Of a DNA stretch of 64,000 bases, positions 1-64,000 are shown piece after piece. Both the position numbers and the translations under genes were made by a program. This DNA is from Anthoceros angustus. Taxonomy: Eukaryota; Plantae; Anthocerotophyta. The DNA lies in contig MU008160.1 in NCBI GenBank assembly GCA_010909165.1, positions 868,001-932,000 of the forward strand, read 5' to 3'. Numbering within the stretch: the first letter of the stretch is position 1; every line of letters starts with the position of its first letter. The notes beneath the pieces were generated by a model. The model saw only the letters and a program-made list of their open reading frames with translations. It made no database searches and was not told the DNA's origin.

Positions 1-88
1 TGTTACATGACCCCAAAATTGCAACATAAGTGTTACATCCGGGGGTCCAAATCTTAACATAAAGTGTAACATAGGCTGCCTTTTCTAG
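1..88 (-). repeat. Inverted copy of the repeat family at ~18010-18070; abuts and truncates the copia fragment
   Basis: The reverse complement of 1-88 (agaaaaggcagcctatgttacactttatgttaagatttggacccccggatg...tgcaatt) aligns with 18010-18070 (agaaaatggcagctatattacactttatgttaagattttgacccctgatgttgcaatt). Confidence 0.75.
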
Positions 89-93
89 CTGGG

Positions 94-279
94 ATTGAAA
101 TCCAACACCACTATATTAGAGATGTGGTGGAACGAGGTGCTGTTAAAGTGGGATATGTACATACAGATGAGAATGTGGCAGATGTGCTGACTAAGGGCCT
201 GGTAAAGCATAAGCATTACAAGCACCTTTCAGGTTTGGGCCTGGAAGACTACACAAGATATATGGACAGCAGCCAGTGA
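94..279 (+). pseudogene. Ty1/copia pol C-terminus (RNase H end), 5'-truncated
   Basis: Translates IEIQHHYIRDVVERGAVKVGYVHTDENVADVLTKGL...*, matching the copia RNase H terminal motif HIDIRYHFIRE..V.T.DN.AD.LTK.L. Confidence 0.9.
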
Positions 280-396
280 CTCATCTGGTGTTGGTGGGGG
301 CGGAAACCCGAAGGTTTCCAATTTGTTGATGAAGAGTGTCCACAATTTGCTTGTGGACACAGATAACTGTACACGCTCCCCACAGGCACGAGGTCG

Positions 397-860
397 TCAC
401 CGATGAAGGTAAGTGCAAAATGCGAGAAGGACCCACGCCCGCCGGAGGATGAAGCTCACCTTACATTCATCCGGTGGCTCAACGCCCATGGATGGCTTGA
501 CGCCTTCCTTGGCGCCATCAGTAGCACGTTTCGCAGCAAAGGATGTGTTCCAGTCCGATCCCGCCTTAGCTAGGCGTAGGCAAGCGAGTGGAGTAGGCGT
601 ATGAGCCCGAAGCGAAAGTCGCCGCCGGGTTCGTGACCCAACACGAGGTGCCCGAAAGTTGTTCCTGGTATAGGTCCTGGGTTGCCGGGGCAGTTGCTCA
701 TGAAGCGAGCCAACTCCTCCAGTGACCCACACCTACTCCATGGCAACCTTCCCAGCGGCGCTTCCGTCTCTGTTGCTGCGCTGGATTTTGCGTTGGGCTG
801 TTTCCTTCTCCTTGGCGTCTTCACTGGGCCGGCGTATGTCTTGCCGCTGCGCGTCTGCAT
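397..860 (-). CDS. Hypothetical antisense ORF(s) in the copia 3' region (overlapping ORFs 570-860 and 397-732)
   Basis: ORF starting MQTRSGKTYAGPVKTPRRRKQ lies between the pol stop (279) and the PPT (1093). No recognised homology. Confidence 0.3.
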
Positions 861-1092
861 CGTTGCTAGGCGATGGTGGGCTTGGCAGCTGAGCTTGATA
901 GCAGCCAGGAAGGTGAGGGAGATGGTGGCGGCGGCAAACGCTTGCGCTATGATTAAGTCCGTCGCTGGCGTAGGGGTTTACGCTGGGTTTGTGCACGCTC
1001 CGTTCTGCGTTCTGAAAGGATCCCGTTTTTTTTTATGACTAGAAGATCGTCGATGATGGTCATAGTTGCGCAAGTCATATACCTAAAGTTGC

Positions 1093-1290
1093 TTTAGAGG
1101 GAGTGTTGGAAATAAAGCCAACATTAAGTATAAAGGTTTTTTAGGTTAAACATACGTGAACCGTTTTTAGGGTTTAGTATATAAACAATACACACATACA
1201 ATTTTGTAACCATTATTTCATTATTTGAAATCAAGCTTTGTCGAGCCAAACTGCTCTCCGCAAATTTACAAGATCATAGGGATGTGTGCA
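1093..1290 (+). mobile_element. Copia polypurine tract and 3' LTR (end uncertain, 1270 or ~1292)
   Basis: tttagagggag (1093-1103) is immediately followed by TGTTGG (1104); a TATA-like tatataaa lies inside; CA-ending candidates at 1270 and 1292. Confidence 0.65.
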
Positions 1291-1674
1291 CATTAAGGCA
1301 TCCACATGCGGGCTGTCAAGTAGACATAAGCAAGGATTTCCAGCATTAAAGACGGTGAATTCCAACGTGATAGTGAACATAGGTGATAAGCATTCACTAC
1401 TCTCCGAGTTACAGTTTTTAGCAAGTCCTCAACGTACTTCTGGTTTAGACGGACCTTTGTATTGCCAGCTTTGCCTTTTGAAGAATGCAATCTTATGCTA
1501 AGTAATTTCTACTTTGTGTTTGATGCATGGGCGAGAGCGTGATGCAATTCTCTGGTTTTAGAATTGTGCCGTACTGGACTTCGTATGCAAGGTTTCGCTC
1601 GCAGGTAGTGTGGGTTTTGCTAACATTTTAGAAAGCTTTTATAAGCAGGGGACCCTTTTTAGGATGAAACTAGG

Positions 1675-1830
1675 ACACTAAGCTAGTAGCAAGCTGCAAG
1701 CCAAAGTCTTAAGTTCTTCGTTAGGTTTTCTTTCTTTTTCTATATCTAATTACACTAGGCTAGTAGCAAGCTGCAAGCTGAGTCTTAAGTTCTTCGTTAG
1801 GTTTTCTTTCTTTTTCTATATTTAATTACA
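1675..1830. repeat. Tandem duplication, ~77 bp x2
   Basis: acacta(a/g)gctagtagcaagctgcaag...ttcttcgttaggttttctttctttttctatat.taattaca occurs twice. Confidence 0.9.
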
Positions 1831-2384
1831 GGTGGGAATTACAATACTTGTCCACTGCAATATCCGATATCACGACTTCGGCCATGCATGTACATAGAAA
1901 CCTAAAGGCCTATAGCGGTATTGTACAAATTGGCCATTTATTTCCTTTGTGTATCAATGTGTGGAGTTAGATGTATGTCATTACATAATTATCAATAATC
2001 TAATATATTTTTATTAAATTGATAATATTATTCAATAATAATCTGATACGAACATCGCCGCCTAGCTTACTCCAATGGCATAGGAACAACGCCATCAACA
2101 TAAGTATATATAAAAAAGCTTCATAATATTTTGGATAAGTCTTTCATTAAATGTGAAAACTGAAAACTATAACCAATCAGTTTCGTTAATTCTCTCTTTT
2201 TCACCTTAATCCTTGAGGTCTACTTTTATTTTCCTGTGCTGGATGGGTTTTTCCCCATCGTCTTTCCCCTCAATAAAACACAACATGCTTATGTTTGGTT
2301 AACGTTAGGAACAAATTCCTTTAACCAACGGTCCATAGTTTCTAAGAATGACTCTTCAAATAACACTCGCCTAAAGCCAAGTTT

Positions 2385-2759
2385 TAGGTGACATGATCGG
2401 CCCAGGCACCTTCGAGTGTGCGGTGGATCTTCTTGCGGCGTTCTTTCCCATCGCTTTTGGGCTTGGTTTGCAGCCACGGCCTCCAGCTGTGCTCTTAAGG
2501 AGTTGGGCCTCTTCCCCCATCTTGTCCTCCCGTTTCTTAATTCGGCATTCACATATCATGGAGGCTTTTGTCGCGGGCGTTGAGGAGGGGACTTTTCCCA
2601 TGTAGGCCTCACTAAGATTAGCCAGGGACTCTTTATCCTCCGAGGCGAGGGCTGCCATGCCGTCTTTTTCCTCGCTTTCTGAGGTTGGACTCCGGAGGCT
2701 TCAGGCGTCCCTCTTGGAGAAAGAGTACGGGCAGGCGCAATTGGCCCTCCTCCGGGATT
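2385..2759 (+). mobile_element. CRE-like non-LTR retrotransposon, left part (RT C-terminal/thumb region), split by the gypsy insertion
   Basis: Translates ...GLGLQPRPPAVLLRSWA...RF...VAGVEEGTFP..ASLRLARDSL...LQASLLEKE...LALLRD. It continues in frame into 12954 (SSIPRPTRARLRSC) once the gypsy element and one TSD copy are removed. Confidence 0.7.
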
Positions 2760-3393
2760 TGTCATGACACCCTGGTGTTGTGTTCGGTGAAGGGGTATGT
2801 GGGTGCATGCATGTGCATGAATGTGGTATGTATGTCCGCTTATGGACATGCATGCATGGTGGGCATGCATGATGGATGTGCATGCAATGCTGAACATGCG
2901 TCTGTGAGTTCTGAGGATGGCCACAAATCGCGTGTGGGTAGCGGGTGTCAAAATCGTGATCACCCGTAATTGCGGCAGAATTATTGAGAGCCGCGTTACT
3001 GGAGGCACCGCCTTTTCGTGAGGGTGTCAAGGCGCCGCGAGGCACCGTGATTCGGCGAGAGAAGGCGCGCAAGCATTTAGGCGATAAGATAGGCAAGTGG
3101 AGGCGGATTGCCGATGTTTGTTCTGGGAGGCACGCCCGTCTTTTCGGGAGGGTGTCAGGCGCCTGGCTGTGATTCGGCCCGAGCACTTGCGGGCGGATAA
3201 GATATGGCAATCGGGCCGAGGCGGATTGTCGATGTTTGTTCTGGGAGCAGCATACGGATCCCAACGTAGCATAACGAAGTTTCCTGACATGACGACTCTT
3301 GGGAAGTGTGGATGAGCGATTGGATCCTACATCCAAGTCGAAATGAAATTTTGCACATCACAATCCCTTGATTTGGATCTCGGCGGCGTGACA
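2760..3393 (+). repeat. 5' LTR (~634 bp)
   Basis: TGTCATG...CGTGACA inverted termini; 2770-3355 aligns with 12325-12818. Confidence 0.8.
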
Positions 3394-3889
3394 AAGGTGG
3401 TCTTGACTTAGCGGTGAGTGCTGTGAAGGGAACTCAAGGACATCAGGAAGGACGGTGGAGCATACGAGATAAGTCCATGGTGGTGATGATGAGGGTCTGT
3501 AGACTACTCGTGTTGTTTTATGCGGTCGGTCCATTACGCATTTATGCCTAGCGTAACTAGAACCCGCATATTTGTGGCGGAGGTTGTGGGATGAAGTGAT
3601 TGACAAAGCTGTCATGGTTGGGTGATTGAATGGAAGGGGCCAACACTAACTTTGATGACATGCCATACATAGTTTCGCAGAGGAAGGGATTGTAAGGTAA
3701 TGGTGTTTCTGATGCAGGTGGACAAACGCAGTTTACTCCTACTCGGGAAGCTCGCATCTGTCACACAATATCCCTCATCCATAAGCCAAGTGGTCGGATT
3801 GAGAGGGTGTATAGTCCCATCCGATCCATAGCATTTGAAGAGTGGTAGTGGAGTCGGAATGGAATGAGATAGCGCCTAGTAAAATGATG

Positions 3890-5062
3890 TGTTCACCGGA
3901 GACATGGCGCATGTTGGGCGATTTTGAGGAAAAGTTCGTGGGCAATCGATGAGATGGTGCTCAAGTACAAGTCAAATTCACCAGAAATGGCACTAAGGAA
4001 GATGAGCACGTTTCTTGCGGAGAGGCGACTTGCTACCTGGAGAGGATCGAGATCTTGCGAGGATCTGCGCGGGCTGGCGGCAAGAATGGCCAAGAAGATG
4101 TTGAAAGCGAGATGGAGGAGGAGTCGGTTCCACTGGCGATGCCATCACGTACTGGTAGGCGAAATGTTCTCCAAATTGTGAAATGTTTCCGGTAGCCTCT
4201 ATAGAGAAGATTCAGGGCTGTCAAGTTCACCATCAAGCCCAGAACCTCTCGGATCCGCCTATTTGAGGTGAGGCAATGGTGAAAGACACGCGTGTGAAGG
4301 CGATGCGAAGCCGCCCGGATCTACATAGCGCCCTTGGGAAGACAAAGAAGAGTGATTGCTAATTTCACACGCATGCATGGTGCCGACTACGAGCTAGAAC
4401 AAGCCTATGAGATGGCGAGCGGGTCATGAAGGGCGGCAGTGTGCTTCGGGAGGAGCACAATCGGTGAGAGGACGGCGGCATGCCATGAACAACCCAAGGT
4501 TTCAAGGAAGAACCACTGCCGCACACTCAGTGAACAGCTGGGAATTCCCAACCAGGAACACGACCAGCAGCGCCACCAACAAAGCCACGGTGAAATGTCT
4601 TTGTTGGGGCCGCACAAGGCCTTCAGTGTGAGTGTCGGGTTGGGGGACGAAGGAGAAGGAAGAGCAATGCCGAGCGTGTGCCAAAACCGGACATACAGGC
4701 GGCATGTTGGCGGCTCATCCGAATTTAAGCCAAAGGGGTTGTGGAGCGGATGTCGCCAAGGCAAAATCAAGGAGGTACACGGGCGCTCGATGAGGTGCAG
4801 TGCAAGAAAAGCTAGCCATGAGTGTAAGCAGAGCTCGGTTGCTATCGAGGATTATGATTCGGATCCAGGTGTATGCGCTAATGGCCACGTCGAGGATGAA
4901 CGGACTAGCGTCGACTGGGTGGGCGGTGCGAAGAAAGAAGGTGAGGAAAGGAATCTCAAGATGCCCAAATCCTTTAGGCGTTATGAAGAAGACCGGGAGG
5001 CAGATACGAGAGAAATCACCCATCTTGAACTTATGCTCGAGAAGGTGATGGATGTGCCGTGA
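3890..5062 (+). pseudogene. gag region with CCHC zinc-knuckle remnant
   Basis: tgc cga gcg tgt gcc aaa acc gga cat aca (~4668-4697) = CRACAKTGHT, a CX2CX4H knuckle; located between the 5' LTR and protease; multiple frameshifts. Confidence 0.55.
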
Positions 5063-5189
5063 TGAGCTTGCGTGATCAAAGTCAAGACAACCGTTTAAGC
5101 GAGCCATGAAGGCTGGATACAAAAGGTGCGGGGCGCGACCAGTGTGGATCGTCGACCTCGTGGGGATCACTGAAGCCAGCAGCAGGGCA

Positions 5190-5560
5190 AAGGAGGCATT
5201 GCCATGGTCAATAATCAAGGTCGGGAGGTAACGGTCAACGGCTTTGCTCCGAATATGTGTTGGTGGATACAGCGACCCGGTGTTGCTCGGACGCAGTGCA
5301 GAAGGCTCTCCACTATCTGGGATAAGCTTAAGCCATGTGAAGTGCACATTACCACATGCGGGAACCAAGGAGCGGGTGATGGGAATGACTCGTGAGCCGA
5401 TCGCATAGAGTTCAAGCCGCACAAAGATGCCTCTATCAAGTTCATTGCTTGGTGTCTAACGCAAGGAATTACGATGTGCTACTGATGCCACGCCGCAATG
5501 AATGACCCGTTGCACTCGAAGCGTTTATAGGCAGCGGTGGCGGGATGGGGACTTCACACA
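5190..5560 (+). pseudogene. Aspartic protease domain of gypsy pol
   Basis: GIAMVNNQGREVTVNGFAP..VLVDT(G)A...; CLVSNARNYDVLL (~5450-5485). The same motifs recur at 52437-52715 and ~45540-45620. Confidence 0.7.
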
Positions 5561-5859
5561 AGTGGCGGGATCCCGCTTGATATGAGGCGACATCTTTGAG
5601 AGATCAAGCATGATTGCATTCACGGCTGTCTGGTGACATTGTGCACAAGTGGTGTGGAAGAAACTCGGGAACTCGTGCGGGAAGAGGCAGGAGGCGTCAA
5701 AGCGTGGGTGTATGTATGTAAAAACCCCTTCTTTGGCCGAAAACTTTGGCCGAGCTCACCCGACAAAGCTAGGCTAAGGTGTGGCCCCGATGTGTGTCCA
5801 AAATGTTTGCCGGGTTGGGAGCCTTAGGCAGCGCTTTGAGGATCAATACGGATGTGATT

Positions 5860-6710
5860 CGTGGCAACTGACGAAGCGAGGTATACACCTCATGGAGCGT
5901 GTTCGAGGATCGATGGCGGGCTTGAAGCGGTATTGAAGAGTGGAATACGGGTGAGGAAATACACGTGTGTTGAAGTGGGAGAAGGCACGTCAGGCAATCC
6001 GGATTATCGGGATGCAAAGGCGTATCCGGACTACTAAGCATGGAGGCGGTGAAGGGATGTCGAGCAGGTTACCCCCTGTCGATTGGTAGGGAAGCGGTCA
6101 GTGCCCGGTCGATATCTTACAGGATGGGAATGCGGGGCGTTTTCCGGGCGGTTGTGGAAAGGGTGTGTGTGGAAGTGGCTGCGAAGTAATCGGATTGAGG
6201 AAGTCAATCAATCCCACTTGCGTGCTTGCGGAGAATGTGGGCATTCGATAAACGTGAACATGTGAGGAGGCTGGCAGCTCGAAGTTGGATAGGAGAGGAA
6301 TTCATTATTGATCTTTGCAGCGGGCTCATACGCCCACCGGGTCTGAAGTTTTTGGACAAACGTGACCGGTGTAGAGGTTCTCGAGGCAACATGAGTTGAC
6401 CAACCAGAGAAACGATATGTGGATGACATCTTAGAAGAGGCGATCACGGTGCGGAAGATGGACAAACCTCCACGATTTCCGTAAATAAGGTTGGGAAGCC
6501 GAAGGGCTGGCCCACACTCGTAAGGATGCCCAATCTTATGCCTTTCGGAGGGGGCGGCACCGTGGTGGATCTCTGGAAATGAGGTAGGTGAGCCCAGTGA
6601 TGGAGCGAAAGGGCCATGGGGTTTGATCGACGGACCATCACGGGGCATTTCTAAACATATCGATGCAAGTTCTTTGGGTCAAGCGTTTGATCGACTTGCA
6701 TGGCAATGGT
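5860..6710 (+). pseudogene. C5 cytosine DNA methyltransferase domain (DNMT3-like) inside gypsy pol, frameshifted
   Basis: Motif I region GIHLME..G..AGLEAVLKSGIRVRKY (5880-5965); motif IV GWEC (6122-6133); motif VI ENV (6231-6239); motif VIII AGSYAHRV*SFWTNV (~6320-6363); KMDKP..FP...GWPTLV; motif IX-like EP..ER..MGF (~6590-6630); motif X-like LGQAFD (~6676-6693). Confidence 0.85.
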
Positions 6711-6889
6711 TGAGCGTGGGTGCACACAAATAGATATGTGCAAGGCGGGAGGTGATGCATCTATCGATTGAAGAAGGCGAGTTTCCAATCACAAAGGAGG
6801 TCATCTAACACTGCAGGGGCTGACGACACAAGAAGAGCAGGCAGTAAACTCAACACATGAGTGGCGATATGCGAAGAGTTAGAAGAAGC

Positions 6890-7760
6890 CGATCAACGAA
6901 GATTCGGGATATCTGCTGAAAAGCACACCGCGTTTGAAAGGCGGTATGATATCAAGTTCAAGATCACCACTACCACCAATGAACCGATGTTGGGCGAAGG
7001 CAGGTGAGTCCCATGGAGTGGGACATTGTGGATAGGAGATGCAAGGCTGGCGGCTGGACTAATCAGAAAGTCTACCTCGCAATATCTTTGCGGCAAGCTG
7101 TGTTGCGTTAAAAAGGCGAGAATGGCGAATGGAAGAAGGATGTGTGGAGACTATCGCTTTGAATGAGGTGACACCCATGGAGCGATATCCCATGCCAACG
7201 CCGGATGAAATCTTTGATGCCATTGGAGGCCAAGTATTTCACTACATTGGATTTCGGTCGATTCAATCAAATAGTCATCGAAGAAAGAGACAAGTGCAAG
7301 ACCGCGTTTTGGGGTAAGGACCAGGTGGGAGTGGGAAACAATGCCATTTGGTTTGAAAACGCATCCATTTATTTTCGCGGTGGTCGATTTGGAGTTACAG
7401 TGGATGCGTTTGAAGATGTTACATCGATGACATCTTAGTGTTCGATGTGACTGGAAGAACATCTCCAACACCTTGAGATTTTCTTGCAAAGATTGGCCAA
7501 ATCGGGGTTGAAGGCACACCCAAAGAAATGCAAGTTTGCTTACAAGGAGATAGAGTACTTGGGGCATAAGATAGTTCGGTGGGGTGTTGCCTCGGTGGCC
7601 AAGGTGCAATTGATCTCATGCCCGCCTAGAGACATTGCCTTAAGGGCATTTGGGACTTGTCAATTACTACACCGGTTTGTCCGAAACATGAGCACATATG
7701 CAAGGTCTTGTATGAATTGCTCAAGAAGGGAGTGGCGATGGGGACAAGCATAGCAGGCTT
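6890..7760 (+). pseudogene. Ty3/gypsy reverse transcriptase
   Basis: CGDYR.LNEVT..ERYPMPTPDEIFDAI..KYFTTLD..FNQI....KTAFW; CYIDDILVF (~7416-7442); KKCKFAYKEIEYLGHKI. Confidence 0.92.
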
Positions 7761-7789
7761 GGCGAGTTGAAGAACCGGCTAAGCGGAAG

Positions 7790-8110
7790 GCCAATGCTCA
7801 AAAGGCTGATTTTGATAAGCCGTTTGTCTTATATCACGAGTCGGCGGTCTTGGAGGCTGTCGCCCAGACAGTGAAGAAGGAAAGGAGCGAGTTATCGCGT
7901 ATGCAAGTAGGTCCAACAATGCTGGAAGCAAACTACTCATCGTATGAAGGGGAATGCTTGGCTACAGTTTGGGCGGTTTTACATTTCAGAGTGTATTTGT
8001 TTGGTCGAGCTTTCAACTTGTCACGGATCATCAGCCCTTCAGGCTGATGACAAATATGGCGAGTGGAAAACTTGCCGATGGCTTTTCTTGTCGAGAATAT
8101 GACGTCTGAT
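7790..8110 (+). pseudogene. RNase H
   Basis: DFDKPFVL...; EANYSSYEGECLATVWAVLHFRVYLFGRAF.LVTDHQP. Confidence 0.9.
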
Positions 8111-8459
8111 TATTAGCGGGTAAAGTGCATCTCAATGCCGGGTCTCGGTAGAAACCCAATGTGCGACAAAGAAGATGTGACTGGAGCAAGGCAGGACTTT
8201 AAACTCATTCAAAGCATGCCCAGTTATTACATGGCCCTGATGTCTACAGAACAGGAAGATGGAAGGCAACTGGCTGAGGGAGGAAGAGACATATGGAAGA
8301 ATGAGCAAGCTATACAGCTGCTACGGGATGGACAGGTCACTGGTATGGATGCCTCAGCGCTGCAAAAACTACAACGGAAAATCGTTCGTTACACTTATGA
8401 AAACGGTAAGGTGTGGGTCACGGATCGTGGAGTGCTCAAGGAAGTACCACCCATAGGAG

Positions 8460-9300
8460 AGGAGGCAATTGGTGACCAAGGTACATGTCACGCTTGGCCA
8501 CTTTGGAGTGAAGCGGACTCATCATATGTTGAAAATGCGTACTTTTGGTCGGGTATGTATGCGAGACGTTGAAAAGGTGGTGGCCAAATGTGCAGCGTGT
8601 GATGCGATAAAGGCCGATTCTCAGCCAAGATGTGGTGTTGCATTCGCTACCCATCAGGGGACTTTTCTTGAGATGGTCTGCCGATCTAATGCGAACTACG
8701 TCACGAGGAGACAGACATGTTGATGATCGAACATTTCTCGAAGTGGTGGAGTTGGCCTTTACGCCAATCGAAGTTCGCAATAATACCGCCGCAGGCGTTT
8801 TGCAATGTGTTCTCGTGTCTGAGGTGTCTTTGAGGTGTTGACGGACCAAGGCAATGAGTTTCGAGGAGAGTTTCAAGCACTTTGGATCAAGTCGATAGAT
8901 CCAGCGAACCTCCCGGATCACCCGGTGATGGGTTGGCGGCGTTTAGTCGAACCTTCAAGGACTCTGCAAATATTGTATGGAGATAGAGCCGATTCTTTGG
9001 GGCGAGCTATTGCCTTATGTAGCTCTAGGATCGAATCGTGTGCAAGCGGCTTGGTAACCATCCTACTACATCATGTTTGGCGAAATGCAATCATGCCAAA
9101 CATAGCGCACTTACTCAAGCCCGTGGGTGGGCAGGATCCTATGGGATGTTTGTCGGATTGCAAGCAAGAGCAAAACATTTCAGCGTGTGATGCCATGGAT
9201 AATCTTGCTATAGCCCAACATGGGACCAACTTGATATGCATTCACGAGGAGGATCACGGAAACCCAAAGCAAGGAAGTTTGAGGTGACCGTTTACTGCAC
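8460..9300 (+). pseudogene. Integrase (HHCC zinc domain and core)
   Basis: VHVTLGHFGVKRTHHML...W..M..DVEKVVAKCAACD; LHSLPIRGLFLRWSADL; LTDQGNEFRGEF; lies downstream of RH, which is gypsy order. Confidence 0.88.
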
Positions 9301-9484
9301 GCCGACCCTCAACTACTTTAGATGTGAGCACTGGACGTTTGATCTTGCGAGTAGTCCACGTCGGTGAGCAAGGGTGATTGAGTTGGAAGGGCAAGATGGG
9401 CGTCGGTGCAAAGCACATGAGACACACGGCGTGCCACTTGCCCAATCTTGACACAAGAACGCAACCGCAGCATGGAAACCACCG

Positions 9485-9622
9485 ATTGATGCGCCTTGTG
9501 AGTTCTGGTCACGTTCGATCACGGTGATGTTGCTTTGTGACAAATGCAGCGGAGGGTATCACGTTTTTGCTTGCCACTCGAGAACAATTCCAGGGCGGTG
9601 AATGGTTACGCCACGGTGCTCA
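9485..9622 (+). pseudogene. PHD finger at the integrase C-terminus
   Basis: Across frameshifts: PIDAPCEF....MLLCDKCSGGYHVF(C)L..LE.IP.GEW..PRC, the C4HC3 PHD pattern MLLCD.C..GYH..CL.P.L..IP.G.W.C..C. Confidence 0.8.
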
Positions 9623-10019
9623 TCCACAAGCAAATCAAGTGGTGGGGGCGGGTGCCTCATGAATGTTGCAAGTTCTCAACCACGACCCAATAGGGTCTAT
9701 ACGTACAAGAGCCCGTTCGCAAGCGGCGGCACGAGGAGCATGAGTGTAGTAACAAAGATGTTTTGGATGATGGCAATACAACGGATATGAGTGTTTGAAG
9801 CCCTACATGCAGGGTCATACTTGTTCGTGCAAAGGGTTAGGTTATCAGTGTAGAAATAGCCAAGAGAGGTTCCGCACTAAGGCACTGGTGAGGCACACGT
9901 GATGGACAGGGGGCGCAAACTAAGCATCGCGGCGAATTGGGCCAACAGCACAAGGTGGGCGGCGTTGGCGATAGGAGGTCATCAGGACACCTGTGGGCAC
10001 AACAACGGCGCGCGACTGA

Positions 10020-12200
10020 AGCATCTGGCATCGTGAGGAACTGATCGCAAGCGTGGCATCCCTGCATCAAGGTGATTTGCTGGTCATCTGTGGATTGAGG
10101 TCGCGCTTCCGATTCTGATGAGAAGACAAGCTCATAACCCTGGTGGAGTTGAGAGCCTCTGCCGCACGACAATCGCGCCCTTGTGAGCACGGTTGTTCCC
10201 GGTGATCGAGGTTGGCCGACACCAACGGGTTGGATGCCAGAAAAAGCCATCGACAAGTCTTCACCGCATGCCGCGAGCGGGTGGGAATTGTGACATCGTG
10301 ACTAACGGCAGGAGACCGTGGTGTGGTGTAGAGCTTTGACAATGGATCCGGAAGATCACATGTAAGACTGCCCAGGATGCATCATAGTGTGCCCCACCCC
10401 GAGCGCCATGGGAAGATAAGTGGCGACCGGGTTCGCAAATATCACCGTAAACCGTAACGGCCAGAGACATTCCTGGAATTACAGGCATTTTTGCTGTATG
10501 TGGAGTCTCATCATGAGACTTGCAAGGTCAAAAATTTTCCATATGACCACAAGGATTTGTTTGAACTTGCAGGGAGGGGAATGAATAGGCAAACGTTCGT
10601 GTGGACTAGCTACTGTGAAGGGGCATTTCGCAAATTGGAGCATCACCTCTTTATGCATCACGTGTTTGATCACTGGCCCAAGGAAGGGTTTCGTGTATAA
10701 GCAGGAGAAACCCGCAGATTTGCTTTTGAAAGTGTGGCTTAGTCATTTACATCGGGAGAAAGCAGACGACGCCATAGGCTACCCGAGCTTTTACCGCTTG
10801 CTTGCTGATGTGAATTCTAGAATGGGATGAGCCTACAACCGAGGCCGGTACTTGCTCAACAACAACGCCGGTGATTATTTACGCACCCAAAGGTATCGAA
10901 AGCATTACGTGAATGGCTTGAATGGGCCACAGATGGCCGAGTCAAGACGAGCTTGATGTGATGAGGAAGAAGAACTTATGGCTCGCCACCAGCCGCAGAA
11001 CGGCAGAGGCCGGAAGGCACAAGTGGCCGCGCACCTTGTTGGGCAGCATCGCATCGTGAGGAACGGATCGCAAGCGTGGCATCCGCATCAAGGTGATTTC
11101 TTTGGTCATCCGTGGATTGAGGTCGCTTGATTAGATGAGAAGACAAGCTCATAACCTCGGTGGAGTTGAGAGCCTGCATCACGACAATCGCGCCTTGTGA
11201 GCACGGTTGTTCCGGGTGAGTGGGTTGGCCGACACCAACGGGTTGGCGATCTTGAAATGAAAAAGCCAGACAAAGTCTTCACACGCATCTTTGGCGGCGG
11301 GTGGGAATTGTGACGCGACTAACGGCGGGCGTGGTGTGGTGTAGAGCTTTGACAATGGATGCAGGCGGATCACATGTAAGACTGCCTGCAGATGCATCAT
11401 AGTGTGCCCCAATTTCGAGCGCCATGGGAAGATAAGTGGCGTACTCTGGTTCGCAAATATCGGCTGGTAAGCAGGCGGAGGAGACATTCACGGAATTACA
11501 GGCATTTTTGCTGTATGTGGAGTCTCATCATGAGACTTGCAAGGTCGAAAATTTTCCATATGACCACAAGGATTTGTTTGAACTTGCGGAGGGAATGAAT
11601 AGGCAAGCGTTGTGTGGACTAGCTACGTGAAGGGCATTTAAAATTGGAGCATCACCTCTTTATGCATCGTGTTTGATCACCGCCCAAGGAAGGGTTTACG
11701 GTGTATAAGCACAGGGAGAAACACTGTGACTTGCCATTTGAAAGTGTGGCTTAGTCATTTACATCGGGAGAAAGCGGGGATGATCGCCATAGGCTACCCA
11801 GAGCTTTTACCGCTTTGTTTGCTACTGACGGGGAATTCTAGAATGGGATGAGCCTACAACCGGTCGTACTTGCTCAACAACAACGTCGGTGATTATTCGC
11901 ACCGGTGTATCAGCGATTACTACGTGAATGGCTTGAATGGGCCACGGATGGCGAGTCAAGACGAGCTTGATGATGAGGAAGAAGAACTTATGGCTCGCCA
12001 GGCGAGAAGGGTGGGAAACAAGTGGATGAATACCCGAAGAGGCGGGTGGCGACTTTATTGGCCAGGGGCCACGCGAGCATGAACGCCTTCTCACAACTTC
12101 GTGATAGTATGTTTTGTTCTATAGAAGGTTTTATGGGATATGATGCCCAAGTGCTACTTGAGCAATGGCAGCCGCTACTTTGGCGGGGGCCATTGGCGAT
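10020..12200 (+). other. Extra ORF-like region between integrase and 3' LTR, present as two ~1.02-kb tandem copies
   Basis: 10020-10990 aligns with 11045-12000. Both encode ...LLYVESHHETCKV.NFPYDHKDLFELA...LKVWLSHLHREKA...MASQDEL... Confidence 0.6.
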
Positions 12201-12314
12201 TTTGATCTTAAGATGAGCATTGCGTGTGTGGGTTTGTTTGGGTGCGGGTCATTATGAACGCTCTCCACATAATTTTTCCGTGTGTCTTGAGCAGCTGTAC
12301 GGCCGATGTGACGT

Positions 12315-12949
12315 TGTCGCGACACCACAGTGTTGTGTTCGTGAAGGGGTATGTGGGTGCATGCATGTGCATGAATGTGGTATGTATGTAAACATGGACA
12401 TGCATGCATGCATGGTGGGCATGCATGCTGGATGTGCATGCGATGCTGAACATGCGTCTATGAGTTCTGAGGATGGCCACAAATCGCGTGTGGGTAGCGG
12501 GTGTCAAAATCGTGATCACCCGTAATTGCGGCAGAATTATTGAGAGCCGCGTTTACGGGAGGCATCGCCCGTCTTTTCAGGAGGGTGTCAAGGCGCGCCG
12601 CGAGGGCACCTGTGATTCGGCGAGAGAAGGCGCGCCAAGCACTTAGGCAGTATAAGATAGCAAGCAGTCGGAGCAGCGGGCGGATTGCTGATGTTTGTTC
12701 TGGGAGCAGCCATACGGATCCCAACGTAGCATAACGAAGTTTCCTTGGACAGCGACAGCTCTTGGGAAGTGTGGATGAGCGAGTTGGATCCTACATCCAA
12801 GCTGAAATGAAATTTTGCTCATTGGCAGTTTTGAACAGTCTTAAGATGAGCATTGCGTGTGTGGGTTTGTTTTGGGTGCGGGTCATTATGAACGCTCTCC
12901 ACATAATTTTTCCGTGTGTCTTGAACGCTATGCAGCCAGTAGCGCGACA
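12315..12949 (+). repeat. 3' LTR (~635 bp)
   Basis: TGTCGCG...CGCGACA perfect 7-bp inverted termini; homologous to the 5' LTR up to 12818; followed by TSD GATT. Confidence 0.75.
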
Positions 12950-13905
12950 GATTCCTCCATTCCTAGGCCCACTCGAGCTCGTCTCCGCTCTTGCTCAAGG
13001 AAGGGGGCAGGTTCCTGGCTTCTGGCTCGACCTAGTATTCAGGCGTGCGTTCCGCATCGCACCAGCAACTTTTTCCACCGCGATGCGTTTTCGCCTTGGC
13101 TTGGTCCGTCCTCTGGCTTGCTCTCTTTCTACTACTTGTAGCTGCGGGGCTCCCCCAGATGACTCTGGGACGCATTTGACTCGCTGTCCCGCGGGTGGGC
13201 AGCGTATCACTACACATGATGCCGTCCGGGACGTCATGTTCTCTATTACTAGGGAAGGTGGGTTTCTTCCATTTAGGGAGCACCCTTACACCTTGCTCAA
13301 CGGGGTTTCGCTTAGGATAGACCTATTTTTGACCCGGGGATCAGGTTTCGGTTGCTAATGTGGTTGTAACCAATCCCACCCGGGAGAGTGTCTGCGAACA
13401 TGTTATTCTTAACCCTCCACGTTGAGCGGCGGAGGGATGCGCAACGGCTAAGGTCCACAAGTACTCTCTTATGCAGGACGGCCATGCCTTCGTCCCCCTT
13501 GCCATTGAGACTCACGGAGCCATGGGCAAGGATTTCTCTAGGTTCATCAAGGCCTGCGCAGGCCAAGGTTTATCATAGCCGCAGGAATGAGGTTGGCCTC
13601 CCTCTTTCTTGTATTATTGCTTTCTTCCGGCAGAGGGTTTCCATCGCTCTGCAGAGGGCGTTGGCTAATACAGTATATAGAACGACAGCGAGCGCGGGAG
13701 ATGGAGCTTCTTCGACACCGGTGGTATGTAGGCCTTTTCACATCCTTGACCACGAAGTTCTTCGGGTGGTTGATAGTTTTGAAATGCATGACCGTGGGGG
13801 CTAATCCCCCTAGCATTGGGTCCTTCGTTGGGTTTTTCCCCCTTTGTGTTTGGGTGGATAGATTTTTCCCATCTCTTTTATAATAAAGTCTTCTTTTCCG
13901 AATAA
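12950..13905 (+). mobile_element. CRE-like LINE, right part: CCHC zinc finger, restriction-like endonuclease, 3' UTR
   Basis: RARLRSCSRKGAGSWL; FSTAMRFRLGL; CSCGAPPDDSGTHLTRCPAGGQRITTHDAVRD; RIDLFL; FVPLAIETHGAMGKDF; FRQRVSIALQRA; aataaa signals near 13882-13906. Confidence 0.85.
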
Positions 13906-14260
13906 AGCCAATTCTGCCTCCCGTCCTCACGAGAAATGTTCTCGTCACTGTCCACAGCCGGGCACACTAGTGGGGTACGGGGGACTTACGGAAAATGGGT
14001 GCCACAAGACAAACCGTGCGCACCATATCATGAAAATTCAAAAATCTCCAGAAGCGGCAAATCAGTGCATCACGGCATAGCTCGTCCGCCTCCCTGCTGC
14101 TGACATGGAGCTTTACTTCACGAATTATAGGCAGTTGGATGGCCGAGTTGCAGTATATGTGTCTGGAAGGGGAGGAGGGCATGAAGCGGATTAGAGCAAA
14201 TCCTGCCTCAATCTTGATAGAATCTTGTGCGGGTCATCTTCAAAGAGTGGTGGCTGTGAC

Positions 14261-16853
14261 ATGGCCATTGTATGGCAACCAGATTCGTTGTGGACCCAGC
14301 AGACTGATCAGTGTACAGGGATTCTAGGAGGAGTTCCTGCTCACCTTCCCCTAGGGAGTCAACCGGTGGGAAACAAGCCCGCCTCCGGGTGCAGGTGCAG
14401 CAGTGTAAGCAACCCATCACTTGCACTTTTGAGAAAATGTGTGGGTGGGCAAGGATTTTTGAGCGATGGTCGTCACCAGCAGTGGCAACAGTCTTTTCTG
14501 GATCCTACCATGGGGTGGGAATACAGGCGAGATAAGAAGAGCTGGCAGTGGCCTGACTTCCGCTGTAAGCGATCCGGCGGCGAGGTCCTCTGCTTAAACA
14601 ACTTGTCGAAGCCAGCTTGGGTGGATGAGCAGCTGGTTTCTTGGGATATACAGAGGGGTTTTGGTGCCTCTCCTTCCAAGTCGAGCTCTCCGGATAAGCT
14701 TGAGCCTGGCAGGCGTGCAGGATTGGAAATGGGGGTGGTATCGGCTGTAACCGTGCGCACGTTATGTCAGCAGGGGAGGCTTTCAGATGCCGTTGGAGCC
14801 CTGGAATCTCTGGCGGAGACAGACTCTGCTATTTCTCAGTCTCTATTTTACACCGTGCTAAAACTGTGTGAAGCTAAGAAGAATGTGGTTGTGGGGCGAC
14901 GAGTTCATGACCTTACAGTCAAACTTGGGTACCAGTCGAATGCATACTTGGGGAACCATATCTTGCGCATGTATGCATGTGGAGGTAGGCTGCAGGAGGC
15001 CATGGATGTGTTCACCAGGGTGGGCGAACCGAACGTGTTCATGTGGTTTTCCATAATCTCTGCTCATGCTAAACACAGGAAACCTAAGGAGGCCATACAA
15101 CTGTACCATGAGATGGGTAGGTCAGGAGTGAAAGCTGATGCTCACGTCTTTGTAGCTGCCCTTCAAGCTTGTGCATTGGCCGCCGACTTGGAATCTGGCA
15201 GAAAAGTCCACGGTGATGTGTTGGACAGTGGCATTCCTACTAACTTGTTTGTTGGCACCTGCCTGGTGGACATGTATGCAAAGTGTGGTGAATTGGAAGA
15301 TGCACGCCAGGTTTTTGAAAGCTTGGCCAAAAAGGATGTGGTGACGTGGAATGCACTGCTATCTGGATATGCACAGCAAGGGCTTGGCCAAGAGGCGCTT
15401 GTTCTGTACGGACAAATGGAACAAGAGGGCCTCATTTTGGCTGACGTTTTTTTGCTTGCCTTCTGAAGGCCTGTGCAAGCACTGGTGCCTTACAGAAGGG
15501 CAGGCAGCTGCACTCACAGATTGTTGCAAGAGGACTGCTGGGTAATGTGTGGGTGGGCAACTGCCTGGTGGACATGTATGCAAAATGTGGTGAACTGGAA
15601 GATGCACGCCAGGTTTTTGACAGCTTGGCCAAAAGGATGTGGTGACATGGACTGCTGATTGCTGGGTACCCAGCAAGGGCTTGGCCAAGAGGCGCTTGTT
15701 CTGTACGGACAAATGGAACAAGAGGGCCTCATTTTGGCTGACTATGTGACATTTGTTTCCCTTCTGAAGGTCTGTGCAAGCACTGGTGCCTTACAGAAGG
15801 GTAGGCAGCTGCACTCACAGATTGTTGCAAGAGGACTGCTGGGTAATGTCGTGTTGGGAAACTGCCTGGTGGACATGTATGCAAAATGTGGCAAACCGGA
15901 AGCTGCACGCCGGGTTTTGGACAGTCTGCCCACAAAGGATGTGGTGACATGGACCGCCCTGATATCTGGGTACGGTGCTTGTGATGAAGGTCACAAGGCA
16001 CTAGCTTGTTTTGAGGAGATGTTAGTTGCAGGTATTCAGCCTAATGATGCTACTTTACTTGCCTTTAGTAGCATGCAGTCATGAGGGACTGGTCCACGAG
16101 GGTCGCAAGCACTTTGATTCCATGGCTGAACAGCATGGTATCAAACCTACTATTGAGCATTACGTTTGCATGATTGATCTTCTTGGGCGCGCAGGCCATT
16201 TGGATGAAGCAGAGAAGATGCTCTTTTCATGTGAGGGCCAAAGTAATGTCGTGGGCTTGACGTGCTTGTTGAACGCCTGCAAAAGTCATGGGGATGTAGA
16301 GAGGGCGCTCTGGTGTTTTGATAGCATTGTGAGGCTGGACCCTCAATGGGCGTCTGCGTACGTGCTCATGGCGAATGCCTATGCAGATGCAGGTAGGTGG
16401 ACCGATGTAGACAGGATTGAAACACAGAGAATGTTAGCAGGAGCTAACAAGAAACCTGCAGTGGCTACCATTGAGGTGGAGAAGCAGGTACATAGATTTC
16501 TGGTGGGAGAAAGAAGAGACGATGTTGCGCTCAAGGTAGAGAGCACGAATGCACGCATGAAGGAGGAAGGAGGCCACGTACCTCACACAAAGTTGGTGTT
16601 GAAGCCATTGCGTGAGAAGGAAAAGGAAGATGCGCTTTGTGGGCATGCTGAGAAGCTAGCTCTGGCGTTCGGTCTATTGAACACTCCAAGTGGGACACCT
16701 CTGGTGGTAACGAAAAATCTACGCATGTGCAGTGACTGCCACAGTTCCACGGAGATCATGTCAAGGGTTGAACAGAGAGACATTGTTGTAAGGGATGGGT
16801 ACCGTGTACATAGATTCGAAAATGGTTGTTGCAGTTGCAAGGGCCGACCCTGA
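14261..16853 (+). CDS. PLS-class PPR RNA-editing factor with N-terminal PDF-like motif, E1/E2 and DYW:KP domain ending in GRP (putative U-to-C); frameshifted in this sequence
   Basis: First in-frame ATG 14261; P-L-S repeats; KKPAVATIEV, HAEKLALA, NLRMCSDCH, CSCKGRP*. Frameshifts at ~15445-15670 and ~16070 (pseudogene or assembly error). Confidence 0.88.
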
Positions 16854-17214
16854 ATACGATAAACTAGCCACTGCTGAAGTCGGCCCAGCTACCAACCTGA
16901 GTAGTTAAGCAGACCCGTGGTCAAGAACCTGGGGTCAGACCGGACCGTAGCCGCGGGTGTACAAGAACACAGGGCCGCCCGCGACGGCAGACTCTCTTCA
17001 ATGCACATCAATCTCAGCTATGGGCCTCTCGCCTCTGGGTTGTGGCTCTATTAGGTGTCAGAGCTGCACAGACGATCGGCATGGGAGGATGACGGCACGA
17101 CACCGCGCTACCTCGGAGTGGAGAGCTGGCCGAAGCGGGAGCATGGGGACTTTGGAGCGAGAGCGCAGTGATTCTCCGTTGGTTCGGGATCTGGCTGGAG
17201 ACTCACCGCGATTT

Positions 17215-17500
17215 TGAGGGCGCCCAGGATTTTGTCAGGGAGAAATTCATATGGCGAGCCGCGATCCTCACCCCTGAATTTCTGCTTGATCGCCGGAAGA
17301 GAAGGGGAGCCGTGCAGCCGGGGTCCTCGTGCCTGCAATGATGGGCGAGTCGGTCTCCACGTGGCGGGAACAGTGCTCAATTATCTTCGCAAGAAAGTTG
17401 GCTCTCACATTTGCAATGGGAACTTCCAGTAAGCCATGGTCTTCGCCCGCCGGGAACATGCAAGAACACCTCCTTCACGAGTGGAATATCGAAACAATGC
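17215..17500 (-). pseudogene. Degenerate intronless SKP1-like fragment
   Basis: VPIANVRANFLAKIIEHCSRHVET resembles SKP1 [23 protein letters not shown]; then DQAEIQG / (frameshift) RIAARHMNF resembles DQATLFELILAANYLNI. Confidence 0.55.
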
Positions 17501-17861
17501 TTGCCCACTGCGTTGTGGCTAAAAAAAAAAAAAACGTTGTTGTTGTTCTCCCCGAAGGCGCATCTTGAGTTGGGTATCGGAACAATGACTGAAAGCAATG
17601 CTTCCTCATTGCCTTTACTTGTGACTTTCTTCCCGCAAGGATTTCTTGAGTTAATGATGATAGATGATAGTATTGGAATCTGGGGGCAAATATCTTTACG
17701 TCTTCAAGCTTGTGAGCGGGGTCTGTTGATTGCTTGAGCTATCTTTTTTCACATGAGGATAGTCCCCTTATTTAATGATGACGCTCATCTGTATGTCATG
17801 AGATAGCAAGTTGTTAAGTGTGGTGTGCTTTCTGCTTTCTATAGTGTGACTGGGGCTGAGG

Positions 17862-18041
17862 ATTGTATACAACATGCTAGTATAAAAAAGGCAGAAAATG
17901 GCAGCTATATTACACTTTATGATTGTATACAGCATGCTAGTATAAAAAAGGCAGAAAAAGGCAGCTATATTACACTTTCTGATTGTATACAGCATGCTAG
18001 TATAAAAAAGGCAGAAAATGGCAGCTATATTACACTTTATG
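17862..18041. repeat. Tandem repeat, 60 bp x3
   Basis: attgtatacagcatgctagtataaaaaaggcagaaaatggcagctatattacactttatg units start at 17862, 17922 and 17982. Confidence 0.95.
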
Positions 18042-18486
18042 TTAAGATTTTGACCCCTGATGTTGCAATTATATTGAAACTTTCGGGTCTTGAGCTCCTT
18101 GTTACATTCAGGTTTGGAAACCAACCCTCCACCTTGTTACACTCTTGTTACAATTATGTTGTAATATGGTGAGAGGTGGTATGTGTCCCCTCTCAAAATT
18201 TCAACATAATTGCAACAACCAAAGTTACATGGCCTCTTGTTACCGATTTGCAGGCTTGGTGCAGCACCACCTCCCCGTCTACCTTAACGGTTCATCTATC
18301 TTAACCATTGTTCCTTTTACTCTTGGACTTTTCCGTTGTAATTATTGTAATACGTGTACGGCCTACACATATATTTTACATGTACATTTTTATTGCTATA
18401 TTTTCTAGATATGATTGTTCCAATACCTATAAGGGGTCTTTCACTTATTTCACTTGTATACTTTCTTACTGCGAACGTCATAATGC

Positions 18487-19073
18487 TTGGTGTCCATTGA
18501 GGATTTTGAGTCCTTGAGGAGGCCTCTCGTTGTGTCTTCGAGAAGTAGCCAGATTGAATGGTCAGTTGCATGCCAAGTATATTGGTCTCGCATGAGATCA
18601 TATATCTGGTTGCACCAAGTTTTTGCCGGTATGGAGGCGATGCGAGTGGATGGGTCTTGTTTCGACTACACTCGCTCCTCCAATCATGCGGACCTGCTTG
18701 CTCGGTTGGTGACACTGAGAGCTTTTGGAAGATTTAGGGAGTATTCAAGCTGGCACACCTTGCAGGATCCCTTTTTGACAGTTCTTAAGAAGGATGTTAT
18801 ATACTGGCGTTGGTCCCCAAAGTGTGTAATTTTTGGAATTGGTTGAGAAGTTCAGGGGAAAATAACCCGTCCTCTAGGGCACACAAATTACAGCTTGTGA
18901 ATTGTGCAGGGATCCCTCTAATACCAGTCGTCTCAAAGGAGTATAAGGATGCAGATATGCCTGAGGGACTGGTGAGAATGATGAAGAAACTTGTGAAGGA
19001 ATGGAGGGAGGCTCTCCCTACTCTTTCCCCGCCCGAAGAAGGAGAATCGAGCAGTAGCAAGAAGCCTGTGTAA
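18487..19073 (+). pseudogene. Unknown ORF pair (18487-18846 and 18810-19073), possibly one frameshifted ~190-aa ORF
   Basis: Overlapping ORFs with protein-like composition (IEDFESLRRPLVV...; CNFWNWLRS...KKLVKEWREALP) within a repeat-rich interval; no family recognised. Confidence 0.25.
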
Positions 19074-19398
19074 GGCCTTGGAGTCCAAGCGGTGAGAAGT
19101 CTCACGAGATGTGTGAGAGTGGGTTTGGTTTGAGGTGCAGTAGGTCGTGAGTCAAATTGTGTTTGAACCGAGCAACTGTGCAAGTTTTTTTTGAGCTTAC
19201 GCTTGAGTCCCGGGTTGAGTTTGAGTTGAACAATTTTCCTAGCACTTGCTCGGTGTGCACAGGGTGAATAATGGAGTACCATGCCCTCTTAGTGTAAGAC
19301 GTCCCTACTGGAACTTTATGAGGAGTAGGATTTAGGGGAAACCTCGGAATGTGTTGTTTCCTTCCCATCTGCTCTTCCTGGTTGTATCATCAGGGAAC

Positions 19399-19436
19399 TG
19401 AGGGCCAAATCGAGGGCCAAATCGAGGGCCAAATCG
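19399..19436. repeat. 12-bp tandem x3
   Basis: gagggccaaatc x3. Confidence 0.9.
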
Positions 19437-19747
19437 CAGCCAGGGGCGTGCCACTGTTAGAGAAGAGGGGCTGCTTAAGCTAACTACCTTGGTGTACGCA
19501 CTATGGAGGCACAATGCTAAAGATAGGAGGTTGACGAGCACGCAACAGGCTTTTCAGCAAGTGAAGACCTTGGGAGTTGGATAGGACCGTAGCACTACAT
19601 AAGCACTTTTGAAGTTTGAAGTAGGCCTTGCTATAAGATAGCGGCTTTTCGTTGTAAACACAAGCCTGGTTCCAGTATGCAACTATGGCCCTTTGCTCCA
19701 ACAAGCTATCCTTTGGTTGAGTCCGCTTCTTGGTCTATCTGTAAGAA

Positions 19748-19897
19748 AAGGTGTCCGGCGTACGAGTGAAGAGGTGTTGAGAAGAAGAAGAAGAAGAATA
19801 ATTTTATTTAAGTCCACTAAGGAAGGTGTCCGGCATACGAGTGAAGAGGTGTTGAGAAGAAGAAAAGAAGAAGAGTTTTATTGAAGTCCACTAAGGA
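19748..19897. repeat. ~75-bp tandem x2
   Basis: aaggtgtccggc.tacgagtgaagaggtgttgagaagaaga...aagtccactaagga occurs twice. Confidence 0.9.
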
Positions 19898-20252
19898 CGG
19901 ATTTCCGTCATGGGACTTGATACTTAACAACTTGTACCATGGTGTGTGCCTAAACTACTTGCACCGAGGGCATCCACTCCCTTTAAGCACCCCATCTAAG
20001 TACCGATCTAAGCTCAGGATGCTTAATTACTACTTTCTTATAAATGGGTGTCCATTTGGCCTAAGCTATTTGGACACAACCCGCTGAAGGACCCTCTTGG
20101 TAGCCACAAAGTCATGAGGTTTTGTCTCAACCCGCTTGAAGCTGGGAACTGCGATAGCGCTGGTCAGTACGGTGCATACATGCAGCCCTTGCAGGTAGTG
20201 AGTTACCACCACATCGTGACACAAAGCCAGAATACTGTGCAGAGACGGCATC

Positions 20253-20326
20253 GCACTTTGAGGCAGACTGCCTGGTGGAATCCTTTGACGCACTTTGAGG
20301 CAAACTGCCTGGTGGAATCCTTTGAC
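20253..20326. repeat. 37-bp tandem x2
   Basis: gcactttgaggca.actgcctggtggaatcctttgac occurs twice. Confidence 0.9.
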
Positions 20327-20593
20327 AAATCATAGTAAGAAAGAACTCATACATTCGCTGCCCATGTGTATGCAAGTCGTCCCGGTCTGTAGCCGTACGT
20401 TACACGTGTGTGCAGGTTTATCTAACAGCCCATCTGGCCTAAGCCATTTGGACACACGTTCTTCACAAACCACATGCTTTTAATAAAGGGCTTTGATGTA
20501 CACATATCTAGCCGAATAAAATACATCACAAGTGCACCTCCACAACTACTCGGGTGGATGCTACATCTTGGCGCTACAAAACTGACTGGACAA

Positions 20594-29512
<8,919 letters not shown>

Positions 29513-30570
29513 CGTGACCTCACGGGAGCTCAGAGCTTGAGCTTCGCCTGTCGCTGCAACTTGGTCGCGCGAACATACAGCAGATCGAGCGTTGGCGGCA
29601 ACTCCGCCAGCAGAGAACGCGATGAATGTCCGTTTCGCGAACCCTACAGTAAAACAAAATGCCGAAGCAAGTTTTCCCTCCCGTGGGTTTCGGCACTTCG
29701 AAGCTTCGACGCACGTTCTCGCCGGTCTGTCTGCAGCGCCGCCTCATCTTGCGCCTTGTTGCTCAAGGCAGTTGCAGCCTGCAGAATGGACATTTCTTTC
29801 CAAGCATCTTTGCCCGGATTTCTTCTCGTAGCTGCAGGCGCCACACCTGTAAGATCGTTCAACCTGCTAGCAAGAAATTTCGCAGAAGCTTCTGAACATC
29901 CTCTCGCCGCCTCATGATCCTATTGCCTGCAACGTTTTCTTGAAAGAACCAGCGATTCCTGTTGTGCAGACTTTTTTAGGAAGGACACGGTGATGAGAAT
30001 TGCGCTTCTTTCTCCAGCCAGTAATGGCTTGTAATTTTGCTCGAGATAGCAGTCCTGCCGGCACGGAGTTTTGTGTGTAGAGCTTACAAATTCAGCACGC
30101 TGTGCAAGTTGATTGACTGATCTAGCCACTGGTTGCCCAAAATGCCATGTTATTGGAGCAACTCTCACGTTACTCAAACAAGCTAGTAGAACACTCACAT
30201 GCAGCTCGTCGGCATACCATAGCTACCAGGAAGACGATTGATTCAGGGACTTTTCGCAGTGCCAAACGTACAGAGCTGTGGCAAGACACATCGAGAGACA
30301 AGATGATGCCAGTATGCTGATTCTTTCTTCTGTAATGTCCTGAAGTTGGGAAACACCCTTCCAGGTAGCTAGGATGTGAACGATCTTGGTGCATTCCGCA
30401 TCTTTGCAGTCTTCTCGGCTTCAAACTCTGTTCGGCCTCAAAGCTTGCAAACCGGCTGAACAGAAGTCGGCGGAGGGGAGATGGCAGTCGAGGACCTCGA
30501 ACGTAGAATGTTTTTTAGTGGAAAAACAAGTCACCGGTTCTACGATTTACCCGAAGCACCAAATCACTAC

Positions 30571-30639
30571 GCGCATGGATAGAGATTCGAACCCGGGTAC
30601 GTACCGTGGCGACACATTACTCTACCACTAAGCTGTGCA
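30571..30639 (-). tRNA. tRNA-Gly(GCC)-derived pseudogene or SINE-head-like relic
   Basis: The minus strand reads gcacagcttagtggtagagtaatgtgtcgccacggtacgtacccgggttcgaatctctatccatgc. A-box TAGTGGTAGA, anticodon context GCCACGGTAC and B-box CCGGGTTCGA match plant tRNA-Gly(GCC), but T and acceptor stems do not pair. Confidence 0.65.
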
Positions 30640-30808
30640 AATAATGAAGGAGTCCCGCGTGCCCACTGCCGCTCGCTCCCGCGCAGGATATGTTGGACGT
30701 GACATTTGCGGCCTGCCCAAGCCACCGTCCCCGCCTTCTCCCTGAGCCCCCTAGAAAAAAGAAGTTGACAATGTGAGTACGAGGCTCTTCACACGGTGCC
30801 GATACAAA

Positions 30809-33148
30809 TCAGCTTCTCATCGGATATTCCTCCGATGACGAGTCCAGGAGGGACATATGCCCCTTTTCCTTCATTTCGGATACAAGCTCAGAGAGCTTTG
30901 AACGTGTGTTGTCACTCTCCGGATGTTCTTTATCCGCAACCAAAAAGCTGTGAACCAGTCCGTGCATGTCTGTCCACCAGCTCTGGCCTGGCAGCTTCCA
31001 CGCCCCGACTCCTTTCCTTCTTGCTTGGATCTCCTGAGCCTCCTCCCACATCTGGGCACCAGTGTATATGTTTGACATGGACACATATGCTGCAGCGTTT
31101 TTCTTGTCTCGCTTTAGTGCTTCATCAAAAGCATGGCGTCCCACCTCCACATTGCTCCACGTTCGGCAAGCACCCAATAGGGTGTGCCAGACTGCATCTT
31201 GAGGCTGCACAGGCATTATCTGCACCACTGCTAGTGCGTTTTCAAGTTGGCCTGCACGTGCTAATAGGGCCACCATGCACGAGTAGTGCTCTGAGGTGGG
31301 GGCGATGCCGTAGCATCTGCTCATAGCTTCAAAGTACTCTTGCCCCTCTGTCACTAGACCCACATGACTGCACACCGTTAGTACACCGATGAACGTGATG
31401 TCATCTGGCTGGAAACCATCCTCTTGCATGCTGTGAAGCAAGACGAACACCACTTCAGCGTTTGCTTGATGGGCGTATCCAGCAATCAGTGCATTCCAGG
31501 CGACTAGGCTTCTCTGGGGCAATTCATCAAACACTTGCTGTGCATCAACCATGCTCCCACACTTTGCATACATGTTTATCAAACTGATGGCTAAGAACAC
31601 ATCAGCTTGAAGCCCTTGTTTTCGAATCTCAACATGAAGCTGCCTTCCCAGATGCAAGGCTGCAACATTTGCGCATGGCTGCAGGAGGCAAGCAAATGTC
31701 ACAGAATCAGGTGCCACGGCGCCTTCCTGCTGCAAAGCTTTGTAGAGACCAAGAGCTTCCTGACCCATGCCCTGCTGGGAATACCCTGCTATCATAGCAT
31801 TCCAAGTCACCACATCCTTCGTGCCGAGTCGGTCAAATACGCCCTGAGCATCCTCGAGGCTGCCACACTTTGCATACATGTTCACCAAACTGTTGGCCAC
31901 AACAACATCAGCCTGAAGACCTTGCTCTGCGATCTGTGCATGAAGCTGCTTTCCCGTCTCCAAGGCCAAGATACCAACACTCGCGCATGCCTGCAGGAGG
32001 CAAACGAATGTCACAGAATCAGGTGCAGCGATGCCTTCTTCCTGCATGGCTCCGTACAGGCGAAGAGCTTTCTCACCCTTGCCCTGCTGGGAATATCCTG
32101 ATATCAAGGCATTCCAAATCACCACATCCTTCTGAGGAATCCCGTCAAACACTCTTTGAGCTTCTTCCAAGCTGCCGCACTTTGCATACATGTGCACCAA
32201 GGCGTTGCAGACAAACAAACCAGGCTCCACCCCAGTGCTCAACACATGAGCATGCACATCCAGCCCACTTGTCAGGTCTGCTTCCCTCGCACAAGCCTGT
32301 AAGACTGCCACAAACACATGGCAATCTGGCCTCACACTTGACGCCCGCATCTCATGATACAGGTGTATGGCCTGCTTGGTTTGTCCGTGCTTGACATGCG
32401 CAGAGATGATGGCAGACCACGTGAAAGCATCAGGTTTGGAAACCATGGTGAACACATCCATCGCTTCTTGCAACTTGCCATGAGAAGCATACATCCTCAG
32501 GAGGTGGTTGCACAGGAACGTGTCCGAATCATACCCCTTCCACACGACCAGACCATGGACAAGGCGCCCCAGAACCAAATCCCTCGTAGCCACACACTCT
32601 TTCAACACAGTGTACAAGAGAGGCTGAGATACAGCACACCCTGCCTGCCCCAGAGCTCCCACAGCCTCAACAGCCTGTCGGACCTTCCCCTGCTGACATA
32701 GCTTGCACACAACGTCAGCCGTTACACATGTTCCGGCCCCTGTGCGCCCCTCATGATGCACATCATCCAGCAAGTTGCACTTGGATGCACGACCCAACTG
32801 CACATCCAGAGCAGACAGCTGTTGCCGCCCCTTCTCCACAGCTTGAAAACATCCTCTTTCACGGGCTGCTTTGGTTGCAACACCGCTGCCTCTCCAGGCC
32901 TGCTTGTTCCCTAGCTCAAAGCTCGAACACAGATCAGCACTACAGCTCCTCCTACAAGGCAACATGAATTGTCCCGAATGTGTCTTTGTCGCCGACTCCA
33001 CCAGAGCTGTCGCCAAAACGGGCCCTCTCGCCCTCTGCGTGAACCACGTGCAACCATGATTCTCAGAAGCACGCCTTGAGCCGAAGGAGTGAAGCCCGAA
33101 CCCAAAATCCAGCTCCACTACTCCAGCTGCCCTTGTTGCGCAATTCAT
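30809..33148 (-). CDS. Intronless PLS-class PPR protein, E1/E2 with 'WW' PG-box and truncated DYW (E+ type), 779 aa
   Basis: Repeated P-L-S motifs (DAFTWSAII, DVVIWNALI, DSVTFVCLL); C-terminus WKLPGQSWWTDMHGLVHSFLVADKEHPE, then a stop before HxE/CxxC. Confidence 0.93.
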   Translation of the reverse strand: MNCATRAAGVVELDFGFGLHSFGSRRASENHGCTWFTQRARGPVLATALVESATKTHSGQFMLPCRRSCSADLCSSFELGNKQAWRGSGVATKAARERGCFQAVEKGRQQLSALDVQLGRASKCNLLDDVHHEGRTGAGTCVTADVVCKLCQQGKVRQAVEAVGALGQAGCAVSQPLLYTVLKECVATRDLVLGRLVHGLVVWKGYDSDTFLCNHLLRMYASHGKLQEAMDVFTMVSKPDAFTWSAIISAHVKHGQTKQAIHLYHEMRASSVRPDCHVFVAVLQACAREADLTSGLDVHAHVLSTGVEPGLFVCNALVHMYAKCGSLEEAQRVFDGIPQKDVVIWNALISGYSQQGKGEKALRLYGAMQEEGIAAPDSVTFVCLLQACASVGILALETGKQLHAQIAEQGLQADVVVANSLVNMYAKCGSLEDAQGVFDRLGTKDVVTWNAMIAGYSQQGMGQEALGLYKALQQEGAVAPDSVTFACLLQPCANVAALHLGRQLHVEIRKQGLQADVFLAISLINMYAKCGSMVDAQQVFDELPQRSLVAWNALIAGYAHQANAEVVFVLLHSMQEDGFQPDDITFIGVLTVCSHVGLVTEGQEYFEAMSRCYGIAPTSEHYSCMVALLARAGQLENALAVVQIMPVQPQDAVWHTLLGACRTWSNVEVGRHAFDEALKRDKKNAAAYVSMSNIYTGAQMWEEAQEIQARRKGVGAWKLPGQSWWTDMHGLVHSFLVADKEHPESDNTRSKLSELVSEMKEKGHMSLLDSSSEEYPMRS

Positions 33149-33254
33149 ACAGCGCAGAGCACATCTAGGACTGAGCCCTCATGACTCGGCTGTGCCGATT
33201 TCTTCCTCCTTGTAATGCACAAGCTAAATCATGTCATTTGTTTGTATTGGTCTG

Positions 33255-34790
33255 TCAGGGAGCCCCTCTGCCTCAAGTTCTGAACCATCCCCGCCAGCCA
33301 GCTTGGGTGGATGAGCAGCTGGCGGCCTTGGACAAGCGCATGGGCTTGTTGGGCGATTCAGATCCGTGCTGGGCTGAAATCGTGAGCGCACTCTGCTGGC
33401 AGAGGCAGGTCGGGGAAGCTGTGGACTGCTCTGGAAGTGCTGGTGCAAAGGTGCTGCCGTGTTTGTGCGTCGCTTTTCTGCACCGTGCTGAAGGAATGCG
33501 TGGTGGGCGATGGGGGTCTGGTGTTGGGTCAGGTACGGGACGGACACACTGTAGTGCAACCATGTGGTGAGGATGTACGCTTCTCACGGGAGGTTGCAGG
33601 AGGCGACGGATGTGTTCACCGTGGTTGAGAGACCGGATGCCTTCACCTGGTCTGCCATCATCTCTGCGCATGTGCGGCCTGGAGATGCCAAGCAGGCCAT
33701 AGAGCTGTACTTGGAGAGCGGAGGTCCGATGTGAAGGCAGAAGGTAGACAGGCAGCCCTGCAGGCTTGGGCGAGGGGGAGGAGACTTGAAGGCCGGGCAA
33801 CAGGTGTTGGCTTGTGGGTTTGAGCTGGGTTTGTTTGTATAGAACTCCCTGGTGGACATGTATGTCAAGTGTGGAAGCTTCGAAGGGTGTCCGACGGCCT
33901 TGCTGAGAAGGATGTGGTGACATCCTGGAATGCTTTGATTGCAGGGTATGCTCAGCAGGGCATGGGTGGGGAGGCCCGTCGACTGTTCGGTGAGATGCAG
34001 GAAGAAGGCATAGCTGCATCCACTGCAGTGGCCTATGCGTGCCTGCTGCCGGCGTGTGCGCGTGGGGGTCCTTCGGGTTCGAAGAAGGGGGAGCAGCTTC
34101 ATGCACGGATTCGACATGATTTGCTCAGGCTGATGCGGTGGTGGGTTGCAGCCTGGTGAACAGCATGGTTGACGGATAGCAAGTGCTCGCTGCATTGCCA
34201 GATAGGGGCCTTGTCACATGGAATGCTCCGGTTGCTGGATACACCCGCCAAGGAGACAGTTAGCTGGTCTTCCACTTGCTGCACAGTGTGATCGAAGACC
34301 ATGTCATACAGCCCAACGGCATCACATTCCCTCGTGTACTGACAGTATGCAGCCATGTAGGTCTGGTGCAGAGGGGGCGAGACTTCTTCCAGGCAATGAG
34401 CTGACAACATGGCATCACTCCCACCACAGAGCACTACACATGCGTGGTGGATGAGGCACTCGCCGTGGTAAGAAGCATGCCTATGCTGCCTGATGCGGCA
34501 GTCTAGCACGCTGTTCTGAACTCCTGCAGAAAGTGGAACATGGCACAAATGGCCAGCCAAGCTTTCAATGAAGCTGTGAAGCTGGACCAACAAGATGAAG
34601 CAGCGCATGTGTGCCTCATGTCAAACATTTACACTGATGCTCATATGTGGAAGGAGGCCCAGGATATGCACAGCTGCAGAAAAGAAGCCCGGGCCTAGAC
34701 GCAGGCAGGCCAGAGCTGCTGGACAGACATGGACGGCCATGTGCACGTCTTCGTGGTCGGCGATCTAAAGCATTCATTCAGAAAGTGAAA
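33255..34790 (+). pseudogene. Degenerate PLS-PPR (WW-type) pseudogene, divergent to the preceding gene
   Basis: Remnants: PAWVDEQL (tail of the PDF-like motif), IVSALCWQRQVGEAV, DAFTWSAIISAHV, DVVT(S)WNALIAGYAQQGMG, and AGQSCWTDMDGHVHVFVVGD; many frameshifts. Confidence 0.85.
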
Positions 34791-36625
34791 GTATGTATGC
34801 AAGGCTGAGATAGCTCCGCTTTTGAACTCAGCTCCAGAAATGTAGCCACACCCCCATGGAAATTTCTCATCGCCGGCAATCCCAATGACAAGCAAGCCCA
34901 TCTGGAAAGGACAAATAAGTTATCCGTTCCAACAAAAATATCCTTGTACGGCAAACCAGAAATCTAGAAGCTACGCATCCTGTTGCAGCACAGATCTAGC
35001 TTTCGAAGAAAAAACAGCACTCTACTGTGAAAGTCCCCCACTGGACTGAACACGAACTGGTTGACATCCATCGTCACCGAGACGGGCAGCAACCTGACAT
35101 CCCACCGTTAAGCGGGTCGGTGAGTGTCTATGTCGGAGTGCTTACCCGCTAAACTGGTGGATGGGTATCCAAACAGCTGGTTTGTGCTTCACTCTATGAC
35201 CCAAAGCTACCGTTCCCGAAGATTGCCCCCTCCTTTTATCTCCCCACTAAACGGTTGGATGGGCGTCTAATAACCTGCTTCTTTTGTGCTGTACATGTGA
35301 TATGAAAGCTACCCCTTCTTGGACACTTCACCGCTCCCAAACCTCCCATCCAACCTCCGGATGTGGGCGTCCGACTATGTAGCTATCCCAATGCCCTAGG
35401 CCAGATGGACACACATTTATCAACTCTGAAGTATTTTATCCATGAATTGGTCCTTAGATGGGGTGCCTAGAATGCCAAAGTTGGGCAAGGAGCTTAGGCA
35501 CATCATGATGCAAGTTGTCGAATACTAGGTTGCATGATGGAAATCCCACTTCCAAGATAGAGAGGTATGCACACCTTCCTTGAGAGATATATATTGTGCT
35601 ATCCATTCCACGAGAGTGAATGGGTATCTAGCCTTCATTCTCCATCCTACATTTTAGCCCATGAAGGAGTACTTAGCTAGAGCCCCTAGAAGCAAAGGAT
35701 GCCCTCAAAGGAAAGGAGTAGCTTAAGCACACCATTGTGCAAGTAGCCTAATCACACCATTGTGCAAGTTATCAGGTACCCGATCTCATGAAGGAAATGG
35801 TGTCCTTACTAGACCTACACTAGATTCTTCTTCTTCCTTCTTCTTGTTCTAGCATGTGCTATATATATAATAGAGAGGTATGTGGTATCTAGCCTTCATT
35901 GGTTGGCTCTTATGAATTTGAAGGAAGATGGCGCATCTAGCCTTCATCCTCTCCCTTCTTGATATGTAGTAAGAGGTAAAACCTCCTCTTTTAAAGATAG
36001 CTTTCATTGTATTGGGATGGGGTACCATCTTTTGCTCTATTGCTATCGTCCCACTTTGTGGACACGTCGACCTCTCTCTTGTGAGATCACCCATTCAAAT
36101 ATAATACAAGACAATACTATTAGTCTGCATTCTTTCGGCAGCCCATGTCTATTGCATTCCAAGTGCAAGGGACGGTGGGGTGGGCGATGACAGCTGGAGA
36201 TGCATCTTGGACAACCTCAATAACATATAGGCCATTCAATTGGTCACGACATGATTGGGCTGTAGGCGATTTTCGACAATGCATCTTGATTGCCCTTTTT
36301 ACTGTCACCCTGGAATCTCCGATTCTATATGTACCCTCTGGGTGAGCACTTTTGTGGACCAGGGAGATACCATGGCTCCAAGAGCTGTTGTCGTATCCAC
36401 GTCTTTATATAGAAAGTTTATATGGAGCAAGTTGCCATTGTAGCCTATAGCTTGATCCCAACTGCCATTGTGGAATGCCCTTCTTTACAGAGAGAGTTAA
36501 GTGTGGTGGGGCATGATGAGTAGAAGGTAGTCGTTTGTGAGGTTCTAGGAGTCGTTTTATGGTGTCAGGAACAGGGAAATGACAGAGCCAGGCCAATGAA
36601 GGAAGGAGGCAAATAAATGAGGGCG

Positions 36626-37393
36626 TTAAGGAGCCGCCGTCGTAGTCGCTGGACGCTGGATGGCCGGATGGCTGGATGGCAGAATGGCAGCATAGACGAG
36701 CGAATAATGGTGGCAGAAAGGATTCTGCGCCGAGGCTCTGCTCTGCCCTGCCATAGACGCTGGCATCGCCTCCCTTACACGTGTCAGACGCTGTGCCATG
36801 GTAGCCCGGATCCCGCACCCCATGCGCCTCGCCGCCTCGTGGCGCCTACCCGGCCCCACTGCCTTACCCGCTTCCCGCTTACGGTACGTTACGTACAAAC
36901 GCATACAACATCCCGTGGAAGGGAGGGCCGCAGCCTGAAGAAGTGACCCGTGGTGGACCCTACCCGGGGCCCGCCCGGCCCCGGGTTGGCCGACGCCGGG
37001 TAGCGCGGGAGTAGGCACTGTAGCGGCCCGGGTAGCTGGTAGGCCGTCGCCACAAAAGGGAAAGGGACGTCTGCTGGCCTGTCTCCGAGGAAGGAGCTCG
37101 ACCGCATAGCGGGTGCGGCTGCGGCTGCGGGTGCGTCGCGTGCCGCCTGGCCTCGCCTTCTCATCATCATCGCCTCCGGTCGGCACGCATTCCGTTCCGC
37201 CTCCGCTGCCCCCGCTCCGCCTCCCCCCCGATCGTCGATCGTCGCTCTTTCCCGCGCTTTTTCTCCCATCCCGGTTTTGTGGGCGATTCCCGAGCTCACG
37301 ATCGGACTCTGCTGCTGCTGCTGCTGCTGCCGCTGCCGTAGCTGTAGCTGTAGCTGTAGCTGATTGTTGTGGAGTGAAGGTGACCCGGATCAA
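36626..37393 (-). CDS. Hypothetical GC-rich ORF (alternative frame 36889-37299) divergent from MCTP
   Basis: A GC-rich block with long open frames; low-complexity (GCT)n/(GCTGTA)n start; no recognisable domain. Confidence 0.2.
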   Translation of the reverse strand: MIRVTFTPQQSATATATATAAAAAAAAAESDRELGNRPQNRDGRKSAGKSDDRRSGGRRSGGSGGGTECVPTGGDDDEKARPGGTRRTRSRSRTRYAVELLPRRQASRRPFPFCGDGLPATRAATVPTPALPGVGQPGAGRAPGRVHHGSLLQAAALPSTGCCMRLYVTYRKREAGKAVGPGRRHEAARRMGCGIRATMAQRLTRVREAMPASMAGQSRASAQNPFCHHYSLVYAAILPSSHPAIQRPATTTAAP

Positions 37394-37960
37394 GATCGTT
37401 CATCCTCTGTAGCTGGCGGAGCTGGTTGGAGTTTGGAAGTGCATCGACAGTGTGTGAAGGGTGTGGAAGGTGGGTGTGTGTTTGTGTGACTTGTGGCTCT
37501 GTTCTGAGCTTTTGGGTGCTCGTTTTGTAGCTGAATACCTGTTGGGTGTCTGCTGTTTTGGAGGTTACTGATGTGGGTGTTACGGTTTCTGTGGCAGTGT
37601 GTGGTTTGGTTTGGAGGAATTAGCGTGGAAGGGGCAGTGGTCTGGTGGGTTTCGGTGCATTTGAAGGTTGGTGCAGCTTGTTGGTTCTGGGGGAGGAAGG
37701 TTGTGCTGGAGACAGGTTTAGTTTGAGCTGCCTGAGCTGGAGAAAGGGATCGTGGTGGAGATGATAATGCGGAGTGTGGGTGCATTGGGGAGGGGATGAT
37801 GGAGTGGAGACGGTGGCTGTTTGAGCGCCAGAGGTTCAGTAAGGATGCGCGGTAGCAAGTGGTAGAGAATTTGGGACTCCTGTTGGTGGTGGGTCAATTG
37901 CGAGGGGTGATGTCAAGGTAGCCAGGTCTATAGGAGAGAGGGACGAGTGCGGGGAGGAGG

Positions 37961-40900
37961 ATGGCGGCAAAGCACTCCAAGAGGCTTCATGTCGAAGTGT
38001 GCAACGCCCGTGGCCTTATGCCGAAAGATGGCCAGGGGTCCTCTAATCCCTACGTTGCGGTAAGCTCAGTGTGTGTCATGAGCGGGGGTGATCGGCCTGG
38101 CTCCAGTGGGGAACCTGTTGCTCACTCTGGTGGGTTTTGCAGGTGGACTTTGAGGGGAATCGGCAGAAGACGAAAGTGAAGACGAAGGAGCTGAGTCCGA
38201 CATGGAACGAGAAGGTTGTGGCTGATGTGGCCTTGGGTTTAGGTGGCAATGCTTTTGCATATTTTGGGATGTTTCTGAACGTCAGTGGTGTGTGATGCAG
38301 TTTGTCTTCAATGTCATGGACCCTGGAAACCCGAACCTTGTGCTCGAGGTGAACGTGTTCAATGAGAGGAAAGTCAACAGACGAAGTGGGTTTCTCGGGC
38401 GGGTTCGGATTCCCATAGCTGAGGTACCTCCGAGAGGCAGGGAGAGTTTGATGTACTACCGATTGGAGAAGAGGAGTTTGTTCTCGCACATTAAAGGAGA
38501 GATTGGGTGCGTGTCTCCAACGCTTGCTGCTGCTGAGGCGTCTGGCACTCTCAACTTTTTCGTGTTTGCTTGCGAGTTAACACTGGTGTTACGGATGATG
38601 GTGGTGCTGCAGGCTTAAAGTCTTTGTAGATGACAATATGATGATGCCAGCGGGGCCTCCCCCTATGGTAGTGGATAAGAAAGCACCTCCTGTGGTGATG
38701 GCAGCAGCAGCACCACCACCAATGCCCATGCCTCCAGTGAACGTACCCATCGCTGCAGCACCGATGCCTCCCATGCCTCCTATGCCTCCTATGCCTGTAG
38801 CAGCGCCAATGCCTCCTGAGCCCGTTATCGCCAGACCTCCGGATGTCCACAAGCCAGTGGTGATGGAGCCTTCGGTGCTTTCATCGGTACCGGAGGTAGA
38901 GTTCTACGTGAAGGAAACAAACCCAGTGTTGGGTGGAGTGATCAGTGAATTTAGGCAGCATCAGCACGCCTATGACCTTGTGGAGGAAATGCCCTTTCTG
39001 TTTCTCAGAGTCGTCAAGGCGAGGTCATTGGCAGCGAAAGATGTGAATGGCAAGAGCGATCCTGTATATATCCGACTTCCCACCTCACCTGTTGTGCAAT
39101 GAGCGATAACACTGAAAGGTACGCTCACTTGTCCTAACCGTGCTTGTGTGGCTTTTGACATGCAGTACGTGAAGATCATGGTGGGGAGTCTTCACGCCAG
39201 AACGAAAACTATACCGAAGAATTTGAACCCTGAATGGAATCAAGTTTTCGCTTTCTCTAAAGGCAACCTTCATGGAGGGTCACTTTTGCTCGAAGTGTGG
39301 GATGAGGTATGTGGGTCCCCAGGACATCTGAAAGCTGTGAGGCATGTGAAAGCTGCGGGGCCGATGAGGGAATGGCAGCACACTGATCTGTTCCCTTACC
39401 ATCGTTCCCTGCCTACCAAACAGGATACTGTCAGCAAGGATGATTTCATCGGATCCGTGGTGCTGAATATATCGGAAATTCCGAGGAGGGTGCCTCCAGA
39501 GAGTTCTCTCGCCCCTCAATGGTACCCACTGGCAGACAAGACAGGAGAAGGGAAAGCGAAAGGTGCTGTCCGCTGCTGCTGTTGTCTGAACCGTTTTGGG
39601 GAAGTCTCTTTCAGCTGTTATGCAAAAGCTTGTTGTGGATAAGGAATTGAGGTGGAGACTTGTTCCGAATCGTGACTTTGCAGGCGATATCATGCTGTCT
39701 GTATGGATGGGCACTCAGGCGGATGAAGCTTTTCAGGAGGCCTGGCAATCAGATACGGGAGGTCAATCTCATTTCCGTTCGAAAGTATACATGTCACCTA
39801 AGCTTTGGTACTTGCGAGTGACTGTCATTGAAGCTCAGGATCTTCATCCACATGACAAAGGGCGCTTTCCAGAAGCGGTATGGATGCTGTGAGCAGACTT
39901 CTTGAGAGTTTGGTTGGGTGTCCCACGTAATTGCTCACTCTAGCATTGGCTGGTCCTTCTCCAGATAGTCAAGGTACACATGGGATTTCAAACCTATACA
40001 ACTAAGCCTTCTGTGACTCGGAGTACCAGTCCATTCTGGAACGAGGAGTTGATTTTCGTTGCAGCAGAGCCTTTTGAGGATATTCTGCATATTCTCGTCG
40101 AAGATTTCCACGGACCCAAGAAGGTGTGGAGCAAGCCTTGATCAGGTTAACTGTAGAGCTTCGACTTCGACCTTTGTTTGTGACGCTTAGATGTGTTTTT
40201 CTCCTCCTGACAGGGGGACATCCTTGGTCAAGTGAAGATTCCAGTCAGGACTATCGAGACTCGCCCTGATGCTCGTCTAGTCGCTTCCAGGTTTAGCACG
40301 TCAACCGGAACTGAGTGTGTATATCTGAACTATGTCGTGTGCTGTGGAAGGACTGAGGTGTCCGTGGGTGCTTGTGCAGGTGGTACGTCTTGGACACTGA
40401 GCGTGAGAAGGGTACTTACAGAGGGCGAGTTCATCTGAGGCTTTGCTTTGATGGTGGCTACCATGTCATGGACGAGGCCTCGAATCACAGCAGCTGCATG
40501 AGACCCACCGACAAGCTGCTGTGGAGACCATCCATTGGGGTGTTGGAGCTGGGTATACTTGGTGCAACTGAGCTTCTTCCTATGAAAACAAACATCCATC
40601 ATAGAGGGAGCACTGATGCATACTGCGTGGCCAAGTATGGACAGAAATGGGTGCGAACACGCACAATCACTGAAAACTTCAATCCCAGATGGAATGAGCA
40701 GTACACATGGGAGGTTTATGACCCTTGCACCGTGTTGACCGTAGGAGTATTTGACAACCGGTATGTGCTCGATGGTGCAGCTGTCTTCATATTGAGCACA
40801 CTCGGCTAATGTTCTCAAGGTTCTAGATTATCGCTGGATTCAGTTGAATTTTTGTTTGATGCAGGCATCTCCACAACAGCTTGTTGGAAAAGGTCGATGG

Positions 40901-42174
40901 GCAGATGGATACGATAATAGGGAAGGTCCGCATTCGTCTGTCTACTCTCGAGAGCGACAGAGTGTACACCAATCTTTACCCTCTCCTGTTGCTCACACCA
41001 CAAGGTGTGAAGAAACACGGTGAGCTGGAGCTAGCAGTCCGATTTTCTGTTGTATCAGTTGTGAACATGATGCAGATTTACACGCAGCCACCTCTTCCTC
41101 GAATGCACTACTACCACCCTCTGGATCCGATCCAGATGGAATTTCTTCGCAGCTCTGCAATGAAGATGGTGGCATCAAGGCTCGCACGGTCAGAGCCTCC
41201 TCTGCGGCCAGAAGTTATCCAGTTCATGCTGGACACCGAGTCCAGCATGTGGAGCATGCGCCGCAGCAAGGCTAACTTCTACAGGATCATGGTAAGTCCT
41301 CTACTTGCCTGCTGACCGTGTCTGTTCAATCCATGGAGCTTGAACTGCCTTTCATCTCACCGCTGCAATGTACCTCTCTCTCTGCAGTCAGTGCTGTCCA
41401 GCGTCATCGCAGTCGGCAAATGGTTTGATGACATCAGCATGTGGAGGAACCCAATCACAACCGGTCTTGTACACGTCCTGTTCCTCATCTTGGTCTGGTA
41501 CCCGGAACTCCTATTGCCCACCATCTTCCTCTACATGTTTCTCATCGGAGTGTGGAACTACCGCTCCCGCCCTAGCTCCCCACCTTTCATGGACGCCAAG
41601 CTCTCTCAAGGCGATCAGGCGGGCGACCCGGACGAGCTGGAAGAGGAATTCAATCTTCTTCCAACATCCAAGACTCAGGAAGTAAGTAAAACAACAAAAT
41701 GTTCATCCTTCTCTCTTTCCTCTTCTCCTCCCCCCATGATTCACCAATGCTTCACCTCGTTACAGGTGCTCTTGGGAAGATACGATCGACTCCGGAATGT
41801 GTCTAGCCGCATCCAGAATGCCATGGGTGACCTAGCCACCCAGGGTGAAAGAATCCAGTCTCTTCTCAGCTGGAGAGATCCCAGGTTTGGATGCTGCCCT
41901 GACTTCCTCCCAACTTGATGAAGCTTTCAATACATCTGGGATCCAGCTGACAAAACCGATTTTCGTTGCTTTTTTTTGTATCAACAGGGCTACAGGAATC
42001 TTCATCCTCTTCTGCCTGATCGCGGCTGTGGTTCTCTATGTTACTCCGTTCAGAGTGGTGGCCGTGCTCCTTGGCATGTATGCAATGCGGCACCCAAGAT
42101 TCCGAGAGCCTTTGCCACCCGCGCCCTTGAACTTTTTCCGCAGGCTGCCATCTCTGTCGGACAGCATCCTGTAA
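37961..42174 (+). CDS. MCTP: Multiple C2-domain and transmembrane region protein (MCTP/FTIP1/QUIRKY family), ~14 exons
   Basis: C2A RLHVEVCNARGLMPKDGQGSSNPYV; YDLVEEMPFLFLRVVKA; KLWYLRVTVIEAQDL; GSTDAYCVAKYGQKWVRTRTI; WSMRRSKANFYRI; PRT_C region ending NFFRRLPSLSDSIL*; GT-AG introns traced. Confidence 0.95.
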
Positions 42175-42600
42175 CTGACAGTACCCGCCTCTGCGAGCTA
42201 ACCCGGACTAGTACACACTACCTTACCCGGACGAGTATACTACCTTACCCGGCATCATCAGCACACCCAGATCACTTGTGTGCCCCATTTTTCTTTTGTA
42301 CATGCCCATTTTCCTCGGGGTTCCACCGATGTATCCTGTTTCTAACATTATTTTGGCCTGATGCAGTAGGCTACCTGTAGGTACCTTGCCGTGAAGTACC
42401 CCAGCTTCCTGCACATTGTTTGGAATAGGGTACACCTAGAAATATGTCTCGCAAATATTTTTTTGGAAGCGGGCATAAAATTTTAATTAATTACGTACGC
42501 GATTCGCTTGGTTCTATGGTTAGCATGACAATTGTCAGAAGTTATGGAAATTTTTATACAATATGCCCTTATGGGAATGGGAAGATGTAAGGAGAGAGTG

Positions 42601-42730
42601 GGAAGAACCCTTGAAGGATCCTAGGCCAAGGGGGCCACCTCCGGGGAAGAACTCATGAAGGACCCTAGGCCAAGGAGGCCACCTCGAGGGAAGAACCCAT
42701 GAAGGACCCTAGGCCAAGGGGGCCAACTCC
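42601..42730. repeat. 44-bp tandem x3 in the CRE 3' UTR
   Basis: ggaagaacc..tgaagga.cctaggccaagg.ggccacct units start at 42601, 42645 and 42689. Confidence 0.9.
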
Positions 42731-42900
42731 TGCATTTAATGTTGTCCTGAAAATTGCCGCAAGAAAGCAACCACACAACAAAGGGGGAGACCTATCCCAT
42801 TCTTACGGGTCTAGTAGGCCTTAGCTCAACCCTTAATAAACTTTGGAAAATCCTTGCCCATGGCCCTATGAGTCTCGGTAGCAAGAGGAATGAAGTAGCA

Positions 42901-43140
42901 AGAGGAATGAACACATGGCCTTCCTGCATGGGGGTGTACTTGTGAGCCTTGGCTGTCGTGCATCCCTCCGCCACCCAGCCAGAGGAATGAACACATGGCC
43001 TTCCTGCATGGGGGTGTACTTGTGAGCCTTGGCTGTCGTGCATCCCTCCGCCACCCAGCCAGAGGAATGAACACATGGCCTTCCTGCATGGGGGTGTACT
43101 TGTGAGCCTTGGCTGTCGTGCATCCCTCCGCCACCCAGCC
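42901..43140. repeat. 80-bp perfect tandem x3 at the CRE internal-deletion junction
   Basis: agaggaatgaacacatggccttcctgcatgggggtgtacttgtgagccttggctgtcgtgcatccctccgccacccagcc occurs three times identically. Confidence 0.97.
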
Positions 43141-44344
43141 TGGAGGCTTGATGATGACATGCTTGGAGAAGGCGCCCCACATGATGCGCGAAGCAGGAAG
43201 AGAGGATACCAAATGCCACCTATGGGTCCCCTATTATAGAGAGGTCGCCAATGTGAGCCAAATCCTCCTTTAGAACAGCATCCACATAATCTTGAATAAA
43301 GTCCGGAGGCCCCACCGAGACCCCTGAAACGCGTAGTCCCCGCAAAAAGCAATATCCCCATTGGGATAATGAAGAGATGGCGTAATTCCTGACGGAGACC
43401 AAATCTTGAACTTCAGAATCTTGACATTCAAATCGAGGCGGGAGAGCTCCAGGGAGAATATTTCGTAAGCTTCCTTGACCTTGTCCCCCGGCCCTATGAT
43501 ATGTATGAGTGTCATCTAACACTAACGGAAAGAGACCTTTCCACAACGAGGAGGTAGCTGTGGACAGAGCCCTGAAGTGCGTCATGGCAAAGAGGGCACC
43601 CCCCATGAGATCCCTTTTCCTAGTGCCTGTCGTCGAGTCAAGCATGACGACCCCATCCAATGAGGGACCCTGCTGATAGTAAATGTTAGATAGGGAACTA
43701 TAAAAAGAACGGACAAAAAGGATACGACTTGCCAGCTGCCCGCCCACATTTTTTAGCTCGTTCAAAATGGCCGTTTTGGAGATGGTATTGAGGCATTCTC
43801 CACATCAGCCTGCAGGGTACCCCAGTCCGGATGTGACTCAAGAACTGCTTCGACGCTTAAGGCCACCGACTGACAACCCCTTTCCCCCCTCTCTCCTCCC
43901 CATATTGATGAAGACCAAGATGAGCTCGGAACTACTACCGGAGCTGGAGGGCGCTGCTAAGGCTTACAAGCCATAAAATGCCTCCCCCATGGCTTTAGGG
44001 CGCACCCCCGAAGTAGGCTTCTTTATAGCCAATAACCTACTAGTCCCCAACACGTGGAAAATTCGATGGGGGGTCTCCTCTCTTTTGCCACAGCTGCCAC
44101 CGGTTTAAAAAGCTCAAAAAAACCACTAAGAGGATCCTCAGGAGTAAAATAGTCTCGGAGGTGGTAAAAAACTGTTCCCGACAAACCACCCAAGGAAAGT
44201 CGCGAGGCGGTGGTTAGAGCCTGGCGAAAACCGCCCTGTCCAGACAAAACTGCTCTTCCACTACAAACTTTGAGATATCCTGTGAAATAGGGACACATGG
44301 ATCCGAATGAAGGGTATGAAGAGCAGCGATGGTCTCCTCCAAGG

Positions 44345-45781
44345 CTAGCACATAATGGGGATGGACTTGGACATAACGGTTGGCCAAGCCGCCATGGGGT
44401 GTCCAGGTGCATTCACAGGGAAGTGCGGCAGCTTGTCAATCTTGATGACTTGCTGGGCATGCCCTCCCAATGCTAGCACGTCCTTCATAGCATGATCAGG
44501 TCGCTTGGTGAACGACCTTGCACACTTCAAATGTTCCAAGGGAGCAAGGTTAGTCCACATGGACCTCAACCTATGAGCCCTCGAACCAAATTGAGCTGCA
44601 TCCAATAGTAGCTCCTGACCCAACACTCCTCGGATCGTGCCAAAGTCCTCATGGACTTGCTTCTTTACGCTCATGCATGCTGACACATTCTTCAACATGT
44701 ATCCACAAGGCCTTTCTTGCCCTTTCTGGATCAAGCACAAGATCCTCATCAGGTCATAGAACAATGTTGTTCGTGGATCCTTCACACCCTGATCCTTGCC
44801 TGCAGAGGATAATCCTTGACACTCCCAACCTGCGATGACAAGGTCCACCGGTTGCCCAAGACAAGTCAAATGGGACAACCCAATCATGCGAACATCCATC
44901 GGCAGTGCCTTCTGGTAACCCTTCACTGACTCCCACGTCAGGAGGTTAGGGTATTCCCCCATCAAGTCCTTCACGCGCTTCTGTGACACAATACTTGCTT
45001 TTGGATTCAGATCACAATGCACGTATCTTCGTACTTTGATGCCACACTTCAGCATTGCTTCCAAACCGGTACTAATGCCTCCAAAGAGTTCCATCAGCAC
45101 TATGCCGTCTTCGTGAGGTCGCCATGTGATCACCTGGGTGTTTAGATCACAAACAGGCTCAACCCTAGGCAAGAACTTACAGCAGTTCTCCGGCTCATAG
45201 GACACTGGTCCTTTTGCACGGCTCATTGTTGCAATCACCAGCTCCGTCCGGCTGACTTGAAGAACCTCCTCTGAGGGTGGTTGCAACTCTAGCTTGTCTT
45301 CCTCCTCCTCGTCGAAATCCTCCATCAGGTCAGCTGCGGTTGTTAGACACACCCCAAGAGGTTCAAGCACGTATGGCGTGTCCGTCACCACGGTGCCAAA
45401 CACTGGGTAGACGCTATTGGCAATGAGGTTTCTCATGATCCTTGCCATGCAGCTACAAAGGGATGCGGGCAATTCATTCATCGGTTTTGCTCCAGCTTCT
45501 CCAGCCTGGTCGATAGTAGACTGTCTCCATCCACAAATCCACCATGACTCCATGTTTGTACAAAGCGTCCGCTCCCAACAAGACATTAAATGTGTCTGCA
45601 TCAATAACCAAGCAGTGTACCTCGACAAAGGTGAAGTTAGCTTGTTGGTTTCAATCACAACAACGACAGGTTTGTTGGTTTCAATCGCAACAACGACAGG
45701 TTTGTTGGTTTCAATCACAACAATGACAGGTTTGTTGATCTCCACTCCGATGTATTGTGTTGGGGGCACTTGCCTATACAA
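44345..45781 (-). pseudogene. Second gypsy-derived protease-tail plus C5 DNA methyltransferase (DNMT3-like) fragment; open frame, lacks motifs IX-X
   Basis: GIVLMELFGGISTGLEAMLKCGIKVRRY (I); PVDLVIAGWECQGLSSAG (IV); YMLKNVS (VI, E>K); DAAQFGSRAHRLRSMWTNLAP (VIII); upstream alternate frame CLVIDADTFNVLLG..YRPGW is the protease tail; intronless. Confidence 0.88.
45642..45740. repeat. 30-bp tandem x3 inside the protease remnant
   Basis: ttgttggtttcaatc(a/g)caacaa(c/t)gacaggt units give KPV.VVIETN repeats on the minus strand. Confidence 0.92.
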
Positions 45782-46260
45782 TGACTACATAAGAAAATTG
45801 GCTCCCCCTGTTTTTGATCCCCAAGCTCACTCTTGAAGGAAAGAAATGGGGTGTCCTTTGACAATCCATCTTGTGCCAATTGGGTCAACAATTTCAAATG
45901 ATGTAGGTAATTTCGGGCATGTGATACCTCGTTAGAAGTAGAATCCTCAGTGCAACCTTTTTCTGCAATTTAAGTCATGATTTTGAACCCAAAAAGGTCT
46001 TAAATTAAGTTTCGATGAGTTTCTTTCAAGAAAATAGCACAGAAGGGACCGTCGTTGAGGAGTCAAAGCTTTGGGGCTGATGTTCAATCCAACGGGATAG
46101 GCGGCAGGCATGTGGTTGGCGTGCACATAAAAGTGGAAAGAAACAAAGGATCGTCGCCGGATTCACAAAACGCGAGAGGATAGCGTGCAGCCAAAGGCCT
46201 CACATGGCTAGTGTACTAAGCGTGTGCAGACGGAATTTGGGTGATTACATTTGACGTGCG

Positions 46261-48819
46261 TCAGTGCCGATCCCCACAAGAGCACGCACCATTCAGAAAA
46301 CGATGTACTCGGTGTACATCTCTTACTATGATTTCTCGATGCTCCACATGTGACATAATCTTGGTGCTGCTGTGGCAGTCATGGCACATGCGCAGGTTTT
46401 TTGTCACTAGCAGAGTTGTACCATCTGGAGTGTTGAGCAGACCATATGCCAGAGCCAGTTTCTCGGCATGTCCACACAAAGCGTCTTCCTTCTCCTGCGC
46501 AGAGGCTCCCTTCAGGACCAACCATGTTTCCGGAACATGGCCGCCCAATTTCAACTTCGTACTCACATCCCTCAGCATCGATGCAACATCAGACCTCTCT
46601 TCACCCACTGTGAACTCATGCACCCTGTTCTTCACCTCGATGCAAGCCTTGGCTGGTTTCTTTCTAGCACCTGCCCCCTTTCTAAGGCTTTCTATGTGAT
46701 CTAACTCCTCCCACCTGGCAGCATTTGCATACATGCTACCTAAGAGAACGTACGGTGTTGCTACTTCAGGTTCTATTTCTACAAGGCGTTGGAAGCATCG
46801 CTCTGCACGTTCCACATCACCGTAGCTTTTGCAGGCACTTAGCAGGGACGTCCACCCAACCACATAACAATCCAGTGGCATGGTCAGCAGAATATCTTCT
46901 GCCTCATCCAAACAGCCTGCGCGCCCAAGAAGATCAACCATGCAGCTGTAGTGATGATCATCGGGGACAATGCTGTAGTCATCCACCATCATCCGGAAAT
47001 ATTGCAGGCCTTCAAGGACGAGCCCTGCATGACTACATGCCACGAGAAGACTACTGAAGGTAGTCCCATTAGGCTCCACGTCTTGCTGAAGCATCTCTCT
47101 GAAACACTGGAATGCCATGTGGCCATCACTGTGCTCAGCATAGCCATTGAGCAGAGCGCTCCATGCGACCACATCCCTGATGGGCAAGGCATCAAAGACG
47201 GACCGTGCATCTTCCAACCTTCCACATTTTGCATACATGTCCACCAGGCAGTTGCCCACCAGCACATCTGTTTCCAGTCCTCTTTCACGGATCTGAGCAT
47301 GAAGCTGCATTCCCTGCTGCACAGCGCCGACAGTGGCACATGCTTGAAGGAGAGAGAGAAATGTGACACGATTAGGTGAAGTGATGCCCTCCTGCAGCAT
47401 ACTCTCGTAAAGACACAGGGCTTCTTCAGCCATTCCCTGCTGTGCAAACCCTGCAATCATGGCAGTCCACGCCACCACATCTTTGGTGGACAATCCGTCA
47501 AAAACTCTGCGAGCATCCTCTACACTCCCCCATTTAGAATACAAGTCTATCAAGCAGCTCCCAACTACAAGATCACCTTCCAGTCTCCTCTTCTGAATCA
47601 ACTCATGAAGCTGCTTCCCCTCCTGTAAAGCCCCGGCACTTGCACACGCTTTCAGGAGACACACAAATGTGGCTTGGTCAGCTGGAGCAATGCCCTCCTG
47701 CAGCATCCTCGAATACAGAGCCAGAGCTTCCCGACCCATCCCCTGCTGTGTATACCCTGTGATGATGGCATTCCATGTCACTGAATCCCTAGTTTCCAAA
47801 CCGTCAAACACTTCACGAGCATCGTCCAAGCTCCCGCATTTTGCATACATGTTCACCAGGCTGTTACCAACGAAGACATTGGGCCGCACACCACTGGTCA
47901 CAATATCCGCATGCACCTGCTTGCCTGAAACCAAATCCGCTGCATTGGCACAAGCCTTAAGAACTGCCACAAATATATGGTTGTCAGGCTCCACACCCGA
48001 TTCTCGCATCTGCAGGTAAAATCTGATAGCTTCAGCTGGCTTTCCCTGTCGAGCAAAAGCCAAGATCATGGACGACCACATGTAAGCATCTGGAACAGGC
48101 ACCTTGCCGAACACTTGCACAGCTTCCTCCAATTCCCCGTGGCAAGCGTACATACAGATGATATGGTTGGCCAGGAATGCGCTAGACTCGTACCCACTTC
48201 TAACAGCCAGAGCATGCACCCGCTTCCCTACACCCACATCCCTCAAAGCCCCGCATTTTTTCAAAACCAGCCTGAAAACAGACAGGCTTACAGAACATCC
48301 TCTCTGCACCAAGAGCTCCAACACGTCAACAGCCTCGCCCATCGACCCATTCTCGCAGTGCCTGCTCAAGGTCTCAACCATGCTAGATGTGAATTTGGAC
48401 AACTCAACATCCCTCCTGGCCAGCTCCTCATCAACCCACTCAGGCTTATACAAATTGTTGAGCCACAGTGCCTGCTTCGAGGTCTTGTGCCTGAAGTCAG
48501 GATACTGTGGGCTCTTGACATCCGCCCTGTAGTCCCACCACTGCCAGGGATCTGAGAAGAAGTCTTGCCACAAGACCTCCTGCCGCTCCTTCTGCCCCTG
48601 CCCAGCCTCTGCTGCTCCCCGAGCCACTGAGGACGTTCCTGCTATTGCCCCCAACTGGCACATGCGGTTGCCAACATATCTACCATCCACAAACCAGGCT
48701 TGGCTGGCGGACAACATACTGGGCTGTTGCAGAAACGTACATCCTTGAAGCTTCATAACCACAACACGCGTCTCTGGAAATCGCAGATTACACGTACACA
48801 TCTCATGTGGAATAGCCAT
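46261..48819 (-). CDS. Intact intronless PLS-PPR editing factor: PDF-like motif + PLS array + E1/E2 + DYW:KP ending DRH (putative U-to-C)
   Basis: First ATG at 48819 (the ORF track starts at TTG 48843). WQDFFSDPWQWWDYR...YPDFRHK...ALWL; 14 PPR motifs; RKKPAKACIEV; HAEKLALA; NLRMCHDCH; CSCGDRH*. Confidence 0.95.
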   Translation of the reverse strand: MAIPHEMCTCNLRFPETRVVVMKLQGCTFLQQPSMLSASQAWFVDGRYVGNRMCQLGAIAGTSSVARGAAEAGQGQKERQEVLWQDFFSDPWQWWDYRADVKSPQYPDFRHKTSKQALWLNNLYKPEWVDEELARRDVELSKFTSSMVETLSRHCENGSMGEAVDVLELLVQRGCSVSLSVFRLVLKKCGALRDVGVGKRVHALAVRSGYESSAFLANHIICMYACHGELEEAVQVFGKVPVPDAYMWSSMILAFARQGKPAEAIRFYLQMRESGVEPDNHIFVAVLKACANAADLVSGKQVHADIVTSGVRPNVFVGNSLVNMYAKCGSLDDAREVFDGLETRDSVTWNAIITGYTQQGMGREALALYSRMLQEGIAPADQATFVCLLKACASAGALQEGKQLHELIQKRRLEGDLVVGSCLIDLYSKWGSVEDARRVFDGLSTKDVVAWTAMIAGFAQQGMAEEALCLYESMLQEGITSPNRVTFLSLLQACATVGAVQQGMQLHAQIRERGLETDVLVGNCLVDMYAKCGRLEDARSVFDALPIRDVVAWSALLNGYAEHSDGHMAFQCFREMLQQDVEPNGTTFSSLLVACSHAGLVLEGLQYFRMMVDDYSIVPDDHHYSCMVDLLGRAGCLDEAEDILLTMPLDCYVVGWTSLLSACKSYGDVERAERCFQRLVEIEPEVATPYVLLGSMYANAARWEELDHIESLRKGAGARKKPAKACIEVKNRVHEFTVGEERSDVASMLRDVSTKLKLGGHVPETWLVLKGASAQEKEDALCGHAEKLALAYGLLNTPDGTTLLVTKNLRMCHDCHSSTKIMSHVEHREIIVRDVHRVHRFLNGACSCGDRH

Positions 48820-48979
48820 GGAAACCCAACCCGGGTCGAACAAGACAAGAAGAGATGTCGTCGCCCTTCTCCATCTCCTGGTTCCTCGTTTTCTGAGCTG
48901 CTTTCGCCTTGCAAGAGATCTCCTTTACATGAACTCCTCAGCGTTTAAAAGAACCGGATCCACTTCATAAGTAGTCGCT

Positions 48980-49087
48980 CAACTTAGATGGCCCTTGTAT
49001 GCGGGGTGTTCTAAAATATTTCCCCCTTTTGTCCAACTTAGATGGCCCGTGTATGCGGGATGCTCTAAAATATTTCCCCCTTTGTCC
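48980..49087. repeat. 54-bp tandem x2 upstream of the DRH PPR gene
   Basis: caacttagatggccc.tgtatgcggg.tg.tctaaaatatttccccctttt occurs twice. Confidence 0.9.
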
Positions 49088-49689
49088 TACGGGACCTACG
49101 GGAAGTCGTTTTCGATCCCCTTGGTTATTGTGGATTTTTTATGTTATTAAAACAATGGAAAGTCGCCACTCCGGCGCGCACGGCCGCGGGCCGCGGACGG
49201 GAAGCGGAAGAAATGGCTAACACGGAGCCTGGGCGCGATTGTCCCGCTCGGTGTGGTGCGGACCGACACGCTCTGCAAAACCAACGGCCTTGGAGCACGC
49301 AGTTTGGGGCCAGGCGTCTGGGTTACCCAAGCAAGGTCGGGGCGTCTGGCTGTGCCAGATTGCTGTGGTACCAAAGAATGCATGTCTTGGGTTTTCTCTT
49401 CTTCTTCTTCTTTTTTTTCTTTTTTTTTCCTTTTCTTTTTTTAATTTTATTTAATTCTTCGTTTTGTCCTTTATTTTTTTCTTTCTTTCTTTGTTTCCTT
49501 TTTTATGGGACCCTCTTCCTCCACTTCCCTCAGGGACACTCTTTGTCGTGTGAGTGGGAATTTGTTTAAGCCCAGGGGGTGAGTACCCCAGGATTCACAA
49601 GGATTTAGACAAGACTAGTTAGGAACATTATCAGGCACAGGTCAGGCTTGCATCATCCAATGCTGCTATCCCCTTGACACCGCGTCAGG

Positions 49690-50067
49690 CTGCCCCCCTT
49701 GAGCCCCATCGGAATCTTGGCAATGGTTGCGGGTGCGGTCCGATCACCTTCTGGCTCTGTATGAGACACGTTTCCCAGGACCTCGTCTTTTTTGGCGTCT
49801 CCTATGGCGACTGCATGAAGACGTTCGCCTTGCCTACCAGCTTCCCTAGGAGCGCCTCGCGCAAGACCCTAGGGATGAGGCGGCTTGGACTTTGTTTTTC
49901 TTTCTTCCTCGATGGTTCTTTCATTGCCCAGGGGTGGTCCTTGGGGTAATAGGGAGGTAGCCTTCCATCTCCGGAGCGTCAGGGCGGGGGACGAGGAGGC
50001 CCTGCAAGAGGAGGGTGTGTTTGCAGCGAGATCTCGGTTGGAGTCGGCTAAGCGGGATGTCATGCCG
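49690..50067 (+). mobile_element. CRE-like LINE fragment (region N-terminal to RT), cut off at an LTR-like start
   Basis: Across frames: RLHEDVRLAYQLP*ERLAQDPRDEAAWTLFFFLPRWF..RGG..GNREVAFHLRSVRAGDEEALQEE, resembling the W..FL.LP.W.L..RGG..G.RE..R..F..GD motif upstream of plant CRE RTs (recalled, not searched). Confidence 0.5.
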
Positions 50068-50829
50068 TGTGATACTAATCTCTGCACTTGGGTTTAGTGT
50101 TTGATTAACATTAACTAATCTAATTATCTTTAAGTAAGTAATTAGTGTTAATTAATCTAAGGTGCTTATGTTAATTAAGTATTGATTAGGGTTAATTAAA
50201 CATTATTAGCAATAGCTAAGTAGATAAGCTCAAGTTATATGCTTTAGCATATTCCTTGCATATTACAATGCATTCTTAGGATATTTCCGGCATATGATGA
50301 TGCCAATAGGATATCTTAGGAATATGCCATGCTGGTATATATACAACCCTTCATCGAGAAGCTCGGATCATAGCTTATCCTTTAGATATGCAATGCAAGG
50401 GTGTTGTGAGGAGGCCAAAGATATGACTCCGAGAGTGATGTGTGAGAAATTTGCGGGTTGTTCTCGTGGGGAGAGTGTGTTTGTGCCATGTAATGCTATT
50501 CTCCTCTTGTTAAGCTATGATCTCGTGTGTACGCTATAAAGCGTGCTATTGATGGCTTGAAAGCTTAGTGTGTTAGGCGATGCTAGGCCGTGCTAGGCTT
50601 AGTGTGCTGCTAGGCGACATTAGGCAATGCTAGCTCTTTAAGTAAGTAGGCAAGGGACCCTCTAAAGTGTGCCCAAAGCCCAAGTCCAAGGAGAGGAGGA
50701 GAAGAAGCCCAAGTCCAAGGAGAGGAGGAGAAGAAACCCAAAGTCCAAGGAGAGGAACGAGACCTGCACAAGGGGGTTTGGCATTTTAAGGCCAACCAAC
50801 CAAGGGATAAACAAGAGTATTTTACTCTT

Positions 50830-51698
50830 GGGTGCCAGATTTCAAGGGATAAGGGAGGAGTGGATAAGCATGGAGGACAAGGGAGAAGTGGATGGGCATG
50901 GGTATGTCATCAGTCCATTTGATTCAACTTTATCTTCAAAACTATTCAAGGGATAAGGGAGGAGTGGATAGGCTTGGGGGATAAGGGAAGAGTGGATAGA
51001 CATGGGGATAAGGAAGGAGTGAATAGGCATAGATATGTCATCAATCCATTTGGCTCAACTTTCTCTTCAAAAATCTTCAAGGGATAAGGGAGGAGTGGAT
51101 AGGCATGGGGGATAAGGGAGGAGTGAATAGGCATAGATATGTTATCAATCCATTTGATTCACCTTTCTCTTCAAATCTCTTCAAGGAATAAGGGAGGAGT
51201 GGATAGGCATGGGTGATAAGGGAAGAGTGGATAGACATGGGGATAAGGGAGGAGTGAATAGGCATAGGTATGTCATCAATCCATTTGATTCAACTTTGTC
51301 TTCAAAACTCTTCAAGGGATACCGAAGGAGTGGATGCGCTTGGGGATAAGGGAGTGAATAGGCATAGGTATGTTATGAATCCATTTGATCCACCTTTCTC
51401 TTCAAAACTCTCCAAAGAATAAGGAAGGAGTGGATAGGTGTGGGGGATAAGGGAGGATGAATAGGCATGGGTATGTCATCAATCCATTTGATTCAACTTT
51501 CTCTTCAAGGGATAAGGGAGGAGTGGATAGGCTTGGGGGATAAGGGAAGAGTGGATATGCATGGGTATGTCATCAATCCATTTAATTCAACTTTCTCTTC
51601 AAGGGATAAGGGAGGAGTGGATAGGCTTGGGGGATAAGGGAAGAGTGGATATGCATGGGTATGTCATCAATCCATTTGATTCAACTTTCTCTTCAAAA
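50830..51698. repeat. Modular purine-rich tandem array (variable ~95-130 bp units)
   Basis: Modules aagggataagggaggagtggatagg..ggggg and atgtcatcaatccatttgattcaactttctcttcaa repeat several times. Confidence 0.9.
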
Positions 51699-52056
51699 CC
51701 CTTTGTTGGTTGGCACCTCATTCGCGTTCAACTTTCTCTTCAAAACTCTTCGTTGGTTGGCGCCTCATTCGAGTTCAACTTTCTCTTCAAAACCCTTCGT
51801 TGGTTGGCATCTCATTCGAGTTCAACTTTCTCTTCAAAACGCTTCGTTGGTTGGCACCTCATTCGAATTCAACCTCCTCTTCAAAACCCTTCGTTGGTTG
51901 GCACCTCATTCGAGATCAACCTCCTCTTCAAAACGCTTCGCTGGTTGGCACCTCATTCGAGTTCAACCTCCTCTTCAAAACACTTCGTTGGTTGGCACAT
52001 CATTCGAGTTCAACTTTCTCTTCAAACCGCTTCATTGGTTGGCACGTCATTTGAAT
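51699..52056. repeat. 47-bp tandem x~7.5
   Basis: cccttcgttggttggcacctcattcgagttcaactttctcttcaaaa units, head-to-tail without spacers. Confidence 0.95.
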
Positions 52057-52436
52057 ACTGATCCAACTGAAGGGTGCTTAACCTAGGAGTTCTTATGTCT
52101 TTGCTATCCAACTCGCTCATCTCAAACTCTTGAATTGAAGAAGAGTATTTATATGCAATTTAGAAATGCATAGATACTTAGAGGTTTCACTAATCACGAT
52201 CTAAGCAAGCGGGGTGTGTTAACCTTGATTAAGGGTTTTGACCAAGCCACTAACCACCTGGAGTGCATGCCTTGATACAATGGATCCGGATGGAACTATC
52301 AACTAGCAAGTCCATCGGAGCGAGTTCGAAGTCCCGATCAAGAGAGAGAAGTACGAACACCTCAGTTCGTGTCTTATGTGTTGCCATTCACAGATCCTTT
52401 AAAGATTGTTGATTGAGTCGTTAGGTTCCTCCGCGG

Positions 52437-52973
52437 ATGTTGATAACCTTTGAAGACGAAGCAAGTGTCCACGATTTGCCGCAACAGGTAGCAATGATGT
52501 CATTGCTGACCTCCCTATCAAGCATCTCTGTGGAAAAGCGGAATGCTGCACAAAAGGGGGTGGCTTTGGTCAACAATCGAGAGAGGCACACTGAAATCAA
52601 TGGATTCGCACCAAGGAGGGCGATGATTGACAACGAAGCACAGCCGGTGATTGTTGGAAGAAGAGTGAAGGAAGCATTGGGTCTCCACCAAGAAAGGTTG
52701 AAGGAAACCAAGTGAAAGATCCAGACCACAACCGGGACTACAGATCATGTGTTTGGGGTGACGAGGTATGCGGTGCACGGTCATTGGGGAAGAACCGGAA
52801 CACACGCCCTCTCTCTCATAGTCTCCAATTTTGAGGTCAACAAAGAAGCGAATATGGCATTTGGGATGCATTCTTTCCTTGATTCAAATATGCATGCGAT
52901 GCCCAATTTTTTGAATGCTGGAGATGGGAGGAGGCAACAAAGCATGCCGCACAACCGTGGCCCAAAACAATGA
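52437..52973 (+). pseudogene. Gypsy aspartic protease fragment of the same family as the DNMT elements
   Basis: GVALVNNRERHTEINGFAPRRAMIDNEAQPVIVG matches GIAMVNNQGREVTVNGFAP..VLVDT at ~5200; later NAGDGRRQQSMP. Confidence 0.75.
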
Positions 52974-53244
52974 CTTTTGGAACAAGACTTGCCCGCATGA
53001 GCCTAGGGAGTGATGGATTAGAGATGGGGTGCACCCATCTACCTTTGAAAGGCCAAAACAAGGAACCCTAAGTATGTGTAAGAGGGAACAACTTTTTTTT
53101 TTCTTAATGAATTTGGAGACTAACCTTCGAATCTAAAATCGCTTATGGCTCCTACCTTACAACTACCTTACAAAATGAATGCAGACCTTTCAATAATAAA
53201 GAGTGAGACACGCACCGCCTTGGCGGCGATCTACGGTCCATGGT

Positions 53245-53575
53245 GTCCAACAAGTCCATGTGAGAGAAGGAACAGTAGTAAACAATGGGTCCCACCCACC
53301 ATTCGGGCACTCGCCTCCAGTCCTCAGCATCCATGTTCGTCGACAAGTCCATGCCATAGCTTCATGTCGCTTTTAGCGAACAGTAATAAACGATGAGACC
53401 CACCTTAGGGGCACCGGCCTCCAGTCCCCATTGTGAATGCTCGTCAACAAGTCCATGCCATAGCTTCATGTCGCACGTAGGGAACAATAGTAAAAAGTGG
53501 GACCCACTTTTAGGGCACCGACCTCGGGTCTAGTGTCCGTGCTTGTCAACAAGTCCATGCCATAGCTTCATGACC
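53245..53575. repeat. ~100-bp degenerate tandem x3-4
   Basis: caagtccatgccatagcttcatg recurs at ~53344, 53448 and 53549, with cccac...gggcac..cctc modules between. Confidence 0.85.
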
Positions 53576-54764
53576 ATGTCCATGCCCCCATGTCCCCATC
53601 CATCATCCTAAGGCGTGGTGGCTTATTAAACCCTACCATGGCTTAAACCCAGGTATAAGAGATGTTGAAAGTTAAAAAGATTTTACTTTAAGAGCGGAGT
53701 ATGATGTCCACATGAATTGAACTCGTGGCTGATGGATGAACAAGAAGGAAAAGTTTGTTTTAGTCCATTTGACATTTAACACTTTTCACTAACAACAACA
53801 ACTTTATTGATGTTCGTTAAGGGTGGAAAGACCACTATGGAACAGAGATAACTAGTACAATGTGAAAGAGGTAAAAACTCAGACTACACATGCGTACGTT
53901 TAATCTAGAAAGACATAAAATATTTTTAAGATAAGAAAAAAAGGAGGAAAAAGATATAAGAGATAAAAAAAAAAGAGGCAGCGCTTTAAGGAATCCAACA
54001 ATGTCTATCAATGATTAAGAAGCTCCGAAGCACAAAAGCAGAGAGCTTAGCGATATGAAAAGAAAAAAATCTACGCAAGGAAAAAGCAGCACATTACAAA
54101 AGAAGAGTGCATCGAGCCTAAATGCGGATGGTTTGCAAGTCGTTAGTTAACGGCGAGCTACTTGAAGCATAATGTTGCGTTGTGAGGTTGAGAGCGCTGA
54201 GAGTTGTGCATGTCTCTAATCAAGAGTGAATTGGCGAGGTCCTAGACCGCTAGGAAGACAATACTTGTCGCTCCTCTACTGGCTACGTAGTAAAGGGCTT
54301 GAATGTTGGAGATTTTTTCGGGCCTAAAATATACTAAATTAAAAGGATAATTAAGGGCTAACTGCTTGAGCAACTTCCAGCGCAATCGAAAACAATGCTG
54401 GAAACAATGATGGTGGAGGTAGTGATGGCGCAAGCGGCTGAGGGAGACATCTCCATCTCTATTTTCCATAGAAGTCCCCTCCCAGGGAATCGCATGCTGG
54501 TAGAAAGTTTGGTCACTGATGGTGTTCTATTCTCTTCGCCACATCAATTGAAGCGCAAGGGCTTCGACATCCCTCTTTCACCGGGATAGAAACATACCAT
54601 TTGGATTCATTCGAGAGAAGGTTTAGCTTCATCACCACTAGCTTTGGATGCTATGGTTGCAATTGTGCTTTCGCTCTGGTCTACAGGAGATAGGGAACCA
54701 AGAAACTAGCCATGTGCCAAAGGCCATGTACAATGTTATATTGCATATAAGAAGTTATATGAGC

Positions 54765-54945
54765 TTGAGGGAAACATCGACTGATTCACCACTGCAAAGT
54801 TTGGAGAAGCAATGCTTGGGATTGGAGATGAGCTTAGAGATTCGAAAGTTATATTATCTTGAGGGAAACATCGACTGATTCACTACTACAAGGATTGGAG
54901 AAGCAATGCCTTGGATTGGAGACGAGCTTAGAGGTTTGATACTTT
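54765..54945. repeat. ~94-bp tandem x2
   Basis: ttgagggaaacatcgactgattcac.act.caa...ttggagaagcaatgc.t.ggattggaga.gagcttagag occurs twice. Confidence 0.88.
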
Positions 54946-56312
54946 TAACCCTCTCAGAATTTCTTAATTCACTCAAATAAAGAATGCCGGAGAAAACAGG
55001 GCATCTGTGGGAAGACAACACTTTCGAGGACATGCAAGCAGGTAGAGCTTCTAGTTGTGTCACATCATGCTCGAGTCTACAACTATCAAGGTTAGGGCAC
55101 GATGCTTGTGGCACAACTTTTGCAATCAGACTAGCAGGGTGTATAGTTTTAACCCAACGTTGATGTAGTGATGGGTTTCGTTCCAGAGGGAATGAACTCG
55201 TACTTATTCTGCCTGAGTTCCAAAACTTATTGCCTGAACGGACTTCATCATATTGGGTTCAGCAGACTCCACAAACCCTAGGCGTGTGCCACTTTGCAAC
55301 TAGACGAACCGGACGCGAAACCCACCGGATCTTCCCACAAACTTTGCTCAGGGTGTCTCAAAACACTGATTAGGGTCCGGCAAACTGAAACAGGTTAGCA
55401 ACGTCCTCCGTCAGTCTCCGTACCCTAGCGGCTGTGCGCAGCTAGTTTCTGGAACACCAACACGTCGACGCATTCACATCGGACCCCCTTTGCTCCTTTC
55501 AACTGCTTCGCGTTCCGTGAGGTAGTGGCTTCTCAGCCTACAACCCCACGGCCTCTACCCCAGCAGCCTCCAGGGGTGGTCTCCACACGAAGGGATCACT
55601 TCCAAGCGCCTCCTTATCCTTTCCAACTTCTTCACGTTCCGCGGAGTAGTGGCTTCTCAGCCTACAACCCCACGACCTCCATTCTAGTAGCCTCCAAGGT
55701 TGGTCTCCCACTGGGGAATCACTCCCGAGCACCACCTGAGCTCATGTCCGATTCTGGTTTGCACTCACCAAGTGTGTTAGCGGAGCTCATCATCAGAGCT
55801 CTCGACACATCCCCCTACCACCAAGGTAACGCAGGGACACACTCTGCTCCTCGAGCACGGAAGGGCAATCGAGGAGCGGAACATGAATCAATAGAGCTAG
55901 TGTGCTTTATCGATTCATATTATTTGAAAAAATAGCAGAAGACATTGAAACGTTGTCCAAAGACATAAGATTAGGCCAGTTTCACGGCCTTCAACGAAAT
56001 TGGTTGTGTTTTATCAAATACACTTAACTCAAGAGCTGCGATGTCACTCATCTGACCGGAATTTGTCCTTCATCCGACAAGATTCTAGCACTTATACGAC
56101 ATTGTAGAGTGCCAAATCCGATGTTCATACCCCCGGCGGCTTGTTTTAGGCGTGTTTTGTTTTTTTTTTTTTGTTGCTACTTTTTAATAGGGATAGGGAG
56201 GAGTTAGCTAGTAAGGGAGTTTTGGCCAGTTTGCACTTAGAGTGCAATCCCTAGACCCTCGGTCGTTGATGACAAGTGTCTTGGGCCGATCCGTCGAGAT
56301 GGGTAATCCGGC

Positions 56313-56620
56313 GAGGGGGAGATGTAGTCTACTAAAGAGAAGCTTGCCAGAGTAGGTCCAAGGAAGTATGCGTCGACGGGTTGGTCTGGCCGGGCGGCGT
56401 AGTCCGGGCGACATAGTCCGGTGAGGGATCCGCTGTTTGGTAGGATAGTCCGGCCGGCGGCGTAGTTTGGTAATGGATCTGCTGCCTGGTGGGGGTGTGG
56501 CCAGTGGAAGAAGTCTGGCAAAACGATGAGTTACAGCCTGGTGATCGCAACGACCTAGAGTTAGGGTACATACAAAGGGGGTTAGATTAGGGTGTGGAGG
56601 AGTATTACAAGGAGGCCTGG
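56313..56620 (+). mobile_element. Possible polypurine tract and LTR start of another retroelement relic
   Basis: gagggggaga immediately followed by TGTAGTC (56323); no partner LTR or coding domain seen. Confidence 0.3.
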
Positions 56621-57970
56621 GCGCCCAAGACCGGGAGACTATCCCTTGTGCCAACTTAATGCTGGAGAGCACGCCCTCAAATTATTTTTTTATAATTAGT
56701 TATGGGCAGAAAATGGTTTGTACCCTTTAGGCGATCAAGAAAAAATCCCTTTGGCGATCAGGGATTAAGATGTAGTTACAAGAGTCTTATGGTAATTTGA
56801 TTCATATTCAAACATACTTAGTATCCCTATAAAACTGGAGACCATAACTTCGCTCACGCGGACCCTATTAGATACACACTCAAACGTGTAAGACATACAG
56901 ACTCAAACATGTGTTGTTTAACACAAAGACATATACATACAGTGAACAATTTCGTGGGCTCGTTCTTGCTATCTCCTATCAAAGGATTCCACCGGTCACG
57001 CTGCCTCGAACATGAAGTCTTATGAGATGTTGTTCCAACACATCTTTGGACCATGCGGTGGTAAGCTAGTACACAGAGGGCCCGCGTGCACCCACTCTGA
57101 GACCAGTACACCGACCTCCAACTTTGAGCATATTGAAACAAATCATTATGAAGATGTGGCTACCGGAATGCCTCCCCAGAGGAATGCAGGAGAACTGCCT
57201 CAACACCTCTTAGCTCATACACTATACACCTTTTCCCACAAACCAACCAAGGAGAGGACTCAACAATAAAGATAACTTGATAGAGCGAAGGGCCATAGCT
57301 CCGCACACGAACTGGCTTGTGATTACAGTCAAAGGCTGCTTTCTTATAGGAGGGCCTACTTCAAACTTCAAAAGTGCACACCTAGTGCTATGGTCCCGTC
57401 CAACTCCCAAGGTCTTTATTTGCTGAAAATCAATTGTGCGCCCATCAACCTCTATCTTTAGCGGTCCGACTCCATAGCACGTACACCAAGGCAGCTGGCC
57501 TAAACAGCCTTTTCCTCTAACAAGCCCCTGTCAAAATTAAGGATATGTTTTGATTATTTTCTCCAGGGCTGCTTCCCTTAGGTGCTGACGTGAACGTGAG
57601 GCTTAAGGATTAAAACATGAAGACTAGGTAGGTACATCAAAAAGTATTTCGTACATCAAGTATTTTGCACATGAACTAGGTACATATTTTGAGTTGTGGG
57701 AAGGGGAAGAGGTGGCCTTGCGCCGCGACGACGAGAGTCCCGGCGTGTTCCCGACGAAGTGACTGGGGGAGCAGCGGGGCAGAGTCAGACAAAGAGAGAG
57801 AGAGAGAGAGGGGGGCAAGGCAAGCAAAGCAAGCTCGCGCCGCAGGCAGAAGAAGCAGGGTCAGGGAGGGTGGCCATGGCGGGAGCCGCTAAGCAGGCGC
57901 TCGGAGACGAGGCGCCGTCCTCGTTCAGCTCCGACTGCAGCAGCACCAGCAGCAGCAACCGCAGCAGCAC

Positions 57971-60900
57971 ATGGATGGCGGCGATCGCTCCAGCTACGGC
58001 ACCGGCGCTGGCGTTGGCGGCAAGGCCAGGTCCGGCGCAGCGCCCAACCGGCGCAAGACGCCCTACGATCGCCCCTCCCAGGGCCGCCACGCCTCAGCAG
58101 GCCCGCACGCCGCCGCGCAAATCAATGGAGCGGCTCCAGGCCCCCCCTCCTCGTCCTCCTGGCTCGGCGCAGGCCTCGTCGGCACCGCCTCCAAGTTCTT
58201 GACCACTAGCGCCTCCTACCTCTTCTCTTCCGTTTTCCGGCGCCGCGAGAATGCCGACACTCCGTTGGCTCTGCCCCATGGCGGCGACACTAGTCCAGGT
58301 ACTGCTCCGAATGTGTTGATCCACTACCTGCCTTCCTGTTTCTCGCCTGCCCACCTGCTTTGTCTTGCTGCTGGAATGGCTAGGTCACCGCTCCGGCGCC
58401 TCGTTCAGCTGTCCTTAGGGGTCGGGTTTCGGCCGCGGCAGCTGCCCAGCTGCTGCGTGCTGCGGTGAGGCAGGCTGGCCCTCTCCAGCATAGTCTGTCG
58501 TGAACTGGCCCTGACTGTATTTTGTGCGTGACTCCTGTGTGGGGGTTTCGTTTTTATGTGACAGTCGAACGGGAAGATAATGGCGACCATGTTGTACAAG
58601 TTTCGCAATCCAAATCTATGGTAGGTTGGTGTTGCTTGTTCGTTACGTTAGTCTCAGTTTTGGTTCTGGAACCGCGACCTAGGTTATGCGGATTTGGAGG
58701 CGCAGCGCGGTTTCTTGTTCATCCTCAGCAAGAAATGGTGGTCACACTGGTTCCTGTCTCTTTTTACAGGAGGTTGGCGATGGGCAGGGAATACCGTCAC
58801 ATCAGCAGCACATCACCGAAACATCTAGGTCGCCTGAATTGTTATGGAGAAAACCGACTCTAACCAGGTGGGGTGGCGCCCATTCCTCAGGCAGTCCAAT
58901 GCAGTTGCTTTAGGTTTCGTGTAAGTGAGTGGTGAGCTTCTGAGTTAGGTCTTGGCCCATTGTTCCAGCTTCTTATGCTTGGGTTTTTTGACTACCAGCG
59001 AGGAGTATATCCGCCTGACCCAAGTACTGCAGTCAAGGCTTGTTGACAATGGGGCTGGTAAGGATCACGTGAGTGGGGACCATGAGATGAAGGGCACTGC
59101 GGATGGGTCTGAAGATGTGCTCGAATATGGGACACCAGTAGGGACCATCAGATGGAGGGATCATGTTGATGATTCTAGGCAAAATGGAAGTCCGCATAAT
59201 GGAGCTGTGGAACCTTTCTTGGCTGCGGCTGGTGGTCGTGAGGTGAGCTTTTTGCCTTCTTGTTTTTGGTTTACTTGAGTTTGAAATCAAGATTAGAGTC
59301 CGCACACTCTTTCTCTAAGAAGCTATCTATTTGATTGTCCTCCGGACACTAAATCATGTCATTCACCTGTACGCAGTTGAATAATGGATCTGATTCGCCT
59401 GTTGAGATTGCAAGGGCCTTCATGGGAGATCGTGTGGCACGAGTACCTGGTTCTTTGTCACCCGCACAAGCACCGCAATTGGCTCCAGCAAACTCTGCTG
59501 ATCCAGGCTCCTCTTCCTTACCTGTCAGCACCAGTGTCGTTGTTAAGAAGTCAGCAACAAATGAGTATTCTCATAATATATTCCAAACACCTGCAATAAC
59601 TTGGTCTTCCAGACCTATCGCAGGGCTTTATGGTACTCCATATAGCAGGCCAAGTCATGGGACGGCTGCAAGAGAGGTAGTATGGTTGCCTTCTCATAGT
59701 TTTGAGTTGATGTGATGTAGGAGTATGCGATTGTGATTTATTTTGAATTGTCTGGGTGCAGCTTTCGGTTAGACCATCACTAGATGGTTCAGCACCTACA
59801 AGGTGGACTCCTATCAGGGCACCCCTTATTAGTGGTCCCCAGGTAAGATTGGTCGCTCTCAGTGTATCATCATGATTTCTACCTGGGAGCTGCAACATAC
59901 TGATGTTGTATTTGCCTATGGCTTGCATTTTTGACTGCAGAGTTTGAAACGGAGGAGCAATGCTCTGGATGATGGCTGGGCTTCAGTGGGTCCCATCAGA
60001 AGAACAAAGCGAAAGTCGACAGTGGCACCCTCTGTAACTGGCTCTGGTCTGTCGAGATCTTTTGGGGAACCGTTGGATAATAATGCAGGTGAAGCAAGAC
60101 TGTCGAAGACAACTTTGCTGGAATCGGACAATAGGAGCAGCCTTTTTGGGGAAAGCTTTTCTGGTAGAGGGAAGACTATTGCTGGCAGTAGTGGTTTGAA
60201 AAAAATAGATGACCGGAAGAATGTGTCAAGTGCAGTAGTACCTGCTCAATCAACTGAGACTGCTCGTAAAATACTGGAGACGTTGGATCGAATGGTACCA
60301 TCCCCTGAGCAGAAGAAGCTGGATGATGAGCTGGCCTGCGTCCGTCGAAAGCCACCTGGTCGTTTGACTGACGATATGCTTAATGATCGGGCCCGGAGGA
60401 GCATGCAGGACTCTGGAGATTTAGATTTAGGGACCCCAGAACTCCAGAGAACAGCAGGTTATTTTTCAGGACAAGCTGCACAAAAATCTACACTAAGTGC
60501 AGCAAATGGGAAAGGTAAAGGTAAAGCGAGTTCGTCTAGCGCGCTCCCTTTTATCTCTGACGAGGGAGCTGCAAGGGTGGAAATGTTCAACTTTGGTCCT
60601 CATGCGGCACCAGATTCTGCAGAAGGTTTTTCAAGGAATCTTAGGTCTCTGGCCCAGGTTGATGCGTCTACTCCTAGCGAGCAGGGTGGCTTTCGGATGA
60701 GTATTGATTCTGATGTAAGTACTTGAGGCTTGAATGCATGTCGTTTGAAAGTTGATTCTGGCTTGTAATTTCACATGATGAGGTTTGGCTTTGTAAATAT
60801 GCTGGTGTAGATCATTTATATACTTGATCAGTTGCAGGGGTCAGACTCAGATCGTGAAGGGGCAAGGAATGTTCAGAAGGCAGTTGGAGGTGTAACAGTT

Positions 60901-63832
60901 CCTTCAGCATCTGTTTCTGGTTTAGGAAGGCCATTTGGTGAGACAACATCATTTGCATTTGATGTCTCGAAAAGCTCCAGCCCAGCCCAGATCCCCATCA
61001 GGTCTGGAATCTCTGGTGCACTTGGTTCTAGTTCGGTCAGAGCTTCAGCTCTGTTCCCTGGTGGAGCACCAGAGTTTCAGAATCCTCAGAGCCCTGATTC
61101 TTCCAGGGGGAAGAGCTCGGGTAGCTTCTCTTTTCAGACTACACCAAGTTTTAATTCCAATCCATCAGAGCCCCCACCAACGCCTAAAGCAATCCCATCA
61201 CCTGCTATGAATGGGGGAGCAGCAGCAGGCAGTATTTCAGAGCTGCCTCTTTTCCAATTTGGTACTGCTACCGCTGAAAAGCCAAGGGTCGTGTTTTCAG
61301 CAATTCCTGGAACAGGACAAACAGGTTCAGTTGGCGATAACAAGAAGCAAAGTCAAATCGTGATCAGGTTGGTTTTTGGATTTACTGCAAAAGATCTCAT
61401 TGTTTGTGGACTGTGCACGGGTAAGAGGGTCCCATGCTTTCATGCAAGTGATGTAGGTGGAAGCTCACTGCAGATGAGGGGCTCGGAGGGTATGGTTTTC
61501 CTGATGTGTGTCCTTGCTTTGTTTTGTGTGCAGCACTGCCACGTCTGCTGCTTTTCCTTCTCTGGCTCAAGTTCCCTTTGAATCAGGAACGTCAACTGCA
61601 AGTGCAGTCAATGCTAGTGTTAGGGCCATTGAAGGGTCCACTAGCACAGCTGTTTCTGTACCAGTTTTGCTGCAGCGTTCTGCTCCTGTCAGTGATCAAA
61701 CTACAACCCCAGCACCTGAAAGCAGTCCTGCAACCGGGTGTTTTGGGGCCTCTAGTGTCAGCACAAGCACCTTTGGGCTGGGCACACCACCCTTTGGTGG
61801 TGCAAGTACATCTGGATTAGGGTCAGCAACCAGCACTTCCAATATCTTTCAAGGTTTTGGTAAGGATGTGACTAATTTGTCAGCTGCCACGGGAAGTGGG
61901 TTCGGCTCTGCTTTGGGAGGTGCTACAACTTTCACAGTGCCAAGCCCTGGGTCTTTGTCTAGGCCACCAGCGGCATTTGCCGTTGGCTCTTCAGGATCAG
62001 GGGTGTTGGGTAGTTCATTTTCATTCGCTGCAAGCACAAGGACCACATCTGGTAGCACTCCTTTCTTTGGCGATGCAGGGCAGCCGATTACAGCAGGAAT
62101 ACCCACTGACATGAAGGACAGCCAACCTGTTATCAGGTTTGTGTTAGTGCTCGCACAAGTTGTGGAAACTGTTTGACAGAAAAACTGCTGCTAAGCTTTG
62201 TTATATCGAGGACCTGTTCAGGGCCATGCTGTTGTCTGCTTTGGAGTTTTATTGTTGTTTCGGAGCCCTAACCTTCTTGTTTACTTTTGCAGTAGTGTAG
62301 GATCATCAACTGCAGTTACTGTTTCTGTGTCAGCTGTGCCTAAACTGGAGACGGGAGAAGTAAAGACCAGTATGCCCTCCGTGAGTACGTCAGCAGGAGC
62401 AGCATCATCAGCAGTACTTCCTTCGAGTACGACATTGAGCAGCTTTCCTGTGGCTGCTGGCACATCACCTTTCTTTGGAGGCACCCCATCAGCTGGTATG
62501 TTTGGAGCTCAGAATGCTAGCTCTGGCAGTTCTGGCCTGGGATCTTCGGGTTTTGATGCTAGCACCTCAGTATTTGGGTCAGCAGCTACTTATACACCAA
62601 GCTCTCACGCTATTAAGAAGGATATGGTAACTGCAGCACCATCTACGGCGTCAGCTTTTGCTACTGCTTTTGAAGGGGCTTCCTCATCTCTGGCACCAAA
62701 CTCCGTCTTTGGTGAGAGTTCATCCAAAACACAAGCACCATTTACTTTTGGGTCATCTGCAGCGGGATCATCAGCAAGCTTATACTCATTCGCAAGCAAA
62801 GCTACAGCTACTAGTACTGGCTTTCCTTCTACTGTTAAGTCTCCAGAGGCAACAGGGACGAGTTCACAGCCTACCTTTGGAATGGCCAATCCGAGCCCAG
62901 CACTTGTGGCCAGTTCCGTGAATGGAGTTTTGCCGACTGATACAGGTGGTGAGCATACTAGCATGGAAGAGATGGCTGAAGAACCGTCTATCCCAGTATC
63001 TGGTCAAGTATCCATTTTTCAGCATCCTTCAACACCATCCTCCGGTTTTATGTTTGGCCAGCAGGGTACATCTTCGGTGCAGTCGCCTCTGTTCGGGCAG
63101 CCACCTGCTCCCACAGTTCAAGCTCCTCAGTTTGGATCGGCAGCATCCTCAGGACAAGCTTCTCTCTTCAGGTCATCGTCAGTGTCTGCAGGACAAGCTC
63201 CTGTGTTTGGGCAAGCAGCAGGTTCCACAGGACAAGCTCCTGTGTTTGGGCAAGCATCAGCTTCCGCTGGACAACCTCCAGTTTTTGGGCAAACATCAGC
63301 TTCCACTGGACAAACTCCAGTTTTTGGGCAACCATCAGCTTCCACTGGACAAACTCCTGTGTTTGGGCAGCCAACCGCAGCTACGGGGCAAGCTCCATTT
63401 GGCCAGCCTACTGCTCTCACGGGACAAACTCCTTTTGGCCAGGCTACTGTTCCTACTGGACAAACTCTGTTTGGCCAGGCTACTGCTCCCACTGGACAAA
63501 CTCTGTTTGGCCAGGCTACTGCTCCCATTGGGCAAACTCCGTTTGGCAGTGCTCCTCCAGTGCAGCCCCCTGTATTTGGCCTGCCAAATGCTCCTTCAGG
63601 TCAACCTCCTTTATTTGGTCAGCCCAGTACTTCATTATTTAGCCAGCCAAGTGCTCCTAGCGGACAGTCAGAAGTCTTCTCTTTCTCAGCCCAGTCTAGT
63701 TCCTTTGAAGCAGGGGCACAAAATCCTTTTTCAGCTGGTTTCTCAATGGGAGCCGGTGGCCCTGACCAGAGGCAGGGTCGCAAGTTCGTTAAGGCTAATA
63801 AGAGGATAGGTGGTCAGAGGAGAGGGAGGTGA
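57971..63832 (+). CDS. NUP1: Nuclear basket FG-nucleoporin NUP1/NUP136-like, ~8-9 exons
   Basis: N-terminal YGTGAGVGGKARS...RRKTPYDRP; conserved VEIARAFMG and SVGPIRRTKRK, TARKILETLDRM blocks; Ser/Thr-rich FG repeats; C-terminal FSMG...RKFVKANKR basic tail. Confidence 0.88.
63190..63545 (+). repeat. Coding FG-repeat array (39-bp then 36-bp units) in NUP1
   Basis: GQ(A/P/T)PVFGQ.S(A)ST 13-aa units followed by GQT(P/L)FGQAT.PT 12-aa units. Confidence 0.85.
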
Positions 63833-64000
63833 CATCACTGTTTGCTTGCTTAGCCTCTAGGTGTCCTTATTGGCACGTAACTTGCAAGCAGTGCTGTTCA
63901 GTGACTTGCGGATCCATTAGGTCTTGGAGGTTGAGCTGTATGAGGTGCATTGCCTTGCATTAGATGGCTCAGGTTAAGTGGAAGTCGCTGCTCCTTGAAG

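Follow-up and report, generated by a model that had tools for sequence, protein, structure and literature searches.

A broken Ty3/gypsy element with a DNMT3-like methyltransferase domain and split direct repeats in the hornwort Anthoceros angustus

Element structure and coding domains

A stretch of 64 kb of Anthoceros angustus DNA (here called the window) holds, at positions 2760 to 12949, a broken copy of a Ty3/gypsy lineage of green plants. Its domains run protease-DNMT-RT-RNaseH-integrase-PHD, where the DNMT is a DNMT3-like C5 cytosine methyltransferase, and its inserted form is A-coding-B-A-B rather than a coding region between ordinary long terminal repeats (LTRs). The element begins with TG at 2760, ends with CA at 12949, and is flanked on both sides by a 4-bp target site duplication (TSD), GATT. 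It interrupts a non-LTR-like sequence, the reading frame of which is continuous through the reconstructed empty site. In keeping with a hornwort host, the DNA carries PPR genes that end in GRP and DRH (PMC9478123).

2756..2759, + strand: left target site duplication GATT (sequence)
3700..4800, + strand: likely gag region, with a weak Cys/His knuckle near 4670 (by eye and position)
5177..5484, + strand: aspartic protease, frameshifted (frameshift-aware score 52.4; noise about 20)
5862..6715, + strand: DNMT3-like C5 cytosine methyltransferase domain, motifs I to X unrearranged, broken (family profile; motif X by eye)
6995..8197, + strand: reverse transcriptase and RNase H (frameshift-aware score 251.2; RVT_1 E = 4.6e-8, one fragment)
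8273..9450, + strand: DDE integrase with H2C2 zinc domain (score 227.4; Integrase_H2C2 E = 4.6e-10)
9452..9625, + strand: C-terminal PHD finger (Pfam PHD E = 0.0088, below cut-off, one fragment at 9452-9598)
10020..12000, + strand: tandem duplication of ~1 kb in the 3' noncoding region (units 10020-10988 and 11045-12000, with 47 substitutions and 58 indels between them)
12950..12953, + strand: right target site duplication GATT (sequence)

The order protease, RT, RNase H, and DDE integrase is that of Gypsy elements. As anticipated in a preliminary description of this DNA, RT was found downstream of the DNMT. RNase H and integrase follow, with the PHD finger appearing as a fragment below the Pfam cut-off; in the relative L003 the PHD finger is recognized at E = 2.9e-10. 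A gag profile scored 20.4 on the window element, which is at noise level. Most frameshifts in this copy look like long-read deletions. The duplication at 10020-12000 either belongs to this copy alone or arose as an artefact of assembly, and one contig of the DNA sequencing run X1 omits 1,021 bases within it. Contigs of the single DNA run located (share, 0.06) do not span the DNMT.

The methyltransferase domain was aligned over 5862-6636 with a frameshift-aware family profile built from 29 homologues (score, 81.1; profile positions 5 to 301 of 322), in an alignment that crosses 12 frameshifts and 2 stops. The best of 60 triplet shuffles and the best unrelated peak in the window both scored 21.7, which bears out the earlier claim that C5 methyltransferase motifs lie in order between protease and RT. 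Motif IV reads GWEC (6122-6133) and motif VI reads ENV (6231-6239), while motif VIII, AHRV-stop-SFWTN from 6332, has its stop where relatives carry a second Arg; a motif X-like LGQAFD was read by eye at 6674-6691. The PF00145 match proposed as a check came out differently for different copies: a plain Pfam search of the five stop-free DNMT fragments from 5858-6579 gave no match, but L003 matched at E = 2e-9, as did a second DNMT fragment in the window.

44369..45626, - strand: truncated protease-DNMT fragment from another family within this lineage (PF00145 E = 1.9e-8, made on the open reading frame 44345-45781; family profile score 304)

In this second copy, ENV reads KNV and motifs IX and X are missing. 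Its protein is 30% identical to that of the first DNMT, with no DNA similarity between the two, and a PDB sequence search placed DNMT3A/B/C at the top (E = 5e-9), followed by bacterial HaeIII (1.6e-4) and entry 4onj (0.029).

Split repeats at the element ends

The preliminary description was right about the TG and CA tips and the GATT duplication, but its "TG..CA LTRs" did not stand: A1 ends in TTTTGC instead of CA and is absent from the 3' tip, which is formed by B. The window element thus lacks the two direct TG...CA LTRs at the tips by which plant Ty3/gypsy elements are canonically defined.

2760..3354, + strand: repeat A1, starting TGTCA, with an internal subrepeat; promoter and start of transcription are predicted here (matches 12315-12818, ~5% substitutions)
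12180..12189, + strand: polypurine tract-like TTGGCGGGGG directly before B1 (sequence)
12190..12312, + strand: repeat B1 (matches 12819-12949)
12308..12320, + strand: GTGAC-GT-TGTC at the B1/A2 junction, where integrase is predicted to cut internally; it falls one base short of CA-NN-TG (sequence)
12315..12818, + strand: repeat A2 (matches A1)
12819..12949, + strand: repeat B2, ending CGCGACA and joined to A2 without an extra base (matches B1)

The A-coding-B-A-B repeats are shared with 20 distinct right ends of a sister family. At all 20 of these, a G-tract adjoins B1 and a 2-nt spacer separates B1 from A2, preceded by CA (15 ends) or TA (5 ends) and followed by TG (13), TA (6), or TC (1). 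The A2/B2 joints at the same ends are more variable (11 precise, 7 shortened, and 2 lengthened). Where both ends of a sister insertion were present, an exact 4-bp TSD was found at 11 of 15 sites (one read by hand), and the A-B-A isomer was seen at none of 25 left ends. The shortened joints are grouped on the tree (3 changes, a number as low in 3 of 500 shuffles), with 2 of the 7 rows representing one insertion; this clustering fits inheritance equally with fresh end joining. Copies of the form A-coding-B were considered as proof of one-LTR circles and rejected: L014 (B-A-B) and L018 (B only) share the same flanking bases, so the B-only form may arise by recombination or assembly collapse.

Self-priming and a proposed life cycle

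Directly after A1 lies a putative primer-binding site (PBS) that is not tRNA-like, and no tRNA genes were found within the window.

3223..3235, + strand: predicted RNA 5' end and self-primer, ~25 nt below ATAAGATA (best A1 partner of 3355-3367, -14.7 kcal/mol)
3355..3366, + strand: predicted primer-binding site, complementary to 3223-3235 with one bulge (pairing)

With the RNA 5' end predicted from the TATA-like box, the PBS would be complementary to the start of the element's own transcript, as in Tf1-type self-priming. Over the whole of A1, equally good pairing arose in 23 of 200 shuffles (not significant); when the distance was limited to the range seen in the sister family, it arose in 0 of 1,000. 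Among 25 sister loci, 12 of 12 PBS bases pair in 9, 11 of 12 in 7, 10 of 12 in 8, and 9 of 12 in 1; for 22 of the 25, the best partner is 119 to 149 nt upstream and has a TATAAA-like box above it. The PBS pattern was unmatched in 5 of 30 sister loci. The window PBS differs from that of the sister family in sequence and has the same geometry. RNAfold of 3200-3400 indicated no greater stability than shuffles (z = 1.21).

In the sister family (80 loci), the polypurine tract adjoins B, the self-complementary PBS adjoins A, and the TG and CA ends meet as CA-NN-TG inside the repeat. The LTR of the cDNA therefore likely consists of B+A, with a likely opening by integrase at this internal site. Taken jointly, we consider it rather probable that this is a self-primed gypsy element with a DNMT3-like domain, a B+A cDNA LTR, and an internal integrase cut, in which the DNMT likely methylates the cDNA. 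Transcription would start within A, ~130 nt from the end of the repeat, and the 12 bases at the RNA 5' end would pair just after A1, as in Tf1. Plus-strand synthesis would begin at the G-tract, giving a cDNA of the form B-NN-A-internal-B-NN-A with tips that lack TG and CA. A 2-nt staggered cut by integrase at the left B/A junction would then produce two ends resembling processed retroviral ends, and joining of the cDNA tips (the A end and the B start), before or after insertion, would yield A-internal-B-A-B. The left LTR would likely be preferred over the right, since it becomes double stranded first. This bias must be assumed, because cutting a two-LTR circle without preference would produce A-B-A isomers, which the sister left ends lack. 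In the weakest step, the protease would free the DNMT within the particle, and the DNMT would mark the new DNA, which would enter chromatin already methylated.

Split-repeat DIRS/Ngaro elements have been modeled with extra reverse transcriptase template switches. An unlikely alternative is that such switches also made A-B-A-B here, with integrase recognizing the TG/CA tips, no internal cut, and an A2/B2 joint inherited through RNA. The missing A-B-A isomers and the clustering of joint variants would suit this account, as would a repeat layout equal to that of SymbioDIRS elements (PMC5890265). It leaves the constant 2-nt CA/TG spacer without a role, however, although this spacer suits a staggered cut, and it sits poorly with a G-tract adjoining B1 at every sister right end, a PBS adjoining A1, and the absence of a purine tract before A2.

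Returning to the internal cut, a more speculative extension, which we regard as doubtful, is that the integration site moved to mid-LTR across a green-lineage-wide clade of DDE-integrase retrotransposons and that the packaged DNMT3 sets the methylation state of the CpG-bearing junction (CGACA..TGTC), thereby directing integrase to one junction and away from the other. If internal integration is clade-wide, every inserted copy would retain an intact B1/A2 junction.

The methyltransferase as part of the lineage

The preliminary description had proposed a DNMT-gypsy lineage, and relatives of the element corroborate this, with the DNMT as a fixed part of the polyprotein and not a chance insertion here. 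The domain lies right after the protease or before RT in 38 of 209 DNMT-bearing proteins, and protease followed by a DNMT match (profile start, 1 to 10) occurs in 79 of 80 sister loci. It is within the Pol reading frame of P0204, P0198, and L003 (the window copy is unreadable in this respect owing to indels): P0204 (2,703 aa) extends from the gag knuckle through the PHD finger, and L003 carries DNMT, RT, and RNase H in one 847-aa stretch. Between 8987 in L003 and the terminal stop, at no codon do as many as half of the copies carry a stop (at most 19 of 42). A conserved leaky stop behind the DNMT was absent from the sister family; it may be present in Marchantia, where two gene models, P0002 and P0005, end ~90 residues beyond the DNMT domain.

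Relatives of the element are found in Marchantia and Calypogeia, as named proteins, and in Closterium; those of chlorophytes have the DNMT placed after RNase H. No Klebsormidium-named proteins were among the matches of the protein homologue searches, and a viral-contig scan with P0017 gave no match. The lineage had been suggested to be inherited or reacquired. In unrooted trees of RT and of DNMT, composed of rows other than host DNMT3 or Klebsormidium, a single split separates the two domain orders; inheritance of a single old capture would fit these sequence trees better than reacquisition.

The window DNMT is DNMT3-like, judging by sequence and by the predicted fold of relatives. The L003 domain, modeled from a 45-row alignment, reached a pLDDT of 95.7 (a single-sequence fold reached only 33.4), with DNMT3A as its best Foldseek match (E = 1.4e-18; TM = 0.74). 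Within the family, shared transversions in the DNMT gave a pN/pS of 0.15 from only 10 changes (4 N and 6 S), compared to 0.87 for shared transitions and 0.57 for private transversions. Such a domain could have been kept for binding cDNA, RNA, or chromatin (with the PHD finger), steering or shielding the integration complex without catalysis. GWEC replaces the usual PC of motif IV in most family members, the window copy shows no CpG depletion (CpG observed/expected of 0.89 versus 0.46 to 0.50 in host genes), and yeast DNA was not methylated by the Klebsormidium domain, an outcome described as inconclusive by its authors (PMC5890265). Yet, across both domain orders, 173, 175, and 173 of 184 proteins retain the motif IV Cys, the motif VI Glu-Asn, and the motif VIII Arg-x-Arg, respectively, and related SymbioDIRS-Dnmt3 domains methylate CG (PMC5890265), so that we judge a purely binding role to be quite improbable. 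It is scarcely credible that 5862-6715 holds a piece of a host DNMT3 or an unrelated insertion in one gypsy copy: PF00145 misses the in-frame DNMT fragments, and in the DNMT tree the domain sits on a long branch without a starred placement, but the protein and locus counts above and L003, in frame with RT, contradict this, and the window RT falls inside the DNMT-before-RT group with support of 100.

Comparison with known elements

A literature search found no report of DNMT-bearing gypsy elements in land plants, in keeping with the suggestion that the family was undescribed there. The closest counterpart is KnitGypsy-Dnmt3 of Klebsormidium nitens, described by de Mendoza et al. in 2018 (PMC5890265); the name "streptophyte Gypsy-DNMT3" is used in bioRxiv 10.64898/2026.05.21.726589. 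According to its published description, KnitGypsy-Dnmt3 resembles the window element in having Gypsy domains, an unrearranged DNMT3-like domain in Pol, and DIRS-type repeats (PMC5890265), and the split-repeat layout ties the two together; the window host, however, is a land plant and not an alga, and the text cited gives neither a mechanism of priming or integration nor a TSD, PHD finger, or DNMT position. SymbioDIRS-Dnmt3, of which A-coding-B-A-B is the published wording, likewise combines a DNMT3 in Pol, active on CG in yeast, with split direct repeats, but it is described as having a tyrosine recombinase and a separate DNMT capture (PMC5890265). With its DDE integrase and 4-bp TSD, the window element falls outside the DIRS/Ngaro elements defined by tyrosine recombinase.

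In Tf1/Tj1 and the plant element Tcn1, too, the PBS is complementary to the predicted start of the element's own transcript; unlike the window element, these have ordinary LTRs, Tcn1 is a chromovirus, and the accounts cited mention no DNMT (PMC4600332, PMC6317226). Integration from a two-LTR circle junction was proposed by Panganiban and Temin in 1984 and later rejected for retroviruses, as recounted in PMC11054761. Both that model and our proposal have integrase acting on CA and TG across a short spacer; the retroviral circle junction is 4 bases (PMC11054761), whereas the spacer proposed here has 2 bases, occurs within each LTR, and is distinct from the point where the cDNA tips are joined. 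The REXdb survey, as described, required TG...CA LTRs at the tips (PMC6317226); this lineage would therefore be excluded, and split repeats explain why surveys with LTR finders would miss such elements.

Significance

With these results, the gypsy elements that carry a DNMT3, described from one alga, come to include members in land plants (a hornwort, Marchantia, and Calypogeia), along with chlorophytes in which the domain has moved. In bryophyte annotations, DNMT3-like gene models without introns may represent parts of transposons, which bears on counts of host methyltransferases. Considering that Marchantia is a genetic model, the role of a transposon-borne cytosine methylase and integration at an internal junction both become testable.

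Element boundaries and repeat layout

The element starts with TGTCA at 2760 and ends with CGACA at 12949, and GATT flanks it on both sides. Removal of the element and one GATT restores a continuous reading frame (…QLALLRD SSIPRPTRARLRSCSRKGAGSWL…), presumably that of a sequence resembling a non-LTR retrotransposon; since the frame is continuous across the empty site, the insertion at 2760 to 12949 is real. These flanks and the restored frame bear out the bounded element with a GATT target-site duplication (TSD) of the preliminary description. The ordinary TG..CA LTR pair that it also proposed is replaced by the layout A-coding-B-A-B obtained by alignment.

Repeats (by alignment) and coding domains (with frameshift-aware scores) of the element
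2760-3354, repeat A1
5177-5484, protease (PR), 52.4
6995-8197, RT-RNase H, 251.2
8273-9580, integrase, 227.4
12190-12312, repeat B1
12315-12818, repeat A2
12819-12949, repeat B2

Self-comparison matched 2759-3129 to 12314-12706, 3125-3358 to 12557-12822, and 12191-12290 to 12820-12924. A G-rich tract has its last base at 12189, directly before B1, and a 1-kb tandem duplication at 10020-12000 is skipped by one contig of the DNA sequencing run X1. In a single X1 contig, with 33 bases on its short side, an A start is fused to position 13316 of this flanking sequence and marks another insertion into the flanking repeat family; together with the flank at 12954-13800, it hints at repeated insertion into one non-LTR family.

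Identity of the DNMT domain

A profile built from 29 of 32 homologues and searched with a frameshift-aware aligner placed a DNMT at 5862-6636 with a score of 81.1, across 12 frameshifts and 2 stops. Sixty triplet shuffles and unrelated peaks in the window reached at most 21.7, and the reversed region 14.2. Plain Pfam matched RVT_1, Integrase_H2C2, and a sub-threshold PHD on element fragments, and PF00145 on 0 of 5 DNMT fragments. The proposed C5-methyltransferase domain is supported by the profile and missed by plain PF00145. The preliminary description named the lack of a PF00145 hit over 5860-6710 as refuting its reading, but this miss counts against the domain only for a tool unable to read across frameshifts.

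The second copy, ending at 44369, scored 304 with the same profile, matched PF00145 (E = 1.9e-8), and ranked DNMT3A/B/C first among 44 PDB sequences (E = 5e-9). A structure model of the DNMT domain of L003, a metagenome locus of the sister family, had a pLDDT of 95.7 and DNMT3A as its best match (E = 1.4e-18; TM 0.74). The second copy (44369-45626, minus strand) consists of a truncated protease-DNMT fragment from a different family within this lineage, with a 27-nt tandem repeat just upstream (about 45650-45750) and non-LTR-like sequence after the break. A protease fragment of this lineage also occurs at 52551-52778 (plus strand; profile score 58.9). It has neither a DNMT nor an RT close by, and 47-bp and 104/131-bp tandem arrays (50841-52101) lie upstream of it.

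Relatives and domain order

A first homologue search returned 32 longer proteins, with named hits in Marchantia polymorpha (5), Calypogeia fissa (1), and Closterium (3); a second returned 18, including Scenedesmus and Monoraphidium. A further search gave 475 clusters at E 1e-10, and Hariotina was also named among the relatives. DNMT was present in 209 of 212 proteins, in the orders DNMT-RT (12), PR-DNMT (26), RT-DNMT (90), and DNMT-INT (24), with 57 lacking an assigned order; it lies before RT in named streptophytes and after RNase H in named chlorophytes. Motifs IV, VI, and VIII were kept in 173, 175, and 173 of 184 proteins. Two chlorophyte-type members carry extra domains in precomputed Pfam lists: PF00293, which we take to be the NUDIX family, in P0048 and PF01585 in P0013.

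Quick, unrooted trees (47 of 81 RT rows and 64 of 128 DNMT rows, with RT-DNMT rows thinned) each contained one domain-order change, with support of 100 (RT) and 92 (DNMT). The window RT falls within the DNMT-before-RT group, while its DNMT is a long branch without placement. One old DNMT capture and one relocation fit these trees, which were built without host DNMT3, Klebsormidium, or non-DNMT gypsy rows.

Coding frame and ends of the sister family

The sister family was studied in the best 80 of 491 metagenome loci, some being the same insertion twice. Domain order is PR-DNMT-RT-INT, and the DNMT-RT linker is in frame in 29 of the 50 loci where it was measurable. From L003 position 8987 to the terminal stop, a test that lies outside gag, no common stop codon reached half of the 62 distinct copies; gag is spanned within one ORF in P0198 and P0204.

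All 20 distinct right ends read B-A-B, with a G-tract abutting B1 and a 2-nt B1|A2 spacer, preceded by CA (15) or TA (5) and followed by TG (13), TA (6), or TC (1). The A2|B2 joint was precise in 11, shortened in 7, and lengthened in 2. Neither A nor B occurred within 800 nt upstream of any of 25 left ends. Exact 4-bp TSDs were found at 11 of 15 sites having both ends (L067 by hand), and 3 of 4 bases matched at two more. Separately, L022 and L076 carry repeat A in inverted orientation upstream of the coding region (5726-6016).

With G:U counted as a pair, the 12-mer that follows A1 is complementary to a site within A at 12/12 positions in 9 loci, 11/12 in 7, 10/12 in 8, and 9/12 in 1 (25 loci). 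This site lies 119 to 149 nt upstream, below a TATAAA-like box, in 22 of the 25; a pattern search for the primer-binding site (PBS) found none in 5 further loci. The window 12-mer, which differs from that of the sister family, finds its partner at 3223-3235, a site 132 nt from the end of A; the match was equalled by 23/200 shuffles over the whole of A1 and 0/1000 within the sister-family range.

Condition of the window copy

The window repeat pairs differ by 15/9, 7/4, 6/3, and 47/58 substitutions/indels, and 12 pairs from six sister loci by 8 to 45 substitutions and 0 to 5 indels each. Against 5331-6804, three X1 contigs showed 7 substitutions and 31 gap letters; all 12 listed indels (3 more lie beyond those listed) are bases absent from the window. 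The indels probably stem from long-read sequencing that dropped bases, and the copy may thus be less old than it appears. In motif VIII a stop takes the place of the second Arg (6344-6346) and, if genuine, would leave the element DNMT dead. The region 3700-9650 is CpG-rich (o/e 0.89) and CAG/CTG-poor (o/e 0.65 versus 1.5 to 1.7 in host genes), a shortage that may stem from deamination at CHG sites or from misreading of methylated CHG.

Proposed replication and integration route

With self-priming just downstream of A1 and a plus strand begun just upstream of B1, the predicted cDNA is B-NN-A-internal-B-NN-A, its tips lacking TG/CA. Joining of these tips and a 2-nt staggered cut in the left B|A site would give the integrated form. 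Because the mirror isomer is absent, a left bias is required; standard reverse transcription makes the left LTR double-stranded first, which could supply it. Joint variants cluster on the tree beyond chance (3 changes; 3/500 shuffles as low) and so do not establish fresh end-joining.

Since the DNMT would be packaged with RT, cDNA is its likely substrate. Counted against methylation of cDNA are the predominance of GWEC at motif IV among family members, CpG o/e (0.89 in the window copy; 0.42 to 0.46 in two sister copies versus 0.27 in L003 flanks), and a selection test based on few changes.

Other genes in the window

Multi-exon genes lie at 21833-29743 (minus strand), presumably spliceosomal Prp8, with long open exons in contrast to the indel-rich element, and at 38226-42380 (plus), which we take to resemble a multiple-C2-domain transmembrane protein. 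A gene with FG-rich repeats at 57763-63832 (plus; 36-39-bp coding repeats at 63102-63541) presumably resembles a plant nucleoporin of NUP1/136 type. PLS-type PPR genes cluster at 14195-16853 (plus), 46261-48924 (minus), 30809-33178 (minus), and 33175-34620. Two ORFs end in GRP (16026-16853) and DRH (46261-48924), DYW:KP variants linked to U-to-C editing; such endings are described for hornworts in PMC9478123 and make a hornwort the likely host.

Relation to known systems

The A-coding-B-A-B repeats resemble the DIRS-type repeats of KnitGypsy-Dnmt3, a Klebsormidium nitens gypsy element with a DNMT3-like domain that gave no methylation in yeast, a result its authors do not regard as conclusive (PMC5890265). 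Within the portions available, streptophyte retrotransposon DNMT3 is mentioned without naming land plants (PMC12344493; bioRxiv 10.64898/2026.05.21.726589), no land-plant DNMT-gypsy is reported (PMC10952607; bioRxiv 10.1101/2021.11.30.470311), TG..CA LTRs are required of elements (PMC6317226), and circle-junction history (PMC11054761) and self-priming (PMC4600332) are treated. The literature searched, largely outside the subscription journals and Repbase, contained no report of a land-plant DNMT-gypsy or of internal-junction integration. The element is real and, judged by its structure, is a probable land-plant member of the KnitGypsy-Dnmt3 kind; the chief value of the finding is a proposed integration route open to testing.

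Follow-up and report, generated by a model that had tools for sequence, protein, structure and literature searches.

A minus-strand fragment at ~45626 to 44369 of the window (the whole 64-kb stretch of DNA that was analysed) is in all probability a non-functional internal piece of a streptophyte 'Gypsy-DNMT3' Ty3/gypsy-type LTR retrotransposon. It is the second of two copies in the window and is referred to below as copy 2. The first-pass annotation had described an independent methyltransferase copy on this strand, and the minus-strand open reading frame at 44345..45781 (478 aa) does enclose a C5 cytosine methyltransferase domain. Pfam PF00145 matches the ORF with an E-value of 1.9e-8, and a PDB search with copy 2 returns DNMT3A (E 3e-8). 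A family profile built without copy 2 matches 44366-45136 over profile positions 20-283 of 399 (296 bits, E 4.6e-89), and tblastn with the relatives P0169 and P0171 aligns the methyltransferase at 37-39% identity (E 2e-64).

Intact members of the lineage encode a single polyprotein ordered gag (with a zinc knuckle), aspartic protease, DNMT3-like C5 methyltransferase, reverse transcriptase (RT), RNase H and integrase. DIRS-like split direct repeats enclose it in an A-coding-B-A-B arrangement. Following de Mendoza et al. 2018 (PMC5890265), the family enzyme may be active during retrotransposition. Its most plausible target would be the newly made cDNA or the new insertion of the element, where methylation could alter the way in which the host treats the copy. 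The open methyltransferase frame of copy 2 most likely reflects purifying selection on the source element, lasting until not long before the fragment arose. Copy 2 itself cannot perform the role of the family enzyme, because it carries no gag, protease active site, RT, RNase H, integrase or terminal repeats and has lost methyltransferase motifs IX-X.

Extent and boundaries of the fragment

The neighbours of copy 2 are a PPR-DYW gene, whose end is at 46261, and a C2-domain gene (40881-42174). In tblastn searches with full-length relatives, homology in copy 2 is confined to 45626-44369 (~1.3 kb). It begins with the C-terminal tail of a retropepsin (VEVHCLVIDADTFNVLLG...YYRPGW; 45501..45626, minus strand), recovered both by motif search and by tblastn with residues 796-860 of P0169 (35% identity). 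The tail motif reads CLVIDADTFNVLLG..YRPGW at 45614-45501, versus CLVSNARNYDVLL..YRQRW at 5446-5540 (plus strand, motif search) in copy 1. The earlier statement that the same protease tail precedes copy 2 holds for the presence of the tail, but the two parts are not joined in one frame: the tail is read two bases offset from the methyltransferase frame, with three stops and a frame change in between.

These changes lie in the protease-to-methyltransferase linker (45400..45500, minus strand; frame listing and tblastn), which contains all of the disabling changes of the fragment. The in-frame stops are TGA at 45476-45474, TAG at 45455-45453 and TAG at 45416-45414, followed by the frame change near 45423-45400. 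Homology to P0169 runs on across the first two stops in the protease frame (IARIPL*LHG vs GYIPLDLHG), and these two are therefore taken to be secondary nonsense changes. A programmed frameshift between protease and methyltransferase ORFs was rejected on the same ground. The four disabling changes fall within a linker of ~30 codons, while the 345 methyltransferase codons have none (post-hoc P ~1e-3). Such clustering is unexpected for a uniformly decaying relic.

The region 44369..45322 (minus strand; tblastn, family HMM, Pfam PF00145) comprises an acidic linker and the DNMT3-like C5 methyltransferase domain. The methyltransferase match is open throughout its 257 codons, or 318 if the acidic linker from 45322 is included, in agreement with the more than 230 open codons first counted from motif I to the target-recognition region, and there is no intron signal across the uninterrupted 318-codon match. 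The domain retains motifs I to VIII and the target-recognition region, its last residues being AAWPTVMS at 44369. Homology ends at this point, and the ORF closes with seven non-homologous codons (KSIPIMC) and a stop codon (44345..44368, minus strand).

Intact relatives continue past this 3′ break (...SYAFR..PG...EP..ERERA.GY..G.T....R..LGR.MD) with motifs IX and X, which are also present in DNMT3A and which complete the methyltransferase fold and the AdoMet pocket. None of the frames downstream of 44366 gives a family-HMM match to these motifs, which occupy profile positions 284-375. A frame-2 stretch (LALEETIAALH...CLDRAVF) that bears a faint likeness to motifs IX/X by eye was rejected, as the family HMM, run without filters, does not match it even at E 10.

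Copy 2 is not followed by an RT, RNase H or integrase. Full-length P0062 aligns to it by tblastn over residues 964-1214 alone, and copy 2 is for this reason classed as a fragment and not as an element. The gag region and most of the protease, including its active-site part, are likewise missing, and self-comparison by blastn detects no terminal (split direct A/B) repeats around it. Nor does copy 2 contain other Pfam domains or PWWP/ADD-type N-terminal domains. Methyltransferase sequence is absent from the first ~150 codons of the ORF, which read in an alternative frame through the protease tail and a tandem repeat (30 bp x3.2; 45642..45737, unstranded; Tandem Repeats Finder and blastn self-hits) that abuts the 5′ edge of the fragment. 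This long extension at the N-terminus is open by chance. The window contains 47 ORFs of ≥150 aa, many of them in alternative frames, and the length of the ORF was accordingly discounted as a sign of function.

Catalytic motifs, the two copies and their relatives

Motif conservation was scored in a family alignment of 134 rows (133 relatives and copy 2). Motif I, which binds AdoMet (LMELFGGISTGLEA; 45056..45097, minus strand), aligns to LSLFDGIATGL of DNMT3A. Its F-x-G-x-G AdoMet loop is present (ELFGGISTG vs LFDGIATG in DNMT3A), and the second Gly of the GG pair occurs in all 134 rows. Motif IV, IAGWECQGLS (44807..44836, minus strand), aligns to GGSPCNDLS and keeps the catalytic Cys, which is found in 133 of the 134 rows, with Glu in place of the canonical Pro of 'PC'. 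The preceding residue is Glu in 88 rows and Pro in 36, and Glu at this position is a family trait characteristic of the lineage. Motif VIII (R-x-R), RAHRLRSMWTN (44549..44581, minus strand), aligns to AHRARYFWGN of DNMT3A; of the 134 rows, 133 and 132 keep its two Arg, 131 the Trp and 133 the Asn. Overall, copy 2 differs at 2 of the 32 columns conserved at ≥90% and at 5 of the 47 conserved at ≥85%, which is within the family range.

Motif VI, YMLKNV (44684..44701, minus strand), aligns to FENV of DNMT3A, with the catalytic Glu replaced by Lys (codon AAG, 44692-44690). The Glu is present in 133/133 relatives, and copy 2 is the sole sequence of the 134 with Lys. Copy 1 keeps it as LAENV, so the KNV and ENV readings of the first-pass annotation are both correct. 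The same annotation judged copy 2 to be probably inactive from this substitution. The judgement stands on other grounds: inactivity rests mainly on the lost motifs IX-X and the missing parts of the element, and the Glu-to-Lys change is an additional hit.

Copy 1 (2759..12924, plus strand) is a structurally full-length, coding-dead element, delineated by a segment listing, Pfam RVT_1 and RT_RNaseH, tblastn with P0171 and P0062, and self-blastn. Its terminal repeats on the plus strand (A1 2759-3358, B1 12191-12290, A2 12314-12822 and B2 12820-12924; self-blastn) have the A-coding-B-A-B layout published for the lineage. The protease tail is followed by methyltransferase pieces in the segment listing (GWECG, ENV and degenerate IX/X; 5858-6730, plus strand) and by RT-RNase H-integrase (6995-8882, plus strand; Pfam RVT_1 and RT_RNaseH, tblastn with P0171 and P0062), the Ty3/gypsy-type domains proper being placed at 7090-8882. 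The methyltransferase domain of copy 1 is broken by at least six frame changes and several stops.

The two copies are ~36% identical over 112 alignable columns, in keeping with the clear divergence noted at the outset. They share the previously listed strings GI.LME, GLEA.LK.GI.VR.Y, PVD/GWEC, AHR....WTN and K.DK.P.FP/WPT, and represent at least two anciently diverged subfamilies in one genome. At ~36% identity synonymous sites are saturated and dN/dS between the copies is not computable; the calculation was ruled out by this identity over 112 columns and by the frame changes of copy 1. The two copies cannot themselves show selection, because copy 1 is frame-broken and copy 2 is a truncated fragment. 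The proposal that the domain was kept under selection in at least two subfamilies thus survives for the wider family, as with the invariant motif VI Glu, but not for the pair in the window: selection on the domain is apparent in the near-invariant catalytic residues of the family.

A search of the PDB with the family profile gives 56 matches at E ≤ 0.01, a similarity ranking and not a rooted phylogeny. The best are DNMT3A (4.7e-26), DNMT3B (4.5e-24) and DNMT3C (1.1e-23), with weaker matches to DRM (~2e-14), M.HhaI (1.6e-9) and DNMT2 (1.5e-6), and no chain named DNMT1 is among the 56. An AlphaFold model of an intact relative (P0160:47-417) has a pLDDT of 90.5, and its top 50 Foldseek matches are all DNMT3A/B/C with a target-normalised TM of ~0.8. 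Profile and fold comparisons show the domain to be a DNMT3-like methyltransferase, more similar to DNMT3 than to DNMT1, DNMT2, DRM or the bacterial enzymes.

Both window copies group with the streptophyte Gypsy-DNMT3 lineage, in which the gene order is gag-PR-MT-RT-RH-IN (PR, protease; MT, methyltransferase; RH, RNase H; IN, integrase). Its members include Klebsormidium nitens GAQ93235.1 (of the KnitGypsy-Dnmt3 kind), Closterium, Mesostigma and the liverwort Calypogeia fissa. The methyltransferase directly follows the protease in copy 2, in copy 1, in K. nitens GAQ93235.1 (zf-CCHC - protease - methylase), in Closterium, in P0062 (CCHC-PR-MT-RT-RH-IN in one uninterrupted ORF of 2188 aa) and in Calypogeia fissa locus L001 (gag-PR-MT / RT / RH-IN, with A1/B1/A2/B2 repeats that are 99-100% identical). 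This order, suspected from the two window copies to be a family trait, is thereby confirmed as one.

The domain trees cover transposon copies and relatives only. In FastTree a 27-row clade (support 98) holds the two window copies together with P0094 from K. nitens; all 12 PR-MT-type rows fall inside this clade and no RT-RH-MT-IN type does. In IQ-TREE a branch with support 87 separates the RT-RH-MT-IN type from the window copies and P0094, and copy 2 lies beside the division between the two architectural classes (support 66.9). The best single identity of copy 2 is to P0001 (44-45%), a member of the RT-RNase H-methyltransferase-integrase class. The searched collections contain no relative above 45% (best representative 45%); a word-indexed search reaches 42% at best, and a scan of metagenomes recovers a single locus (40%).

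Origin and fate of copy 2

A derivation from a host DNMT3 paralogue or pseudogene, with no transposon involved, is almost certainly wrong. The best relatives of solved structure are indeed DNMT3A/B/C, and DNMT3 is reportedly kept in non-seed plants. However, the domain is directly preceded by a retropepsin tail, as in the transposon lineage, and it is 31-44% identical to transposon copies vs ~20% to DNMT3A. It bears the lineage hallmarks 'GWEC' and AHRLR..WTN, and there are no PWWP/ADD-type N-terminal domains or introns. It is also highly improbable that copy 2 is a domesticated, catalytically dead methyltransferase-like gene kept by the host in an accessory or regulatory capacity like that of DNMT3L or DNMT3B3, which are inactive partners of the animal DNMT3 enzymes. 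Such a protein would be translated from an internal ATG (the first in-frame ATG is at 45601-45599) and would have been retained once the remainder of the element had decayed. This would fit the open frame of 478 codons, the position of every disabling change upstream of the domain, which has none in 345 codons, and conserved-column mismatches in the range of intact family members. The CpG observed/expected ratio of copy 2 (0.53) also resembles that of neighbouring host genes (0.44-0.51), unlike that of copy 1 (0.90). Against it, the protein would be without motifs IX-X and the fold-packing C-terminal helices, and the ORF ends in seven unrelated codons. Its N-terminal extension is unremarkable among the 47 long ORFs of the window, and 1.8 billion representatives include no homologue of the truncated form, the best match (45%) being a full polyprotein. 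That selection kept the methyltransferase part as an independent dead ORF after the link to the protease was destroyed, yielding a DNMT3L-like accessory protein, would be a considerable surprise. If true, a land plant would possess a transposon-derived DNMT3L-like protein that could modulate DNMT3-type enzymes of the host or of transposons.

A further possibility deals with the origin of the fragment alone and does not conflict with a dead copy 2. The reverse transcriptase of a non-LTR element could have jumped from copying its own RNA to copying Gypsy-DNMT3 RNA, and the resulting chimeric retrocopy should consist of a 5′ Gypsy piece and a 3′ non-LTR piece in one orientation. The Gypsy piece is abrupt at both ends, and the same-strand sequence downstream (44365-42750) includes a repeat (42754..43213, minus strand; blastn/tblastx) that is not part of the methyltransferase element. 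This repeat, at 43213-42754, recurs downstream of copy 1 at 13347-13633 (plus strand) in the same relative orientation with 69-77% identity. Non-LTR-like motifs can be picked out by eye (GTRKRD..GGALF, and a CCHC with a THDAVRD tail in the 12735-13355 copy), but the downstream pieces have no reverse transcriptase or endonuclease match in Pfam or the PDB. Since the repeat downstream of both copies gave no match of any kind in Pfam and PDB searches, its identification as a non-LTR element, an impression by eye only, was set aside. Neither a poly(A) nor a target-site duplication nor microhomology at the junction was identified, and a nested insertion followed by a deletion accounts for the same layout. 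Template switching is an unlikely origin, and the preferred reading of copy 2 is that of a dead internal fragment of a Gypsy-DNMT3 element.

Significance and comparison with known systems

Retrotransposons that carry the very enzyme by which they are normally silenced are rare, and this turn in the host-transposon conflict is poorly understood. In the literature searched, descriptions of such elements in the green lineage are limited to Klebsormidium nitens. The kind of element is therefore already known and copy 2 adds a further member, its main value being as evidence that the Gypsy-DNMT3 lineage also occurs in land plants. Together with the Calypogeia fissa element, the two window copies indicate that a lineage with the same gene order and split repeats persists there, and they provide a wider and more tractable natural set of sequences for asking how the enzyme benefits the element. 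Copy 2 itself is without functional importance, unless the improbable case of domestication holds.

The animal DNMT3A/B/C enzymes share their fold and order of motifs with the family of copy 2 at ~20% identity. They have regulatory N-terminal domains, whereas copy 2 has none and lies in a transposon context. Like DNMT3L and DNMT3B3, copy 2 is catalytically incompetent, but its truncation removes structural elements and goes beyond a change of catalytic residues.

KnitGypsy-Dnmt3 is a DNMT3-like methyltransferase in a Ty3/gypsy-type element with A-coding-B-A-B split repeats (de Mendoza et al. 2018, PMC5890265). In yeast it produced no methylation, and the result was inconclusive (PMC5890265). 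In common with the window lineage it has a non-rearranged DNMT3-like C5 methyltransferase in the Ty3/gypsy Pol region. It shares with the window copies the gag-protease-methylase order (GAQ93235.1) and the FastTree clade, and both copy 1 and the Calypogeia element have split repeats like its own. The hosts differ, K. nitens being a charophyte alga and the window coming from a land plant with many PPR-DYW genes, and the domain of copy 2 is 31% identical to that of K. nitens. An exact search with a PPR protein of the window matched no record; its best named relatives (Diphasiastrum, Calypogeia and ferns) are 40-45% identical to it, and Logan contigs reach 61%. The residue before the catalytic Cys is Glu in most land-plant and Closterium members and in both window copies, whereas K. 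nitens has PC. Nor is copy 2 an intact element, being truncated and having Lys in motif VI.

Chlorophyte and metagenome Gypsy-like elements, for example 'pol' KAF8056149.1 of Scenedesmus sp. PABB004, have the order RT-RNase H-methyltransferase-integrase-PHD. Their methyltransferase is homologous, and the GWEC / ENV / AHRLRN.WTN signatures are common to them and the family of copy 2. It lies between RNase H and integrase, whereas in the window lineage it lies between protease and RT; a C-terminal PHD finger follows the integrase, and in the domain tree the main split separates this class from the window lineage. SymbioDIRS-Dnmt3 of Symbiodinium is the sole case in which de novo CG methylation has been shown for a transposon enzyme (PMC5890265). 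Likened by description, it resembles the window lineage in combining a retrotransposon Pol with a DNMT3-type domain. Unlike the Ty3/gypsy lineage of the window, it is a tyrosine-recombinase (DIRS) element of a dinoflagellate host and represents an independent acquisition.

A truncated DNMT3-like domain on the minus strand

The minus-strand ORF at 44345..45781 (478 aa; copy 2) contains a C5 cytosine methyltransferase domain. It matches PF00145 in Pfam (E 1.9e-8), DNMT3A/B/C are the closest solved structures in sequence (E 3e-8), and a profile of 133 family members, built with copy 2 left out, hits 44366-45136 with 296 bits (E 4.6e-89). Aligned to DNMT3A, motif I reads ELFGGISTG, motif IV GWECQ (SPCN in DNMT3A), motif VI LKNV (FENV in DNMT3A) and motif VIII AHRLRSMWTN. 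The first-pass annotation had described the same protease tail ahead of this domain and of the other methyltransferase in the window (copy 1). Both tails are present, at 45614-45501 on the minus strand and 5446-5540 on the plus strand, but that of copy 2 lies in another frame than the methyltransferase and is followed by three in-frame stops (TGA 45476-45474, TAG 45455-45453 and TAG 45416-45414) and a frame change near 45423-45400. Relatives remain homologous through the first two stops, which are therefore secondary nonsense changes.

Over its first ~150 codons the ORF reads, in an alternative frame, through the protease tail and a 30-bp tandem repeat (x3.2; 45642-45737) that adjoins the 5′ edge of the fragment. 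At the other end the domain stops at AAWPTVMS (44369), followed by seven unrelated codons and a stop codon. Intact relatives extend about 90 residues further through motifs IX and X, and no such part was detectable downstream of the domain in any frame. The only stretch matched by full-length relatives runs from 45626 to 44369; copy 2 is a 1.27-kb internal fragment.

Methyltransferase-bearing retroelements and their two architectures

Searched exhaustively with copy 2, a set of 1.84 billion representative proteins yielded 1802 matches with E <= 1e-3, of which 131 reached E <= 1e-30; identity is 45% for the best. Many are polyproteins of 1000-3400 aa, and they come in two architectures. The majority class has the order RT - RNase H - methyltransferase - integrase - PHD, as in 'pol' of Scenedesmus sp. 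PABB004, with most others supplied by metagenomes. Of 179 family proteins retrieved, about 85-88 (e.g., P0001, P0003, P0005, P0008 and P0019) have this order in part. They form a large family of Gypsy-like polyproteins in which a homologous methyltransferase follows RNase H and precedes integrase, with a PHD finger C-terminal to the latter, an architecture of which no description was found in the literature searched. The smaller class has the order gag (zinc knuckle) - protease - methyltransferase - RT - RNase H - integrase. It includes GAQ93235.1, the sole Klebsormidium nitens protein recovered, which fits the published description of KnitGypsy-Dnmt3 as having a Gypsy Pol with a DNMT3-type domain, several Closterium proteins and one protein of the liverwort Calypogeia fissa. 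One member, P0062, is an uninterrupted 2188-aa polyprotein with all domains. The Mesostigma protein P0074 belongs to the same clade by its methyltransferase domain, the only domain detected in it.

At the Calypogeia locus (L001), ORFs for gag-PR-MT, RT and RH-IN make up a nearly complete element. Its repeats (A1 6283-6732, B1 16031-16194, A2 16193-16642 and B2 16642-16805; 99-100% identity) have the DIRS-like A-coding-B-A-B layout reported for KnitGypsy-Dnmt3 (de Mendoza et al. 2018, PMC5890265). Short repeats of 68-215 bp (8082-8296, 12343-12557, 13606-13673 and 15486-15639), mutually 100% identical and one inverted, lie at or beside several of the inter-ORF gaps; they may be small insertions or interrupters of the polyprotein frame.

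Copy 1 (2759-12924, plus strand) is a structurally complete element with the domain order of the smaller class and the repeat layout of the Calypogeia element. The protease tail is followed by methyltransferase pieces (5858-6730) and RT-RH-IN (6995-8882), and the split direct repeats lie at 2759-3358 (A1), 12191-12290 (B1), 12314-12822 (A2) and 12820-12924 (B2). The A repeats are about 80-88% identical, and the coding region is thoroughly broken by many frame changes and stops. The element also carries an internal tandem duplication of ~1 kb (10020-10988 and 11045-12000, 85% identical).

A FastTree phylogeny of the methyltransferase domain has a clade of 27 rows with support 98, to which both window copies belong, on different sub-branches; each of the 12 PR-MT rows falls in it, and no row of the other class does. 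With IQ-TREE on 65 rows, a branch (SH-aLRT 87) parts the RT-RH-MT-IN class from the window copies, and copy 2 is placed tentatively beside this split (support 66.9). The identity of the copy 2 domain is 44% with the top protein of the other class, 41% with Calypogeia, 36% with copy 1 and 31% with K. nitens. Copies 1 and 2 therefore represent independent subfamilies of ancient origin and did not arise by a recent duplication. The family profile scores DNMT3A (4.7e-26), DNMT3B (4.5e-24) and DNMT3C (1.1e-23) best, and DRM (about 2e-14), M.HhaI (1.6e-9) and DNMT2 (about 1e-6) more weakly. For an intact relative modelled with AlphaFold (pLDDT 90.5), the top 50 structural matches are exclusively DNMT3A/B/C, at a target-normalised TM of about 0.8.

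Genomic setting

The window is land plant nuclear DNA. It holds a PRP8 gene with introns (about 21.8-29.5 kb, minus strand), several intronless PPR-DYW genes, a C2-domain membrane protein look-alike (40881-42174) and a protein with short FG-like-looking repeats (59944-63832); these labels are readings of ORF translations by eye, and the Pfam check covered the PPR-DYW ORF 46264-48843 alone. That ORF belongs to an intact gene at 46261-48843. The nearest named relatives of the window PPR are from Diphasiastrum, Calypogeia and ferns (40-45% identity), with up to 61% identity to further contigs. More PPR genes lie at 14225-16853 (+), 30809-33148 (-) and 33273-34608 (-); among them, one is broken up into three ORFs that overlap, and a 'GQEALVLYGQMEQEGLILAD' segment recurs in it, and one terminates without a DYW domain. 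The stretch 33273-34608 has solely overlapping ORFs of 169-277 aa and is read, from these ORFs, as a probable decayed PPR copy.

The same repeat lies downstream of copies 1 and 2 in the same orientation (13347-13633 vs 43213-42754, 69-77% identity). ORFs in these regions, 12735-13800 (+) and 42750-44100 (-), show two motifs, C..C..H..C plus THDAVRD and GTRKRD..GGALF; by eye these look like a non-LTR retrotransposon, and the repeat like the tail of one, but searches of Pfam and PDB gave zero matches in support. Tandem repeats occur at 42897-43140 (80 bp x3, 99% matches) and 42600-42730 (44 bp x3). In the stretch 51561-52086 (+) each of the three frames carries an ORF; these overlap, and their products are alike, with repetitive peptides of about 30 residues (...SSTFSSK.FVGWHLIRVQLSLQN...).

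Selection, loss of activity and relation to known elements

The strings noted earlier as common to both copies are real, as is the motif VI difference (LKNV in copy 2, AENV in copy 1). This Glu is essential in C5 methyltransferases. It is present in 133/133 relatives, the Lys of copy 2 being the single exception in a census of 134 rows (the relatives plus copy 2). The catalytic Cys is found in 133 of the 134 rows, and the motif VIII Arg pair in 133 and 132. Ahead of the Cys, 88 rows have Glu and 36 have Pro, which makes 'GWEC' a family trait shared by both architectural classes. Such conservation across deeply diverged elements is the real evidence that active elements keep the domain under selection, in line with a published Ka/Ks < 0.2 among copies in K. 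nitens (PMC5890265). That evidence comes from the wider family; copies 1 and 2, too diverged for a dN/dS estimate, contribute nothing to it. Of the columns conserved at >=90% (32) and >=85% (47), copy 2 mismatches 2 and 5, respectively, inside the family range, and its source element was evidently functional until shortly before the fragment arose.

Judged from its sequence, copy 2 is inactive, as first suspected from the Lys in motif VI, and also because motifs IX-X and all other element functions are missing and stops sever upstream translation. Its four disabling changes are confined to about 30 linker codons, and the 345 codons after these are free of them (post-hoc P about 1e-3); its CpG observed/expected (0.53) is close to that of host genes (0.44-0.51 in PPR and PRP8 coding), unlike copy 1 (0.90; methyltransferase part 1.02). 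Both features leave a small chance that the methyltransferase ORF persisted for a while as a gene of its own without catalytic activity, a reading we consider very improbable beside that of an inactive fragment. The old, decayed copy 1 is not CpG-depleted, unlike the copy 2 fragment and the host coding regions.

As part of Pol, the enzyme of intact elements would be present at the site of cDNA synthesis and would most plausibly methylate the new cDNA or insertion, as proposed by de Mendoza et al. 2018 (PMC5890265). That study showed CG methylation for Symbiodinium DIRS enzymes; the K. nitens enzyme in yeast gave an inconclusive outcome. In the literature searched, including 2025-2026 papers, streptophyte Gypsy-DNMT3 elements are cited from K. 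nitens alone. The kind of element is already known and copy 2 is a relic; presence in land plants, the co-occurrence of two ancient subfamilies in a single genome and the Glu-Cys motif appear new relative to that literature.
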